Of a stretch of DNA of 64,000 nt, positions 1 to 64,000 are shown piece by piece. The position numbers were made by a program, and so were the translations under genes. Positions within the stretch are counted from its first letter, which is position 1. Each line of letters starts with the position of its first letter. Source of the DNA: an uncultured Rivularia sp. (GTDB taxonomy: Bacteria; Cyanobacteriota; Cyanobacteriia; Cyanobacteriales; Nostocaceae). The notes under the pieces were generated by a model. It was not told the DNA's origin. It did no database searches and saw only the letters and a list, made by a program, of their open reading frames with translations. Location: positions 1,376,001 to 1,440,000 of the forward strand of contig OY762007.1 of assembly GCA_963665115.1 (NCBI GenBank). The letters are read 5' to 3'.

Positions 1-296
1 TTTATCAGCTTGTCGTACAAGTCAGGAGCGTCTTTTTGTAATGGTTGAGGCATTGTTTCAAATGCTGCTGCTTCGGCTGCTATATAAGCATCGATCTCAT
101 CGCAGTTAGCTAGATAAAAGGCGATAGCTCCATAAACTTGTTCGAGCGTTAACAAAGGGAAAGATTGAACAATGCTTTCAGGAGATAATCCTTGTTGAAA
201 AGCATAAACGATCGAGTCTAAGGAAATCCGAGTCCCTTCTAGCCAATAAGCATCATTTCGATACTCTACGTAAGACTTAGCAACTACAACTGACAT
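1..296 (-). CDS. DUF433 domain protein (putative antitoxin), truncated by the window edge
   Basis: Manual translation from ATG at 296: MSVVVAKSYVEYRNDAYWLEGTRISLDSIVYAFQQGLSPESIVQSFPLLTLEQVYGAIAFYLAN..., which has the GTRI..D.I...G.SPE.I...FP.LTL.QVY.AI.FY pattern of DUF433. Confidence 0.8.
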   Translation of the reverse strand, partial: MSVVVAKSYVEYRNDAYWLEGTRISLDSIVYAFQQGLSPESIVQSFPLLTLEQVYGAIAFYLANCDEIDAYIAAEAAAFETMPQPLQKDAPDLYDKLI

Positions 297-353
297 GATT
301 AATTTTGGATGTGAATCGGCTTAAATAATTGTAACTAACTGTAGCCACTGCTT

Positions 354-623
354 TCTATCATCAAAGCCCCTTTATCATCTAGAACAAATAAAATTATTGG
401 CTCCAAGGCACCTAGTATTTACTTATCTAAGCTTCAGGAAAAAGCAAAAATTACAGAGGAACGGATGGATGATATCTTGCAATCCCACGCGATAAATCCA
501 GGTACTTTACGTTCGGATAACTTTCAAGCTTTCTTTGATTTACGGCAAGAAGCATTACTTAATCGAATTGAGACAGCTATGGGTAAAACTATTTTCAGGT
601 CTGAATCTATGGAATTAGCTTGA
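354..623 (+). pseudogene. C-terminal fragment of a DUF262/GmrSD-type nuclease
   Basis: Start-less frame SIIKAPLSSRTNKIIGSKAPSIYL...ILQSHAINPGTLRSDNFQAFFDLRQEALLNRIETAMGK...* resembles the C-terminus of DUF262-family proteins; in-frame TAG at 342-344 upstream. Confidence 0.55.
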
Positions 624-827
624 GACTCATAAACAATAACCAGCAATAAAAGTTGATATATTTTTGTTGCGATAGGTGATTATCTACTATCTTCCTTAAG
701 GAATACAAACATACGTGAATATCAACCCCAAGATAGTGGGATGACTAACCATTTTTAGCAATCATTAGTAATTGTAAACAAGATTCATAATTCACACCCA
801 AATTAACTTTTAGGCTATAGGCATAAG

Positions 828-1025
828 ATGAGTACTTTAAATAGTTCTGCTTCAAAATGTATATGCTGTAAACATTTCACGCCATTAGGTCAGCGTGGTG
901 GTACTTGCGGACTGCTAAATAATGGTTTAGTTAAAAGCAATTGGAAAGCTTGTTCTTTTTCAAAACCGGCTTTTGATGTTTCTACAAGAGAAAATACTTT
1001 TAGTTACGCTTTATTAAGTCGCTAA
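828..1025 (+). CDS. small Cys-rich cyanobacterial hypothetical protein
   Basis: 65 aa with CICCKHF.P.G.RGG.C...V...WKACS pattern, directly upstream of rplU. Confidence 0.6.
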   Translation: MSTLNSSASKCICCKHFTPLGQRGGTCGLLNNGLVKSNWKACSFSKPAFDVSTRENTFSYALLSR

Positions 1026-1288
1026 AGCTTTTTTGTAATATTTGTTTTCATGTTTTCTGCGATAATTATTTGCATTAACACCTCAAACTTTAAGTTTCTC
1101 CAAAAATTACGCACAAATAACAAAACTTTCTTGTGATAATAGGATTACTTCCATAAACTACGTGACGCTAACAATGGAACCTATTTTCGCCTCAGTCCTA
1201 ATCTTTTTAAAATAAGTAAGCAAAAGCTTGCATATAAAGCCGCCATGATAGTAATATTGTCTGTCGGCTGTCTAATTCCTGCTCGGAT

Positions 1289-1349
1289 CAGGTAGGCACG
1301 TTGTAAAAGCTGGGTATAACGATTCTAAAAGTTTGAAGCCAGCTACCTG
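1289..1349 (+). promoter_or_regulatory. putative structured 5' leader of rplU
   Basis: CAGGTAG (1289-1295) pairs with CTACCTG (1343-1349); AGCTGG (1308-1313) pairs with CCAGCT (1339-1344). Confidence 0.35.
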
Positions 1350-1373
1350 TACGGCAATTTTAAGGATAAATAA

Positions 1374-1784
1374 ATGAGTTACGCAATTATTGAAACTGGC
1401 GGAAAGCAACTTAAAGTTGAGCCAGGTCGCTTTTACGATATAGAATTACTGCACAACGAACCGGATGAGAAAATTACTATAGATTCAGTTTTATTCGTGC
1501 AGCACGATGGTGAAGTTAGTATTGGACAGCCGTTAGTCTCCGGAGCAACTGTAGAAGGAACGGTGATGCGGCACTATAGAGGGCGCAAAGTCTTGGTATA
1601 CAAGATGAAGCCGAAAAAGAAAACCCGTAAAAAGCGCGGTCATCGTCAAGAAATCACTCGCTTAATGATTGATTCAATCAGCATGAATGGTTCGGCGATC
1701 GCCACAAAACCTGAGAGTACTGCTAGCAATGATGCTGAAGATGCACCTGCACAAGCCGTAACTGCTGAAGTCGTTGCAGAATAG
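1374..1784 (+). CDS. rplU: 50S ribosomal protein L21
   Basis: [12 protein letters not shown] start and KKRGHRQ motif; acidic cyanobacterial tail. Confidence 0.98.
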
Positions 1785-1787
1785 AAT

Positions 1788-1871
1788 AATGGGAATTGGG
1801 CATTGGGCATTGGGCATAGGAATTATGAATTCATTTCTCACCTTTAACCTTTGACCTTTAACCTTTAACCT
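1788..1871. repeat. STRR heptamer arrays (TGGGCAT)n and (CCTTTAA)n
   Basis: Tandem 7-mers between rplU and rpmA. Confidence 0.85.
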
Positions 1872-1902
1872 TTTTATCGTCAATTATCAAAAGGAGAACA
1901 AC

Positions 1903-2190
1903 ATGGCTCATAAGAAAGGAACGGGTAGTACTCGCAACGGACGCGACTCAAATGCTCAACGGCTTGGCGTAAAGCGCTATGGTGGTCAAAGTGTTCGCGC
2001 TGGAAATATTTTGATACGTCAGCGCGGTACTAAGTATCACCCCGGTAACAACGTTGGTATCGGTAAGGATGATACTTTGTTTGCTTTGATAGACGGCGTT
2101 GTAACTTTTGAAAGAAAGGGCAAGAGCCGCAAGAAAGTTAGCGTTTACACTGGCGCTACTGAGGCAGAGCCAGCAGCTGTTGCTTCTTAA
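1903..2190 (+). CDS. rpmA: 50S ribosomal protein L27
   Basis: [16 protein letters not shown]...RQRGT signature. Confidence 0.99.
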
Positions 2191-2204
2191 GTAATATTTG
2201 AATC

Positions 2205-2299
2205 GGACGGGCAAGGATGTCCCGCAGTCGCACTCTGCGAGAAAGCCTCCGGCTCACATGGGGGAAACCCCCAGGACCGCGCTGCTCTCCATCCCACAA
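2205..2299. repeat. GC-rich nested short dispersed repeat
   Basis: GACGGGCAAGGATG...ATCCCACAA outer unit interrupted by a unit containing the GGGGGAAACCCCC hairpin. Confidence 0.55.
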
Positions 2300-2345
2300 A
2301 ATGTTTAACGATTGTAAGACGGGTACATTACTCGTCTTATTTTTT

Positions 2346-2401
2346 ATGCCCAATGCCCAATGCCCAATTCCCAATGCCCAATGCCCAATGCCCAATGCCC
2401 A
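2346..2401. repeat. STRR array (ATGCCCA)n
   Basis: About 8 heptamer units. Confidence 0.9.
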
Positions 2402-2406
2402 TTCGA

Positions 2407-2835
2407 TCAAATCAACTGATTCAATAAAAATCCCAACATCAAGCCTGCAATGGAAAACACGGAAGTAAAGAAAAAGGCTTGTGTTTCTTTCATTCCCGCT
2501 AATTGAAAATCTAGTCTTACTAAAATAGTTGCGCTAATAATTAACATAATATCGAGAAATATTCGGAATTCAGCAAAAACAAGAAAGAATAAGAAAGCAC
2601 CTAAAACCGCGAACCCAAAAGATTTAAGCTTTGTGTTAAATAAAACGCGAACATACTTAACGGTTTTTGACCAAGGGCTAGTTATGCCTGCAACCAGAAT
2701 TAATATGCTAATGACAATTAGTAACCATGCAAAATTTGGCAGATTCTCTTGAGATAATATCCACCCAAATACACTGTATGTAAGTAATACAACTGCAAGG
2801 GAAACCCAAGGAAGTTTTTTAATGATAGATACCAT
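2407..2835 (-). CDS. hypothetical integral membrane protein
   Basis: 142 aa with several hydrophobic segments. Confidence 0.75.
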   Translation of the reverse strand: MVSIIKKLPWVSLAVVLLTYSVFGWILSQENLPNFAWLLIVISILILVAGITSPWSKTVKYVRVLFNTKLKSFGFAVLGAFLFFLVFAEFRIFLDIMLIISATILVRLDFQLAGMKETQAFFFTSVFSIAGLMLGFLLNQLI

Positions 2836-3186
2836 AATTGATTGCGCCTCACCTGCAATAATAGTAAATGTATCTGGTATTAAAGGTAATAGAGCAGACG
2901 TAGTTTCATTAGTAATTACACTTAAACCTATTTTCAGCGTTTAATAAGACTTTTGCCTGAGAAATTGCCCCTGAAAGATTGACAAATTATTTTACCGTAT
3001 TCTTTTTTTCTACGATGCCGTAGAGTATAATTCTATCTTTAATATTTAAAGAAGAACGCGAACAGATATTTTGCCCTAATTATGGGTAAAATAAGATTTT
3101 GTTAAAATTTATTTCAATAATACTTAAACATTTGTAAACTGATGTCAGCTAGGTTGCGGTTTATCATATCTTGTTAAGGGATTATC

Positions 3187-4104
3187 ATGAGACAATCTGT
3201 TATTGCGGAGCGCGTCTGCCTTATAAGTCATATTTTGGCTAAGGTTTTTGGGCTTATAGGTATTATGTTGGTCATACCTAACGCTAAAATGATTTTGAAT
3301 TTTGGAGATGTTGGACAAACAGCCATGCAGCTGAGTATGGCTAATGGTGGTGTTGTAGATATTATTTTTGGAATAATAGCTGTTTCTATTTATGCTTGTA
3401 GAGTTTTGGGATGGAAGACTTGGTTGGGTTTTCTAGTTCCTTCTGTTTTGGTATCGGTAGGAAGTGAATTACTCGGAACTAGTACTGGTTTTCCTTTTGG
3501 TGATTACAGCTATCTCAGCGGCTTAGGTTATAAAATTGGCGGTTTAGTTCCGTTTACAATACCTTTATCCTGGTTTTATGTCGGTTTGTCAGCTTACTTA
3601 ATTGCAAGAAGTGGTTTAAAGGTAGCCGAAAAACCAACTTTGATACGCCATATTGGTGCGATCGCAATTGGTGCTTTACTCTTCACAAGTTGGGATTTTG
3701 CTCTCGAACCAGCTATGAGTCAAACTGCTTTTCCTTTCTGGTACTGGGAAACTCCGGGAGATTTCTTTGGAACACCTTACCGTAACTATGCTGGTTGGTT
3801 TGGCACTAGCGCTCTATTTATGAGTTTAGCGGCTTTGATATGGAGTCCGAAGCCGATTAAATTATGGCGCAGTCAACTAGTTTTACCTCTGATTGTTTAT
3901 TTAAGTAACTTTGTTTTCGCTGCTGGACTAAGTTTGGGAGACGGTTTTGTCGTTCCAGTTTCTTTCGGTTTAATTCTAGGTGTTATTCCGGCTGTAGTTT
4001 TATGGTTAAAAAGTCCTAATGCACCAGCGTCTTATGCTGAGGATGGTGTAGAAAATGCAGCGAATGAAGTTGCAGTTGCTTCTCTCAAAGTTGCTGTAAA
4101 GTAA
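3187..4104 (+). CDS. cruF: carotenoid 1'-hydroxylase CruF (myxoxanthophyll pathway)
   Basis: SELLGTSTGFPFG.Y.Y, VPFTIPLSWFY, WDFALEPAM and P.RNYAGW motifs; adjacent to cruG. Confidence 0.9.
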   Translation: MRQSVIAERVCLISHILAKVFGLIGIMLVIPNAKMILNFGDVGQTAMQLSMANGGVVDIIFGIIAVSIYACRVLGWKTWLGFLVPSVLVSVGSELLGTSTGFPFGDYSYLSGLGYKIGGLVPFTIPLSWFYVGLSAYLIARSGLKVAEKPTLIRHIGAIAIGALLFTSWDFALEPAMSQTAFPFWYWETPGDFFGTPYRNYAGWFGTSALFMSLAALIWSPKPIKLWRSQLVLPLIVYLSNFVFAAGLSLGDGFVVPVSFGLILGVIPAVVLWLKSPNAPASYAEDGVENAANEVAVASLKVAVK

Positions 4105-4126
4105 CGATTCAATAAAGTGGTTAATA

Positions 4127-5324
4127 ATGCAGGAGCTTTTAAGCGGTATCTCGCTTTTTATTTTACTTATTCAGGTACCAGCAGTTTTTGTTCTGCTGTC
4201 GCGTTTACTAAAAGGGCCATTTCGTCAACCTCCGATTCAACCTCAAAGTCCAACACCGGAACTTTTAGGGAATGTGAGCGTAGTGGTTCCGACTCTTAAT
4301 GAAGCCGAACGTATTAGCCCTTTATTAACTGGTTTAAGCAGACAAAGTTATGAAGTGCGGGAAGTTATCGTTGTAGATAGCAATTCCCAAGATGGTACCC
4401 GCGACTTGGTAAAAGCAACGGCCCCAAAAAGATCCGCGCTTTCGCTTGATAACCGACGAACCTTTACCCAAAGATTGGGTAGGTCGTCCTTGGGCTTTAC
4501 ATAGTGGTTTTTTACAAACTTCTCCTAAAAGTGAATGGTTTTTGGGAATGGATGCAGATACTCAACCCGATCCCGGTTTAGTTGCTGGTTTAGTAAATCG
4601 TGCCTCTGCGGGCAATTACGATCTAGTTTCCCTATCTCCTCAATTTATTCTTAAATATCCCGGTGAATCTTTGCTTCAACCGGCGCTGTTAATGACGCTA
4701 CTTTATCGGTTCGATCCTGCTGGGGTAAACACACAGACATCAGAGCGTGTAATGGCGAACGGGCAATGTTTTCTGTGTCGTCGTTCTGTTTTAGAAAGCG
4801 TAAATGGTTATACCAACGCCAAAAGTTCATTTTGCGATGATGTCACCTTGGCAAGAAAGATCGCTGTAAGTGGCTTTAAAGTCGGTTTCTTAGACGGAGC
4901 AAAAGTGCTGAAAGTACGAATGTACGAAGGTGCTGCGGAAACCTGGAAAGAATGGGGAAGAAGCCTCGATCTCAAAGACGCATCCTCTCGCGCTCAAACT
5001 TGGGGAGACTTATGGTTACTAGCATCAGTACAGGGTTTACCTTTAGTAATAGTGTTGTCATTATTACTTCTTTCTCCCCATCCCCTTGTCTCCCCTTCCC
5101 CCAATCTCTTCTCCCCCCCTCTGATTCTCCTATCGCTAAACCTATTTTTACTATTGATTCGTTCAATGATGCTTCTAGCAATAGCAGCTTCCTACGATTT
5201 CACCCAAACCAAAGGGGGCTGGCTATTTTGGCTTTCACCGATAGCAGACCCCTTAGCAGTTTTACGAATTTTTCTATCAGCCTCCCGCACTCCACGACAA
5301 TGGCGAGGACGGGAGTATAGTTGA
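4127..5324 (+). CDS. cruG: carotenoid 2'-O-glycosyltransferase CruG (GT2), split by a +1 frameshift
   Basis: ORFs 4127-4504 and 4446-5324 join if one C is removed from GCCCC at 4421-4425 (...KATAQKDPRFRLITDEPLP...); GT2 motifs VVVPTLNE, MDAD, ANGQCFL, CDD. Confidence 0.88.
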
Positions 5325-5381
5325 GGTAGAGAAAAGGGATGGGGAGAAAGGGGGATGGGGAGAAAATTTAAAGTAATGAGT

Positions 5382-5513
5382 AGTGAGTAGTAAGTAGCGA
5401 ATACTTGTTTACTCAGAGCCTTTTTAGAATAAACATCATCATAAAGGCATTTTACTTGCTACTTACTACTCGCTACTCTCAACTCCTAACTCTCAACTCT
5501 CAACTCCTAACTC
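5382..5513. repeat. opposed STRR arrays around an AT-rich core
   Basis: (TAGTGAG)-like units at 5382-5399; (CTACTTA)/(AACTCCT)-like units at 5453-5513. Confidence 0.65.
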
Positions 5514-5516
5514 TTT

Positions 5517-6437
5517 TTACTCTCCTTCTTCATCCTCAATTTTATCAGCACGTTCGAGTTCCCAAAGTATTTGATTACCTTCGCGACGTACTCGTGAAAC
5601 TATCCAGTTTCTCCAGCGCCATTGGTCGCCGCGACTGGTAACAGCACTAGCGTGGACGTTCATTAAGTCCGCTAGTTCCGAACTAGTGATTAAGTAACCT
5701 TTTTCGGCTATTTCGTCAGCAATGCGAAGAGTTTCAACTAAACTGCGGAGTTGCGATACTCTTGTTTCGCGTGGTAAGTCTTCGTTTTGCAAAGTAGCAG
5801 AAGCGCTAGATGATTCCATAGTGTTCGTATTGTTTGTGTCCGATTCAAGACTACTATTATGTATCTTTTTGTTAATAACGGGTGGCGTAATGTGTGAGTT
5901 AGATGTAGATGATACCTCAACTTCGGCTTTTTGTGCGAAATTAGCATCACTGATATTTATATCCAGCATCCGCTTTAGTGATGGTATTTTCCCTGAAGCA
6001 AAACCACGGGCGATAGTGTCGCAACGTTCGTTACCTATATTACCAGCGTGACCGCGAACGTGCTGCCATTTAATTTGTTGATTATTAAGATTATCAAGAA
6101 TTTCCAATAAATCTTGGTTAAGTACGGGTTTTCCATCAGATTTCTTCCAACCTTTACGTTTCCATCCTTTTACCCACTTCGTGACGCAATTAATCAGATA
6201 TTCGCTGTCGGTGTAAAGAGTGATGGGTTTATTTTGTCCGGAAGACTCTAGAAATTCTAAAGCCGCGATCGCAGCTTGCATTTCCATTCTGTTGTTTGTG
6301 GTTTTTTTTGATGCATCACCAAGTTCGTGGACTGAACCATCATCGAAGTAAATAACAGTACCCCAACCACCAGGTCCTGGATTGCCGGTACAAGCTCCAT
6401 CGGTATATATACTTTGAATTGTAGGTTGAGAAGACAT
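5517..6437 (-). CDS. rnhA: ribonuclease HI with C-terminal extension
   Basis: IYTDGAC.GNPGPGGWG, TTNNRME, TDSEY and HVRGH.G..GNERCD motifs. Confidence 0.95.
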   Translation of the reverse strand: MSSQPTIQSIYTDGACTGNPGPGGWGTVIYFDDGSVHELGDASKKTTNNRMEMQAAIAALEFLESSGQNKPITLYTDSEYLINCVTKWVKGWKRKGWKKSDGKPVLNQDLLEILDNLNNQQIKWQHVRGHAGNIGNERCDTIARGFASGKIPSLKRMLDINISDANFAQKAEVEVSSTSNSHITPPVINKKIHNSSLESDTNNTNTMESSSASATLQNEDLPRETRVSQLRSLVETLRIADEIAEKGYLITSSELADLMNVHASAVTSRGDQWRWRNWIVSRVRREGNQILWELERADKIEDEEGE

Positions 6438-6802
6438 AGTTAATAATTTAACTCGTGCAAATACGAGGACATAACTACGACACGGTTAATGATGTTGTAG
6501 CAAATATCCGTTGCAAAAAGAGGAAAAACCCTTAAGTTGCAACGAGTTATAAACGTTATCACGTTTGGGCGCAAGGTTGTAAAAAGAAAATAATATTTAA
6601 TGATTTATTAATTTTGTGTGTAATTTATTTTTGGATTGTTTTTAGATTACTTGCAGCGCAAATTGTGAAATTAGGATAGGTTAATCACAAGAAATATTGA
6701 CAAAACCGGCTTTCGTACTTATTAGAGAAATATTCCCAGTATCTTTGAGATACCGGGTTTCTAAGTTGTTCGTTAAACAATGAAAACTTTATAAATAATC
6801 AG

Positions 6803-7258
6803 TTACTTATAATTCTTTCCCACATCCTGAATAAATTGCTGCCAAGTTTCATTAGGAATCCAAATTTGATGTAAATCTTTTTTCGCTACCTCATCACCGA
6901 TATCCTGAGAGCGGCGGTAAAGATATATGAAAGCAGATACGCGCTTATTTGCTGCACAATGAACAAAAACTTTTTGATCGACGTTTGTTTTCATTACTTG
7001 AATAAATTCTTGTAACTTATCTTTCGTAGGATTTTCCCAAATTACGGGTATATGAATGTATTGCATCCCCTCAGCTTCAACAATCTCTTTTTCATTACGT
7101 AAAGCATTAGAAGAATCTTTTAACGCTAAATTGACAACAACTTGATATCCTGCTTCTTTTATATGAGAAAACTGTTCCGCTGATGGTTGTCCGGCGGTAG
7201 CAATTTTATCTGATATTTTTAAGTAGTTGTAAATATTTTCTAGACAATTATGAGACAT
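6803..7258 (-). CDS. protein tyrosine phosphatase-like (DUF442-type) protein
   Basis: TAGQP and HCAANKR (CX4R) loop. Confidence 0.8.
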   Translation of the reverse strand: MSHNCLENIYNYLKISDKIATAGQPSAEQFSHIKEAGYQVVVNLALKDSSNALRNEKEIVEAEGMQYIHIPVIWENPTKDKLQEFIQVMKTNVDQKVFVHCAANKRVSAFIYLYRRSQDIGDEVAKKDLHQIWIPNETWQQFIQDVGKNYK

Positions 7259-7385
7259 TTTAATTTATGCTTAATCGATGCGCGACTATTTTACAATAAA
7301 GTCCAAGTTTGCAGCACGATTAACAATTTAGGGGAGAGTAATTAAACCTATAATGGCAGATTGGCAGTTGATGATTGAAAATTAA

Positions 7386-8276
7386 TTAAACCGTAGATTC
7401 TGCTAAGGTTTGAAAGTCGAATTTTTTAAGCATTTCTAAAAATCTAAAAACCGCTGGTACGTGAAGGGTATTTGATAAAACTGCGATTCCGATCGCTCTT
7501 GCAAAAGGTGTTGGTAAACTGCATACCCGTATATTTTGAGGTATTGGTAAGGCTGCTAAACGGGGAATAATTGCTGCTGCTAATCCTTGATTTACCATAC
7601 TTACAACGGTTGAGTCTTCTTGGATATCGCTAACAGTATTTAAAGAAGGTGCTACTAATTTCAAATGCGCGTGAAGAATACCACCGCAGGGTAAAGCAGG
7701 AAGCATAATTTGTTGATATTCAGCTAAGTCTTCCCAGGTAATTTGACGATTTATTTGGGCATTTGGGGGAAATAAGACAATATATTCGTCGTTCAAAATA
7801 TTCCACGCTTCAAATTCATCGCTAGTAGGTATATAAGTAGTACCAATATCAGCACGCCCTTCACGCAAACAATTTTCTATATCAACATAGTGGGGACGTT
7901 CTACAATAGTTACACCAACTTCTGGAAATTGTTGGTGAAACTGAGAAATTGCTTTGGGTAACAAATGAGTTGCGACGCTGCGGAAACAAGCAATTCGTAC
8001 ATTCCCGCCACGTAAACCTTTATGTCGGTTTGCTTCTTTCTGCATCATTTCTATATTTTGTAGCGCTTGGCGGGCATAGTATAAAATTCGCTCTCCAGCA
8101 GGTGTTAATACGGCACCATGTCGCCCTCTAGAAAATAAAGGTACGCCTAAATCTGTTTCTAAGGTAGCTATAGCATGACTAATCGCTGGTTGAGTAAGTT
8201 GTAATTCCAGAGCCGCTTCACTAAAGTTGCCATAATCTGCTATTGCAACAATGGCTCGCAATTGAGAAATTTTCAT
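7386..8276 (-). CDS. LysR family transcriptional regulator
   Basis: GNFSEAALELQLTQPAISHAIATLE helix-turn-helix followed by LTPAG. Confidence 0.95.
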   Translation of the reverse strand: MKISQLRAIVAIADYGNFSEAALELQLTQPAISHAIATLETDLGVPLFSRGRHGAVLTPAGERILYYARQALQNIEMMQKEANRHKGLRGGNVRIACFRSVATHLLPKAISQFHQQFPEVGVTIVERPHYVDIENCLREGRADIGTTYIPTSDEFEAWNILNDEYIVLFPPNAQINRQITWEDLAEYQQIMLPALPCGGILHAHLKLVAPSLNTVSDIQEDSTVVSMVNQGLAAAIIPRLAALPIPQNIRVCSLPTPFARAIGIAVLSNTLHVPAVFRFLEMLKKFDFQTLAESTV

Positions 8277-8303
8277 ATGCAGAGTATCAATAATTTTTAT
8301 ATC

Positions 8304-8320
8304 TATAAATAGCTTTTATA
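8304..8320. promoter_or_regulatory. possible LysR-type T-N11-A box
   Basis: TATAAATAGCTTTTATA dyad in the divergent LysR/DUF3291 intergenic region; AT-rich, so weak evidence. Confidence 0.3.
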
Positions 8321-8421
8321 AAAACTATAGAAGCAGTTATTTGATTGTCAAGTTTGAATCGTAGATGATGAGATAGCAGAATTCAAAAACTACAGTTCAA
8401 ATCGGGTTAACTCATAAATTC

Positions 8422-8892
8422 ATGACAAGCAAATCTCATCACTTGTCTCAGGTTAATATTTCTCGCATGATTGCTCCGCTTAGCAGTCCAATTATGGCTG
8501 ATTTTGTAGCGGAATTAGATTCAATTAATAAGTTAGCAGACGAGGCAACGGGATTTGTATGGCGTTTGCAAACTGAAGAAGGAAATGCAACAAGTATTAG
8601 CGCATATGATGATGAATTAATACTTTTCAATTTATCAGTTTGGGAATCAATAGATGTTTTGAAGCAATTTGTTTATCGCAGTCAACATGGAAAAGTAATG
8701 CGCGATCGACAAAAGTGGTTTCGTAAATCGGAAGGAAAAAATATGGCGTTATGGTGGGTTCATTCAGGAGATATACCTACAGTTGATGAAGCAAAAAAGC
8801 GCTTGCAACATCTTAATGATTATGGTGAAAGTGAATATGCTTTTTCATTCAAAAATCAGCTTTTTACTAAGGAAGCAATCAGTGTCAATTAA
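8422..8892 (+). CDS. DUF3291 domain protein
   Basis: GFVWRLQ..EGNAT, NLSVWES and ALWWV..G..PT motifs. Confidence 0.85.
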   Translation: MTSKSHHLSQVNISRMIAPLSSPIMADFVAELDSINKLADEATGFVWRLQTEEGNATSISAYDDELILFNLSVWESIDVLKQFVYRSQHGKVMRDRQKWFRKSEGKNMALWWVHSGDIPTVDEAKKRLQHLNDYGESEYAFSFKNQLFTKEAISVN

Positions 8893-9076
8893 AATATCTA
8901 CTTATCATCCTCAGTATCAAGCTCAAGTTGTCGATTTAATTTTGAAAATACAGCAGCAAGAGTTTGGTGTTTCGATAACTCTTGAGGAACAACCGGATTT
9001 ATTGAAAATTTCTGATTTTTATCAACAGGGTAACTTTTATTGTTTAACAGTTCCAATTGATCCTAAAACAGAATAA
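8882..9076 (+). pseudogene. truncated GNAT acetyltransferase
   Basis: GTG at 8882; ...[40 protein letters not shown] then runs into the 3' end of the convergent gene at 9037. Confidence 0.65.
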
Positions 9077-9351
9077 TAATGTTCTACTTCGGGAAATGGT
9101 TCGTAAAAATGATGTAAAAGTTGTTTCCATTCTTGATATTCTGGTGATTTCCTAAAACCGACGGTATGAGCTTCTAAAGTTTCCCAACGAGCAAGCAGAA
9201 TATAACGATTTGGGACTTCGATGCATTTTTGTAATTCATGAGATATGTATCCCGGCATTGAAGAGATGATTTTAGAAGCTTGTTTGAATGCTGCTTCAAA
9301 TTCATCGGACATACCGTCTTTTACATCTAAAATTGCGACTTCGAGAATCAT
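9037..9351 (-). CDS. antibiotic biosynthesis monooxygenase (ABM) family protein
   Basis: [33 protein letters not shown]. Confidence 0.88.
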
Positions 9352-9375
9352 TTGTTTATAGGTTGTTGAATCAAT

Positions 9376-9433
9376 AATCCACGATGGGTTGCAAACCCAT
9401 AGCTAATAGCTGGAGTCATCTAAAGATGACTGA
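9376..9433 (+). repeat. double-hairpin dispersed repeat, copy 1
   Basis: AATCC..ATGGGTTGCAAACCCAT..CTAATAG....AGTCATCTAAAGATGACTGA. Confidence 0.7.
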
Positions 9434-9460
9434 TAAAAAACTATTTAAGGTAATTTAAAA

Positions 9461-10114
9461 ATGACAGAATTAACTTTGGTAATTGGCAATAAAAATTATT
9501 CTTCTTGGTCGCTGCGTCCTTGGCTGGCGATGAAACAGAATGGTTTACAATTCAAAGAGATTCGTATTCCTCTTTACGCTCCAGAATCAAAACAAAAACT
9601 TCAACAATATACGCCTTCTGGTAAAATACCCGTTTTATTGTACGACAGTCAAACTATATGGGAATCGCTGGCTATTTTGGAATATTTAACAGAAGAATTC
9701 TCCGATTTACATTGGTATCCAGAAGATAAAACTGCAAAAACTATAGCACGTTCTATCAGCGCCGAAATGCACGGAGGTTTTCACAAATTACGCGAAAATA
9801 TGCCGATGAATTGCCGTGCAAAATATCCAGGGAAAGGTATGGCTTTAGGGGTACAAAAAGATATTGACCGGATTACAGAAATTTGGCAAGAGTGTCGGCA
9901 AAAGTTTGGCGATCGCGGTGATATGTTGTTTGGTAAATTTACAATTGCGGATGCGATGTACGCACCTGTAGTGATGCGGTTTATTACTTACGGTGTGGAA
10001 GTGGATAAAGTTTGTGGGGATTATATGGAAGCAGTTTTGGCGCTTCCGGCAATGCAGGAATGGGTGAAAGCGGGTGAGGAGGAAGAGGAAGTTATTAAGG
10101 AGAATGAGTTTTGA
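9461..10114 (+). CDS. glutathione S-transferase family protein
   Basis: IGNKNYSSWSLRPW, PSGKIPVL, WESLAI, FTIADAMYAPV. Confidence 0.93.
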   Translation: MTELTLVIGNKNYSSWSLRPWLAMKQNGLQFKEIRIPLYAPESKQKLQQYTPSGKIPVLLYDSQTIWESLAILEYLTEEFSDLHWYPEDKTAKTIARSISAEMHGGFHKLRENMPMNCRAKYPGKGMALGVQKDIDRITEIWQECRQKFGDRGDMLFGKFTIADAMYAPVVMRFITYGVEVDKVCGDYMEAVLALPAMQEWVKAGEEEEEVIKENEF

Positions 10115-10159
10115 TTGGTAATTTGTAGGCTTATAAGTAAAGTTATAAGTTAAATCACC

Positions 10160-10217
10160 AATCCGCCAAGGAATGTAATTCCCTGTCTAATAGTTTAAGT
10201 CATCTAAAGATGACTGA
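10160..10217 (+). repeat. double-hairpin dispersed repeat, copy 2
   Basis: AATCC..GGAATGTAATTCC..CTAATAG....AGTCATCTAAAGATGACTGA. Confidence 0.7.
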
Positions 10218-10390
10218 GAAACGGTAAAGTTTATAAACCCGGTTTTTTCAAAAAACCAGGTTTCCGATCATCTGAAATTTTTACAAACGATATAAAATTA
10301 TTTTTAAAAATCTTTGAGAATAAGATGGTGCGTTACGGCATTATCAAACATATAATTTAAAACGATACATATTAAAGCCGTAACAGCACC

Positions 10391-10969
10391 CTACAAATCA
10401 TGTTTCGCTGGAATTTTAGCTTTTTTAAACACTGCCTCAACGCTGAATTCTAAACCTTCAAATAACGAATCAGTTATTACTTCATCGCCTCTATAAATCT
10501 TCAGTGCTTCATCTGGGTAAAAAATTGTAATACTTCTGTCTTCAATGTCTACTACCCAAACCCTTAATACTCCAGTATTTAAATAATCTCTTGCTTTACC
10601 TGCCATTTGTCCAAAGGTTTGCCCAGGTGAGATAATTTCAATAGCTAAATCTGGTGCAATCGGACAAGCTTCATTTTCATTCCAGTCATCTGGTAAACGT
10701 TGATAAGAAATATAGAGTAAATCTGGAGTTGGAACCCAATCGCGTCCATTACGGGTTAATTTAATTGCTAATTCGGGACATACTTCTCCTTTCTCTTCAC
10801 ACCATGCATCAATTAAGAAAAGAAAAGCGCGGGTAAGTTTAGCGTGAAAAAATTTTGGTGAAATTTTAGGAATTGCTTTTCCATCAACGAGTTCATAAGT
10901 GATATCTCCTTCACCAGGAGGAAGATTGAAAAACTCTTCAAGGGTTAATTGCTGGTTTTGAACTACCAT
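10391..10969 (-). CDS. Uma2 family endonuclease (DUF820)
   Basis: YELVDG, PDL, APDLAIEIISP, Y...GV.RVWVVD. Confidence 0.92.
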   Translation of the reverse strand: MVVQNQQLTLEEFFNLPPGEGDITYELVDGKAIPKISPKFFHAKLTRAFLFLIDAWCEEKGEVCPELAIKLTRNGRDWVPTPDLLYISYQRLPDDWNENEACPIAPDLAIEIISPGQTFGQMAGKARDYLNTGVLRVWVVDIEDRSITIFYPDEALKIYRGDEVITDSLFEGLEFSVEAVFKKAKIPAKHDL

Positions 10970-11081
10970 AATTTAAGAGTTAGGAGTTAGGAATTAAAAG
11001 TTATTAATGTAGTGCGTTAACGAAGTGTGTCCGCAAGGACATGCATCTTGCTCGCTATGGTAGCAACAGATCAAAAATACA

Positions 11082-11637
11082 TTAAATTATTTCACTCAAA
11101 GGAGTCGCTAAACCATCAATGCTAACCATATTTTTCTGTTGATGATATTCTTTAATTCCTTCTTCTCCTTTTTTAGCAGCCCATTTAACTAAATTTTCTC
11201 GCTGCTCCTGATATTCATACAAAGGTACGCTCATCCCACATGAAGTTTGCACTCTTTCAATATCAGCTACTATTATTTGACGGGTTTCCCGGTATTTCGG
11301 AAAATTGCGAATATAAAGATTCCCATTCTAAATTGTTAGGTAAAATAGTTTTTCCGGTACCGTAAAGACGCAGAATAGACGGCGCTCCTTCAAAAGCGCA
11401 AAACATAATAGTAATTCGTCCGTTTTCTTGTAAATGCGCTGATGTTTCGTTCCCGCTTCCTGTTAAATCTAGATAAGCAACTTTGTGTGCTGAAAGAATA
11501 CGAAAACTCTCTAATCCTTTAGGAGAAAGGTTTACGTGTCCGTTGGAATCTAAAGGTGCAGTACCAACAAAGAACATATGCTGGTTTGCAATAAATTTTT
11601 GTAATTCTTCGGTGATTGATTCAAATAATTTAGCCAT
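11082..11637 (-). CDS. pyridoxamine 5'-phosphate oxidase family protein, +1 frameshift
   Basis: NLSPKG and DLTGSGNETSAH; removing one A at 11285-11287 gives PGTRQIIVADIERVQTSCG... to TAA at 11082. Confidence 0.85.
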
Positions 11638-11695
11638 TTTCAGTTAACAGTGAACAATTATCAATTATCAATTATCAATTATCAAAGGAACTATA

Positions 11696-11730
11696 AACAA
11701 AATGAACCGCAACTTTTCGTCACGGTTCAC
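11696..11730 (-). terminator. probable intrinsic terminator after the chelatase-like gene
   Basis: Minus strand TGAACCG...CGGTTCA stem followed by TTTTGTTT. Confidence 0.55.
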
Positions 11731-11845
11731 TTTGCTTAATATGGGAGAAAATAAAGAACAGAAAAGGGAAAGGCAATTTAAGCTTTAAATATTTTTCAAT
11801 GCCCCATGCCCTATGCCCAATGCCCAATTCTCTATTCCCCAATTC

Positions 11846-12961
11846 TTAATGATGATGGTGATGATGAGCTACAGCTTGGGAAGGATTAACTGCTGTTGCT
11901 TCTTCTGCCAATAACTCTTCGATATGAGAGTCAGCCCATTCAGCAGCCATAATCATGAATTCATGATGATCGTTGGCGCATTCCATCTGAATGCAGTTTA
12001 AATCCTTATGCTTTTTCTCAAGGTTATGAATAATATGATGTACGTCTAAGAGGGTTTCGTGATTTTCTGTAGCAAACCCGATAGGCATAAATACTATTGC
12101 TTTTGCACCTATTTGAATCAGGTTTTTAGCAGCTTGCTCGGCGTTAGGTTGAGTCCATTCAATCAAAGGTGTGTCGTGATTGAGCCAACCTACAGAAATT
12201 AATGGGTAACGGTTGATTAATTCTTCGCGTGTCAAATCATAAAGTATCTGAGATTCGGTAATACCGGAAGTGAATCCTTTGGCTTTGTGGGGACAACCAT
12301 GATTCATCAATACAATACCAATTTCCGAAGGCAGGTAAGCGCTAGCTAATTCTGCTGCGATCTTTTCTTCTACAAGCTTCGCCAACAACTTGATGTATTT
12401 GGGTTCGTTGTAGAAAGTAGGAATGTAGCGCTGTGATTTTAGCCAATGCTCTTCACCATCAGCCATTTGGGATAAGCCTTTATTAACTTGTTCTAGAGCG
12501 ATACCGCTGGTAAAGATAGAATCAACTACTAATAATGGATAAATGAGCAGTTTATCAAAGCCTTGATTATGGATTTCGGCTAAGACTTGATGGGGAAGAT
12601 GGGGAGCGCAGAAGTTGAAAGCTTTGAAAACCTGGACTTTATCGCCCCATTTTTCTTGTAGTTGCTGTTCAATTCCAGCGCGTTGCTTTTCAAAGATGGC
12701 GTTGTGGGGTGAAATGAAATTATCGTGTGTATGTCCCCACTCGTGAAGATCGAATATCGCCAGCATCTTTGCTAGAGGTGGGTAAATCCAGGTTGGTACT
12801 GGTGCAAACTTTGCTGTAAGTAGATTCAAAGCTTGCTCGTTATAGTTAGCAAAATCTTCGTAGCTTTCTACTTCACCGTAGCCCATAAGTAGGACGGCAA
12901 CTCGATTTTGCTTTGGTAGATGCTCGTGAGTATGTTCGATTTTTTCTGGTGTAGCAACCAC
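11846..12961 (-). CDS. ferrochelatase-fold chelatase paralogue with His-rich termini
   Basis: VLLMGYG, YPL, NHG, EWTQP and PIGFATENHETL align with HemH motifs; no CAB domain; C-terminal His6. Confidence 0.8.
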   Translation of the reverse strand: MVATPEKIEHTHEHLPKQNRVAVLLMGYGEVESYEDFANYNEQALNLLTAKFAPVPTWIYPPLAKMLAIFDLHEWGHTHDNFISPHNAIFEKQRAGIEQQLQEKWGDKVQVFKAFNFCAPHLPHQVLAEIHNQGFDKLLIYPLLVVDSIFTSGIALEQVNKGLSQMADGEEHWLKSQRYIPTFYNEPKYIKLLAKLVEEKIAAELASAYLPSEIGIVLMNHGCPHKAKGFTSGITESQILYDLTREELINRYPLISVGWLNHDTPLIEWTQPNAEQAAKNLIQIGAKAIVFMPIGFATENHETLLDVHHIIHNLEKKHKDLNCIQMECANDHHEFMIMAAEWADSHIEELLAEEATAVNPSQAVAHHHHHH

Positions 12962-13301
12962 AATTAATTCCTCTGTGCAACCTTGGTGAGCGTTTTATTA
13001 CTCCAGTGTAGATAATTATCCCACCCTGGGGGATATGATATCCAAAAATTATACATTTAAAGTTTTAATTACATACCCCTTTATCTTTCGATAACAAAAT
13101 TTACGTTTTTGTCTTTAACCGTAATATTAAGCGATCGCTGTAGACTAAATTATTCTCTGAATAGATTTAAAATGAATAGATAATAAAAAATTATAGATGT
13201 CAAAAAGAATTATTTTTCTTAGTCCTTTTTTAAATAAAAGTTATATCTATGACTGTCTAAACTGTAAAGCGGTCAACTTGTAAATTCGTTAGTTAAAACC
13301 G

Positions 13302-13868
13302 ATGAACGTAATTATTTGTCCTGGAATTCACGAATCTAGCTTGACTAAAAGCTTTATCAAAAGTTTACTAGAAGCAAATTATCATAGCTCGTTGAATAAA
13401 ATGTCAGTGAATATACTGGAATTCCCGGCAAATAATCTATCTGCTTTGTCCGGATTTCATATCTGGCAGTTTTTACGCGACAGTTTAGCTCCGGAGCTAA
13501 AATCACCTGTTGTATTCATTGGCTTCAGTGCTGGTGTCGTTGGAGCTATTACTGCTGCTAGTTTATGGCAAATTTTCGGAGGTAATGTTAAGGCTTTTAT
13601 TGCTATAGATGGATGGATGGTACCTTTGAGCGGTAATTTCCCTATCCATCGGATGAGTCACGATTACTTCACCCACTGGAGTTCTTGCTTGCTTGGTAGC
13701 AGTCATAATAACTTTTATGCACAACCAGCCGTGGAACATTTAGAATTATGGCGATCGCCTTCATCTGTCGAGGGTTATCTAGTAGATTCACCGTTAGAAG
13801 AATTACCATTATCCTTAACTGCGGCTGAATTTATCAAAATATTATTACAACGTTATGAAGAAATTTAA
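13302..13868 (+). CDS. hypothetical alpha/beta-hydrolase-like protein
   Basis: GFSAG nucleophile-elbow-like motif. Confidence 0.6.
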   Translation: MNVIICPGIHESSLTKSFIKSLLEANYHSSLNKMSVNILEFPANNLSALSGFHIWQFLRDSLAPELKSPVVFIGFSAGVVGAITAASLWQIFGGNVKAFIAIDGWMVPLSGNFPIHRMSHDYFTHWSSCLLGSSHNNFYAQPAVEHLELWRSPSSVEGYLVDSPLEELPLSLTAAEFIKILLQRYEEI

Positions 13869-13926
13869 TCCGGAAAAGCTTGAATATAAACGGGAGGAGA
13901 ATTTATAAGAGATAACAGTTAGGGGT

Positions 13927-13951
13927 GTAGAGACGTAGCAGTGCTACGTCT
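13927..13951. repeat. palindromic dispersed repeat GTAGAGACGTAGCAGTGCTACGTCT
   Basis: Related copies at about 15525-15557 and 61723-61750. Confidence 0.75.
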
Positions 13952-14216
13952 GTTAAGAGTTAAAAGTTAAAAATAGAATTTATAGCTCTCGTCCTTATAA
14001 TTTATAGTTATTCTAATAAACCGTAGTGGGAGCCAGGAAGCTTCGTCCAAGCTAGGGTTCGAGACGCTCCCACTACCGTGAGAAGTACAAACGCAATTTA
14101 CCGAAAATGTACAAATGTCAATATAGCTCACAATTCCTAACTCCTAACTCTCAACTCCTAACTCTTACCTCCCTGCTTACTCTCTCGATAACGCAGTCAC
14201 TAACCCCCATCTAAGA

Positions 14217-15476
14217 ATGTTTCCAACTGAACCTGCTGCTGTTAATAAAGGATTTAGTGCGGTACTCAGAAACCGCAATTTCATGCTGGTATGGATCGGA
14301 CAAATCATTTGTCAGCTAGCAGACAAAATATTTTTCGTGTTGACAATTGCACTACTTGCAAAGTACCCACTTGCAGCAGGTGTAGTTGAAGATGGTAGAC
14401 GTGCGGATTTGTTTCTGGCGTTTACTTTACCAGCGATTTTACTTGGCTCGCTAGGCGGTATCATTGTTGACCGCTTCCCCAAAAAGCCGATTATGATTGG
14501 CTCGGATTTGCTGCGAGGAGCTTTGACTATAGCAATTCCATTTTTACCAAGAGAGTTTTTGATTTTATTAGCAATCACTTTTGCTAACTCCGTAATTGTG
14601 CAATTTTTCGCGCCAGCAGAGCAAGCTGCTATACCAATTTTGGTGAAGCAACAAAATCTGATGGCTGCCAATGCACTATTTACAAGTACCATGATGGGTG
14701 CTATAATAATAGGCTTTGCAATAGGCGACCCTTTATTAAATTTAGGTCAAAGTTGGTTTGGGGAAAGATACGGACAAGAGTTTATTGTGGGTGGACTATA
14801 TCTACTTTCCTCGCTGATAAAAATACCCGCAAAGTTAAAAAGCCCGAAACGCATTAGCGAAAAAGAAAAAGTTAACCCCTTGGCGGAATTTAAAGAGTGC
14901 TTGCGCTATCTGAAGAAAAAGCGCTTAATCATGAACGCGATGGTTCAATTGACTGCTTTGTATTGTGTTTTTGCTTCCTTAGTTGCATTATCGATTCGAT
15001 TGGCAGCAAGATTTGGGTTACAAGAGAAACAATTCGGCTTCTTCCTAGCAGCAGCAGGGGTAGGAATGGTTTTAGGTGCCGGTATTTTAGGTCATTGGGG
15101 TGAAAGATTCCATCACAAACCTCTACCTTTATTCGGCTTTTTGAGCATGGCGTTTGTGTTAGCCGTGTTCACATTTATTGATAATTTGCCTATCGCTTTA
15201 GCACTGAGTGTTTTACTAGGTTTAGGTGCAGCATTAATAGCCGTACCGATGCAAACATTAATTCAACAGCAAACACCCCCAGAAATGCACGGTAAGATGT
15301 TTGGTTTTCAAAATCATGCCGTAAATATAGCTTTAACCGCACCGCTGCTAATTACCGAAAGACTGACAAATTATTTCGGTTTACGACCTGTACTTTTAGG
15401 AATAAGTTTTATAGTTGCTACTATCGGTATTTGGGCTTGGCACAGTACTCGAAAAGTTTTGAAAGATGTGATTTAG
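14217..15476 (+). CDS. MFS transporter
   Basis: About 12 TM segments; GGIIVDRFPKK motif A; QFFAPAEQA. Confidence 0.92.
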   Translation: MFPTEPAAVNKGFSAVLRNRNFMLVWIGQIICQLADKIFFVLTIALLAKYPLAAGVVEDGRRADLFLAFTLPAILLGSLGGIIVDRFPKKPIMIGSDLLRGALTIAIPFLPREFLILLAITFANSVIVQFFAPAEQAAIPILVKQQNLMAANALFTSTMMGAIIIGFAIGDPLLNLGQSWFGERYGQEFIVGGLYLLSSLIKIPAKLKSPKRISEKEKVNPLAEFKECLRYLKKKRLIMNAMVQLTALYCVFASLVALSIRLAARFGLQEKQFGFFLAAAGVGMVLGAGILGHWGERFHHKPLPLFGFLSMAFVLAVFTFIDNLPIALALSVLLGLGAALIAVPMQTLIQQQTPPEMHGKMFGFQNHAVNIALTAPLLITERLTNYFGLRPVLLGISFIVATIGIWAWHSTRKVLKDVI

Positions 15477-15684
15477 AAATTGGGCATTGGACATGGGAAA
15501 TTGGGGATTGGGTGAGAAAAAAGTGTAGAGACGGCGCGTACAATGCAACGTCTCTAGGAAGTAAAATCAAGAATTGCATTTTTTATCAAGCTATCCGGCT
15601 CGTACTACAAGAAGTATGGTAATTAATATATCTAAGTAAGAACAATAATACTTAGTCTAATTAAAGCTATAGGAATCAATTCTG

Positions 15685-16161
15685 ATGTCGGAAACAACTC
15701 AAACCCCAGAAAACATTTGGATTATTACTGAAGAAACTACCTCGATTATCGCTGAAGAAGATAACCAAGGTAGCCGCGATGGCACTCGCGATATTGGAGG
15801 AAGAATTGGTGCTTCAGTACCCACTCAAGACAACCGTGGTAGTCGTAATGGAAGCCGCGATATTAAAGGAATTATTGGTGGAGATACCAAAGAAATAATT
15901 ATCAAAAGAGACAAAGAAGGAATAGCTATTGTCAAAAGAAAATCCGTACAGGTAGCGAAACTCAAGCAAGAAATGAAGAATTTTATGCAGGCTATGAGAG
16001 AGATGCTTGATGAAGCAGAGGAGCCGAATTCCAAAATGCAGCTTGATGAAGTAGAGTTGTCAGTGGAAATTAATGGTGAAGGGCAAATTAGCTTGTTGGG
16101 AATTGGCGGTGGTAAAGCTGGAGGTAAAGGTGCGATGACTTTTAGGTTTAAGCGGAGATAG
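15685..16161 (+). CDS. Pepco/trypsin-co-occurring-like domain protein
   Basis: C-terminal LDEVELSVEINGEGQISLLGIGGGKAGGKGAMTFRFKR; two internal 17-aa repeats. Confidence 0.6.
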   Translation: MSETTQTPENIWIITEETTSIIAEEDNQGSRDGTRDIGGRIGASVPTQDNRGSRNGSRDIKGIIGGDTKEIIIKRDKEGIAIVKRKSVQVAKLKQEMKNFMQAMREMLDEAEEPNSKMQLDEVELSVEINGEGQISLLGIGGGKAGGKGAMTFRFKRR

Positions 16162-16275
16162 TAAAAAAAGCAAATAATAATCAAACAATAATCAAATAAA
16201 ATACCCCCTAAAATTAGAGGGTATACTGTTTGCTCGCAAATAAGATTGATAAAAAATTTTGCCTTATTCTGTTAA

Positions 16276-16980
16276 TTAACTTTTTGAATTAATTCTAAAA
16301 GTACTAGCACTTTCTTGGAACATAGATAGCTGTTTCTGAAGCTGAGATTCTGAATTCGTTACATATGTTACTGCCCAAAAACTTTGATTTTCTTTAAACA
16401 AATATGAAACTAAAATCCCTTGGACTTTATTTGTTTTCGAGTCCATAAGTTGAACCACAACTTTTCCAGCTTCGTGATTATCTAAAGAAATAACTTTTTT
16501 TTCAAGAATGATATTAGAATTATTCTGAGATGCACCCTCAGCAAAATTATCAGTAAGAAACTGAAGAGGAACAATAGCAGACCATTCCCTTTTTACAACT
16601 TCTACGTAATTGAGATACCCTTTACTTAGTTCTTTAGGATTAATAGCAAAAAGATCGCCGCTTAGTTCAAAATTATTAGTAACAAAATCGGATGGTATTC
16701 CTGCTTTTTCTATTCTTTTAAGAACCTCTTGAGGGTTTTTCTTGATATTTCCACCTTCGTAATATGACGGTAACTGTAATTCTATTCCGTCAACTTGAAA
16801 GTTCTTCCACCCCCGCTTAATTTCCCTGCTAGCAGATACTTTTGAAACTCTTCGATTGGAAGCTATAGAAACTTTCTTATCTTTTGAATTTGAAACTTGA
16901 GAATTAGCTGGTTGAACATAGCCAATTAAAGATGTAGATAGTAATATACAGGCAAAAAATAAAGGTTTTTTGATATTCAT
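16276..16980 (-). CDS. hypothetical secreted protein
   Basis: 234 aa with N-terminal signal-like sequence ending PANS-Q. Confidence 0.7.
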   Translation of the reverse strand: MNIKKPLFFACILLSTSLIGYVQPANSQVSNSKDKKVSIASNRRVSKVSASREIKRGWKNFQVDGIELQLPSYYEGGNIKKNPQEVLKRIEKAGIPSDFVTNNFELSGDLFAINPKELSKGYLNYVEVVKREWSAIVPLQFLTDNFAEGASQNNSNIILEKKVISLDNHEAGKVVVQLMDSKTNKVQGILVSYLFKENQSFWAVTYVTNSESQLQKQLSMFQESASTFRINSKS

Positions 16981-17453
16981 TTTGATAGTTCGGTATTATT
17001 ATTCTTGCTACAAGCGTGTCACAAGCTTTTAACCAGCGACTACCGAAACATCACTATCGTTATCAACAAGTTTACGTTAAGCATACTTAGTGACTAAGTA
17101 TTTCATTCTTGAAAATAAATACTGACATTATTGCGTGAGTTGCAACGATCGTATACCGTTTAGTCCTTGCTTAATATGATTTATAGAGGCATTTTTCTTA
17201 TTCAAGATGGCACGAAAGCTAATGTACTAATGTAATGTTTAGTACTGAACGCATGAAAATGCTGAGGACTCATATGCTTTGAGTGAAAATCAATAATCAA
17301 AAACCGCTTTTTCCAAATGGTGATTAGCGACTGCTATCAATAGACTTATTTCTAAATTTGTGCATCCGGTATTAAAATGAAGTTTCAACTACATACAGAT
17401 TTTTTTTACGTTTTTACGTTTTTACGTTAAGTAGCTAACAACTGAGGTTTGCC

Positions 17454-19347
17454 GTGTCTTCCCCTTCCCAAATCAGCGTTCCACAAATTGAATCTACCTC
17501 TTCCCAAACAACTCTTACTGAATCAAATACTTTTCCAAAACGTGCTTCTGGCGGTTTTGCTTTAATTGATAGCTTGAAGCGTCATGGGGTTGAGCATATT
17601 TTTGGCTATCCCGGTGGTGCTATTTTACCGATTTATGATGATTTATATAGAGATGAAGCTGCTGGTGGTATTAAGCACATTTTAGTTAGGCACGAACAAG
17701 GTGCCTCCCATGCTGCCGATGGTTACGCCCGCGCTAGTGGTAAAGTTGGTGTTTGTTTTGCTACTTCTGGCCCCGGTGCAACTAATTTAGTTACCGGCAT
17801 TGCTACCGCTCATATGGATTCGGTACCGATGGTTGTTGTTACCGGACAGGTGGCGCGAACTTCGATTGGTACTGATGCGTTCCAGGAAACCGATATTTAC
17901 GGAATTACACTACCGATTGTCAAGCATTCCTACGTGGTTCGCGACCCTAGAGACATGGCGCGGATTGTGGCAGAAGCTTTTCATATAGCCCTTAGTGGTC
18001 GTCCTGGGCCTGTTTTAATTGACGTTCCCAAAGATGTGGCGTTAGAGGAATTTGATTACATTCCCGTTGAACCGGGTTCGGTGAAATTATCGGGTTATCG
18101 TCCGACGGTGAAGGGAAATCCCCGACAAATCAATGCAGCTATTCAACTGATTCGCGAAAGCCGTCGTCCTTTGCTGTATGTGGGAGGTGGTGCGATTACT
18201 TCCGGCGCTCATGAGGAAGTTCAACAGTTAGCGGAATTATTTTCGATCCCCGTCACCACTACATTGATGGGTATCGGTTCTTTTGACGAACATCATCCGC
18301 TTTCCTTATCAATGTTGGGGATGCACGGAACCGCATATGCAAACTTTGCCGTTACCGATTGCGATTTATTGATTTGCGTTGGTGCAAGATTTGATGACAG
18401 GGTAACGGGTAAGTTAGATGAATTCGCTTCCCGCGCCAAGGTAATTCACATCGATATAGATCCGGCAGAAGTTGGTAAAAACCGCGTTCCGGAAGTGCCG
18501 ATTGTTGGCGATGTCAAAAGAGTTTTAACAGAATTGCTGCGTCGATGCGAAGAAAGGAATATTAAGCAAACACCACAGCAAACTCAAGAGTGGTTGAATT
18601 TAATCAACCGTTGGAAAGAAGATTATCCTTTGGTGGTACCGCACCATACTGATAGCATTTCACCTCAACAAGTAATCAGCGAAATCGCCCGTCAAGCACC
18701 CTACGCTTACTACACCACAGATGTCGGACAGCATCAAATGTGGGCGGCACAATTCCTTAAAAACGGCCCCCGTCGCTGGATTTCCAGCGCTGGTTTGGGA
18801 ACAATGGGTTTTGGGGTTCCCGCTGCAATGGGCGTAAAAGTCGCGTTTCCCGACGAACAAGTTATCTGTATTAGCGGCGATGCTAGTTTTCAAATGAATT
18901 TGCAAGAATTGGGAACCCTTGCACAATACGGCATAAATGTTAAAACCGTAATAATTAATAACGGTTGGCAAGGAATGGTGCGTCAGTGGCAGCAAGCGTA
19001 TTTCGGCGAACGTTATTCTAGTTCCAATATGGAAATAGGAATGCCAGACATCGAATTACTGTGCAAAGCTTACGGCATCAAAGGCATGGTAATTGAAAAG
19101 GCAGAACAACTCGAAAGCGCGATCGCCGAAATCATTGCCCATGACGGCCCAGTTGTAGTCAACGCTCGCGTCACCAGGGATGAAAACTGCTATCCAATGG
19201 TAGGCCCCCGGAAAGAGTAACGCCCAAATGGTTGGTTTAGCCAAGCAGCCACCGAAAGCAGCCAAAGAGCCAGTTTATTGCGGTAACTGCGGTGCCAAAA
19301 ATACTGCTGCAAACAACTTTTGTCCCGAATGCGGAACGAAGTTATAA
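17454..19347 (+). CDS. ilvB: acetolactate synthase large subunit, +1 frameshift near the C-terminus
   Basis: [21 protein letters not shown] and GDASF...NN ThDP motif; removing one G at 19203-19204 gives [10 protein letters not shown]...YCGNCGAKN...FCPECGTKL* ending at 19347. Confidence 0.95.
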
Positions 19348-19350
19348 ATA

Positions 19351-19502
19351 GGTAATGGGTAATGGGTAATAGGGGATTGGGCATTGGAGTAGTAAATAGA
19401 AAGTTAGAAGTTAATTTAATAATTAATATTCTCCCCCCTCTCCCCAATTCCCAATTCCCAATTCCCAATTCCCAATCCCCAATTCCCAATTACCAATTAC
19501 CA
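19351..19502. repeat. opposed STRR arrays (GGTAATG)n and (CCCAATT)n
   Basis: Tandem heptamers between ilvB and the permease. Confidence 0.85.
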
Positions 19503-20312
19503 ATGAACATATCTCCACCGAAGGAAAAACTGCATATCGGATGGCAGGGGGTTTTCTCACTGTTTATGTATGTTGTCATGTATTTACCGATCGCGGTACT
19601 TGCTTTTTATAGTTTTAATAAATCGCCTTATAGTGGGGCTTGGGAAGGGTTTACTTGGGAATGGTACGAAAAATTATTTCGGGATGAGCGGATTTTATCG
19701 GCTTTACAAAATAGTTTGATTGTTGCTTTGAGTGCTGTAAGTATTTCTGCTGTGTTGGGAACTTTGATGGCTGTGGGTTTGGCGCGTTATCGCTTTCCTT
19801 TGAGGGGTTTATATCGAGGAATATCTTATTTACCTTTAATTGTCCCAGATATTGCGATCGCGGTGGCTACTTTAGTTTTTTTAGCAGCGTTTGCAGTTCG
19901 TTTGAGCGTGTGGACTATCATTGCAGCTCATGTGGTATTTTGTTTGGCATATATCGCTCTTGTTGTTTCTTCTCGATTAACTAATTTAGATCCCCATTTA
20001 GAAGAGGCTGCATTAGATTTAGGGGCTACACCTTTTCAAGCTTTTATTAAAGTATTGTTACCGCAATTAATGCCTGGAATTATTGCCGGTTGTTTGTTAG
20101 CTTTTGTGCTTAGTTTGGATGACTTTCTAATTGCAAGCTTTACTGCTGGTAGCGGTTCAAATACTTTACCGATGGAAATTTTTAGCCGCATCAGAACGGG
20201 TGTAAAACCAGATATTAATGCTTTGAGCGTAATTTTAATAATCGTATCTGCGATTGTTGCTTTCGTTGCAGAATCAATTCGTAGTCAGGCAGAGTCTAGA
20301 AATAATAATTAG
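19503..20312 (+). CDS. polyamine ABC transporter permease (PotC-like)
   Basis: [18 protein letters not shown] (EAA loop), SLDDF, TLP; ATG 19503 chosen because the upstream in-frame sequence is repeat-derived. Confidence 0.9.
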
Positions 20313-20577
20313 TTTTTATATTATGCCCTGTTAATCACCCATAATATATAAATAATATACCAGCCTGACTTTGTTATTAGTTTAACTAATTTTATTGATA
20401 GTCTATCGTGCAATTTCTTGCAGGATGGATTTTTTGGTATTTATACGGTTTTTTAATGAGACACAAGTGTTAATAATTATACTCTGCACACAAAATATTT
20501 ATACTATTATTACCTATTGCTATTAAATACCCAGGATAATTAATTCACATAACAAAACATTAATTACAGGGTAACTT

Positions 20578-21939
20578 GTGAACCAGAAAAATATCGGATT
20601 TAATCTCCTCAAAAAAATACGCAATCTAAGCGGAAAAACAACTTTAATATTCTTCTCTTTGCTCTGTAGCGCTCTTCCCGCTCAAGCAGTGAACTTTAAT
20701 TTTACTTATTCCGATGACACCAGCAACGACCAAAAAGAAGCCTTTGAAATGGCAGGTTTGATGTGGGGAGAATTACTGCAAGATGATGTCACCGTTAATA
20801 TTCACGTCGATTTTGCCGATAACAATAAAATGCCGACTAATGTTTTAGGCGGGGCGATACCTGGATTTTATAGTACTTCATCTAATCATGAGAGAACAGG
20901 TTATGAAGCCTACAAGCAAAAACTGTTCGATGACCGCAAGTCGCATAACGACTATACGGTTTTTGATGGAGCAAATGAGAATGTTCCTAATAATTATATA
21001 AGAGACAAATGGTGGGCTTATATGTTGAGGAATAATAATATGATTCATAGCTATGAAATCAGTCTCACCAGAGCCAACGCTAAAGCAGTAGGTATGATTA
21101 ATCCTCACCACAAGGCCCTTGATGGTGTGATTCTGATGAATAAGCTCAATAATCTGAACTACGGATGGAACACTAATTATCTTTCTAATTCTGTTGGTCA
21201 TAGCAAATTTGACCTTACTAGTGTTGCGAAGCATGAAATTGGTCATGCTCTTGGCTTTGTCAGCAGCATGGATTATTTCGATAGCAGTAACTACGATGAT
21301 AGAAATGCTCGCAATGCCACTTTTACTTCCTTCGATATGTTTCGTCGTGGTGCAAGCACGCAAATGTGGGGAACGATAGATATGAGCAACGATAGCCAAA
21401 GCTACTTTTCTTTAGATAATGGTTCTACCCTTATAGGTCTGCTCTCTACTGGTCAAGATACAAGCTTAGGAGCCGATGGCTATCAGGGTAGTCACTGGAG
21501 TGCATTCGACAATGTAGAAGATTTAATGGACCCTACTCTGCCAACAAATCGTCGTAGAATGGCTAATTATAAAGACTTAACCGCTTTAGATGTAATTGGT
21601 TGGGATGCAAATTACGATTCATTGAATATGACCAACTTGGTTAGTCTAAGCAATCTAGCTCAATCCCAAGCTGCTAATGCAGCAAGTAGCAATCCTACTA
21701 GTAGTCTTAAAAAGATGTTTAACCAGCATGGTTGGCGTGGTAGAAACAGCAATCGTAATCGTTTCCGCCAAGGTGTAGATTTAGCTGATTTCCTTGCTCA
21801 AGAAGGATTGTTTCAAAGAGGTGCTTTTTGGTCTCATATGGAAGCAGAAACTGCTTCTGTTCCCGAACCTTCTTCAATATTAGGATTTTTAGGTTTGGGG
21901 TTATTTATGAAGGGTTGTTCGCGCAAAAGAAAAAGTTAA
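20578..21939 (+). CDS. secreted zinc metalloprotease with PEP-CTERM sorting signal
   Basis: Signal peptide ending AQA; HEIGHALG; SHW...LMDP; C-terminal VPEPSS + TM + RKRK. Confidence 0.88.
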   Translation: MNQKNIGFNLLKKIRNLSGKTTLIFFSLLCSALPAQAVNFNFTYSDDTSNDQKEAFEMAGLMWGELLQDDVTVNIHVDFADNNKMPTNVLGGAIPGFYSTSSNHERTGYEAYKQKLFDDRKSHNDYTVFDGANENVPNNYIRDKWWAYMLRNNNMIHSYEISLTRANAKAVGMINPHHKALDGVILMNKLNNLNYGWNTNYLSNSVGHSKFDLTSVAKHEIGHALGFVSSMDYFDSSNYDDRNARNATFTSFDMFRRGASTQMWGTIDMSNDSQSYFSLDNGSTLIGLLSTGQDTSLGADGYQGSHWSAFDNVEDLMDPTLPTNRRRMANYKDLTALDVIGWDANYDSLNMTNLVSLSNLAQSQAANAASSNPTSSLKKMFNQHGWRGRNSNRNRFRQGVDLADFLAQEGLFQRGAFWSHMEAETASVPEPSSILGFLGLGLFMKGCSRKRKS

Positions 21940-21962
21940 TTTAGTCATTTACTTCTTGCCTT

Positions 21963-22081
21963 TAGGGAGTAGGGAGTAGGGAGTAGGGAGTAGGGAGTAG
22001 GGAGTAGTGAGTAGGAAGTAGTGAGTAGGGAGTAGGGAGTAGGGAGTAGTGAGTAGGAAGTAGTGAGTAGTGAGTAGGGAA
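21963..22081. repeat. STRR array (TAGGGAG/TAGTGAG/TAGGAAG) x about 17
   Basis: Direct reading of tandem heptamers. Confidence 0.95.
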
Positions 22082-22216
22082 ATGTACCTCATATACCTGC
22101 AAAGTGCTGTATGTAGCCGCACCCCTATAGGGTGTCGAATAAAATTTTTTTTAACCTAAAAATAAATATTACTTGTAGAGAGTATTAATTTACTTAGATA
22201 TTTTGGGAAAGATATG

Positions 22217-22257
22217 AATAAGTTCCCGATAAATACAGATGTATTTGGGAACTTATT
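22217..22257. promoter_or_regulatory. 41-bp inverted repeat upstream of the TpsA-like gene
   Basis: AATAAGTTCCC...AAATACA-GA-TGTATTT-GGGAACTTATT. Confidence 0.4.
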
Positions 22258-22291
22258 TTTCTGAAACCGTGCAATCTAGGTCAACTACCGA

Positions 22292-25200
22292 ATGTCTAGC
22301 ATCTCCATCCTTAAAGTGTTTCGGGTTTTTCCCAACCAAGCAAAAATTTCTTGGCTAAGTATTATTACACCTGTAGTTTGCTGCTCGTTTCTTGCTCATC
22401 CGATAAAGGTTACAGCCCAACTTGCTCCCGACAATAACTTACCCAACAATACAGTAGTTTCACCGAACGGAAATCTGATTGATATCATTGGAGGTACTAG
22501 ACCGGGAAATGGTGCTAATCTGTTTCACAGCTTTCAAGATTTTTCTGTAAATTCCAATCAAACTGCCCGCTTTCGACACAATAGCGGAATTGAAAACATT
22601 ATTAATCGGGTAACGGGTGGTTCAATTTCTAATATTAATGGTACTATTCAAACCCTAATTAATGGCACTACTAATAAAGGTAGTGCCAATCTTTTTATTA
22701 TTAATCCTAATGGAATAATTTTTGGAGCCAATGCCAAATTAGATATTGGCGGTTCATTTTTTGCTAGTACTGCTGATAGTATTAAATTTGCAGATGGTAG
22801 CTTTTATAGTGCTGTGAATCCTCAAGAACCACCGCTGCTAACTGTTAATATTCCTTTAGGCTTACAATACAACAATTCTAATCCTGGAACTATTACCGTT
22901 CAAGGTAATGGTAATAACCTGTTCTTCGACCCCGATACCTTCGCTACAGACAGAGATAATCGTCCTGTGGGATTGCAAGTAGTAGCTGGTGAAACTTTAG
23001 CTCTTGTGGGTGGAAATGTAAATTTAGAAGGTGGGAATGTCACCGCAGAACAAGGCAGAATTGAGATAGGTAGCGTCCAAGGAGAAGGATTAGTAACTCT
23101 TAAAAGTGTTGATTCTACAGCTTCAGGTTGGAATTTAGATTACACTAAGGCGAACAACTTCAGGGATATTAATCTGATAAATGCTGCTTCTATTGATGTC
23201 AGTGGTAACGGTGGTGGTGAGGTACAAGTTATAGGACGTAATATCTCTTTATTTGATGGTTCCGCTATCTTGGGTAATACTCTGGGTGACTCTCCAGCAA
23301 GAACTTTAAATATTAAAGCAGCAGAAACATTAGAAGTGGTGGGTTTTTCCTCTGATTTCCCATTTTCAACTAGCATATCTAGCGATGTTGGTTTTAAAGC
23401 TAAAGGTAACGGTGGTAGAGTTGAAATTGATGCTAAAAACTTAATTGTTGCCGATGGAGGACAGATAGGAAGCGGTAGTTTTGGCTTTGGTGATGGAGGA
23501 ATTGTTGAGGTTAAGGCTGAGAATATCGAGTTAATTTTTGGTGGTCCAGATGGTCCTAGTGGTTTGTTTACTACTGCTGAATTTGGTACTGGTAATGGTG
23601 GTAATGTTATCGTCAAAACTGACAATTTATTAGTACAAGAAGGAGCTAGCATCACCAGTCAAACTTTTAGTGAGGGAAATGCTGGAAATGTAGACATTAC
23701 TGCCAAAAATATTCAAATAGCTGGTACTGCTTTTGGTGAATTTCCTAGTACTTTATCTACTAATAGTTTTTCCCCTGCTGGTAATGGAGGAAATATAAAA
23801 ATAAAGACTGATACTTTAAACTTGGTTGATGGAGCAGAAATTCGAGCTTCTACGTTTGGTTCTGGGAATGCAGGTGAATTAGATATTCAAGCTAAGCAAA
23901 TAGAAATCTCTGGTGCTTCTCCAGTTGGATTGGGTAGTGGTATATTTGCAAATCTAGAAGAAGAAGCATCTGGTAATGGTGGTTTAATCGAAATTAAAAC
24001 AGAAGATTTGCGGTTACTAGATGGAGGACAAATTAGCACTAGTGCTTTTGGTTCTGGAAACGGGGGGACTTTAAAAATCAAAGCTGAGGATATTATTGTC
24101 AGTGGATTTTTAAACAATAATCCGAGCGGTTTATTTAGTAGTGCTGATGTTGGTCGGGGTGGAGATTTAACTATTGAAACTACAAGTTTACGTGCGAACG
24201 AGGGAGGACAAATTAGTTCGACTACATTTGGGAAGGGAGATGCAGGTAATTTAAACGTAAAAGCTAAAGAAATATATCTAAGTGATTTTACAGTACTTGG
24301 ACGTAGCGGTTTATTGGCAACAGCGATTGAAGGTACTGGTGATGGTGGTAAGTTAACTGTGGAGACGGATAAACTTATTATCCAAAACGGTGCTACCGTT
24401 AGTTCGAGCAATTTCACCAGCCGCGATTCTGATATACCTCCAGGACAAGGGAAAGCAGGTGATATTGAAATTAATGCTCGCATCTTGGAGTTAGATAGTA
24501 ATAATCCTGAAGAACCAGCAAGTATCAATGCTTCTACCTTTAGTGGTGGAGGAGGGAATGTCACTCTAAATGTAAACGAAGTTTTTGTTCGTAACGGTAG
24601 TCAAATTACTGCGGAAGCCAGAGGAAGCGGTGATGGTGGTAGTTTAAAGCTAATTAATGACTATTTACAACTTGAAAGTGGTGGCTCACTTAGTACCAGT
24701 ACTATTGCAGCAGGTAATGGAGGAATCATTAATATTCAAGCTGCTAATATCCGAAGTGATGGTACCAATAGCGGCATATTTAGCCAAGCAACGGCTGATT
24801 CTTCTGGAGATAGTGGGATTATAAATTTGAATTCTGATACCTTAACCTTGAGTAACGCAGCAGCAATAAGTACTAGCAGTCAAGGAACGGGAAACGCTGG
24901 TATTCTCAACGTTGAAGCGGATAAAATCAAACTTTATAGTAATGGTCAAGTTACTACTAATAGTACGGGATTGGGACAAGCAGGTAATATTAATATCTTA
25001 TTTGAACGCTTAGAAACGAATCGAGGAAAAATTACCGCAACTTCCGAAAAAACAGGCGGTGGAGATATTACTTTAACTGCTACAGCCAGTGAAATATTTC
25101 TTCGCAATAATAGTTTAATTAGTACCAGCGTGCTTGATAGTACGGGTGGGGGCGGTAATATTACTATAATCGCCGATATCATTGCTGGTTTTGAAAACAG

Positions 25201-25720
25201 TGACATTAGCGCCAACGCAGTTGAAGGAAACGGTGGTAACATTAACATTACTACTCAAGGTATTTTCGGTTTAGAATTTCGCGAGCAACCAACCGAGCAA
25301 AGCGATATTACTGCAAGTTCCCAATTTGGCGTTAACGGTACAGTCGAAATTAACAATATTGGTATTGACCCCAGTTCCGGTTTAGTAGATTTACCCACAG
25401 AATTAACAGATTCATCGCAAAAAATTGCGACTGGATGTTCTAAGCAAAATAGAAATAGTTTTGTAGCTATTGGAAGAGGCGGGATACCATACAATCCCAG
25501 TCAATCTTTGAATCATAACAATATTTGGTCAGACCTTCGCAATTTTTCGGCCTCTCGCAAGCAAACTGATAATTCTGCAAAAATTACACGATTATCAAAT
25601 AAACCAGCAATTGTAGAAGCTACTGGTTTTAGACGTAATAAAAAAGGGGAAATTGAACTTGTTGCTGCTCAAAACAAACCTTTTACAGCATCCTTTAACT
25701 GTAAAGTAAATAATACATAA
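22292..25720 (+). CDS. filamentous-haemagglutinin-like (TpsA) exoprotein
   Basis: TPS domain (NLFHSF, NIINRVTGG, NLFIINPNGI); G.GG.I.I beta-helix repeats; cyanobacterial C-terminal C...F..GRGG.P...W.DLR...IVEATG...IELVA...C. Confidence 0.93.
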   Translation: MSSISILKVFRVFPNQAKISWLSIITPVVCCSFLAHPIKVTAQLAPDNNLPNNTVVSPNGNLIDIIGGTRPGNGANLFHSFQDFSVNSNQTARFRHNSGIENIINRVTGGSISNINGTIQTLINGTTNKGSANLFIINPNGIIFGANAKLDIGGSFFASTADSIKFADGSFYSAVNPQEPPLLTVNIPLGLQYNNSNPGTITVQGNGNNLFFDPDTFATDRDNRPVGLQVVAGETLALVGGNVNLEGGNVTAEQGRIEIGSVQGEGLVTLKSVDSTASGWNLDYTKANNFRDINLINAASIDVSGNGGGEVQVIGRNISLFDGSAILGNTLGDSPARTLNIKAAETLEVVGFSSDFPFSTSISSDVGFKAKGNGGRVEIDAKNLIVADGGQIGSGSFGFGDGGIVEVKAENIELIFGGPDGPSGLFTTAEFGTGNGGNVIVKTDNLLVQEGASITSQTFSEGNAGNVDITAKNIQIAGTAFGEFPSTLSTNSFSPAGNGGNIKIKTDTLNLVDGAEIRASTFGSGNAGELDIQAKQIEISGASPVGLGSGIFANLEEEASGNGGLIEIKTEDLRLLDGGQISTSAFGSGNGGTLKIKAEDIIVSGFLNNNPSGLFSSADVGRGGDLTIETTSLRANEGGQISSTTFGKGDAGNLNVKAKEIYLSDFTVLGRSGLLATAIEGTGDGGKLTVETDKLIIQNGATVSSSNFTSRDSDIPPGQGKAGDIEINARILELDSNNPEEPASINASTFSGGGGNVTLNVNEVFVRNGSQITAEARGSGDGGSLKLINDYLQLESGGSLSTSTIAAGNGGIINIQAANIRSDGTNSGIFSQATADSSGDSGIINLNSDTLTLSNAAAISTSSQGTGNAGILNVEADKIKLYSNGQVTTNSTGLGQAGNINILFERLETNRGKITATSEKTGGGDITLTATASEIFLRNNSLISTSVLDSTGGGGNITIIADIIAGFENSDISANAVEGNGGNINITTQGIFGLEFREQPTEQSDITASSQFGVNGTVEINNIGIDPSSGLVDLPTELTDSSQKIATGCSKQNRNSFVAIGRGGIPYNPSQSLNHNNIWSDLRNFSASRKQTDNSAKITRLSNKPAIVEATGFRRNKKGEIELVAAQNKPFTASFNCKVNNT

Positions 25721-26002
25721 TTAAACAGTATTCTAAAGTTTTTATTTAATTTATTTAAATATATAACTTATATAAAATTCACATTTTGTACTCCAACAAA
25801 TACTACTCATTAATCGTTCTTCGCCCCTACATACGTATTTGTGAAAGTTAAGATAAGAAATGTAGGAGACGCTAATTACTATCAGCAAACGTACCGATGG
25901 CAATTAGCTAATGATACTAATAAACTGGCAATAATCTTATTCTCTGTAATGAGGGGATAAAAGTTTTTTAACAGTTTTATAACTTGCCTCGTGCATTTTT
26001 TT

Positions 26003-26725
26003 ATGGCTAATAAAAATAAACCACTTTTCAAAAACTTACTTTTGGCAATCAGTTGCGTGTTTACCTTGTCTATGGTTTCTGCGTGGATAACTCCAGCCCA
26101 AGCAGGGATGACTTTTACACCACGAGGAGGACAAGCACCTAAAACTAATACAGTTCCAGGAGGTTCTCGTGGAGATACTTGTGCAATTGGTAAATCTAAT
26201 CAGAAGAATGGAGCGATAGTAAAAGTATTACCTAAATCGAATATCGGTTTAACAACACAACAACGTCCATTAATAATGGTGTATGTTCCAGCAAGTACTG
26301 CTCAAAAGGCATTTTTTAGTATCCAGGATGAGGATTTAAATCATTATTATCAAACAACTTTACAGCTACCTGAGAAAGCAGGAGTGATGGAAATTAAAAT
26401 CCCAGATTCGGTTCCAGCGTTAGCTACGGGCAAAAATTATCAATATTCTTTGGCAATGATTTGCGGTATAGATTTAGAACCGGACGATCCGCTAACTAGT
26501 GGTTGGATTCAGCGAGTTCAGCCCAAAGGTAATCTAGTAAATCAACAACCTTCTGTGGAGTTAGCATCCCAGCTTGCATCTGATGGTATATGGTTCGATG
26601 CGGTTTCTACTCTTGCAGAATTGAGAAAGTCACAGCCCGACAACCAATCTGTTGTTAATTCTTGGCAGCAACTATTGAATTCTGCTGGCTTAAGTGAAAT
26701 TGCCCAAGAACCAATAGTTAATTAA
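26003..26725 (+). CDS. DUF928 domain protein
   Basis: Signal peptide; GGSRG.C, GLT...RP...YVP, GWIQRV, GIWFDA, WQQLL.S.GL. Confidence 0.9.
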   Translation: MANKNKPLFKNLLLAISCVFTLSMVSAWITPAQAGMTFTPRGGQAPKTNTVPGGSRGDTCAIGKSNQKNGAIVKVLPKSNIGLTTQQRPLIMVYVPASTAQKAFFSIQDEDLNHYYQTTLQLPEKAGVMEIKIPDSVPALATGKNYQYSLAMICGIDLEPDDPLTSGWIQRVQPKGNLVNQQPSVELASQLASDGIWFDAVSTLAELRKSQPDNQSVVNSWQQLLNSAGLSEIAQEPIVN

Positions 26726-26733
26726 CATAATTT

Positions 26734-29469
26734 GTGATGTGGTCAAAGTTTAAAACGTTTTTATGGGAATGGCGTTTTGTTGCGATAACAACCCCTGCTG
26801 TAGCTTTGACTGTAATTGCAGCAAGTACCACAGGATGTTTTCAGCTTTTGGAGTGGACAACTCTAGAGCATTTTTTCGCTATCCGTCCTCATGAAAAGCC
26901 CGAAAAGCGAATTTTAATCGTCACTATTGACGAAAAGGACATCACCAAAGTTGGTAAATGGCCAATTCCGGGTGCTGTTTTGGCTGATGCTTTAAAAAAA
27001 ATCAATCAGCATCAGCCAGCAGTTATTGGTATGGATATTTTTCGAGACTTACCAGTGGAACCCGGTCATCAGAAACTGGTTAAGGTGATGCAGACTACAC
27101 CAAATTTGATTGGAATCAAAAAAATGTTAGGGGATAAAGTTGCACCATCCCCTACTTTATCTAAACTTAACCAAGTAGCTCTTGCCGATATGCTTTCGGA
27201 TACAGATGGTAAGGTTCGACGAGGATTGCTATCTGCGAATGATGGAAATAGCGGCAATGTTGTTTTGGGTTTAGCGGCAAATTTAAGCTTAAAATACTTA
27301 GAAGAAAAAGGTATTCAGTTAGCGAGTAACGACCCGGAAGGGAAATCTTTGCGATTGGGTAAAGCGGTATTTTATCCGCTTGCAGGAGAAGAATTTGCTT
27401 ACCGTGATGCAGATACGGCCATCTACCAAATTTTACTTAATTATCGCGATATAGACAACAATTTTGATACAGTTAGTTTGCGAGATGTGCTATCGGGTAA
27501 TTTGTCTGAAGAACAAGTGCGATCGCGCATCGTATTAATAGGTACGACGGCCAAGAGTGTTAATGATTTCCACAACATTGGCTATACTCCTAGCTTAAAA
27601 GATCAAAATGTTCCTATGGCTGGTGTGGTAATTCACGCTCATTTAGTTAGCCAGATTTTAAGTGCAGCATTGGATGGAAGACCTATGATAAATATCTTGT
27701 CTTCCCAAGGGGAATGGCTGTGGATTTTATGTTGGTCTTTTACTGGTAGTTGGGTTAGTTGGCAATTACTGCAAGTTAACTTAAAGGGGAAGCGAGGGTT
27801 TTGGGGATTATCCATATTAGGTATATCAATTGCTGTAGGAACTTTGATTGTTACTAGCTATGGCAGCTTTATGGTAGGTTGGTGGATTCCTACGGTTTCG
27901 CCTTTTATTGCTCTGATTAGTTCGGCAATTATAGTTAGTAGTTTTCATAAGCAATGGCAATTAGAACAAGCCAATGAAAAGTTACAGGAATATTCTCACA
28001 CTTTGGAAGTCAAGGTAGAAGAGAGAACTAAAGAATTAGTTAAAGCTAAAGAAGCAGCAGATGTGGCTTCTCAAGCTAAAAGTGAGTTTCTTGCGAATAT
28101 GAGTCATGAATTGCGAACACCTTTGAATGGTATTTTAGGTTACGCACAGATATTAAAACGTTCGCAAAATATAGCTAAAACAGAACTTGATGGAGTGGAA
28201 ATTATCTATCAATGTGGTTCCCATTTGTTGACTTTAATTAATGATATTTTGGATTTATCCAAAATTGAAGCTCGCAAATTAGAATTGCACTCCAATGATA
28301 TCAAATTTGATTCATTCTTAACTGGGGTTGCCGAAATATGTCGTATTCGTGCCGAACAAAAAGGTATTGGATTTTATTCTCAATTTGATTCGCAACTTCC
28401 GCTAATAGTAAATACTGACGAAAAGCGGTTACGTCAGGTTTTGATAAATTTATTAGGAAATGCAATCAAATTTACCGATAAAGGTGAAGTTTATTTTTCT
28501 ATTCGAGTAATAGAAAAATATGACTTAGATATAGATAGCGCTCAAAATATTTATAAAATTCGCTTTGAAATTATCGATAGCGGTGTGGGAATGACACCGG
28601 AACAATTAAGTCAAATATTTTTACCTTTTGAACAAGTGGGGGATAAAAATAAACAAGCTGAAGGTACGGGATTGGGATTGGCTATTAGTCGCAAAATTAC
28701 TGAATTAATGGGTAGTGGTATTAATGTAGAAAGTAATTTGGGTTTGGGTAGTAAATTTTGGTTTGATGTTGATTTAAAGGTTAGCCAGGAGAAGATACAG
28801 GACAAATCCGATTTATCAAACAGCCAAATTATCGGTTTGAAACACTGTAAACCTAATATTTTAGTCGTGGATGACCAGTGGGAAAATCGCTCAATTATTA
28901 TCAATTGTTTAAAAGCAATTGGTTTTTGTTGTTTTGAAGCAAGTAATGGTCAGGAGGGCTTAAAAAAAGCGGAAGATATCAAACCAGATTTAATTATAAC
29001 TGATATCTCTATGCCAGAAATAGATGGTTTGGAAATGATAGAAACTCTCAGAAATAATCAAGAATTTAGTAATGTACCAATTGTGGTGTCATCTGCTAGC
29101 GTTTACGAAAATGATGTTAAGCAAAGTTTAGCTGCTGGTGCGAATGAATTTTTACCGAAGCCCATACAAATAGATAACTTGTTACAAATTTTACAAAACT
29201 ATTTACAATTGGAGTGGATTTATGCCAAAAATGAACAAAAATATTTAAATGAAGAATCTATTGAGGAACAAGAATTAATCGCTCCTTCGGAAGAAGAAAT
29301 GGATAAATTATTCGATTTAGCTATGCGAGGAAATGTAAGTAGTATAGAAAATTTCTTAGAAAATTTAGAAAGTTCGGATCAAAGTTTCAAACCTTTCGTA
29401 GCAAAAATTAGAGAGCTTGCTGATAATTTCCAATTTAAACAAATTAGACAATATATAAAATCTTTCTAA
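26734..29469 (+). CDS. CHASE2-domain hybrid sensor histidine kinase
   Basis: CHASE2 ([21 protein letters not shown]), 3 [16 protein letters not shown], HATPase, C-terminal REC. Confidence 0.95.
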
Positions 29470-29635
29470 GTTGAAAAAATCTAATTATGAACCTTCTAAT
29501 TTTAGTTCAAAAACAAGCACCTAATATTCCACCGTAGAAATTATCACTTATAGGTAATTGAAGTTAGTATTCAGGGCTTTAGCCCTTACTACTAACCAGA
29601 TAAATTTTATCTAAAATCTAAAATCTAAAATTGAA

Positions 29636-30952
29636 ATGACTTATTCAGAACAGCCAATAGTTTTAATTGTTGACGATAATCCCACAAATATTAAAGTCCT
29701 ATCCGGAGCCATCGCTGATTCTGGATGGGAAATATTAGTAGCTACCGATGGTGAAAGTGCTATCGAACAAGCCGAATATGCTAAACCAGATTTAATATTA
29801 CTAGATGTAATGATGCCGGGAATCGATGGGTTTGAAGCTTGTAACCAACTCAAACAAAATCTCGCAACTCATGAAATTCCGATAATTTTCATGACAGCGC
29901 TTTCCGATACGGTAGACAAAGTAAAAGGGCTTTCTTTAGGTGCTGTAGACTATATTACCAAACCGTTTCAGACAGAGGAAGTATTAGCCCGTGTTAACAT
30001 ACATTTAAAAATGCGCTTTTTGAATAAGCAATTAGCAGAACAAAAAAATGATTTAGAAAAACGAGTAGAAGAGCGTACTGATGAACTAAAAACGGCTCTT
30101 AATAATTTGCAAGAATCTCAACTTCAACTTGTACAAACAGAAAAAATGTCTGCTTTAGGAGAATTAGTAGCTGGAGTTGCTCACGAAATTAACAATCCCG
30201 TGGGTTTTATTGATGGTAATCTGGAATTTTTGGAAGAAAATACGTCAGATATAATTAAACATTTACGACTTTATCAAAAATATTATCCTAACCCACAATT
30301 AGAAATCTCTAAAAATGCAAAAGATATTGAATTAGATATCTTAATTGAAGATATGCCTCAAATTATTTCTTCTATGAAAATAGGAGTAGAGCGTATTGGA
30401 AATATCAGTACTAGTCTGCGAACTTTCTCTCGTTCTGATAGTTCATTGAAAGTAGCTTGCGATATTCATGAAGGAATTGACAGCACTTTAATGATTCTCA
30501 AGCATCGGTTGAAAGCTAACAACAAACGACCAGAAATTAAAGTCCTGAGAAATTATGGAGATTTACCTTTAGTTAAGTGCTATTCGGGTCAATTAAATCA
30601 AGTATTTATGAATATTATTTCCAATTCTATAGATGCTTTAGATGATTATAACAGTAAATTATCTTATGAAGAAAAAAATAAAAATGCTAGCAATATTTTA
30701 ATTACAACCGAATTTGATTCAAATAGTGACAAAGTAAGTATATCTTTTAAAGATAATGGTCCTGGAATAGCAGGTGATGTATTAAAAAGTATATTTGAAC
30801 AGTTTTTCACTACGAAAAGTGTTGGCAAAGGTACTGGATTGGGATTATCTATCAGCAAACAGATAGTAGAAGAAAAGCATCAGGGTGAGTTAGTTTGTAA
30901 TTCCGTACCTGGAGAAGGAACAGAATTTACTATAGAACTTTCAGCGGAATAA
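29636..30952 (+). CDS. REC-histidine kinase hybrid
   Basis: LIVDD, DLILLDVMMP, GVAHEINNP, GKGTGLGL. Confidence 0.95.
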   Translation: MTYSEQPIVLIVDDNPTNIKVLSGAIADSGWEILVATDGESAIEQAEYAKPDLILLDVMMPGIDGFEACNQLKQNLATHEIPIIFMTALSDTVDKVKGLSLGAVDYITKPFQTEEVLARVNIHLKMRFLNKQLAEQKNDLEKRVEERTDELKTALNNLQESQLQLVQTEKMSALGELVAGVAHEINNPVGFIDGNLEFLEENTSDIIKHLRLYQKYYPNPQLEISKNAKDIELDILIEDMPQIISSMKIGVERIGNISTSLRTFSRSDSSLKVACDIHEGIDSTLMILKHRLKANNKRPEIKVLRNYGDLPLVKCYSGQLNQVFMNIISNSIDALDDYNSKLSYEEKNKNASNILITTEFDSNSDKVSISFKDNGPGIAGDVLKSIFEQFFTTKSVGKGTGLGLSISKQIVEEKHQGELVCNSVPGEGTEFTIELSAE

Positions 30953-31088
30953 ATTACAATATCATATTAAAACAAAAAAATCGCAATTTTTAGCTATTGC
31001 TAAACATAATAGAATTTAGTTATCTGCATCTACTTTTTCGCTTTTATATCATTATATTTTTTAATCTATTTTTTCGGATATTTATTAC

Positions 31089-31686
31089 GCGCAAACGCAG
31101 CCCATTTTCCCAGATAAAACTCTACCACAAAATTCCAGGATTAACCGGAATGGCAATATATATAATATAAATAATAGTACTGTAAAAGAAAGTAATTTAT
31201 TTCATAGTTTTGAACGGTTTAATGTGCCTAACGGTACTGAAACTGTATTTAATAATACTTCTAATATCAAAAATATTTTTACTAAAGTAACTGGTAATTC
31301 GATTTCTAATATTGACGGAATTTTAAAAGCCAACGGTAGCGCAAATCTATTTTTAATCAATCCTAACAGAATTCTTTTTGGCGATTAGGTGTACTGCACA
31401 AGGAGGTAATAACTTTACGCTAACAGGCAAAGGAGATTTACCAGAAAATTCCACGGTTAAATTAACGAGAATGACATTGTGGGCAGATTTACGGGTTCCT
31501 CAGCGAAGGGGGAGTGAGAAATCGATTGCAGAAAATAATCTTGCTTCTTATTCTCCAATTGTAGAAGCTACGGGTTGTGAATTAGATGAATTTGGAAGTA
31601 TCGAATTAGTGGCGATCGCACCGAAAAATTTTGAAGATTGGCAACAAATGCCTAATTGTGAGGAAGTACCAGTACGTAATAATTAA
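31089..31686 (+). pseudogene. internally deleted TpsA/FHA-like gene
   Basis: 31089-31388 encodes a start-less TPS domain (NLFHSF...NIFTKVTG...ANLFLINPN); 31378-31686 in another frame encodes the C-terminal tail (WADLR...PIVEATG...IELVA...C). Confidence 0.8.
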
Positions 31687-31888
31687 ATTAAATATCTACA
31701 AAAACTAGAGAAATTACGGATTCGGCATCTCTTTTATCTGTGTTCAATAGTACAAGTAACTTTATTAGATAAAGAATCTGTAAGGTGAGGTTATGTTAAT
31801 GATCGAGCTTCGCAGTAGGGGCTGAAGCCACTTACTACAAACAAACTGAATTGCCGATAGTTAAAAGTGCATCTATATAGAAGAAGCA

Positions 31889-34481
31889 ATGAATATAAAA
31901 AAAAAGCTTTTAAGATCAATTAGTTTAAGTCTGGCATTAGCAATAACTACGTCATTATTAATTACAATATTTTCTCCTGTATCGGCACAAGAGAATATAA
32001 AATCTATATCTCAAACCTCCTTGATTGCGAACGACAAAGCGAATCTACCTCAAATGCAATTTGACTTGGGTAAAGTCTTATTTGAAAAAGCAGACTTTGG
32101 TAAAGCGGCTGAAGTTTGGCGGGATGCTGCTGCTGGTTTTGAACGTCAGGGAGATAAAATCAATCAAGCTTGGAGTCTGAGTCTTGTTTCTTTAGCTTTG
32201 CAGAATCTGGGAGAAACTACAACAAGCCCAAACAGCTATCGATAAAAGTTTGATGTTGCTGCAAAACCAAAAAGGTAATACTGAAGTTTTGGCAGTAGCT
32301 CTCAATACTAAAGGAAGTTTAAAAATTAAAATGGGGCAAGCCAACGAAGCCCTCAAAGCTTGGAAAGAAGCAGAACGCATTTACATAAAGCTCCATGACA
32401 ACGATGGTAAAATAGGTAGTCAAATTAACCAAGCCCAAGCACTACAAGCAATGGGATTTTATCGGCGATCGCAAAAGTTGTTGGAGTCGGTAAATCAGAC
32501 TTTACTTTCCCAGCCAGATTCTCAATTAAAGGTTCAAGGTTTGCAAACTTTGGGAGTGGCTTTACAACTGGTGGGAGATTTGAGTAAATCTCAGGAAGTT
32601 TTAAAGCAAAGTTTAACTATATCCGAACGTCTTTCTCTCGATACCAGCGATATTTTATTTAGTTTGGGAAACACCGCTAGAGATTTAAAGCAAACTGAAG
32701 CAGCTTTTAATTACTATCAACAAGCAGCAAATAACCCAAAAAATCCTTTCATACAAGTTGAAGCGCGACTCAACCAACTGAGCTTACATATCGAACAGTC
32801 ACAATGGCAGCAAGCTTTTAGTCTACTACCACAAATTCAATCCCAGTTAGATACCATTCCTCCCAGTCGCAGTTCGATTTACGCCCTAGTCAATCTTAGC
32901 AAAAGTCTTTCCAAATTAATGCAGGCTCCCGGCGCTAAAGCTTCCCTAAATCAAGATGCAGCAAGAATTTTAGCCAGTGCGATCGAACAAGCAGAAACCC
33001 TTAAAGACTCACGCTCTCAAGCATACGCTTTAACTCAACTAGGAAGCTTATACGAACAAACAAATCAATTCAGCGAAGCCTTAAAACTTTCCCGTCAAGC
33101 TTTACAAATAGCTCAAAATATAAATGCTTCTGACATCACTTATCAAGCAGCTTGGCAAGTTGGACGAATTCTTAAAAATAAAGGAAAAAATCAAGAGGCA
33201 ATTTCAGCTTACGATTCGTCGATCAAAATTCTGAAAACTCTACGCAGCGACTTAGTAGCAATCAACCGAGACGTACAATTCGACTTCCAAGAAAGCGTAG
33301 AACCAGTTTACCGCCAATTCGTTGACTTATTATTACAACCCGAATCATCTCTAACCAAAGGAATCTCCCAAAAAAATCTCAAACAAGCCCGCAATACCCT
33401 CGAAGCACTACAGCTAGCCGAACTAGATAACTTCTTCCGCGAAGCTTGTATCGATGCAAAACCAGAACAAATCGATCGAATCGACAAAACAGCAGCAATA
33501 ATTTACCCAATTATTTTAGATAACCGTTTGGAAGTAATCGCATCAATTCCCGGCAAACCTTTAACCAGCTACAAAACTAATTTACCAGAAGCAAAGATCG
33601 AGGCGACAATTAAGCGATTAAGATTCTCCTTAAACCCTGCTTACTCGCAACAACAAAGATTAAAAGTATATCAACAAGCATACGACTGGTTAATTAAACC
33701 GATAGAAACAGACTTAGCAGCAAACAACATCAAAACCCTAGCATTCGTATTAGATGGTTCCATGCGAAACATCCCGATGGCTGCTTTATACGATGGCAAA
33801 CAATACCTCGTAGAAAAGTATAGCGTTGCTCTATCTCCGGGATTGCAGCTAATGCAAGCGCGACAATTGAAAGGTAATAACCTCAACGTAATTGCAGCAG
33901 GATTAAGCGAAGCCCGTCAAGGATTCAAAGCCCTACCTGGCGTAAAATCAGAAGTAAAAGAAATATCGAACCAGGTAAAATCAACCTTGCTTGTCAACGA
34001 AAGTTTTACCGACAAAAACTTAGCAAAAAGTATTAAAACAACTCCATTTTCAATCTTACATTTAGCCACCCACGGGCAATTTAGCAGCAACTCAGAAGAG
34101 ACTTTTATACTTACCTGGGATGGAAAAATAAACGTCAAACAACTCAGCGAATTTCTCCGCTTCCGAGACTTGTCCGAATCCGAACCAGTAGAATTAATGG
34201 TACTCAGCGCTTGTCAGACAGCCAAAGGCGACAAACGAGCCATATTAGGATTAGCAGGAGTAGCAGTACGTTCCGGCGCACGCAGCACATTAGCTACATT
34301 GTGGGCAGTAAAGGACGAATCCACAGCCAAATTTATGGTTGAATTTTACAAACAACTTAATAAACCAGGAATTAGTAAAGCCGAAGCCCTACGACAAACT
34401 CAAATAACTTTTTTAAGAGACGAAACCTTAACCCACCCCTTTTATTGGGCACCGTTTATATTAGTTGGGAATTGGATTTAA
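31889..34481 (+). CDS. exported TPR-CHAT (caspase-like peptidase) protein, +1 frameshift
   Basis: Signal peptide, TPRs, LHLATHG, LSACQTA.GD, HPFYWAPF; removing one A at 32214-32216 joins the two ORFs (QNLGELQQAQTAIDKSLMLL). Confidence 0.9.
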
Positions 34482-34590
34482 TTGGGCATAAGGGATTGGT
34501 AATTGGTAATTGGTAATTGGTAATTGATAATTGAGTAGCTAGTAATTCTTGTTTATGATAGTAGGAATGTAAATACAAATTCCTCAATCC

Positions 34591-35445
34591 ATGCAGGCAA
34601 TAAATGGCATCAGTCAACGCGAACTTTGTGAGTTGTTAGGGCTGGATTATCAAGCCGTTGCAGCTTCAGCCAAAGAGCAGGGAATAAGTCAAAATGCTTA
34701 TCTTCAACAAGAAACTGGCTGGGTTTTCAAAGACGAACTTTATTATCCACCAGATACGGATAGGGAAACCGAAACCGCTCAAAACAAACCAAAATCCCCA
34801 TCCCGACGCAAAAAATGGGTTGATATTTTGGGATTTGTTTGTGTGGGAATCGCTCTGGTTGGGGCCATAACTTTTGTCAATCAGGTGGGTATTGAGCAAA
34901 TTCGTGCCAATGTAGATAAATTAGGAATTTGGGCACCTATTGCTTTATTATTGCTGCGAACGGTAAGCGTTGTGATTCCGGCAATTCCTAGTACCGCTTA
35001 TTCGGTTTTAGCAGGTACTTTATTTGGCTTTTGGAAAGGAATTATTGTAATTTTCATCGCCGATTTTGCTGCTTGCTGTTTAAATTTTTATATTGCTAAA
35101 CGTTTTGGTCGTAAAATTGTCCAAAGGTTTGTCGGGGAAAGGTTTATAGATAAAGTTGATAATCTTGCATCGAAGCATCTTGAAGATAATATCTTTTTAG
35201 TAGCTGGATTTTTGATGACTGGATTATTTGATTTTGTTTGCTACGCTGTCGGGCTTACGGAAATGCCTTGGCATAAATTTATCCCAGCTTTGATTTTAGG
35301 AATAGTAGTTTCCACACCTCCGATTGTTGCTTTGGGTGCTGGTGTATTCAATCAAGCAAGATGGATGCTCGTACTTGCGATGTTGGGTATGTTTGGTTTG
35401 GCTATTTTTACGGGATGGTTGAATAAGAAACGCAGTAAAAGTTAG
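34591..35445 (+). CDS. TVP38/TMEM64 (VTT/DedA) membrane protein with extra N-terminal domain
   Basis: SVVIPAIP...AG.LFG, FYIAKRFG, FDFVCYAVGLT. Confidence 0.88.
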   Translation: MQAINGISQRELCELLGLDYQAVAASAKEQGISQNAYLQQETGWVFKDELYYPPDTDRETETAQNKPKSPSRRKKWVDILGFVCVGIALVGAITFVNQVGIEQIRANVDKLGIWAPIALLLLRTVSVVIPAIPSTAYSVLAGTLFGFWKGIIVIFIADFAACCLNFYIAKRFGRKIVQRFVGERFIDKVDNLASKHLEDNIFLVAGFLMTGLFDFVCYAVGLTEMPWHKFIPALILGIVVSTPPIVALGAGVFNQARWMLVLAMLGMFGLAIFTGWLNKKRSKS

Positions 35446-35483
35446 ATGTTTCACGCTTGATAGAATACAAACTCAACCTCTTG

Positions 35484-37883
35484 ATTAAACTCAACGAGGT
35501 TGTCACCAACCCCGTTGGTCTTCAAAACCGGACATGAAACTTTCACTTCATCCGGCTCCTCAATATCTCGGTGCTTGTTACACACACCTCGTACCGCGCT
35601 TATCTGTGGCGGTTTTTTCATCGTGGCAATGTCGATGTAATAATTGGAAATTTTTGTATTCATCCTTACCACCTTGAAAGCGGGGAATGATATGGTCGAT
35701 TTCCATTAAATCATCTTCTTTAAAGTAGAGTCCACAATGAGAACATTTACCTTTTTGCTTTTTGAGAAGTAATGAAATTCTCTTGTTAGCTTCCGGGTGT
35801 TTTCCCATTCTGGAACTCCAGTAGACCCAATCTCCGTCAAAAGGACTTCTTTTTGCTTGCACTTTTATATGCCTTAAAATAGAAGTTTCTGTATGTCGGG
35901 AAATCTTTTTAAATGAGTCTTTTTCAGTCTTTGCGAATCTCCAACCACCACCTTTATCAATCAGCCAGTATTTGTTAGATATCCAATATTGGCTTTTTGT
36001 TGGGTGGCGGTGAACTGCCCAGTTTTTTAATTGCTGGTACATCCAGTTATCTAGCGTCGAATATGCCTCACTACTTACTACTGAGGAAAAATAATTAGAC
36101 CATCCCGTTATTACCGGATTGAGTTCATTAATAAGTTTCAACTGTGTTGATGCTTTATGAACGTTGATGATTTTCTTAATTTTCTGTCGGTGTTTCTTAA
36201 GGCTTTCGTTACTAGGTTTGATAAGTGTTTTAAACCCAAGTGGTTTTCCAACAGTGTTCTTTCCTGATTGATATTTCCCAACCGGAAACTGCCTGATGGT
36301 GTGTCCCAAGAAGTTGAAACCCGTGCTTCCCTCATACTCTATGGTGTGAGAAATTCTTGTTTTACTAGGTTTAAGTTCTAGTCCCACTTCTTTTAACCAT
36401 TCAGATATTATTATTTGACATTGCTGTACTACCTCTAAATCTTCGTGTAAAATTACGAAGTCATCGGCAAAGCGAATTAGATGAGCGGCATTACGACGGG
36501 CTGCCACTTTGTTCTTTTCCCAGAAAACCTTTTCCGGAAAAGCTTGTCTAATTCGTTCTTCCATTCCATGAAGGGCAATGTTTGCTAATAATGGCGAACA
36601 AATGCCACCTTGTGGTGTACCTTCTTCTGTTGGAAATAGCTTTTTACTGTCTATCACCCCTGACTTTAGCCATGCTTTAATTTGACGGCGTATAGTAGGG
36701 GAGGTATTCAGTTTTGTCAATAATTTTGAATGGTCAATTCGGTCAAAACATTTCGCAATATCCGCGTCAAGCACATATTTGGCTTTAGTTTTTATTGCTA
36801 AAAATATCGCGCCGATTGCATCATGGGGTGAACGTCCCGGTCTAAAACCGTATGAATTTGGCTCAAATTTAGCTTCCCATTCGGGTTCCAGAGCCATTTT
36901 CACTAATGCTTGTAATGAGCGGTCTTTTATTGTGGGTATTCCTAAAGGGCGTTTTTCATCTGTTCCCGGTTTAGGAATCCAAATTCTACGTGTAGGTTTG
37001 GATTTTCCGGTTAAATTTAATCGCCTAACTAGCTTTAAACGTGCTTCTGGGGATAGTAGTTTAATCCCATCCACTCCTGCCGTCTTTTTACCAGTATTAT
37101 CTTGTGTTACCCGACGTACCGCTAAACATTTTGATGACCAAGACCTTATCAAAGTTCTTTGGAGTCGCCTGACTGTTTTGACATCGCCACGTTCTGAGGC
37201 TTTGAATATGCGTTTTTGCAGCTTAAAAACTCTCCTTTCTAGCTTACGCCAGGGGATGTTTTTCCATTCCATCATCGGGTTTTCAATCCGTGCTTTAGAC
37301 ATATATACTGCTACTCATACCTATTCAATCCAAGACATCGTGTCTACGTCTGCTTATCCCAATAATTACTTTGGGCATTGGCTTCTTAGACAATCTTTCC
37401 GCCTTGTTGCATCCGGTTAGTACCTACTCATGGTTTCGACCTACACATGAGAGCGAACAAGGGGTTACTTCGTTCCTGATAATCGTTAGTTGAATCGTTA
37501 GGATGATGCTCTTTGCCGGGTTTATTGGGAGTGCATATTGGTCGGAAGTGTAACCGCCAATCCCGTTATCCTTTACCTTTTGGTTATAGCCTATCAGCTT
37601 TATTTGGCTATTGACCTGTGACGACAATTCGGACACATCTTTGCTTTTGCTATCCATAGATTCATGCTCGATGGGAACCAGATTAAGCTTCCAGTTTTAC
37701 CACCTTTTCACCCCGCTTTACGGATTGATGACTAGTCGCTACCGTAGGGGTGATGCTGTTACCCCGGCACCTGGGGAGAAGGACTTACACCTTCACGATT
37801 ATCAAGTTGTCAAGGTTCAGTTTTTATCCTTTCCTTGCCACCCGTCCCTGAGTTTTTGCTCATTTAGGATGAACGAATCGCAC
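35484..37883 (-). mobile_element. complete group II intron (IIB/chloroplast-like class), 2400 nt
   Basis: 5' end GTGCGATTCGTT at 37883; domain V GAGCCGGATGAAGTGAAAGTTTCATGTCCGGTTT at about 35525-35558; domain VI with bulged A; 3' end ...GTTTAAT at 35484; intact RT ORF. Confidence 0.92.
35578..37302 (-). CDS. ltrA: group II intron reverse transcriptase/maturase with HNH endonuclease
   Basis: TAGVDG, RPLGIPT..DR, SYGFRPGR, DADIAKCFD, GTPQGG, RFADD, GW.NYF (domain X), CSHC...IDHIIP...LLHRHCH. Confidence 0.96.
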   Translation of the reverse strand: MSKARIENPMMEWKNIPWRKLERRVFKLQKRIFKASERGDVKTVRRLQRTLIRSWSSKCLAVRRVTQDNTGKKTAGVDGIKLLSPEARLKLVRRLNLTGKSKPTRRIWIPKPGTDEKRPLGIPTIKDRSLQALVKMALEPEWEAKFEPNSYGFRPGRSPHDAIGAIFLAIKTKAKYVLDADIAKCFDRIDHSKLLTKLNTSPTIRRQIKAWLKSGVIDSKKLFPTEEGTPQGGICSPLLANIALHGMEERIRQAFPEKVFWEKNKVAARRNAAHLIRFADDFVILHEDLEVVQQCQIIISEWLKEVGLELKPSKTRISHTIEYEGSTGFNFLGHTIRQFPVGKYQSGKNTVGKPLGFKTLIKPSNESLKKHRQKIKKIINVHKASTQLKLINELNPVITGWSNYFSSVVSSEAYSTLDNWMYQQLKNWAVHRHPTKSQYWISNKYWLIDKGGGWRFAKTEKDSFKKISRHTETSILRHIKVQAKRSPFDGDWVYWSSRMGKHPEANKRISLLLKKQKGKCSHCGLYFKEDDLMEIDHIIPRFQGGKDEYKNFQLLHRHCHDEKTATDKRGTRCV

Positions 37884-37975
37884 ACACTCCCCATGTCTAA
37901 AGACAAGGGGATTCTTAGTTCGCAGGGACACCAAATGTGGTGAAGTACTACTACTCCGCCACATTAATTTTGATG
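37884..37975 (-). mobile_element. right-end remnant of an IS200/IS605-family element (omega-RNA-like), interrupted by the intron
   Basis: Minus strand GAACTAAGAATCCCCTTGTCTTTAGACATGGGGAGTGT joined to CAA (35483-35481) rebuilds a subterminal hairpin plus GTGTCAA end; no tnpA/tnpB in the window; left boundary uncertain. Confidence 0.7.
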
Positions 37976-38481
37976 GTACTGTTGACATAAAGAATCTTTT
38001 CACCATATTATTTCGTGTTGAAAAGATATTTTTTAAGATAGAAATACTTTTGTGTTTTAAGAGATTTATAGTAACAACTATTAAGCTAGATCGGTAATTT
38101 AACGTATAAATAATCGATCGTTAAATGCTCGCTAAATCTGATACAAATATCACTGTTAAATGGTGATAAATTTAATATATATAAAAGTGTAGTTTTTTAA
38201 TATTGTAGGATATTCCTCTTTAATCGCTCGTTATAAATAGATTAAGGAGCCTACTTGTACAATAAAATAATCAGTGATAATGGTGCGTTGGGCACCAAAA
38301 TACATATTTCACAATCCGAATTAGCTCTCACTCCATAACACAATGGCAATCTTAAGGTTCGTAAATCTACATCCGAACACTTGCTATCTTTTTGCGGAAA
38401 CGCTCCGCTAACAACCATAGTGTTCTTCGCCAATTTACCAATTACCAATTACCAATTACCCATTACCCATTACCCTTTATC

Positions 38482-40332
38482 GTGTTAATTTGCCAAGTTC
38501 CTAATTGTTCAAATCCCTTCAATGTAGAAGGTAATAAACATTGTATCAGTTGTGGAGGAAGCAATTTTGGTAAATTTTTGAGGAACCGTTATCGCGTATT
38601 AAAATTGTTGGGAGAAGGTGGTTTTAGTAAAACTTATGCTGCTGTTGATGCAGATAGATTAGATGCACCTTGCGTTATTAAGCAGTTTTTCCCTCAAGTG
38701 CAAGGAACGAAAGCACGGGCTAAAGCAGCTCAGTTATTTCGAGAAGAAGCATTTCGTTTGTACGATTTGGGCGAAAATCATTGGCAAATTCCCAGATTAT
38801 TGGCTTTCTTTGAACAAGGTTCGAGTCTGTATTTGGTGCAGGAGTTAATTGAAGGGCAAACTCTTCTAGATGAACTTGATGATTTTACTTTTGATGAGGA
38901 ACGAATTAGAGGAATTTTGACCGATTTATTGCCAGTTTTAAATTTTATTCATTCTAATAAAGTAATTCATCGCGATATCAAACCCGAAAACATTATTCGT
39001 CGCAAGAGCGACGGAAAACTGGTATTAATTGACTTCGGTGGAGCAAAGCAAGTTACACAAACAAGTTTAGCAAGACAAGCTACAGTAATTTATACGATTG
39101 GTTATGCACCTGCCGAACAAATGGCTGGATTTGTATTTCCCGCAAGCGATTTATATGCTTTGGGGGTAACTTGCGTAAGGCTTTTAACTAAATGTTTACC
39201 TTTTCCAGATGATAGCGGACAATTTGATGACCGTATTTATGATGCCATGAATGGTGAATGGTTGTGGCGAAATATTCTACAAGAAAAAGGTATTACAATT
39301 AGCGAGCAATTAGGAAGAATTTTAGATAAATTGCTGCAACATTTAGTTAAAAATCGATATCAATCGGCAGCAGAAGTACTTGAAGATTTAGAACTTGAAA
39401 AATTAAAGTCGCCATTACCATCCAATAAAAAGCTTGAAACTTCAACAATTTTCCAAGCAGTTTCATCAATACCACAACCAGCATCACCCAGCTTGCAAAG
39501 CTTTGAATTTAATGTGGTAAAAGTAGACGAAACGGGTAGTTTAATTAAACGCTGGCGTAGAAAAGCAGACTTATTTATACAAAATTTGGTTGGTGAAATA
39601 AACCTGGAAATGATATCAATTCCCGGCGGTAGCTTTATCATGGGTTCGCCTTTGAATGAAGGAGATACAGACGAACGTCCGCAACATATCGTCACTTTAA
39701 AACCATTTTTTATGGGTAAATACCCAATAACTCAAGCTCAATGGAAAGCCGTCGCATCATTACCAAAAGTCAATCGTGCTATAAATCCCAACCCATCAAA
39801 ATTTAAAGGTGGGATTTTACCAGTTGAAAACGTATCTTGGTACGAAGCACAGGAATTTTGTGCGAGACTGCGAGAAAAAACCGGACGAGAATATCGTTTA
39901 CCCAGCGAAGCAGAATGGGAATATGCTTGCCGTGCAGGTACTAGCACCCCCTTTAACTTCGGTAAAAGCATTAATCCCGAATTGATCAACTGCAACATCG
40001 ATAAATATCATTCAATAGAAGCAATAAAAAAACACTATAAACAACCAAAACCCGTAGGCAGCTCCGGGCTAGCTAACGACTTTGGATTATACGATATGCA
40101 CGGGCAGGTATGGGAATGGTGCGCCGATCCTTGGCATAAAAATTACGAGAAAGCACCCACAGACGGAGCCGTTTGGCACTCCGGTGGAGACTTACATCGT
40201 CGAGTACTTCGCGGAGGCTCGTGGAATTTCAGTTCCTATTGTTGCCGTAGCGCTAGTCGTAGCTGGAACGAAACTGAAGGAGGGTTGAGGATGTGCGGTT
40301 TTCGATTGGTTGTTGGGAATGGGCATTGTTAA
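38482..40332 (+). CDS. Ser/Thr protein kinase fused to a formylglycine-generating-enzyme (SUMF1) domain
   Basis: 4-Cys prefix (C...C...C..CG), LGEGGF, HRDIKPEN, DFG; RLPSEAEWEYACRAG, GLYDMHG.VWEW. Confidence 0.93.
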   Translation: MLICQVPNCSNPFNVEGNKHCISCGGSNFGKFLRNRYRVLKLLGEGGFSKTYAAVDADRLDAPCVIKQFFPQVQGTKARAKAAQLFREEAFRLYDLGENHWQIPRLLAFFEQGSSLYLVQELIEGQTLLDELDDFTFDEERIRGILTDLLPVLNFIHSNKVIHRDIKPENIIRRKSDGKLVLIDFGGAKQVTQTSLARQATVIYTIGYAPAEQMAGFVFPASDLYALGVTCVRLLTKCLPFPDDSGQFDDRIYDAMNGEWLWRNILQEKGITISEQLGRILDKLLQHLVKNRYQSAAEVLEDLELEKLKSPLPSNKKLETSTIFQAVSSIPQPASPSLQSFEFNVVKVDETGSLIKRWRRKADLFIQNLVGEINLEMISIPGGSFIMGSPLNEGDTDERPQHIVTLKPFFMGKYPITQAQWKAVASLPKVNRAINPNPSKFKGGILPVENVSWYEAQEFCARLREKTGREYRLPSEAEWEYACRAGTSTPFNFGKSINPELINCNIDKYHSIEAIKKHYKQPKPVGSSGLANDFGLYDMHGQVWEWCADPWHKNYEKAPTDGAVWHSGGDLHRRVLRGGSWNFSSYCCRSASRSWNETEGGLRMCGFRLVVGNGHC

Positions 40333-40933
40333 GAGTAGAAAGTAGAGAGTAGAGAGTTAATCACTTTTTATTATTGTCATAAATGTCGCTACTCATTACT
40401 CATTACTCATTACTTTCTTATACTTATCTGCTGAAATTGGGAAACCTATAATTAAGCGATTTTGTATACAAATTTATGAATAAACCTTTGGCAAATAAAT
40501 ATAAGTCAGCGGTTGCTTTTAGTGCTTCATTTTCAAGTTTATCCCAATTCGACAGAAGCCATTGAAAAGGAAATTAGGTATGACAGAAGAAGTACGCGCA
40601 AAAATTTTCAATCCCTTCTATACAACAAAACCAGTCGGAAAAGGGACTGGTTTAGGGTTAGCAATTAGTTATCAAGTTGTTGTTGATAGACACCACGGAG
40701 AGTTGAACCGTTCTTCCACTCCGGGAGAAGGTACGGAATTTGCGATCGAGATTCCGGTTAAGCAGGTGAGTGGGTGAGGGGGAGATGGGGAGACAAGAGG
40801 ACATTATTAAAGTAGTGAGTAATGAGTAATAAGTAGTGAGTAGCGACATTTATGACAATAATAAAAAGTGATTAACTCTCTACTCTCTACTCTCTACTCT
40901 CTACTCTCTACTCTTAACAATGCCCAATTCCCA
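40314..40933. repeat. about 100-125 bp inverted repeat arms (40314-40416 and 40809-40933)
   Basis: 54-nt identical core GTAGAGAGTAGAGAGTTAATCACTTTTTATTATTGTCATAAATGTCGCTACTCA in opposite orientations. Confidence 0.9.
40562..40777 (+). pseudogene. orphan HATPase C-terminal fragment of a histidine kinase
   Basis: GMTEEV..KIF.PFYTTKPVGKGTGLGL...PGEGTEF.IEIP only; no H-box or N-box. Confidence 0.75.
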
Positions 40934-40936
40934 TTC

Positions 40937-41911
40937 TTAAACCAATTTCAAGTCAGCATACTCGGCTAATAAATCATCGCTGGTTAAGGTGTCACCATTA
41001 GCTTGGGGTGTCCACAATATCTCGAATGCGAGCAGTTTATCGCTGGGAATACCGCCAAATTGACTTAGTGCTTGACGCAAATCGTCGGAACTGTTGATGT
41101 TGGGAATTTCGGTTTTACCTAAAGTTGCTGCGAGTAAGGTAACAACTATATATTCTCCGGGACCTTGGGTAATTAAATCGGTGGGATTTTCTAGTTCTCC
41201 GGTGGATGGTAAAGCGTTTTTGGCTGTAGCAGATTTCAACTGGTTGTTGACGTTGGTTAATGTTTCTTCACTAAACTTGCTACGCTCTGCTAAGGATAAA
41301 CGGTTAAATTCTGATTCTGCTGAATTCAAACGTGCTTGTTTTGTACCGCCTCCTGCATAAACCCAATATTCGGGGTGACGCATTAAAGCAAGACTGGCTT
41401 CTTGTAATACTTGCGCTCTACCAATTGAGGACTCGGTATCGGCAGTTTCGGCAAGGTGATTTAGCTCGGTTTGTAGATCGCGGGCTTGAGCTAATAAGCC
41501 TACCTGCAAGCGAGTTACGGAAATTTGAGGGTTGCTGCTGTAGCCCATTTCTTCCCCTCCATCGCTAGCAACTCTACGGAAGGTTTGTACTGCAAAGTTA
41601 GCTAAAGCAAAGAAAATTAAGATCCCAAATAAACCTCCGAATCCTCCACCTATACCTATAAAGGGGAATAGGAAAGGAAAACCAAATCCACCTCCGGGAT
41701 AACCTCGATATCCACCTCCGGGAGGAGCATATGTGCGAGGAGATGAGTAACCACGGCTTGAAGGCATTCTGAAGGAACCGCCCCCAATTCTTCCTCCGCT
41801 ACCACGGGCTAAGGCTCCGGGTGCTTGGCTAAATACCAATGTAAACGCGAGGAACAGAACTAAGAGGGGTTTGGAAAGCCGTTTGATGGCATTTTGTAGT
41901 TTTTTACGCAT
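40937..41911 (-). CDS. DUF1517 domain protein
   Basis: Signal peptide, SGGRIGGGSF, Gly-rich TM, LQVGLL, EILWTPQ...D.L. Confidence 0.9.
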   Translation of the reverse strand: MRKKLQNAIKRLSKPLLVLFLAFTLVFSQAPGALARGSGGRIGGGSFRMPSSRGYSSPRTYAPPGGGYRGYPGGGFGFPFLFPFIGIGGGFGGLFGILIFFALANFAVQTFRRVASDGGEEMGYSSNPQISVTRLQVGLLAQARDLQTELNHLAETADTESSIGRAQVLQEASLALMRHPEYWVYAGGGTKQARLNSAESEFNRLSLAERSKFSEETLTNVNNQLKSATAKNALPSTGELENPTDLITQGPGEYIVVTLLAATLGKTEIPNINSSDDLRQALSQFGGIPSDKLLAFEILWTPQANGDTLTSDDLLAEYADLKLV

Positions 41912-42982
41912 GATACAGTCAGTTAAAAACGATATTATCTATAGTTGATGTTGATGCCAATTTTATTAACAATTTAAAGGATATATTCTTTAATTTTGCT
42001 TGCTGTCTTCCGTTCTTAACAGCGCGGCTGATTGGCACTTTTACTTTTACTTTTAGTTGCTTTACTGGCTACATATTTAATTTATCGCTTCTGACTATGG
42101 TTAGACAGTGACCCTTGGAGGGAAATCCACTGTAGATAACCGTACCTTAATAGTTCAACAGAACGAGCATAACTTCACTTTTTTTTAGCTAACCGCTTGC
42201 TCTTAATCAATTTAGTGGTAGTAATAGCCACTTTTTACTATCTTGTTATGTCATTCAGTACTTATCTATATTGATATTTGTAATGAGAAGGACTGAAAGC
42301 AATCTACTAGTATATTTTATTACCTCTTGTTTCTAAGAGATTTATGTATCTAGGAATACAATTATATTTAAAATTTTGATGAAGTAAGATTAATTAAATT
42401 TTAGCTAATTATAACAGCACTACGCAGGAGCAACCGTAAATACACTATTCTAGACATTGATAACTCCTTAACTTGGCTGTTTGAAGCGATATTTTTCTAA
42501 GTACTGTATAAGAAATATTACTCTCCGTATTAAATTTGTGTGTAGCAAGCTTGTTATGCAAGTGGCGATTACTAATTTATTTGCGCGTGAGTTTACTGAT
42601 TCGGTCAACAAGCTTTTTTTCTCTGGCATTACGTATATAGACTATTTTTGAGTTAACATCAAGCAAGTATATCTTTCAGGTAAATTATGAACGTAATTAT
42701 TTGTAAGTAGTAATTCTTATTTATATCGATCTAACTATACTAAACGTAAATGCAGTATCGCTTACCGGAGGATAAATCTACTTTTATTTGGGGTTGGCAT
42801 CAATAGCTTTGGGCAGACAGCTTTAAGAGTGGAAAACTAGCGTACAAGCTTATTATTCAAGCAATTTGTAATCCTTGAATGCTATACCTTTCCTAGACTA
42901 AAGCGTGGTTATCAAGATATTAACGTTGCACCATCCCTTGTGGATCAACGTGTTTGTCAAGTATCAGAAGGGTGAAAAGCTA

Positions 42983-43429
42983 ATGAAGCTAATGTTGGTA
43001 TGTACTTCCGGAGGTCATTTTTCAACTATGAGAAGATTAGAGTCGTTTTGGTCAAATCACGAGCGGGTATGGGTGACTGACTGGAAAAAAGATACAAATT
43101 TATTGGAGGATGAGGAAAAAGTTCATTGGTTGCCTTATCAAGCTCCCAGAGATATTTGGGCTTTTTTGCATAATCTTCCTCGGGTGTTTAAGTTAGTTCA
43201 TTTTGAACAACCGGATATAGTCGTTTCAACTGGAGCTAGTATCGCCGTTGGCTTTGCTTTTGCAGCTAAATTATTTGGTAAACGGTTTGTCTATGTCGAA
43301 AGTATATCTCGTTCAGAGGAACTGAGTTTATCTGGAAAATTGGTTTATAAATTGAGCGATGAATTTTATGTTCAGTGGCCTAATTTATGTCGTAAGTATC
43401 CAAAAGCAATTTTTAAAGGGTATGCTTAG
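42983..43429 (+). CDS. Alg14/PssD-like glycosyltransferase subunit
   Basis: LVCTSGGH, STGA, YVESISR, SLSGKL, YVQW. Confidence 0.9.
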   Translation: MKLMLVCTSGGHFSTMRRLESFWSNHERVWVTDWKKDTNLLEDEEKVHWLPYQAPRDIWAFLHNLPRVFKLVHFEQPDIVVSTGASIAVGFAFAAKLFGKRFVYVESISRSEELSLSGKLVYKLSDEFYVQWPNLCRKYPKAIFKGYA

Positions 43430-43472
43430 AGGCTTTTATTAAGGTACAAAAATCAATTTGATTTAAAAAAAA

Positions 43473-43957
43473 ATGATTACAGTAACATTAGGAACGATTC
43501 CCTTTTCTTTCGATCGAGCTATTAATTGGCTAGATAGTCTTTTAGACTCTGGGGTAATTTCGGAAAGTATTTTTGTGCAACATGGAACGACTGATGTATC
43601 TAAGCTGGCAAAATATCCTTTCGTAAAAACTACACCAATAGTTGAAACGAGCTTTTTAATGAAGACAATACAAGAGTCTCGGTTGACTATATCTCATGCA
43701 GGGCAGGGGTTAACTCGGGGATTAGCAGATAGGGGAGCGTGTTTTATTTTAGTACCGCGTTTATCTTGTTACAACGAGCATATAGACGACCATCAATTAT
43801 GGTTTGCGCGAGGAGTAGAGAAAATGGGGATACCTTACTGTACTAGTTTAGATAATTTAGAGCAGGCAATAAAATGTCCGCCACCTAGTTTTAAAGGACA
43901 AATATTCGAGGGGGCCCTAGATTAGCAGAGCATTTGATGCAGATATATCCGGCATGA
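43473..43957 (+). CDS. Alg13/PssE-like glycosyltransferase subunit, +1 frameshift at the 3' end
   Basis: VTLGT..F.FDR, ISHAG.G, VPR...EHIDDHQ; removing one base in GGGGGCCC at 43910-43917 gives GPRLAEHLMQIYPA*. Confidence 0.85.
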
Positions 43958-44036
43958 GTCGCAATAATGCAATAATAAAATATTGAAAAACAGAATATAG
44001 CTTAAAAATATTTAAAGATTTGGAGCAAGAGTTCGT

Positions 44037-46076
44037 ATGAATAGAATTGCCAAAATAGCAATACATCACTGGAAACTTCTCTTAGCTTGGAATGTTTTAG
44101 TGCTGGGAATAACTGCGATTAATATCGCGATAACGCCCAAGGTTTGGAATAGCCAAGCACAATTGATATTACCCAACATTACTAGCGATAGTGACGCAGA
44201 TTTAGGGAAATTGGGTAGCGTTAGGGATGGCGGAGTCGTTTTTTCTCAACAGATAAATCCGCTAAATATCCTTTCTTCCATTGCCATGAGCGACGATGTT
44301 GTTGAAAAAGTATGGCAAAATGATCCAGAGAAAGATGAATTTTCTCGATTGAGCAATTTTAAGAAGCTGTTTGAAATTTCCCCCGAAAAAGAATCTACCG
44401 TTATATCTCTCTCTGCTGAAGGTTCTAGCCCCGAATTAGCCAGAAAGCGAGCAACTGCATTAATTGCAGCATTTCGCGATCGCGTACAGGAATTGCGTTT
44501 GGATGAAGCACAACAGCGATCGCAATTTATGCAGCCGGAAGTCAAGCTCGCTGCACAGAAGTTGCTGAAGGCACAACAAGCATTAAGTGAATTCAAGCAA
44601 AAAACTAATTTGGTCAACTCCGAGGAGCAGACGAAAGAAATTATTTCAGCTATCAATACTTTGAAAACGGAACAAGCTCAAGCAATAGCCCAAGCCAAAG
44701 CCGCTGAAGCTACGGTAAATACGCTATCGGCTCGGGTAAATATGAGTCCGGGGGCAGCAGTAAATTCTGTCAAACTCAAAGAATATAAGGAGTATCAATT
44801 AGTTCGGGACAAATTAAGTGAAGTTGAAGTTGAGTTGGTAGAGAGCTTAGGAAAATTAACCGGCAATCATCCCGAAGTGCAGAATTTACAGTATCAACGG
44901 GCTGTTTTACGCAACCAACTCAACCAGTTTATTAATGCTGCGAAATCTGATGCAGGAGCCATTAATAATGTGAATAAAATTATGGGCGACAACAGCGCTA
45001 ATTTAGCTGAAAGGCTGATTGTGGCAGAAAGTGAAGCTGTAGGAATGGTGGAAAAAGTAGGACAACTGCAACCCCAGATCGATGGATTGAATGCAAGTTT
45101 AAATTCTTTACCTAAAAAACAAGCCAAATTACTCGAATTGCAACGACAATATGATATCGCCGAAGGGGTTTACAACGGAGTAGTTGCACAAGCCGAACAA
45201 TCAAAACTCGGTGCTTTCAGCGCTTATCCCAGCACTCAAGTATTAGCTAAACCTTTACTAAATACTAAACCAACCGGACCTAAATTAAGATTGATGATAC
45301 TTGGAGCATTGCTAGCTTCCGGTTTTGGTAGTGCTGCGATCGTACTGTTTTTGGAAAACCGCAATCCTTTACTCAGCCCCAAAGATATTCAGCAAACCAA
45401 CATTCCGGTACTTGCGAGCATTCCCTACATCAAAAACATCAATGTCAAATCCGAGCAAAAACTCGGAGGAGAAATCGAGTTTCAGCGCTTGGCTTCCGCA
45501 GTCAGCTTGATGCAGCTAGATTCTGGCAGGTTGATGATTGCTAGTGCTACCACCTCGGAAGGTAAAACTACAACTAGTTTGGGGTTAGCGAATTCGTTAA
45601 TAAATTTGGGTTTTAAAGTATTACTTGTTGACGGAGATTTCCGCAGAAGCGAACTTTCACAATCTTTAGGTTATCAACTACAACAAACAAAATTGGATTC
45701 GCGATTTGTACATCATCAAGTTCGTCCCAATTTAGATTTGTTATCGGTTAACATTACCGAAGATAAAATTTCCGAGTTTGTTGCTCGTGGAGAATTTGAA
45801 CAACATTTGAATTTCGTACAAACTAATAATAACTACGATTATGTATTAGTTGATAGTTCTCCAGTTACTCTGACACCCGAAGCAGCATTACTGGCAAAAA
45901 TAATTAAACAAGTTCTGTTTGTAGTCCGTTCCACTAGCAGCCATCGGAACTATTTTTGCGACAGTATTGAACAATTAACCAGACATAAAGCAGAAATTGC
46001 TGGATTAGTAGTTAACGGTGTAGAAACAAGAGCGCAAGGCTATATGTACGGTCAAAATGTTGCTCAAGTAGACTAA
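44037..46076 (+). CDS. Wzc/GumC-type polysaccharide co-polymerase with tyrosine kinase domain
   Basis: N-terminal TM, coiled coils, second TM, Walker A SEGKTT, VDGDFRR, Tyr-containing tail. Confidence 0.9.
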   Translation: MNRIAKIAIHHWKLLLAWNVLVLGITAINIAITPKVWNSQAQLILPNITSDSDADLGKLGSVRDGGVVFSQQINPLNILSSIAMSDDVVEKVWQNDPEKDEFSRLSNFKKLFEISPEKESTVISLSAEGSSPELARKRATALIAAFRDRVQELRLDEAQQRSQFMQPEVKLAAQKLLKAQQALSEFKQKTNLVNSEEQTKEIISAINTLKTEQAQAIAQAKAAEATVNTLSARVNMSPGAAVNSVKLKEYKEYQLVRDKLSEVEVELVESLGKLTGNHPEVQNLQYQRAVLRNQLNQFINAAKSDAGAINNVNKIMGDNSANLAERLIVAESEAVGMVEKVGQLQPQIDGLNASLNSLPKKQAKLLELQRQYDIAEGVYNGVVAQAEQSKLGAFSAYPSTQVLAKPLLNTKPTGPKLRLMILGALLASGFGSAAIVLFLENRNPLLSPKDIQQTNIPVLASIPYIKNINVKSEQKLGGEIEFQRLASAVSLMQLDSGRLMIASATTSEGKTTTSLGLANSLINLGFKVLLVDGDFRRSELSQSLGYQLQQTKLDSRFVHHQVRPNLDLLSVNITEDKISEFVARGEFEQHLNFVQTNNNYDYVLVDSSPVTLTPEAALLAKIIKQVLFVVRSTSSHRNYFCDSIEQLTRHKAEIAGLVVNGVETRAQGYMYGQNVAQVD

Positions 46077-46104
46077 GCAAGTAGTTAATTAATAAAAAAA
46101 ATTA

Positions 46105-47487
46105 ATGAACCAGCAATTGGGGTTAAAATCTATTTCTAAAAACACACCGGAGGATAGTAATTTATTCTCCGGAATGTGGATTCGTTGGGAAAAATTAACG
46201 CTCGCAGAAAAGATTGTTTGTGCGAACATAACTTTAATCCCTTTATGGTGGATGTGGGGTTGGAGGCTTTATTTTATCTTTTTGGTAGCGGGTATTGTTA
46301 TTTATGAATGGTATAACAATAAAGAAATCCGTCTTTCCCGTCCGAGTATTGCTGCCGTTGGAATTATCGCATACGGTTTATATGTTTTAATCGTGCGATA
46401 TTTTTATGCACAAATGGAGGGTTTACCGCTAAATTTTCATACTGTAATGTCACCTATAAATGACGTAGTTTTCTTCGGTTTATCGCTATGGTACGTTCAA
46501 GATAGAAAAATACGTATTCGTCTTTCTACTGTTTGTTGGGCTTTTACAGTTTTAATCGCCACGATGTTGGTAACATGGGCGGTAATTTATTTTGGCTTAA
46601 ATCAAGCAGACTATGCAGTTCCTCATTCAATTTATGGTATTTTAACTGGTAAATCAGGAGAGTTTACACCAGGAGACGGTAATCGCAATTACTTAATGCC
46701 TTACTTTCCTACAGATGAATCTATAGGGGGAATGGTTCGTTATTTATACTTTTTTAGTGGCCCGGAAGCTTTAGCTTTAGCAATGGGTTTTATTTGCTTA
46801 TTATCGCTGGATATTAAAAATCGTTTTTGGTCAGTTTTTTTATTATTAGGTTCTGCCTTTTTACTACTTACAAGTGGAACTCGTTCGGTTTGGGTTAGTT
46901 TACCAATTGTTTTAAGTTTGCGATATTTATTCACTGCGGGTAAGATTTTTGGTCCTGCATTTATTTGCGGATTATTAGCAATTGTCAGCTTGAGTTCTTT
47001 GTCGGTTCCTGTTATTAGTAATGCAATAGTAGATAATATCACGAATACCGCCGAAAAAACAGCAAATGCTCGTGCAGATTCTACAGAAGTTCGTGGCGAA
47101 ATTTATAGATTGACAATCAAAGGTATAGAAGATGCCGATAATTCACAATTCATTTTTGGTCATGTATTTAATGGAGAAGGAGTTTTACCAGGATATAAAC
47201 CGGCACAAGTTGGAACTCATAGCTTTATTTTAGGAACCTTACTTTATCGAGGAGGTTTGTTAGGAACTACATTTTTCTTAACTTTTTGGATATCGCTACT
47301 TTGGGGGTTATATAAAACGCGATATGACAGACCTTCATGTCTTTTTGTGTTTGTACTTTTTAGCTTAACATTTGTCACAATGGAGTTAGAAATGCCCGTT
47401 TTACCGATTAGTCTTCTCTGTATTATGCTTCGTACAAATACAGATTCTTCTCAACGAGAGATTAAAGCTTTTTATTCAGGTTTGTAG
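46105..47487 (+). CDS. Wzy/O-antigen-ligase-like polymerase
   Basis: Multi-TM; TSGTRS, ST.VRG.IY, GTHS...G.LG; inside EPS operon. Confidence 0.8.
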   Translation: MNQQLGLKSISKNTPEDSNLFSGMWIRWEKLTLAEKIVCANITLIPLWWMWGWRLYFIFLVAGIVIYEWYNNKEIRLSRPSIAAVGIIAYGLYVLIVRYFYAQMEGLPLNFHTVMSPINDVVFFGLSLWYVQDRKIRIRLSTVCWAFTVLIATMLVTWAVIYFGLNQADYAVPHSIYGILTGKSGEFTPGDGNRNYLMPYFPTDESIGGMVRYLYFFSGPEALALAMGFICLLSLDIKNRFWSVFLLLGSAFLLLTSGTRSVWVSLPIVLSLRYLFTAGKIFGPAFICGLLAIVSLSSLSVPVISNAIVDNITNTAEKTANARADSTEVRGEIYRLTIKGIEDADNSQFIFGHVFNGEGVLPGYKPAQVGTHSFILGTLLYRGGLLGTTFFLTFWISLLWGLYKTRYDRPSCLFVFVLFSLTFVTMELEMPVLPISLLCIMLRTNTDSSQREIKAFYSGL

Positions 47488-47631
47488 TAAGCGATTTATC
47501 GCTTTGTCTAAGGGCTGAAGCCCTGACTACGAACCTTTATTTCTGATGGTGTAGTCAGGATTTTAATTCTTGGGAAAGAGACGCTAAAGCGCTTACTACG
47601 AAACTTTTTAACTAGTATGCGGAGGAAATAA

Positions 47632-48741
47632 ATGTTAGATGAATATGCAAGCAGCAATCAAATAAATGCTGATTCAGAAAATCCTTTAGTCAGCGTAATT
47701 ATTGGCAACTATAACTACGGTGGCTTTATTGCTGAAGCAATCGAAAGCGTTTTGCATCAAACATACAAAAATTTTGAATTAATAGTTGTAGATGATGGTT
47801 CAACAGATAATTCGCGAGAGATTATAAGCAGTTATCAAGATAAATTAACGGCGATATTTCAGAAAAATGGAGGGCAAGGTGCGGCATTTAATGCTGGATT
47901 TGCAGCTTCAAAAGGTGAGATTATTTGTTTTTTAGATTCAGATGATTATTATTACAAAACAAAATTAGCAAAAGTTGTAGAAGTGTTTAATCAAAATCCC
48001 GATTGGGTGCAAATTTCTCACGGTAGAACTTCAGTTAAGGCAGATGGAACAATTATCGGACGAGATCCAACTTTTTGCAATCAAGGTGATGTTACTCCTC
48101 TATTATTAAAATGGGGTAGATATGCTTGGGCGGTGACTTCAGCTTTAGCATATAGACGTTCGGTGTTAGAGAAAGTTTTACCTTTTCCCAAACGTCCCCG
48201 TGGAGGAGATACTTATTTAACTGCAACAGTACCTTTTTATGGAAACATCGGATATGTCAAAGAACCTTTAATGTTTTACCGACATCACGGTAATAATATG
48301 AATGCGGGAACCAATAATTTACAACATCTAATCGAACAGCGGGAAGATACAGCTAAATGTATAAATAAAGCTGCTCGTAAAATAGGAATAACAGAAACTT
48401 TTGATATTGCAAGAGATGCCGATTATCGCAGTTTAAAAGTAATAGAAAAAGGTGTGAGTTCTCCAAAAGAGGCGATTAAAATATTTTGGATAACCTGTCT
48501 CGAAAGTAGAGCTATAGGTCATAGTAGTAAAGATACTATCGAAAGATTTGTAAGAAGAGGTATATGTAGTTTATTTCCTCAAGAAGCAGATTTGTATTTA
48601 CGTTTAAAACTCCGGCTTTATCTCCATTTAAAGCTGATGGAATATCGCAATTTACTGTTGAGTCGAATACATCTGAAACCTCACCCTGATTCCCTTTCCT
48701 TGTTAAAAAGAAAGATGTCTAAAAGTGAGGCAAAGAAGTAA
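47632..48741 (+). CDS. glycosyltransferase family 2
   Basis: VSVII.NYN, VDDGSTD, FLDSDD. Confidence 0.93.
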   Translation: MLDEYASSNQINADSENPLVSVIIGNYNYGGFIAEAIESVLHQTYKNFELIVVDDGSTDNSREIISSYQDKLTAIFQKNGGQGAAFNAGFAASKGEIICFLDSDDYYYKTKLAKVVEVFNQNPDWVQISHGRTSVKADGTIIGRDPTFCNQGDVTPLLLKWGRYAWAVTSALAYRRSVLEKVLPFPKRPRGGDTYLTATVPFYGNIGYVKEPLMFYRHHGNNMNAGTNNLQHLIEQREDTAKCINKAARKIGITETFDIARDADYRSLKVIEKGVSSPKEAIKIFWITCLESRAIGHSSKDTIERFVRRGICSLFPQEADLYLRLKLRLYLHLKLMEYRNLLLSRIHLKPHPDSLSLLKRKMSKSEAKK

Positions 48742-48800
48742 ATGTCGCGTATCCAAATCAAACAACTAAACATTAGTGTATTTTTATTAAAAAGGCATCT

Positions 48801-50001
48801 ATGACAACTTCACTATCTAAAAATATAATATTTGATCAAAAGCAACCTCTAGCACAGAAACTATTAATCATACCGGGATATTGCGATGTTTTGGGAGGTA
48901 CAAATGTTAGTCTTTTAATGCTGGCTAAAGGATTTGCACTCTGTGGATTATCAGACAATTTATGCGTTTTAATTCAGAAAGATTCATTTCTGGAACATTA
49001 TTTTCGAGATGCAGGTTTGGATAATTGTGTAAAACTGATTGAAGCAGTTAATGCCAATCAATTTTTAAAAAAAGCACTGCGATGGGTAGGAAGACAACCG
49101 CAGGAATTTCCTTTACTGTTAGACAATTGTGTTTGGCGGAATTACTTACCAATACTGACATTATTCTCGCCATATCTTCGTTTGAGCGGGCGTAAACTCT
49201 ATCATTTTTGTCACGATTTGGCGTTGTCTTACAATAAACTGGGATATTTAGCCAGAAAGATAACTTTTGCCAGTCTTTCTCCCGGTGCCATTTGTAATTC
49301 ACAATTTACAGCAGAACATATTCGTGGTTTCATGCCGGATATTCGAGGAATTCTTTATCAACCTGTAGATTTTGAAAAGTTTAATATCCAAAGTGCAAGT
49401 AGCGCTCCTCCCGATAATTTGAAATCTATAATAAATTCTGGTGCGAGGATAATCCTTACTCCTTCGCGAATTAACAAACCTAAAATTGTTAACGACAAAA
49501 ATTTACGAGCATTAATTCCGGTATTGGCACATTTAAAAACAATGGGTGAAAATTATCATGCAGTTACTATGGGTGAAGATCAATCTCCCGGAAAGATTTA
49601 CAGCCAGGATTTAAGAGAAAGCGCCATTAATGCAGGAGTTGCAGACAGATTCACGATTTTACCCGCTGCTTTAAATATTGAAGATTATTACAAACGTGCA
49701 GATATAGTAGTTACCCTTGCTCCGCGAGAAACCCTTTGGGCGCACGGTTGTAGAAGCAATTGCTTGTAATGTGCCGGTAGTTGGTAGCAATACGGGTGGC
49801 ATTAACGAGATTTTGCAAAATTTTGCTCCTGAATGGACTGTCAACCCCGATGATTCTATGGAAGTAGCCAAAACCATTATTGATGTCACGAAAAATTCTC
49901 ATAAACAAGAGCTTTTAATAAAAGGTCAAAATTGGGTTGAAAATCAATGTAGCTTAGAAAATTATGCTTTAGGGATGATAAAGTTTACGGGTTTAAATTA
50001 G
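48801..50001 (+). CDS. glycosyltransferase family 4, +1 frameshift
   Basis: Removing one A at 49729-49731 gives LAPREPFGRTVVEAIAC.VPVVGS..GGI.E (EX7E motif). Confidence 0.88.
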
Positions 50002-50063
50002 TTATCGCTGACAAAATAATATTTAAATTTACGAATTATCCTAATTAAAGATATATTCTTTCT

Positions 50064-51194
50064 ATGAATAAAGTTATTTTTTTTTCAGGTGCAAATCCTC
50101 CCCAAACAGGAGGGGAACTCTACAACTTTAAACTTTCGCAATATCTAGAACAGCAAGGATGGCAACAAGAGTATGTCAGCTTGCATGAAAAAAGACATTA
50201 TTTGAGACTTAGCAAAATACCACTTTTTGGAGATATTATAGCTTCGCTTATATTCGCGATAATTTTGTTTAAATATAGGGGAAAAGGTATTTTAGTTGAA
50301 GATCATTATTTCAGTAAATATCTATTTTTAACAAATATTCTTCACCGCGTTTTATTTAAAAGTAAAATTGTTGTTATCGTACATCTTTTTTACAGTTATG
50401 ACAGTAGCGATAAATTTTTTATCAGAAGGTTTATTAACAGAACAATAGAAAAAATTAAATTATCCTTTGCCGATGTAATTATTACTAGCAGCGAATATTC
50501 TAAAAGCGAAATAGTTTCCGTAGGAATTAATCCCGACTCAGTTCATGTTTTATCACCTGGACTCGATCGAGAAAAATATAATATTTCATATTCATCTAAT
50601 AGATCGGATAGTAAAAAAATCTTATGTGTCGGTAATTACGTTCCGAGGAAAGGTATAATCTATGCGATCGAAGCTTTATCGCAAATAGAACGTCAAAATT
50701 ACAGCTTACATTTAGTAGGAAATCGTAAAAATAATTCTAGTTATTACAATCAATTAAACAATGCTGTAGAAAAACTTAAGTTAACAGAATGCGTCGTTTT
50801 TCACGATGGTTCAGATCAAGAAAATATTAAACAGTTGTATGCTTCTGCCGATATTTTTGTTCTGCCTTCATTCAAAGAAACCTTTGGGATTGTCTTTTTA
50901 GAAGCGATGCATTACGGATTACCAATAATTACAACAAATGTTTCGGCAATGCCAGAATTAATTGAAGAAGGTAAAAATGGTTTTTTAGTTCCACCCGCCG
51001 ATTCACAAGCTTTAGCCAAAGCTATATCAACATTAATTGAAAACCCTGATTTACGCAAACAAATGGGGGAGGCAGGGCGTAAGAAAGTTGCGGATTCTTA
51101 TTATTGGGAGCAGAGTGGTTTTAAGTTTGTTGCTATTCTTGAAAGTTTGAAGGGAGAGGGGGGAGAGGGGGGAGAGGGGAAAATTAATTTATAA
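50064..51194 (+). CDS. glycosyltransferase family 4
   Basis: VGN..PRKG, DIFVLPS..ETFGIVFLEAM. Confidence 0.93.
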   Translation: MNKVIFFSGANPPQTGGELYNFKLSQYLEQQGWQQEYVSLHEKRHYLRLSKIPLFGDIIASLIFAIILFKYRGKGILVEDHYFSKYLFLTNILHRVLFKSKIVVIVHLFYSYDSSDKFFIRRFINRTIEKIKLSFADVIITSSEYSKSEIVSVGINPDSVHVLSPGLDREKYNISYSSNRSDSKKILCVGNYVPRKGIIYAIEALSQIERQNYSLHLVGNRKNNSSYYNQLNNAVEKLKLTECVVFHDGSDQENIKQLYASADIFVLPSFKETFGIVFLEAMHYGLPIITTNVSAMPELIEEGKNGFLVPPADSQALAKAISTLIENPDLRKQMGEAGRKKVADSYYWEQSGFKFVAILESLKGEGGEGGEGKINL

Positions 51195-52612
51195 TTTATA
51201 ATTACCAATTACCAATTACCAATTACCAATTACCAATTACCAATTACCAATCCCCAATTACCAATTACCAATTCTTAACTAAAATGCAAATTTCGTCACT
51301 TGAGAAGACTGCAATTAAAGAAAAAACTTTTTCGCGGGATATTTTGGTTGTTTCGCGTACTTTTTTTCCGAAGGAAGGTGGTATTGAAGAGTATGTATAT
51401 AACCGCTGTCTGCAAAATCCTCAAGGAACAATTTTGTTAACAGCAACTTTTGCAGGTTATCAAGATTTTGATAAAAATCAAGAGTTTCCCATACATCGTT
51501 GGTATTTACCAAAAATACCTCGTTTGTTTGGTTTGGGAGCGATAATCAAACAAGTTTGGAATATGTTTTGGTCGTTTATTTTAGCAATTAAACTTTATTT
51601 TCGCTATGGCTATAGATGTATTGAGTGGGGACACGGTTACGATTTTCCTGCTATTTTCCTGTTAAGCTATATTCTACCTATTGAATTTTTTATCTACGTA
51701 CATGGCAACGATATTCTTTGTCCTTTGCGTAATCCCATATTGAAAAAATTATTTGAATTAACTTTGCAACGCAGTACGGGTATTGTTTGCAATAGTTCTT
51801 TCACGAGGGATTATCTCAGCGAAAAGTTTAATTTTAATTCTCCTACTTATGTAATTAATCCTATAGTTAGAGCAGACAAATTTGGCGTTAATGCTACAAA
51901 TCAACAGTATCTTGAAAATTCGCGGTTGAATATCCGTAAAAAATACAATATTCCTGAAAATGCAATCGTAATTCTTTCTGTGGGAAGATTGGTAAAACGT
52001 AAAGGTTTCGGACAAGTAATCGATAATCTAAATCAACTTTTAGAGCGAGGTTTAGATGTCCACTATATAATTTGTGGCAGAGGAAAAATGCAGTCCGAGT
52101 TAGAACAAAAAGCTTCTCAATTACAGCTTGCACAAAGAGTACATTTTGCCGGATTCGTATCTGATGCAGACTTAGCTGATTATTACGCAGCCTGTGACAT
52201 CTTCGCCATGCTGACGTTTTTTGATACCGAAAGCGCCAGTATAGAAGGATTTGGCATAGTTTACGCCGAAGCAGGTTATTTTGGTAAACCCGTAATCGCC
52301 TCCCGCGTCGGTGGTGTAGAAGATGCAGTACATCACGAAGAAAACGGTTTATTAGTCACTCCAAATTCCCCAGAAAAGATTTCCCAAGCATTGATTCGGT
52401 TGTGTGAAGACAAGCAACTTCGCGAAAAATTAGGAAGTAAAGGGATGGAGTTGGCAAGACAGTTAGCAGTTAACAGTGAGCAGTTATAAATTGGGCATGG
52501 GTAATTGGTAATTGGTAATTGGTAATTGGTAATTGGTAATTATAAATTAAATTTCCCCCCCCTCTCCCCCCTCTCCCCCATCTTCCCCCTCTTCCCCCTC
52601 TCTCCCCTCTCC
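51152..52612. repeat. inverted composite repeat arms (51152-51272 and 52500-52612) flanking a GT4 gene
   Basis: (GGGGGAGAG)n-AAATTAATTTATAATT-(ACCAATT)n on the left; near reverse complement on the right. Confidence 0.8.
51284..52489 (+). CDS. glycosyltransferase family 4
   Basis: SVGRLVKRKG, EGFGIVYAEA, PVIASRVGG. Confidence 0.93.
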   Translation: MQISSLEKTAIKEKTFSRDILVVSRTFFPKEGGIEEYVYNRCLQNPQGTILLTATFAGYQDFDKNQEFPIHRWYLPKIPRLFGLGAIIKQVWNMFWSFILAIKLYFRYGYRCIEWGHGYDFPAIFLLSYILPIEFFIYVHGNDILCPLRNPILKKLFELTLQRSTGIVCNSSFTRDYLSEKFNFNSPTYVINPIVRADKFGVNATNQQYLENSRLNIRKKYNIPENAIVILSVGRLVKRKGFGQVIDNLNQLLERGLDVHYIICGRGKMQSELEQKASQLQLAQRVHFAGFVSDADLADYYAACDIFAMLTFFDTESASIEGFGIVYAEAGYFGKPVIASRVGGVEDAVHHEENGLLVTPNSPEKISQALIRLCEDKQLREKLGSKGMELARQLAVNSEQL

Positions 52613-52615
52613 ATC

Positions 52616-54073
52616 ATGACTAAAATAAGTACTAAAAAAATAGCTTCAAGCGGCTTGTGGCTGACTGCTAGTTTCGGTTTTGCCAAAGTTTCTCAACTAG
52701 TTGCTCAAATATTTCTGGCGCGTCTTTTATCTCCTGAAGACTTTGGTGTTTGGGGTATGGTGCTGATTGTGACAACTCTTTCGGCTTTGTTTAAAGATGC
52801 TGCGATCGCGATGGTTTTGGTGCAGCGGGGTTTGGATGATAAAAAGCTGGTGAATGCTGTTTATAGCTTGGGTGTGAATATCTCTGTGGTGATGTTTGTT
52901 ATCCAAGCTTTGGCTGGTTTTCCCTTATCGAAATTTTTTGATGAACCTTTAGTCTTTCCGCTGACTTTAACTGTAGCCTGTATCTTTTTAATCGGTGCGG
53001 GTGCGGGTTCTCACGGTGCTGTATTGCAGCGACAAATGAAATTTAGGGAGTTGGCGATCGCCGATAGTTGTGCGGGATTTGCACGTTTTGCGGCTGCGGT
53101 GGTTTGTGCGTTTTTCGGTGGTGGAGTTTGGTGTTTTGCGGTTGCGGAAGTATTGATGTCTATAGTTGATGCTTTATTAAAACGTTATTTTAGCCGATAT
53201 CATTTTCAATATCATTTCAAACCAGATAAGCAAGCAATTCGTGAGGTGCGTGCTTATATTAGCAGCTTAATCGGAATTAATTTAGCTGTTTACGTCAATA
53301 CTAATGCCGATAATTTAATTATTGGTAGATTAATTGGAGCTACGTCTTTAGGTTACTACAATTTGGCTTATCAACTGGCTATGTTACCAACATTTGCTCT
53401 CTCGCAAATTAACCGCATTAACTTGTCGGTAATGTCGCAGCGAGATGATGATGGTAGAAAAATATACCTTTGTCAGATGTTGGAAATGTATGCTGTATTG
53501 TATGCTGCGGTTTACGGTGTGGGGTTTGTTGTTGCACCGTGGATTATTCCTTTAGTATATGGCAAGCAATGGATGGCAGCAGTAAGCATCTTTCAAATAG
53601 TGATGATTTTCGCTTATGCAAGAGGTTTTATGTCAATTCTTGGTACGGCTTTGAATGCTATAGATAAACCAAATATCAATGCTGCGATTAACTGGATTTT
53701 AGTACCGCTTTCCATTACGGCATTCTTTGTAGGAGCTAACTTGGGAGGAGTCAGAGGAGTGGCGATCGCTGTTGCTACGGTGATGGGTATTGGTGCAAGC
53801 GTCTGGTTTTGGTTGGCAGTAAGTTATGCTGCAAAATGGAATATTATGGACTTGTTTAAACCAGTAATATTACCAACTTTAACTATTACAATAGCGTTAT
53901 TAACTGTAATTAATCTTCCCCTATCAGCATCTGTACAAACTTTTATTCAACCATTTTTACTAATTTTAGTTTATGTAGTGGGATTATCAATATTTTCTAT
54001 GGGTAGAATTCCCAAATCATTCGTTAATTTAATTAAAGGTTCTTTAAATACCAAACAAGAGAGTAGCGAGTAG
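52616..54073 (+). CDS. Wzx-type polysaccharide flippase
   Basis: LARLLSPEDFG, D.LIIGRL.G...LGYYNLAY; ATG 52616 chosen because the upstream frame is repeat-derived. Confidence 0.9.
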   Translation: MTKISTKKIASSGLWLTASFGFAKVSQLVAQIFLARLLSPEDFGVWGMVLIVTTLSALFKDAAIAMVLVQRGLDDKKLVNAVYSLGVNISVVMFVIQALAGFPLSKFFDEPLVFPLTLTVACIFLIGAGAGSHGAVLQRQMKFRELAIADSCAGFARFAAAVVCAFFGGGVWCFAVAEVLMSIVDALLKRYFSRYHFQYHFKPDKQAIREVRAYISSLIGINLAVYVNTNADNLIIGRLIGATSLGYYNLAYQLAMLPTFALSQINRINLSVMSQRDDDGRKIYLCQMLEMYAVLYAAVYGVGFVVAPWIIPLVYGKQWMAAVSIFQIVMIFAYARGFMSILGTALNAIDKPNINAAINWILVPLSITAFFVGANLGGVRGVAIAVATVMGIGASVWFWLAVSYAAKWNIMDLFKPVILPTLTITIALLTVINLPLSASVQTFIQPFLLILVYVVGLSIFSMGRIPKSFVNLIKGSLNTKQESSE

Positions 54074-54290
54074 GGTGAAAAAGTAAAAGTTCGCAATAAG
54101 TTAACAGTTAACAATTAACAAAATTTGACAGCCATACAATAAGTTTATAAATCAATACAAACTCAAACGTATTTCTTAGCTCATATATCTAAAAAAAAAG
54201 TGCCTGATAAGCATATATAGAACCATCTAATTTCATGGTTCTAATTTTATATGTATTGCAAGATGTAACCTAATTATTCTATTTACTTAC

Positions 54291-55379
54291 ATGAAACAGC
54301 CCATAGTTGAGCAACCTTCTCAAGCTTCAGATAGACTTTTTTTCTTAGATTTTCTTAAAGCCTTAAGTATTATTGCAGTAGTATCATTTCATGCAATTTT
54401 TCTTCCTCGCACTACTTTTATAACCAGTGCTGGAACTATAGAAACTTTGTTTGCTCCCTTGAGATTCTGCGTTCCAGTTTTTCTAACTATTTCGATGTTC
54501 CTTTTTGAAAGACAAATTGCTAATTCTCCAGAAGAGCCAAAATTACTATTTAAAACACGTTTTAATCGTTTGGGAATTCCTATTTTATTTTGGTTTAGTA
54601 TTGCAGCAGGATTAAAGCTGATCGTTGGGAATTCTATTATAGAAGTTATCGTATCAATTTTCCAAGGAGAAATATTTACGGGTGCTTATTATTTTTTAAT
54701 AATTTTGCAGCTACTATGGAATTTTGTATTAGTTAGAGATTGGATAATTCAAGAAAAAAATATTGTCACCACATTGATTATTCAAGCAGTATGTTTATTG
54801 TTTGTTTATGCTACTATTAGCGGTTTTTTTGTAGATGAAGTTTTACAAGTTTTAGTATTTCTGGAACGTCCCTTAATTATTTATTGGCTTGCTTACATAG
54901 CTTTTGGCGTATATATTTATCAAAATTTTGACCGGATAGAGAGGATATCTCGTTCTTTAAGTAAAACCAATAAAATTTTGCTTTTATGCTTGACTGCGGC
55001 AACAATGATGGCTGAATACAGAGTATTAACTTTCTTTTTAGCAGATTCCTTACGTCCTTTCGATTATGCGGCATTTTCCTGTATCTTGAGCGTACCAACG
55101 ATGTTTATATGTTTTGCATCAGTCAACGAAAAAAGCTTTCCGTCACCAATAGTTAAACTAACAAAACTATTATCAAAATACAGCTTAGGGATATTTTGTA
55201 TAAACGGTATTTTAGCGCAAATATTTTTATCTATAGGTACAAGATTATTTAGTCAGGTAAATTTCAATCTTGCCGAAATACTTGGAATCAAAATTATCGG
55301 TTGGATTGGATTACTTTTATTATCGTTACTATTATCAATTATATTAAAACAATTGGGATTAAAAAAAGTTGTTTGTTAG
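54291..55379 (+). CDS. acyltransferase-3 (polysaccharide O-acyltransferase)
   Basis: R.FFLD.LKA.SI.AVV.FH, FCVPVF, SKYSLGIF; multi-TM. Confidence 0.85.
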   Translation: MKQPIVEQPSQASDRLFFLDFLKALSIIAVVSFHAIFLPRTTFITSAGTIETLFAPLRFCVPVFLTISMFLFERQIANSPEEPKLLFKTRFNRLGIPILFWFSIAAGLKLIVGNSIIEVIVSIFQGEIFTGAYYFLIILQLLWNFVLVRDWIIQEKNIVTTLIIQAVCLLFVYATISGFFVDEVLQVLVFLERPLIIYWLAYIAFGVYIYQNFDRIERISRSLSKTNKILLLCLTAATMMAEYRVLTFFLADSLRPFDYAAFSCILSVPTMFICFASVNEKSFPSPIVKLTKLLSKYSLGIFCINGILAQIFLSIGTRLFSQVNFNLAEILGIKIIGWIGLLLLSLLLSIILKQLGLKKVVC

Positions 55380-55422
55380 TAGGGAGTAGAGAAGGAGAAG
55401 GCTCCTAACTCTTAACTCCTTC

Positions 55423-56664
55423 CTAATCCCACTCTAATTTAAGACTTGCATAACCACGGTCTATTAATGTGGGAACACGATTTAATTCTTGGTTGGGAGT
55501 AATTCGTAAATTAGGCAATCTCTGAGATAATACTTCTAAAGTAATACGCGTTTCTCGACGAGCTAAGTCGAAACCCGTACAGTGATGTTTTCCATGACTG
55601 AATGCGAGATGGTTGACCGGAGCGTCTTTGAAACGTTCGATATCAAAGCGTTCGCTATCTTTGAATTGCTCGGAATCCCGGTTTGCTGAACCGAAAAGTA
55701 AAACCACCCGGCTATCTTTTGGTATTGTCGTTCCTGATACACTAACTTCTTGAGTGGTAACTCGAACCATTGATTGAACTGGTGTATCGTATCTCAGGAC
55801 TTCTTCAAGAGCAATGGGAATCAATGATGGATTTTCGTGTAAACTTTGCCATGTTTTCTGATCTTCTACTAACAGTTTGATTGCGGTTTCAATTAAACTT
55901 GCAGTTGTCTTATGTCCGGCTATAATAACTTCACATAAAAGTAAAACTTGTTCCGGTAATGTGAGGTCGCTGCTTTGTAGTTGGCCGATTAAATCGTTGC
56001 TAGGAGTGGAACTTTGTTTTTCGATTAAGCTAGCAAAATAATATTGTAACTCAACAAAGCTTTTAGCACATTCGATTTGACGTTCCGGTGTTAAAGGTGT
56101 TGAAAATAAAGCTGAGGTGCTATTTCCACAATGTTTTACGAATTCCATTTTTTCTAAAGGTACTCCGCACATTGTAAAAATAACTTCGAGGGGTAGTGGA
56201 TGAGCAAATTGCGATACGATTTCTACTTTGCCATCATTAATAAAATTATCTACCAATCTCGACGTAATAGTACGAATGGAGTCTTCTTCTTTGATCAGCC
56301 GCTCTGGTGCGAATGCTTTTGCAAAAGGAGTGCGTAACCGTTTATGTTGTTTCCCATCGCTATTAATTACTGAAACGAAGGGAAATCCTTGATGCATCAC
56401 TTCTATCACTTCTGGAGTTAAATCTCCAGCATTCTGAAGACTCTTAGCTGAAGAATATATTTTAGGATTTTTTAATATATTTAAAACATCTTCGTATCTT
56501 GTTATTACGTAAGCTTTCAATAATTCGCTGTAAAATACTGGTTGCTCATTTCTGGCACGTTGATAAAACGGATAGGGATTTTCAAGTTGTGGATTGGAAA
56601 AAGGTTGATATTCTTCTCCTGCATGAAAAGGGCAAATATTCTTTGTCATTTTATTGGTATCCAT
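55423..56664 (-). CDS. cytochrome P450 (atypical I-helix AGHKT)
   Basis: EEVLRY (EXXR), SANRD, HLAFSHGKHHCTG heme-Cys. Confidence 0.95.
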   Translation of the reverse strand: MDTNKMTKNICPFHAGEEYQPFSNPQLENPYPFYQRARNEQPVFYSELLKAYVITRYEDVLNILKNPKIYSSAKSLQNAGDLTPEVIEVMHQGFPFVSVINSDGKQHKRLRTPFAKAFAPERLIKEEDSIRTITSRLVDNFINDGKVEIVSQFAHPLPLEVIFTMCGVPLEKMEFVKHCGNSTSALFSTPLTPERQIECAKSFVELQYYFASLIEKQSSTPSNDLIGQLQSSDLTLPEQVLLLCEVIIAGHKTTASLIETAIKLLVEDQKTWQSLHENPSLIPIALEEVLRYDTPVQSMVRVTTQEVSVSGTTIPKDSRVVLLFGSANRDSEQFKDSERFDIERFKDAPVNHLAFSHGKHHCTGFDLARRETRITLEVLSQRLPNLRITPNQELNRVPTLIDRGYASLKLEWD

Positions 56665-56728
56665 TGTTCAATAGTATGAAAGTTTATTAATAGTTTTTAG
56701 CGATTCCAGATTCTGCATACCTCTTTAA

Positions 56729-56758
56729 ACTTATAGAGGTGTAAATTTTCAATTATTC
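56729..56758 (-). promoter_or_regulatory. cluster motif copy: GAATAA-N14-CTCTATAAGT
   Basis: Same spacing as the copies before four other cluster genes. Confidence 0.5.
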
Positions 56759-57304
56759 ATTGACGCTTGAAGATTGTGAAGTTTGAACGTTGATAGAGGT
56801 ATTACCTTTGGCTTTACTTAAACCATGCATCATCATAAAAGCGCCTAAGAGGATAAACACGCTTACAGTTCTCAAACCTATAGTTGCTAAAATTTCCATC
56901 CAAAATACTCCTCCGGGATAACCCTTGGCGGTAACGACAAAGCTTTGGGTAAGACCAAATATGGCAGCAAAAACTTGGATTGTAAGACCTGTGTAGGCAC
57001 TGGGGACAAAAAACCAAAATAATAGTTTAGTCCGTAATTGGGTGAAGCAACCGTAGGGAATAGCCATCCCCACAGCCATAGTCAGCAGTCCTAACATTAC
57101 GCCCAAAGTATGAGCAGAAAGTCCTCCTCTGGGATTGATATAAAAAGGTATGAACAAAGGTGCAATACAGCCTAATGAAAAAATACTAAAACCATGCCAT
57201 AGAAATCTACGTCGATACTCCCCAATCTCAAGTTGGCTCAATAAATTGGGCGTTGTAGATGATGAATTTATATTATTAGTTTGGTCAAATGTATTAGCTT
57301 GCAT
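56753..57304 (-). CDS. 4-TM membrane protein resembling styrene-oxide isomerase (StyC) family
   Basis: RRFLWHG...NPRGGLSAHTLGVMLG.L..AVG matches the StyC-like HG...P.G..AH....G pattern; size (183 aa) and topology similar. Confidence 0.55.
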   Translation of the reverse strand: MQANTFDQTNNINSSSTTPNLLSQLEIGEYRRRFLWHGFSIFSLGCIAPLFIPFYINPRGGLSAHTLGVMLGLLTMAVGMAIPYGCFTQLRTKLLFWFFVPSAYTGLTIQVFAAIFGLTQSFVVTAKGYPGGVFWMEILATIGLRTVSVFILLGAFMMMHGLSKAKGNTSINVQTSQSSSVNE

Positions 57305-57354
57305 TTTTTACCTCAAATGATTATTTGTTATTGTTCAATTGTAGAAATCGGAAA

Positions 57355-58377
57355 TTACCCATGCTGACATTCAATAATGGTGCAGGGGGATTGAGTTTTT
57401 ATAATGTTGGTAACTTGTAAACCTGCTTTTTGTGCAAGTTTTACCAACTCATCTTGAGTGCGTACCCACGCCCCTGGATGGGTAATTAACAACTGCAAAT
57501 CTAGAAAGGTTGCAAAAGATGATTCTTGAGAACAAACAATCGGATCTATAATTAATAGTCTGCTATCCTTGGGCATCGCCTGTTTACAGTTGCATAAAAT
57601 TTTTATGGCTTGTTCGTCGTTCCAATTGTGGATAATTTGCTTGAGAACATAAATATTCCCTCCCGTGGGTACGGAAGTAAAAAAGTCTCCCTCAACCATC
57701 TCATAGCTTTTATGACTACTGGCTTGATTCCGGGCAATAACTGATGGTAGTTCAAATAAAACACCACTCATGGTAGAGTCAGCTTCTAAAATCGAAACTA
57801 ATAAACTTCCGTCTCCCCCGCCCAAATCAATTATTTTAGACTCGGAGGGGAAATCATAAGCTGCTAAGACAGCACGATTAATAATAGTGGAATAGTTTTT
57901 TAATCCCGCTTTGAAAGTCGCAAACTGTTCTGGATTTTGCTTGAAGTAGTCAGGCAGCGGCATTCCTAATTGAGCGCTTACACCAGAAGCCCCAGTTTTG
58001 AGGGCAGTAAACATACCTCCCCAAGCCTGCCATAACCATTGCTCGCCTTCTAAGATAACCGCATCACGTACCGAATCTGGAAAATCCGATTGCAAATATT
58101 CCGTCATCTGGGTGTTGGCAAAGTATGAAGGAGCGGATTCGGTAAAAATACCGTTACTTGCTAAGGCTCGCAGTATACGATATAGAGATTGGGTTTCGAC
58201 TTCTGTAGATTGGGCTAGCTCATCGATAGCTTTTGCACCATCTTTGAGTAAATCGGCAATGCCAAGTTTAGCGGCAACGTAAATTCCTTGACTAATGTGA
58301 TGACCAGTTAGCATTTGCATTAACTGTTCGGGAAATTGTTTTACGTTTTTGTCATCGCTCGTTTTGAGTGTAAACAT
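57355..58377 (-). CDS. SAM-dependent O-methyltransferase (Methyltransf_2 with dimerisation domain)
   Basis: AAKLGIADLL, IDLGGGDG, GDFF.SVP, KQIIHNW.D. Confidence 0.92.
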   Translation of the reverse strand: MFTLKTSDDKNVKQFPEQLMQMLTGHHISQGIYVAAKLGIADLLKDGAKAIDELAQSTEVETQSLYRILRALASNGIFTESAPSYFANTQMTEYLQSDFPDSVRDAVILEGEQWLWQAWGGMFTALKTGASGVSAQLGMPLPDYFKQNPEQFATFKAGLKNYSTIINRAVLAAYDFPSESKIIDLGGGDGSLLVSILEADSTMSGVLFELPSVIARNQASSHKSYEMVEGDFFTSVPTGGNIYVLKQIIHNWNDEQAIKILCNCKQAMPKDSRLLIIDPIVCSQESSFATFLDLQLLITHPGAWVRTQDELVKLAQKAGLQVTNIIKTQSPCTIIECQHG

Positions 58378-58471
58378 TTTAATTAGTATTTCATAAGTGA
58401 ATTACGACAGATTATGGTTAGCGATATTTAATGTATTCGCGTTTGCCTTACTGGTTTATTTACCGCTTTAT

Positions 58472-58501
58472 ATTAGTAGAGGTAGGTTTTTTTATTTATG
58501 C
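58472..58501 (-). promoter_or_regulatory. cluster motif copy: GCATAA-N14-CTCTACTAAT
   Basis: Upstream of the O-methyltransferase. Confidence 0.55.
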
Positions 58502-58533
58502 TCCATTTCTATTTGAAATAACTACGATTCTCC

Positions 58534-58575
58534 GGAGCATCCCAATTGTGGAAAAATGCAAATTTGGGATGCTCC
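58534..58575. repeat. GGAGCATCCCAA...TTGGGATGCTCC hairpin
   Basis: 12-bp perfect inverted repeat just after the P450 stop. Confidence 0.7.
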
Positions 58576-58596
58576 TTGATTCTCTTCAAAGCTGCA

Positions 58597-59844
58597 TTAA
58601 TCCCACTCTAAATTAAGACTTAGATAACCACGATTGGTTAATATTGGCGAATGATGCAATTCTTGGTTAGGAGTAATTCGTAAATTTGGCAATCTTTGAG
58701 ATAGTACTTCCAGAGAAATTCTTACTTCTCTTCGAGCCAGGTTGAAACCCGTACAGTGATGGGTTCCGTGACCAAATGCTAAATGGTCAACCGGAGCATC
58801 TTTGAAACGTTCGATATCGAAGCGATCGCCATTTTCATACTTTTGAGAATCTCGGTTAGCCGAAGCATATTGTATAAGCAAGCGACTATCTTCAGGGATT
58901 GTTACTCCTGAGATGGTGACTTCTTGAGTTGCAACCCGAACCATTGATTGGGCTGGTGAATCGTATCGGAGTACTTCTTCGAGAGCTATAGGAATCATTG
59001 ATGGGTTTTGATGTAAGCTTTGCCATGTATCTGGATTATCTAAAAGTAATTTCAAAGCTTTACTCATTAAATTTGCACTGGTTTTATGTCCGGCTATAAT
59101 CATTTCACATAACAGTAAACCGATTTCCATTGCTGTCAGTTCGCTTGTTAGTAATTCACTAATTAAGTCGTCACCGGGAGCCGAACGTCGTTTTTCGACT
59201 AAACTTACTATGTAATGCTGTAAAGTAACAAAACTTCTAGCGCATTCTATTTGACGTTCTGGTGTTAATTTTGACGAGAAGAACAGCCCTACATCATTAC
59301 CACTCTTTTTTACCTGTTCCATCTTTTCTAAAGGTATCCCATACATACTTAAGATGACTTCGAGGGGTAATGGATGACCAAATTTTGATACAATTTCTAC
59401 ACTGCCATCATTAATAAAATTATCTACTAATCTATTCGCGATCGCATAAATTGAATCTTCTTTTTTAGCTAAGTTCTCTGGTGCAAATACTTTGAGAAAA
59501 GGGGCACGCAAACGTCTATGTTGTTCGCCATCACTATTAATTAAAGATGTAAAAGGAAAGCCTTCTTCTAATACTTTTTGGGTTTCTGGAGTCACATTTT
59601 GAGCGGTTTGCAGACTTTTCGCTGATGAAAATACTGTAGGACTTTTAAGGATATGTAATACATCTTCGTACCGTGTAATTACATAAGCATCTACCACCGG
59701 GCTATAAAATACAGGTTGTTCATTTCTGGCTCTTTGTAAAAATGGGTAAGGATTTTCAAGTTGCTCCCCAACAAAAGGTTGAAATTCTTTTCCATGAAAC
59801 GGACAAGCACTAGTCGCAGATTGTGTCTTATTTTGTTCAATCAT
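58597..59844 (-). CDS. cytochrome P450 (atypical I-helix AGHKT), paralogue of 55423-56664
   Basis: EEVLRY, SANRD, HLAFGHGTHHCTG; long shared segments and identical LEWD end. Confidence 0.95.
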   Translation of the reverse strand: MIEQNKTQSATSACPFHGKEFQPFVGEQLENPYPFLQRARNEQPVFYSPVVDAYVITRYEDVLHILKSPTVFSSAKSLQTAQNVTPETQKVLEEGFPFTSLINSDGEQHRRLRAPFLKVFAPENLAKKEDSIYAIANRLVDNFINDGSVEIVSKFGHPLPLEVILSMYGIPLEKMEQVKKSGNDVGLFFSSKLTPERQIECARSFVTLQHYIVSLVEKRRSAPGDDLISELLTSELTAMEIGLLLCEMIIAGHKTSANLMSKALKLLLDNPDTWQSLHQNPSMIPIALEEVLRYDSPAQSMVRVATQEVTISGVTIPEDSRLLIQYASANRDSQKYENGDRFDIERFKDAPVDHLAFGHGTHHCTGFNLARREVRISLEVLSQRLPNLRITPNQELHHSPILTNRGYLSLNLEWD

Positions 59845-59920
59845 TTCTATTTATTGGTAGTTGGTAATTGGTCAAAGGTCACAAATATTAACTAACTATC
59901 TGTAATTCTGTTCTTAATTA

Positions 59921-59950
59921 ATCTATAGGGGTGAGAAAATTTATTTATGC
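59921..59950 (-). promoter_or_regulatory. cluster motif copy: GCATAA-N14-CCCTATAGAT
   Basis: Upstream of the P450 starting at 59844. Confidence 0.6.
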
Positions 59951-60100
59951 AATCAATCTGCTGTAAATTATTCAATTATTTCAACTTCTCCTACAGTTTT
60001 TTCTATTACCACTATTAACTAAAAATCCCTACATCTTTATTAGACAACGGAGGGGGTAGAAATCCAATTACCAACTCCCAATGCCCAATCCCCAATTTAT

Positions 60101-61381
60101 TCATACACTATCGTGTCCCCACAAACCTTTTGCATCCCTGGGCGAACTAAAGCCTACTTGTAAATGCTTTGGCCCGTGGAAGACTATATTATTTGCCCAT
60201 TCAATTGATTCTTCTTTCAAAGTCAAATTCGGCAATCGATTTATTAAAGTGTTTAATGCAATGGTGACTTCAGCACGGGCTAAACTTGAACCCAAGCAGA
60301 AATGAATACCGCTTCCGAAACCGCTATGCTTAGTTGCTTCTCGTTGAAAATTTAATTCGTCGGGGTTTTCAAACTGTTCCTCATCTCTATTAGCGGAACC
60401 CAAAATCAAACCAACGCTATCGCCGCGCTTAATTATCTTCCCGTCAATTTCAAAATCTTCATAAGCCCAACGACTAACCATTTGCACCGGGGAATCATAT
60501 CGAACCAACTCTTCTACTGCTGCGGGAATTAATTCGGGGTGCGATCGCAACAGTTTCAACTGCTTGGGATGACGCAATAGAGCCAATATTCCCTTACTTA
60601 TCAAATTAACTGTAGTTTCGTGACCTGCTGTTAATAAGTGTATGCAGGTAGCTAATATTTCCTCGTCATTTAATTTATTTCCTTCATCTCTTGCCTTAAC
60701 TAAAGCTGTAATTAAATCCTTTCCCGGCTCAACGTGTCTTTTAGCAATTTCCTTTTTGAAATATTCAATAAATCCTTGAGTTGCTGCTTCAGCTTGTTCG
60801 TACACTTCCGGGGATGGTGTCAAACGACTGGCGCTAGCGTGTTGTAGAGCTAAGGCCCATTGTCGGAATAGTGGTCTGTCCTTGGGGTCAACACCCAACA
60901 TATCGGCAATTACCATAATCGGTAAAGGGAAAGCAAAATCTTCAACTAAATCCATTTCCCCTTGCAGATGAACTTTATCTAATAGACAATCAGCTATTCC
61001 GATAATGGCAGGCCTCAAATTTTCCACCATCTTGGCAGAAAATACTTTATTAACAATAGTTCTTAATCTTGTATGAGTTGGTGGATCTCGGAACACCATC
61101 CAATTACTCACCATCGAACTAAATCCCCGATAAGCCTTCGGTACGGGTGCCCCTTCACCATCATCTCGTACCTTGCTAGCTTCTCTACCAAACTTCGGAC
61201 TTTCCATTACTTTCATCACATCCCGGTATCGGAATAGATACCAAGCACCATCTAATTTAGGATTTGCAGAAAGCCCCCAATGTACTGGATCTTCTTTTCT
61301 ATAAAGACTGTAATAAGTATAAGGGTCGCTAATTACTTCTTTGACAAATGGATTTAATCTTTCAATTGTAGAAATTGACAT
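60101..61381 (-). CDS. cytochrome P450 (canonical AGHET)
   Basis: DPP.HTRLR, LLTAGHETT, EELVRY, FGSGIHFCLG. Confidence 0.96.
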   Translation of the reverse strand: MSISTIERLNPFVKEVISDPYTYYSLYRKEDPVHWGLSANPKLDGAWYLFRYRDVMKVMESPKFGREASKVRDDGEGAPVPKAYRGFSSMVSNWMVFRDPPTHTRLRTIVNKVFSAKMVENLRPAIIGIADCLLDKVHLQGEMDLVEDFAFPLPIMVIADMLGVDPKDRPLFRQWALALQHASASRLTPSPEVYEQAEAATQGFIEYFKKEIAKRHVEPGKDLITALVKARDEGNKLNDEEILATCIHLLTAGHETTVNLISKGILALLRHPKQLKLLRSHPELIPAAVEELVRYDSPVQMVSRWAYEDFEIDGKIIKRGDSVGLILGSANRDEEQFENPDELNFQREATKHSGFGSGIHFCLGSSLARAEVTIALNTLINRLPNLTLKEESIEWANNIVFHGPKHLQVGFSSPRDAKGLWGHDSV

Positions 61382-61413
61382 TTTTGCTCGCAGAGATTTT
61401 TTATTCCTTATTT

Positions 61414-61445
61414 ATTCATAGGGGGTGAGGGGTTGGAGATTATGC
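61414..61445 (-). promoter_or_regulatory. cluster motif copy: GCATAA-N16-CCCTATGAAT
   Basis: Upstream of the P450 starting at 61381; the spacer contains C runs that may be over-called. Confidence 0.55.
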
Positions 61446-61821
61446 AATTTTTAGTTGGGAGTTAGGAGTTAGGAGTTAGGAGTTAGGTATTAAGAATGAA
61501 AAAATTAGTTTGTAGGTTGGGTTAAAAGCACGAATAATATGTCTGCTCCCACTCAATATTTAACTCACGCTTTTAACCCAACATCCAGATTTTGGTTATA
61601 GATTATGAAGTGGCGATCGCCGCATTATGGTGATGTTGGTTAATTTTATTTTTCGGAGCCAGATGGTAAGTGCGTCTTTAACCCAACTTACTTTCCTATT
61701 TTCTATACAACCTCAAATACAAGAGAGACGTAGCAGTGCTACGTCTCTACAACATGGTGGGTTATTTACGAATAATTTTATTTCTGTTCCCCGTTCCCTT
61801 TTTCTGTAATTATCATATATG

Positions 61822-63059
61822 CTAAAATTTACCAGATTTGACATTGATGAATAAGCTGAAGATTACGATTGAGATTATACTCACAGCAGCACCGATGAAA
61901 CAAACTGCTGCGATTCCTCCGATACCAAATATGATTCCTGCAAATACCGGGGGCCGATTGCTCTACCAAGTGATTGAGTTGTGACGTTGAGAGACATGAA
62001 ACCAGAACGGTATTCTTGAGGAGCAAGTTTAGCGATGGATGATTGAAGGGTAGGAAATGCTAGAGCTTCAACTAATCCGATGAGTACAGAGGGGATTACC
62101 AACATAGGAATTGAATCAACTGTGGGAATGATGCATAAAGCAACTGCGAAGATGACGAAGGATACTTGAATTAATTTGATTTCAGAAACTTTGTGAGCGA
62201 ATAAGGTGACGAAGAAGGAGAAGACTGCTAAAGATAAAGCGTTTGTCGTTAATACCATTCCAATTACCGCGCTCGTTGCTCCCAGATTCTCTCCTGCGAA
62301 GACTGGAGTGAAGGTATAGAATGCTCCAAATTCAACCATGAATAAGGTAATTACCGCAGAAAACAACAGTAAAACATTTCGATTTTGAATACTTTTAAAT
62401 ATATTTTTAACGTAGCTACCAAGTTGAAATTTCTCAGTATGCTTTTGTGTTTTAGGCAATTTAAGTTTTAAGCCTACTAGTAATGCAACCGGAATAGCTA
62501 ATAATGATAGTGCGAACGGGTATCTCCAATTTAAAGAAGCTAACACTCCTCCTAACATAGGATAAATAGTTGAACCCACACCGATTGCACCTCCATTGAA
62601 AGCCATTGCAGCCGTTAATTTGTTCCCACTATATGAGCTACTAATTATTGAAAGTACCAGAGCCTCTAAAGAAGCACCACCAAGTCCCTGTAAAATTCTC
62701 CATTCTATAAGAGAGCGGAAGTTGGGAGCGAAAGCACATAAAACACCACCCAGAGCAAATACAAGTAAGGAAGGAATCAAAATTTTCTTAAAGCCAAAAC
62801 GGTCAGCTAAAACCCCGAATATTGGTGTTCCAATTGCAACTGGCATTAGATAAGCTGCCATAATCAATCCCGATTGTTGGGGAGAAATATTTAATCCTGT
62901 AGCTATAGTAGAAAGAATTGGACTTATGCTGAACAAAGGCATAATTGCTATCATCGTTATACTGACAACAAATAACAGATTTTTATCTTGAAAAATATTG
63001 CCTTTTGATTGTTCTGCTCTACCTGCTTGAGAATTAATTGGTTTTAATGGTGTAGTCAT
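61822..63059 (-). CDS. MFS (DHA1-like) efflux transporter, frameshift near the C-terminus
   Basis: G.LADRFG.K and WRILQGLG motifs; correcting the G run at 61949-61953 gives GPVFAGIIFGIGG...SGKF* at 61822 and restores the last TM segments. Confidence 0.88.
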
Positions 63060-63113
63060 TTTCCTTATTTACCTTAGTATTTTTTTCTAATTGATTTGTT
63101 TTTTGCGTTATTA

Positions 63114-63143
63114 ATTCATAGGGAATAAGAAAAATATTTATGC
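63114..63143 (-). promoter_or_regulatory. cluster motif copy: GCATAA-N14-CCCTATGAAT
   Basis: Upstream of the MFS gene. Confidence 0.6.
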
Positions 63144-63275
63144 TTTCGATATAGCTTGAGCTAAAATTATTTTTATGCATACACCACCTAATTCTTTACT
63201 CAGTAAAGGTTTTAACTATATATTGCGAAATGTTAATACATCAAGCAGAGTCTTTTAATAAGTAGTTATAAGAAT

Positions 63276-63306
63276 AAAAAAAACTGCGTCTATTTGTTTG
63301 ACGCAG
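63276..63306 (-). terminator. intrinsic terminator upstream of the P450 cluster
   Basis: Minus strand CTGCGTC-N9-GACGCAG followed by T8. Confidence 0.7.
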
Positions 63307-63360
63307 GCTTAAAAATAATATTGGTTTAAAACTTAGTATTCCACCACACTAATTTTAAAG

Positions 63361-63405
63361 GGTTCGTAGTAGCGTGCCCGCCAGGGCATAGCGCTACTAC
63401 GAACC
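63361..63405. repeat. palindromic dispersed repeat GGTTCGTAGTAGCG...CGCTACTACGAACC
   Basis: 14-bp arms; related units at about 29566, 31809 and 47484-47602. Confidence 0.75.
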
Positions 63406-63524
63406 TAATTTATTGCAATCGGAATTACAGCAAGTGCCATAACACACCCTACTCTAGACGTAATAATCTCTTTTCTTTACACTGATGAGATAAAGAAATA
63501 AATTTTCATTTATAGAGATGATTT

Positions 63525-64000
63525 ATGGTTGCGTCAATTAAACGAGTTGCTTTAGTCGGTGGAACTCATGGTGGGGAACTTACGGGAGTATTTTTAGTTA
63601 ATAAATTTCAACAATCTCCGCAACTGATTCAACGAGATGGGATTGAAACAATTAGTTTAATTGCTAACGAAAAAGCTGTTGCTATAGGGACAAGATATAT
63701 AGATACAGATTTGAATCGAGCTTTCAACCGTCAAGAATTAGAAAATCCCCAATTAACCAATCACGAGCAATCATTAGCCAAAAAAATAACTCGCCGAATT
63801 AAAGAAGAGAAAATTGATTTAATCATTGACTTGCACAGCACAACAGCAAATATGGGATTAACGATAATTTTGCACTCGAATCATCCTTATTTAACCAAAT
63901 TGGCTGCATATCTTACACAAATTAATTCTAAAGTCAGAATATTACAACACACTCTTAATAAAGAATCATCTTACTTGATAAGCTCAGCGGAATTCGGAAT
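63525..64000 (+). CDS. aspartoacylase family protein, truncated by the window edge
   Basis: Manual translation: VALVGGTHGGELTG...RYIDTDLNR.F...IIDLHSTTANMG. Confidence 0.9.
   Translation, partial: MVASIKRVALVGGTHGGELTGVFLVNKFQQSPQLIQRDGIETISLIANEKAVAIGTRYIDTDLNRAFNRQELENPQLTNHEQSLAKKITRRIKEEKIDLIIDLHSTTANMGLTIILHSNHPYLTKLAAYLTQINSKVRILQHTLNKESSYLISSAEFG

Follow-up and report, generated by a model that had tools for sequence, protein, structure and literature searches.

An uncultured Rivularia sp. carries a group II intron at the edge of what looks like a transposon end, which raises the question of whether this position is an accident or the address of an intron lineage and, if the latter, whether the insertion bears on the RNA-guided system to which such ends can belong. 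A preliminary description had proposed that the intron is specific for the right end of an IS200/IS605 (TnpB, omega-RNA-type) element and may gate its guide RNA through splicing. We followed up this proposal in the whole 64,000-nt stretch of DNA analysed (GCA_963665115.1 OY762007.1:1376001-1440000, hereafter the window; positions are counted from its first base), in other genomes and metagenomes and in the literature. The features are collected in Table 1.

Table 1. Intron, exon and flank features at the locus, with the intron of a second lineage (window positions unless a locus is named).
Feature	Position	Strand	Remarks
Group IIB (chloroplast-like) intron, 2,400 nt	35484..37883	minus	GTGCG start 37883, AAT end 35484
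Domains V and VI	35484..35561	minus	Rfam RF00029 match 35484-35560, 52.1 bits, cut-off 40
Intron-encoded protein (IEP), 574 aa, open frame	35578..37302	minus	RVT_N, RVT_1, GIIM, HNH domains
EBS1 ACACTT, intron positions 333-338	37546..37551	minus	covariation z 5.6-10.5, 61 introns
EBS2 CAGGT, intron positions 266-270	37614..37618	minus	covariation z 5.7-8.7; 4/5 pairs with own exon
EBS3 G, intron position 373	37511..37511	minus	pairs with first base C of 3' exon; z 5.1, 15 introns with both ends
IBS1 GAGTGT	37884..37889	minus	includes -6 to -4 of predicted omega-RNA pseudoknot strand
IBS2, in 3' arm of right-end hairpin	37892..37896	minus	
IS200/IS605 right-end remnant, 5' part	37884..37934	minus	GAAT 37914-37911, hairpin 37911-37888; no tnpB, no nexus hairpin
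CAA, final three bases of IS right end	35481..35483	minus	C = IBS3
Host flank, would-be 16-nt guide	35465..35480	minus	CTAC precedes same flank at IS-free orthologous site, G003
Dispersed palindromic repeat abutting remnant	37934..37976	no strand	outside IS; present at IS-free G003 site
Second-lineage (G322) intron, 504-aa IEP, YADD, ends ACT	L249:4773-6957		also L248, L250, L251, L257-L259

The intron is present as a single copy, BLASTN having found no second one in the 8.69-Mb genome. Its GUGYG start, AY end, domains V and VI, IEP of the reverse transcriptase (RT)-maturase-HNH type and EBS1-3 pairings are those of subgroup IIB (CL). CL1 and CL2 are class names within CL introns; our trees contain no reference introns, and the assignment is to the subgroup and not to a numbered CL class. 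Class IIC introns, which target hairpins, have no EBS2, a short EBS1 and no endonuclease; this class was ruled out for the window intron, whose EBS2 covaries with the exon, whose EBS1 has 6 nt and whose HNH domain is present. We also ruled out an IStron, as the intron belongs to group II and not to group I, is internal to the right end and does not have its splice sites at the IS ends. EBS1, EBS2 and EBS3 pairings are given as a group IIB criterion by PMC2882425. The IEP matches TIGR04416, the NCBIfam model for the group II intron RT/maturase, with 329 bits against a cut-off of 300, and is under purifying selection, with dN/dS of 0.07-0.17 against five relatives (two of these five comparisons being saturated). 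The RT motif of the window IEP is FADD. Four close relatives have broken reading frames, which counts against a homing intron; so may the replacement of YADD by FADD, shared by five of the six core lineage members. Upstream on the intron strand, three candidate promoter sites were found against 2.8 expected by chance. A run of genes read from open reading frames at 26734-34481 of the window would encode a putative CHASE2-type hybrid kinase, a response-regulator kinase and a TPR-CHAT protein.

The 5' exon presents GAAT, a hairpin and GTGT in this order and the 3' exon starts with CAA, so that the intron splits GAGTGT/CAA. The hairpin (-7.5 kcal/mol, z -3.68) was matched in stability by none of 200 shuffles. 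The GAAT guide, subterminal hairpin and terminal TCAA of IS200/IS605 right ends are all there, and GGGGAGTGTCAA occurs eight further times in the genome, seven of them behind GAAT and a hairpin. Judged by its sequence, the exon is an IS200/IS605 right end with the intron three bases inside it; the preliminary description had read it in this way, and the sense orientation and the distance of 3 nt to the element boundary that it gave were borne out by the junction reading. Ten intron-free ends of the same type are found in this genome, four directly behind full-length tnpB, and three near-identical IS copies part in sequence right after TCAA, their left ends following TTAC. The further expectation that the rejoined exon matches IS ends elsewhere in the genome stood at the level of the motif (GGGGAGTGTCAA) and failed for the longer sequence: neither BLASTN nor a 36-nt search allowing up to seven substitutions found an end matching the exon join in the genome, because hairpin interiors vary. 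The identical hairpin terminates an intron-free element in another genome (L183), and 51-nt matches of the exon to intact IS ends were found in other genomes.

The IS host at the locus is a 54-bp remnant (51 nt plus CAA). The preliminary description had extended the IS end over 37884-37975; 37884-37934 together with CAA remains, and the rest belongs to the separate palindromic repeat, of which dozens of copies occur in the genome and others across the family. No TnpB match was found within 2.1 kb upstream of the remnant, which lacks the tnpB and left end of a complete IS605 element; the nexus hairpin or partner loop of a full omega-RNA scaffold is missing at the remnant (L132), and a scan of 30000-44000 against Rfam, with E values allowed up to 1, detected no family of omega-RNAs. 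The closest relative with the locus (G003) has the palindrome, about 290 bp of extra flank, no IS, and CTAC directly before the downstream flank, and it thus offers the empty allele with the target motif in place. Two elements that are similar in their 3' region (L180 and L203, boundaries drawn by eye) also seem to start behind CTAC. The empty site and its CTAC suggest that an IS inserted at the locus, and that the arrival of the intron and the loss of most of the IS followed in either order.

Target recognition was studied by covariation, scored as the complementarity of alignment columns with exon positions against permuted exons. The set was reduced from 124 intron 5' regions to 101 with sufficient exon and similarity, and to 61 after removal of near-copies. 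The peaks joined intron positions 333-338 to exon positions -1 to -6 and 266-270 to -9 to -13. Their z values (Table 1) overstate significance since the introns are kin; both registers are nonetheless contiguous and antiparallel. On the same scale, intron position 264 covaries with exon position -14 (z 10.0), out of the EBS2 register, possibly as an alignment effect. The loop that had been proposed as EBS1 (37551-37546) proved right to the base, and it pairs with GAGTGT through five Watson-Crick pairs and one G-U pair. On the 10 free ends in this genome, EBS2 would form at most three pairs plus a wobble, against four Watson-Crick pairs out of five at its own site. This poorer fit may explain why a single one of the 11 ends of this type in the genome is occupied, a count that speaks against homing, as does the imperfect EBS1/EBS2 pairing of several relatives (for instance four of six EBS1 pairs in L032).

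Relatives were gathered with the intron DNA in 41, 401 and 389 genomes, with the protein (80 loci), with the first 25 bases of the intron in metagenomes (11 loci) and with the junction pattern in 401 genomes. Ranked by identity in domain I, the first 12 introns (at least 0.82, the window intron included) all lie after GAGTGT, against none of the next 22 listed. Among these 22, a degenerate ORF-less intron (L236) sits between AGAATCCCC and CAA. The 11 closest relatives occupy different IS ends and flanks, and the specificity that had been suggested for the intron holds at the level of the lineage. Nine of them were found by intron sequence or protein alone and two by a pattern containing the exon. 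A GAAT-led hairpin end is visible in nine; one further contig begins 6 nt upstream of the intron and in the last case another intron lies just upstream. The 3' exon could be seen in nine relatives, starting with CAA in eight and CAT in one, with flanks that all differ and bases that are unconserved from +4 onward. The hairpin interiors also differ among hosts, which fall in different TnpB groups, and contigs of relatives from two microbial-mat studies (X10, X11 and X18) align from CAA or up to GAGTGT and no further. The junction pattern gave five matches, this genome included, in the 401 genomes across the order and none in 401 genomes drawn across the class; a plasmid collection held no close member of the lineage (best 66-70%), and the two matches checked there are not at IS605 ends. 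We conclude that the intron insertion is real and the choice of site lineage-specific, the site, the three pairings and the identical site in the 11 closest relatives being observed.

The protein tree, built from 45 rows (the top 44 by identity plus one outgroup, with L246, L247, L128, L131 and L235 left out), placed six members in one starred clade (96/99) and paired L122 with a non-IS intron. In the domain I tree (34 rows, EBS columns removed), use of the site requires two changes, and a single clade was not rejected (AU p 0.288). On these alignments, a single origin of site use is neither shown nor rejected. Several candidates were discarded as members: L154 is a chance antisense match within an IEP gene (it is still counted among the 55 ends of the loop survey below), and L123/L125 and L252/L253 represent other introns, inserted at non-IS sites. 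In L123 and L125, a short sequence similar to the EBS1 stem-loop of the window intron stands 45 nt before another intron that has internal deletions, by chance or as a remnant. The 2,458-bp contig L046 consists of 55 nt of IS end, the intron (91% amino acid identity) and CAA, and comes from a non-cyanobacterial bin, probably through a binning error. Stacked introns were also seen, with a second one about 110 nt upstream in the same element (L032:2600-2766), one 7 nt upstream of the -4/-3 site (L247:1-130) and one nested in the IEP ORF (L235).

The same bond, between positions -4 and -3 of the right end, is used by an unrelated group II intron present in four copies in G322, which has no DNA match to the window intron at E 1e-10 and 44% identity to it in the RT region. 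Three of its four 5' junctions follow hairpin-GAGTGT behind tnpB, which is intact in two of these hosts, and the fourth is at a GAGTGT that belongs to no IS; of the 3' junctions, three begin with CAA and one with CGC, the pairing of ends being uncertain in this collapsed assembly. A domain I loop of this intron, ACACTC, fits GAGTGT. None of 30 other loci of the G322 lineage examined (three of them without 5' end) showed GAGTGT. A script that classed 161 introns put 10 at -4/-3, 20 at other positions within or close to tnpB elements (at least one of these falsely) and 131 elsewhere. Additional lineages occupy -9/-8, -13/-12, the interior of GAAT, a position about 50 nt upstream, and codons of tnpB. 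Cyanobacterial introns in general find a refuge in TnpB elements.

Among these other insertions, the hairpin-foot lineage at -9/-8 is represented by L293 (G625), L294 (G604), L296 (G718) and L305 (G557), with several other copies at looser non-IS sites, and L293 contains a head-to-tail tandem intron array behind tnpB. L299, L300 (G190), L301 (G293) and L034 (G022) lie at -13/-12 of ends reading GTCGG/TGAGT, within GAAT or about 50 nt upstream in the omega-RNA region. Introns interrupt the tnpB coding sequence, at several conserved motifs, in L017, L027, L058, L077, L079, L084, L094, L141 and L142, L079 having two introns in one tnpB. Four genomes (L037-L040) share an intron family that always sits in the DxDG motif of a putative HAD-type gene, the motif being recognised in the exon sequence.

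In the ISDra2 scaffold, the pseudoknot involves positions -5 to -3, with non-canonical pairs at -6 and -2 (PMC10097598). We found a hairpin with the loop GGRCA 60-200 nt upstream of 27 of 55 ends reading TGT followed by CAA or an intron, against 9 of 5000 random windows, and the loop changes to GGRCG in five of six TACGTCAC ends (CGTCAC), a compensatory change. From the ISDra2 structure and this covariation, the intron lies within the predicted pseudoknot strand, which IBS1 overlaps; the bond itself falls in the motif cleaved by TnpA and, as predicted from homology, in the pseudoknot strand of the omega-RNA. The preliminary idea that an RNA-guided system is gated at this very locus did not survive, since nothing is there to gate in a remnant with neither tnpB nor partner loop. 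Upstream sequence of at least 1.2 kb is available for 11 hosts that carry the intron: three have an intact tnpB (L128, L249 and L251, with a full-length TnpB, all three RuvC motifs and a nexus hairpin), three a broken one (L031, L131 and L248) and five none; gating may occur in the three with an intact gene. Neither the spliced nor the unspliced predicted guide has a self-target after YTAC in the genome at 10 nt. Neither a spliced junction nor an empty allele occurred among the joints listed for contigs of eight public runs, of which X1-X3 are probably source DNA; the RNA runs hold only relatives, so that a missing spliced joint is no evidence against splicing.

The best reading is likely that of a retroelement which uses a conserved multicopy transposon end as its landing site. 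More precisely, we would put at roughly 0.8 the probability that a group IIB intron pairs through EBS1-3 with an IS200/IS605 right end of the hairpin-GAGTGTCAA type and belongs to a lineage that retrohomes there as a parasite, likely because such an end is conserved and present in many copies and can be spared by the host. An IS605-type element would first have inserted after CTAC; the intron RNP would then have entered its right end by reverse splicing at the -4/-3 bond, and a deletion, before or after this step, would have taken the remaining IS with about 290 bp of flank. As three IS bases stand downstream and the bases from +4 onward are unconserved, the protein likely needs no specific 3' exon sequence. 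Where the host retains tnpB, the tnpB/omega-RNA transcript is predicted to include the intron. The precursor would carry the scaffold followed by intron sequence instead of flank, and only the spliced RNA would regain the full pseudoknot and the flank-derived guide. Since the pseudoknot strand shares bases with IBS1, splicing would be in competition with the folding of the omega-RNA, a consequence that is moot at the window locus.

Several other explanations of the same facts have to be weighed. The intron could serve its host element as a splicing-gated omega-RNA, the inverse of an IStron: splicing would yield an active guide, TnpB would cut the empty site and repair would copy IS and intron together, to the gain of both. 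The insertion divides the predicted pseudoknot strand and parts scaffold from guide, L128, L249 and L251 keep the TnpB and nexus hairpin that this would require, and IStrons show that a coupling of splicing and omega-RNA use is possible (bioRxiv 10.1101/2023.11.20.567912). Yet tnpB is intact in 3 of 11 cases where the end is occupied and, in this genome, in 4 of 10 where it is free, with no sign of better maintenance, the window host has neither tnpB nor nexus, and other intron lineages occur at many other positions of tnpB elements, as general parasitism would have it; we thus regard such gating as unlikely. A slightly less doubtful, still tentative proposal is that the -4/-3 bond is a convergent landing site for unrelated introns at which, where tnpB is intact, the guide RNA depends on splicing, which would switch TnpB on and let the intron spread both through its own RT and through homing by TnpB.

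It might also be that the intron has no preference for IS ends as such. An intron that recognised just GAGTGT-C, its other insertions being purged or lying in untranscribed DNA, would need no adaptation to the IS; GAGTGT sites outside IS ends are occupied by one of the four G322 copies and, in G887, by a different kind of intron that has no ORF, and EBS2 varies within the lineage. We consider this improbable, since GAGTGTC occurs 216 times in the genome, 10 of these being IS ends, and yet the hairpin end is visible in nine of the 11 relatives and a clearly non-IS context in none; moreover, the EBS2 variants match variants of the hairpin arm in L122, L131 and the window. Still further from what we would expect, indeed very improbable, is joint transposition, in which TnpA would bind the hairpin, cut TCAA at the 3' end of the intron and move IS and intron together, with no retrohoming. 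At the DNA level, where the preliminary description had proposed a block of the element end, the intron parts the native T from CAA but restores TCAA with its own last T in both lineages; L131 holds tnpA, tnpB and the intron, and TnpA locates its cut site through the GAAT guide and not by protein contact (PMC3201880, PMC5934647). Against it, no two copies share the same IS host, the TnpBs of the three G322 hosts being about 59-63% alike and the other hosts all different, and the cut site of IS608 lies 10 nt from the hairpin foot (PMC3201880), compared with 2.4 kb here.

The insertion site gives a recurring intron target a name: its bases would be at once the TnpA cut site, the omega-RNA pseudoknot strand and the scaffold/guide boundary. 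It fits the known pattern of introns homing into insertion sequences, to which the position and the convergence add interest; if parasitism alone were true, it would be a tidy addition to the known nesting of introns in these elements. The site offers a direct test of interference between an RNA-guided transposon and a retroelement, as a mirror of the IStron case, with L128, L249 and L251 as natural substrates. A practical consequence is that guide prediction from the DNA flank would fail at intron-bearing tnpB loci.

In the titles and abstract openings searched, with few subscription papers among them, no group II intron is described in an IS right end or omega-RNA, and the searched text of PMC13565253, PMC7923331, PMC10055086 and bioRxiv 10.64898/2026.10.21.760802 mentions no such insertion. 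The literature does report introns that share a conserved site in an IS200-family element; it is the -4/-3 position that did not appear in the texts searched. Mohr et al. (2010) described three introns at a conserved site of ISEL1, an IS200-family element of Thermosynechococcus elongatus (PMC2882425). These F4 introns resemble the window intron as cyanobacterial group IIB introns with EBS1-3 targeting; unlike it they are ORF-less, and the study, which predates the omega-RNA, is compared here through its text, the position in ISEL1, which may be at the same bond, being shown in its Figure 1. RmInt2, found in the inverted repeats of ISRm17, and RmInt1, found in ISRm2011-2, likewise land in multicopy transposon ends with relaxed EBS2 pairing, but in other IS families, with IEPs that have no endonuclease and at ends that encode no guide RNA (PMC4615759). 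The hiding introns of Waldern et al. (2020), of which the CL class is enriched in transposase neighbourhoods, offer another parallel, IS200/IS605 having no occurrence in the main text of that paper (PMC7306698). The exon shares the GAAT guide, hairpin and TCAA cleavage motif of the IS608 right end (PMC3201880, PMC5934647), with four bases instead of ten from hairpin foot to TCAA and as an intron-interrupted remnant, and, as in the ISDra2 omega-RNA (PMC10097598), the predicted pseudoknot is made of the last scaffold bases. A functional parallel may be drawn with the IStrons, group I intron-IS605/IS607 chimeras in which splicing competes with omega-RNA folding for the same right-end nucleotides, including a pseudoknot (bioRxiv 10.1101/2023.11.20.567912). 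In an IStron, intron and IS are one and the same, and splicing cuts the guide off from the scaffold. The right end studied here instead contains a group II intron as a separate unit with its own RT, and the splicing of this intron would join scaffold and guide.

Follow-up and report, generated by a model that had tools for sequence, protein, structure and literature searches.

The six co-oriented genes at positions 55423-63059 form the second part of a split gene cluster for an indolocarbazole pathway of the staurosporine type, from which rebC is absent. They lie near the end of the 64,000-nucleotide stretch of contig OY762007.1 from an uncultured Rivularia sp. that was analyzed here as a whole (the window). 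Judged from the encoded proteins, and with a probability of roughly 0.6, their products would turn a bisindole derived from tryptophan into what we predict to be an undescribed methoxy-indolocarbazole, by closing, oxygenating and O-methylating it, and would export it. The product is likely a hydroxylated and O-methylated indolocarbazole, possibly one that is ring-opened like the 6-cyano-5-methoxy compound of Nostoc. The genes concerned are the following.

55423-56664, minus strand, second Lys-type tailoring P450 gene (413 aa)
56753-57304, minus strand, four-helix membrane protein gene of the SOI/HabB family (183 aa; PF26512)
57355-58377, minus strand, COMT-type SAM methyltransferase gene (340 aa; PF00891 and PF08100)
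58597-59844, minus strand, first Lys-type tailoring P450 gene (415 aa; CYP116B/CreJ-like)
60101-61381, minus strand, StaP/RebP-type P450 gene (426 aa; best PDB match 2z3t)
61881-63059, minus strand, MFS exporter gene (392 aa; PF07690)
63525-64000, plus strand, 5' part of an aspartoacylase-family gene continuing beyond the window (286 aa; NF002601 above cut-off)
G000:C1:1440533-1440748, minus strand, outside the window, peptidoglycan-binding gene (71 aa)
G000:C1:1442872-1443534, minus strand, outside the window, GST gene
G000:C1:1443736-1447054, minus strand, outside the window, RebD/StaD chromopyrrolic acid synthase gene (TIGR04492)

As an earlier note on this DNA had described, the six open reading frames are co-oriented and meet a convergent EPS operon. 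All six are on the minus strand, and the operon ends at 55379, leaving a gap of 43 bp. The upstream terminator of that note is a different matter: the hairpin at 63355-63415 (-33 kcal/mol) is a dispersed repeat, since the genome contains 45 copies of its 12-mer arm and the terminator scan (4 sites vs 5.6 expected) does not list it. Altogether the scan for promoters and terminators gave no excess over shuffled sequences. The six-gene interval contains no PKS, NRPS, cyclase or ferredoxin gene, as previously stated; the absence of a ferredoxin gene is uninformative because the genome holds 15 Fer2 matches. Nor is there an obvious precursor peptide, no conserved small ORF of at least 20 aa being present beside the P450 genes. 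A P450-modified RiPP cluster was rejected, as no conserved small ORF family (70-aa floor) was found in the block across related loci. The GC content of 38-41%, against 37.9% genome-wide, gave no signal of foreign origin.

The StaP-type P450 and the dispersed core genes

The best PDB match of the 60101-61381 P450 is 2z3t (E 1.8e-109, 369 bits; next match 288 bits), an entry itself named 'Cytochrome P450' which we take to be StaP. Its H248 aligns with H250 of 2z3t, and the HLLTAGHET motif, I-helix His included, is found in 47 of the 50 members of the StaP-type family. By these sequence features the protein is a StaP/RebP orthologue of the indolocarbazole synthase type, which by prediction forms the bond between the C2 carbons of both indoles in chromopyrrolic acid. 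The cluster had earlier been regarded as scaffold-less, with tailoring functions for all three P450s. One of the three is StaP, the ring-closing core enzyme, and rebD/staD is located 3.7 kb past the end of the window, so that the apparent absence of a scaffold enzyme is a window-edge artefact. The suggestion of a pathway that builds its product from a primary metabolite was right in outline, the metabolite being tryptophan, and wrong in its premise that no scaffold enzyme exists.

Every indolocarbazole cluster keeps three genes, encoding RebO, RebD and a P450 (PMC10851217), and all three families (RebO, RebD and the StaP-type P450) are present in this genome. The core genes are not contiguous here: rebD and staP are 6.4 kb apart and separated by other genes, and the genes are distributed over three loci. 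Such dispersal is also seen in relatives, and the aspartoacylase-family gene that separates the two cluster halves holds the same position in five related loci. Within 10 kb of the StaP relative in 48 loci we found rebD in 23, rebC in 16, rebO in 15, GST in 31 and a Lys-type P450 in 31; the peptidoglycan-binding family occurred in 23 of the 48. A second P450 at C1:3711428 (38% identity to StaP) and a second ferritin-like match at C1:5088858 had no bisindole genes nearby.

The StaP orthology and the consistent linkage to rebD, rebC and rebO leave hardly any room for the idea that the six genes are independent of rebD and serve detoxification or the tailoring of a terpenoid or other external scaffold, options raised in the earlier note. 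The nearest relatives of the Lys-type P450s, CYP116B and CreJ, are indeed broad-substrate or catabolic enzymes, and StyC and HabB are catabolic as families, yet neither option is supported.

The rebD gene matches TIGR04492 with E 1e-162, below the VioB cut-off, and was found in 18 of the 24 genus relatives searched, in most of them as a single open frame of about 1100 aa. Two RebO-like oxidase genes (PF01593, LAAO-like, with tryptophan as predicted substrate) are located elsewhere in the genome, the nearest 276 kb from the cluster. One of them adjoins a trp operon (trpE/G, A, B, D and DAHP synthase), and both products are 59-76% identical to oxidases encoded within 14 related clusters. For rebC the best genome-wide tblastn match had 25% identity (E 4e-8), with nothing at 1e-20, and a search with the FAD_binding_3 family gave no strong full-length RebC candidate near the cluster loci. 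The spacing between rebD and the GST gene is 201 bp here, a slot in which three relatives carry rebC.

In this assembly rebD is split into 141 and 975 aa by a one-base frameshift, and the MFS frame shifts near 61950 with replacement of the last predicted helix (three-frame reading), giving 392 aa vs approximately 411 in relatives; the MFS of locus L018 has this out-of-frame tail as well. Taken together with the lack of rebC, these shifts could be read as a pathway decaying in this lineage, with rebC deleted and the tailoring genes as relics, which we find very improbable. The rebD shift (L006:8638) is present in the assembly and in sequencing run X2, but the contigs of runs X3 and X4 lack one base at this site, so that two of the three covering runs are unshifted, and X3 is otherwise letter-identical over rebD. 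In the window, the five ORFs that code for enzymes have their full length and keep the haem Cys, ExxR and SAM motifs intact. Furthermore, unrelated genes nearby are also split (a glycosyltransferase at 48801-50001, trpA and an ABC transporter), a pattern that points to an error of assembly or a mixture of strains. For an extra C after GG as a systematic assembly error, the ratio was 0.39, against 0.25 and 0.13 in the small sets used for comparison.

Two P450s with lysine at the I-helix acid position

In both remaining P450s a K-T pair replaces the canonical I-helix acid-alcohol pair (E/D-T), while the haem Cys and ExxR are kept. The 58597-59844 P450, with 29-32% identity to 6kbh and 5xjn, has Lys254 at the acid position and Glu247 at the position of the StaP His. 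The motif was AGHKT in 87 and AGHET in 5 among the 120 homologues listed. Without the I-helix acid, protons should be delivered more slowly, to the advantage of peroxo chemistry.

The 55423-56664 P450 is 69% identical to its neighbour and falls in a different sub-clade (quick tree, P450 pieces below 380 aa excluded). Its gene has 74% DNA identity to the paralogue and 80% to the second P450 gene of locus L012. A recent tandem duplication was rejected, considering the 74% DNA identity and the separate sub-clades, each gene being nearer to genes of other genomes.

Among 400 other genomes of the order, taken without selection, a Lys-type P450 was found in 4, rebD in 6 and both in 3; the fourth genome with a Lys-type P450, the one without rebD, is 89% complete. 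By this co-occurrence the Lys-type P450s travel with rebD. They are not dedicated partners of the methyltransferase, since 20 of 26 genus relatives carry a Lys-type P450 and all of those 20 are without the methyltransferase. Mostly they are found in clusters that contain rebC and lack the methyltransferase/HabB cassette described below.

The methyltransferase and its four-helix partner

The best PDB match of the methyltransferase is 6c5b (E 2.6e-63), presumably LaPhzM, and the catalytic His is kept in an IIHNW motif. Since 78% of characterized COMT-type enzymes are O-methyltransferases (PMC10784701), these features together point to a likely phenol O-methyltransferase. An orthologue (93%) is found in only 1 of 26 other genomes of the genus. 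The methyltransferase and this HabB sub-clade co-occur in every locus that has either of them (the present locus, L018, L039, L040 and L067). Each time the cassette is adjoined by an oxygenase, be it a Lys-type P450, another CYP or a Rieske enzyme; these three families are unrelated, and the variety fits a generic step that makes a phenol.

rebC is present in 17 of the 18 rebD-bearing genus relatives, and the sole exception, genome G413, is also the sole relative sharing this methyltransferase. G413 and our genome may be one lineage, in which case the loss of rebC along with the methyltransferase cassette may have been a single event. The coincidence could mean that the methyltransferase stands in for RebC and traps the unstable StaP product through N- or carboxyl-methylation, the P450s hydroxylating later, since both rebD-bearing, rebC-less genomes of the genus carry it. 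Enzymes of the RedM/EspM type act so in the RebC-free reductasporine and erdasporine pathways, and RedM is a COMT-type N-methyltransferase of a rebC-less cluster (PMC10784701). We nevertheless regard this as improbable, because the methyltransferase keeps the His that RedM lacks, no entry named RedM appears among its 41 PDB matches at E 1e-25 or better, and locus L040 carries both rebC and the methyltransferase/HabB cassette, against a link with rebC loss.

The four-helix protein had been called StyC-like, a description that holds at the superfamily level (PF26512, SOI) and not for the catalytic residues. No match was obtained in single-sequence Pfam, NCBIfam and PDB searches, and profile searches reached SOI weakly (E 3 and 0.02). 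The AF2 model has four long helices and its top Foldseek match is 8pnu (StyC; prob 1.00, E 4e-3). The likeness to StyC, and putatively to HabA/HabB, comprises the four-helix fold, PF26512 and the axial haem His: H65, which all 113 aligned sequences share, corresponds to H58 of SOI, and the protein is predicted from this and the model to bind haem b. StyC and HabB are catabolic enzymes, and the context of StyC and HabA/HabB is catabolic, in contrast to the biosynthetic context here. The label hydroxylaminobenzene mutase (HabB) rests on automatic JGI/NCBI names of homologues. At 18% identity to SOI, the positions of the catalytic network N64, D95, N99 and Y103 (PMC11374702) are not kept, being L71, S102, G106 and Q110 in an ungapped register of a weak alignment (E 0.02).

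Proposed pathway and related systems

We propose that the RebO-like oxidase encoded beside the trp genes oxidizes tryptophan, a role we infer for a gene that is present, that RebD, by homology, makes chromopyrrolic acid, and that the StaP orthologue closes the carbazole ring. In the absence of RebC/StaC, 7-hydroxy-K252c is reported as the main product (PMC11350588). The two Lys-type P450s, with a housekeeping ferredoxin as donor, would then likely oxygenate the core, and the HabB/SOI-like haem protein would likely rearrange an N-hydroxy or arene-oxide intermediate to a phenol, the weakest step of the scheme. The methyltransferase likely caps the phenol, and the MFS protein would export the product.

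The combination had not been recognized among characterized cyanobacterial pathways, but the tjp cluster of Fischerella ambigua 108b and Symphyonema bifilamentata (PMC7497240) is the closest known system. Matched by annotated family (PMC7497240 Table 1S), it contains RebO-, RebD- and RebP-like proteins together with a GST (Tjp3), a methyltransferase (Tjp4) and a HabB-like protein (Tjp5). It differs by its tryptophan halogenase Tjp10 (0 PF04820 matches in our genome, which is 99.9% complete), its split RebC (Tjp7/8) and its azoreductase, both without counterpart in our locus, and by a Tjp4 that resembles StaMB where our methyltransferase is COMT-type; our genome differs from tjp further by the two extra Lys-type P450s and the distribution over three loci. 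None of the tjipanazoles described in the parts of PMC7497240 covered here is methylated despite the methyltransferase and HabB-like genes, so this pairing need not yield a methyl ether.

The reb and sta systems share the RebO/StaO, RebD/StaD and RebP/StaP core; our locus differs by lacking RebC/StaC and sugar genes or a glycosyltransferase linked in the same orientation, and by its other tailoring set. The RebC-free red (reductasporine) and esp (erdasporine) clusters, and those of the hydroxylated arcyriaflavin F, hydroxysporine and BE-13793C, combine an ODP core with dedicated post-StaP enzymes, as here. Late ring hydroxylation is performed there by EspX, AcfX or the P450s HysX1/X2, and, as we predict, here by a Lys-type P450 with an SOI/HabB-like partner; neither an imine reductase nor an EspX-type flavoprotein is present in this locus.

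The lost I-helix acid should, on general grounds, favour peroxo chemistry, which bears on a different outcome: a RebC-free opening of the pyrrolinone by the tailoring enzymes, which would give 6-cyano-5-methoxyindolo[2,3-a]carbazole or a congener. The substrate would be 7-hydroxy-K252c. Its ring-chain tautomer, with formyl and amide groups, would be deformylated by a ferric-peroxo P450 to a C5 phenol, the Lys-for-acid P450s cleaving the C-C bond; the SOI-fold haem protein would turn the nitrogen-bearing carbon into a nitrile, or shift an N-hydroxyl, and the phenol would be methylated. The tjp authors likewise expect Tjp3-6 (GST, methyltransferase, HabB-like protein, azoreductase) to cleave the pyrrolo ring from a 7-hydroxy-type hemiaminal (PMC7497240). 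Nostoc sphaericum EX-5-1 contains the 6-cyano-5-methoxy compound, which needs an O-methyltransferase, as well as the 12-N-methyl form of it (PMC6572111), and with the calothrixins of Calothrix they are likewise cyanobacterial indolocarbazole-related metabolites; a gene cluster for either was not found in the literature searched, and the tie to our locus is hypothetical. Calothrixins are not known to carry a methyl group. The Nostoc loci L039 and L040 hold this methyltransferase, the HabB sub-clade, a Rieske oxygenase, a GST and a second methyltransferase, two methyltransferases being what the 12-N-methyl compound needs. We still consider ring opening rather unlikely, as an oxygenase that varies over three unrelated families is not expected for a specialized C-C cleavage, and the Lys-type P450s reside mostly in rebC-bearing clusters without the cassette.

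Within one cyanobacterial genus indolocarbazole clusters are common, and they also occur throughout the heterocystous cyanobacteria and in some others; tjp is the only cyanobacterial one tied to products in the literature searched. They carry swappable tailoring modules, so that natural gain/loss pairs exist. With methoxylation of a RebC-free core as the preferred reading, the locus is a five-enzyme system that bears on the function of the acid-to-lysine exchange in P450s, on the biosynthetic role of SOI/HabB-fold haem proteins, Tjp5 included, and on the making of methoxy or ring-opened indolocarbazoles without RebC. If ring opening were true, it would provide the enzymes still missing from the routes to ring-opened cyanobacterial indolocarbazoles (the Nostoc cyano-methoxy compounds, tjipanazole D and perhaps a calothrixin precursor), and the SOI/HabB family would gain its first role in biosynthesis.

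Core genes in and around the six-gene block

All six co-oriented genes listed in the earlier note were found as minus-strand ORFs, and the exopolysaccharide operon is convergent with the block, as claimed, at a distance of 43 bp.

Genes of the block (window coordinates) and core genes beyond the window end (contig C1, on which the window spans G000:C1:1376001-1440000).
61881-63059, minus strand: MFS
60101-61381, minus strand: P450 (StaP orthologue)
58597-59844, minus strand: P450 (Lys-type)
57355-58377, minus strand: methyltransferase
56753-57304, minus strand: membrane protein, 183 aa
55423-56664, minus strand: P450 (Lys-type)
C1:1443736-1447054, same strand as the block, beyond the window end: VioB/RebD-family gene (rebD)
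C1:1442872-1443534 (L006:4872-5534), next after rebD: GST

The hairpin proposed as an upstream terminator is real and lies 5' of the MFS gene, but it is a dispersed repeat (a 12-mer arm has 45 matches genome-wide) and is not among the terminators called in a scan. The exopolysaccharide operon (window 42905-55379) encodes an Alg14/Alg13-like pair, a chain-length protein, a polymerase, glycosyltransferases, a flippase and a PF01757 acyltransferase; in the related locus L014 such an acyltransferase and flippase adjoin that locus's P450 block.

The description of the block as scaffold-less does not hold. The P450 at 60101-61381 has its best PDB match in 2z3t (E 1.8e-109, 369 bits; runner-up 288), an entry titled only 'Cytochrome P450' that we take to be StaP. 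Beyond the window, rebD and the GST gene follow on the same strand; between them and the MFS gene are genes for an aspartoacylase and a small protein of the peptidoglycan-binding type, along with several unrelated ones. Elsewhere in the genome, two RebO-like amine oxidases (C1:1154116 and C1:8538937) show 59-76% identity to oxidases within 14 related clusters. The former neighbours DAHP synthase, trpE/G, trpA, trpB, trpD and genes flanking staP in relatives, from which we infer that the block has probably moved out of this locus. The scaffold-less look arises because the cluster is split and the window ends between its parts. The lack of a local ferredoxin says little, because the genome has 15 Fer2 matches. 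RebO, RebD and a P450 are the genes kept in every indolocarbazole cluster, according to the excerpted text of PMC10851217. From their sequences, the genes very probably specify the route from tryptophan through an imine and chromopyrrolic acid to an indolocarbazole, and an unrelated function of the six genes is scarcely credible beside the StaP match and the linkage to rebD.

The oxidase/trp locus (L057:9116-19560 and L058; G000:C1:1154116-1187328) combines the RebO-like oxidase with a copy of the trp operon and genes for DAHP synthase, a porin, a caspase-like protein, two Tll0287/HAMP proteins, a protein of the phosphonate-binding type and an MFS extended at its C-terminus; this set also flanks staP in many relatives. 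Directly upstream of rebD (L006:9256-20000 and L007:1-1108) lies Cas6, followed by a series of genes resembling RAMP/Cas7 and Cas10, labelled CRISPR-like, type III, by eye on translations. An apparent biosynthetic cluster at L007:11473-19999, likewise identified by eye, comprises chorismate mutase/prephenate dehydrogenase-like, Coq4-like and FabH-like ketosynthase genes, a thiamine-dependent enzyme, an acyl-CoA ligase and ABC exporters.

Related loci, rebC and reading frames

Scanning with the StaP orthologue as query returned 49 loci, mostly titled Rivularia, Calothrix, Scytonema, Nostoc, Fischerella, Chlorogloeopsis or Chamaesiphon, and 48 once a 32% paralogue (L056) was dropped. Within up to 10 kb per side of staP, many contigs being shorter, we found rebD in 23 of the 48, rebC (labelled from a 643-bit match to RebC 2r0c) in 16 and rebO in 15. 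A GST, a family represented by Tjp3 in the tjipanazole (tjp) cluster, was among the most constant accessory genes (31/48). Oxygenases were represented by Lys-type P450s (31/48), Rieske proteins (8/48) and another CYP (6/48); the window's HabB sub-clade and methyltransferase family each occurred in 3 loci and a second HabB sub-clade in 6. Among 400 other, unselected genomes of the order, 4 had a Lys-type P450, 6 rebD and 3 both, a descriptive count as kin are not independent. In the genus, rebD was present in 18/24, rebC orthologues in 19/26 and Lys-type P450s in 20/26 relatives, and the window's methyltransferase in one of 26, G413, whose locus L086 encodes proteins identical to those of L018, so the two were counted once.

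A stand-alone peptidoglycan-binding-domain gene (PF01471, 70-76 aa, 1 to 6 tandem copies) lies inside 23 of the 48 loci (for example L072:7574-9743, L045, L051-L054 and L006:2533-2748); could it serve product binding or self-protection? Two Chamaesiphon-titled loci (L037:12857-16256 and L035:5904-9014) carry rebD-rebC-GST-staP-MFS, to which L037 adds rebO, and then a tandem pair of FAD monooxygenases (PF01494), a layout similar to that of the indolotryptoline (cladoniamide/BE-54017) pathways. The Aetokthonos hydrillicola-titled L044:1684-14436 holds a full rebO-D-C-GST-staP-VOC-P450-Rieske cluster.

Of 18 rebD-bearing genus relatives, only G413 is without rebC. The window's genome also lacks rebC: 201 bp separate rebD from the GST gene, at a place where rebC immediately follows rebD in G403, G419 and G421, and a search of this genome for a rebC remnant found none. 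StaP without RebC/StaC is reported to give a mixture, 7-hydroxy-K252c foremost (PMC11350588, in excerpt). That the methyltransferase traps the StaP product is improbable.

The assembly's rebD is broken at about codon 141; in most relatives from the genus the gene is a single open frame of some 1100 aa. At L006:8638, contigs of sequencing runs X3 and X4 are one base shorter, X3 being otherwise identical across the portion of rebD covered, whereas X2 agrees with the assembly, i.e. the shifted form (X1 gave no contigs; all four runs are from one study). The data therefore contain both intact and shifted rebD, owing either to error or to a mixture of strains. The MFS gene appears to shift frame near 61950, and the L018 MFS ends in the same out-of-frame tail. 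Decay of the pathway is very unlikely. A glycosyltransferase, trpA, an ABC transporter, a second MFS and a DOPA-dioxygenase-like gene are also split by frameshifts in the assembly (window 48801-50001; L057:15714-16530; L007:7665-9480; L058:12500-14173; L006:4300-4600), several at short C/G runs.

Tailoring genes

The 183-aa membrane protein belongs to PF26512, and its homologues carry the automatic name hydroxylaminobenzene mutase. Its suggested likeness to StyC is borne out at superfamily level: four long helices make up the predicted structure (pLDDT 89), and the top Foldseek match is styrene oxide isomerase (SOI) 8pnu (probability 1.00, E 4e-3, 18% identity). H65, the sole invariant residue across 113 aligned sequences, aligns with SOI H58, a haem ligand (excerpts of PMC11374702 and PMC12502698); none of SOI N64, D95, N99 and Y103 is kept in the alignment. 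The protein is likely a haem b rearrangement catalyst, though not one that isomerises styrene oxide. Its family is rare: among 401 genomes of the order, 3 carry a copy, which in one case is broken and distant. The window's sub-clade always adjoins the methyltransferase family (own locus, L018, L039, L040, L067); the second sub-clade is found without it.

Sequence comparison shows the tailoring block to be a mosaic. At the DNA level, its methyltransferase-HabB stretch is 92-96% identical to those of L018 and L067, in which a different CYP stands between it and staP; the P450s at 58597 and 55423 show 85% and 80% identity to the second P450s of L009 and L012, respectively. At the StaP-His position many relatives pair one Gly-type with one Glu-type P450, and the window's locus has two Glu-type P450s from two sub-clades of a quick tree. 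Both carry Lys (K254, K252) at the usual proton-relay acid position; among 120 listed homologues, 87 have AGHKT and 5 AGHET. The nearest solved structures, CYP116B haem domains and CreJ, share about 30% identity, and function is therefore not transferable.

Proposed pathway and known systems

We put a probability of roughly 0.6 on a pathway in which the Lys-type P450s would oxygenate the indolocarbazole, the haem membrane protein would rearrange the oxygenated intermediate to a phenol, the methyltransferase would O-methylate this phenol and the product would be exported. Actinobacterial and metagenomic pathways are described in which flavoproteins or a pair of P450s hydroxylate the ring at a late stage (bioRxiv 2024.04.17.589956, in part); for BE-13793C, the excerpt of PMC7024260 names no hydroxylase. 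Against the proposed pathway, Lys-type P450s mostly occur without the window's methyltransferase, and the tjipanazoles described in the available part of PMC7497240 are unmethylated although tjp has the methyltransferase Tjp4.

The tjipanazole cluster is the closest known system. Table 1S of PMC7497240 annotates Tjp3 as GST, Tjp4 as methyltransferase, Tjp5 as HabB-like and Tjp6 as azoreductase, and that paper assigns to Tjp3-6 an expected cleavage of the pyrrolo ring, with the hemiaminal tjipanazole J as starting point. From Nostoc sphaericum EX-5-1 come 6-cyano-5-methoxy-12-methylindolo[2,3-a]carbazole and the corresponding nor-N-methyl compound (PMC6572111, in excerpt), and the Nostoc-titled L039:24-11272 and L040:2-11272, with a HabB-like gene, a Rieske oxygenase, a GST and two methyltransferases, are candidates for the former pathway. 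Ring opening to a cyano-methoxy product is unlikely for the window's locus: three unrelated oxygenase families adjoin the methyltransferase-HabB pair, and ring hydroxylation is therefore preferred.

The full tjp cluster was in no other genome in a 2021 cblaster screen (PMC8065813, as excerpted), and the window's genome has no halogenase. The open literature, a scope outside which most subscription papers lie, yielded no description of the window's gene set, and neither it nor the excerpted calothrixin review (PMC4728514) yielded a calothrixin gene cluster. The cluster class is already known to mining tools, because in Chlorogloeopsis PRISM marks clusters as 'maleimide indolocarbazole' (PMC11392904, in part). 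Overall, the locus represents a novel version of the known indolocarbazole pathway, and its enzymology is testable.
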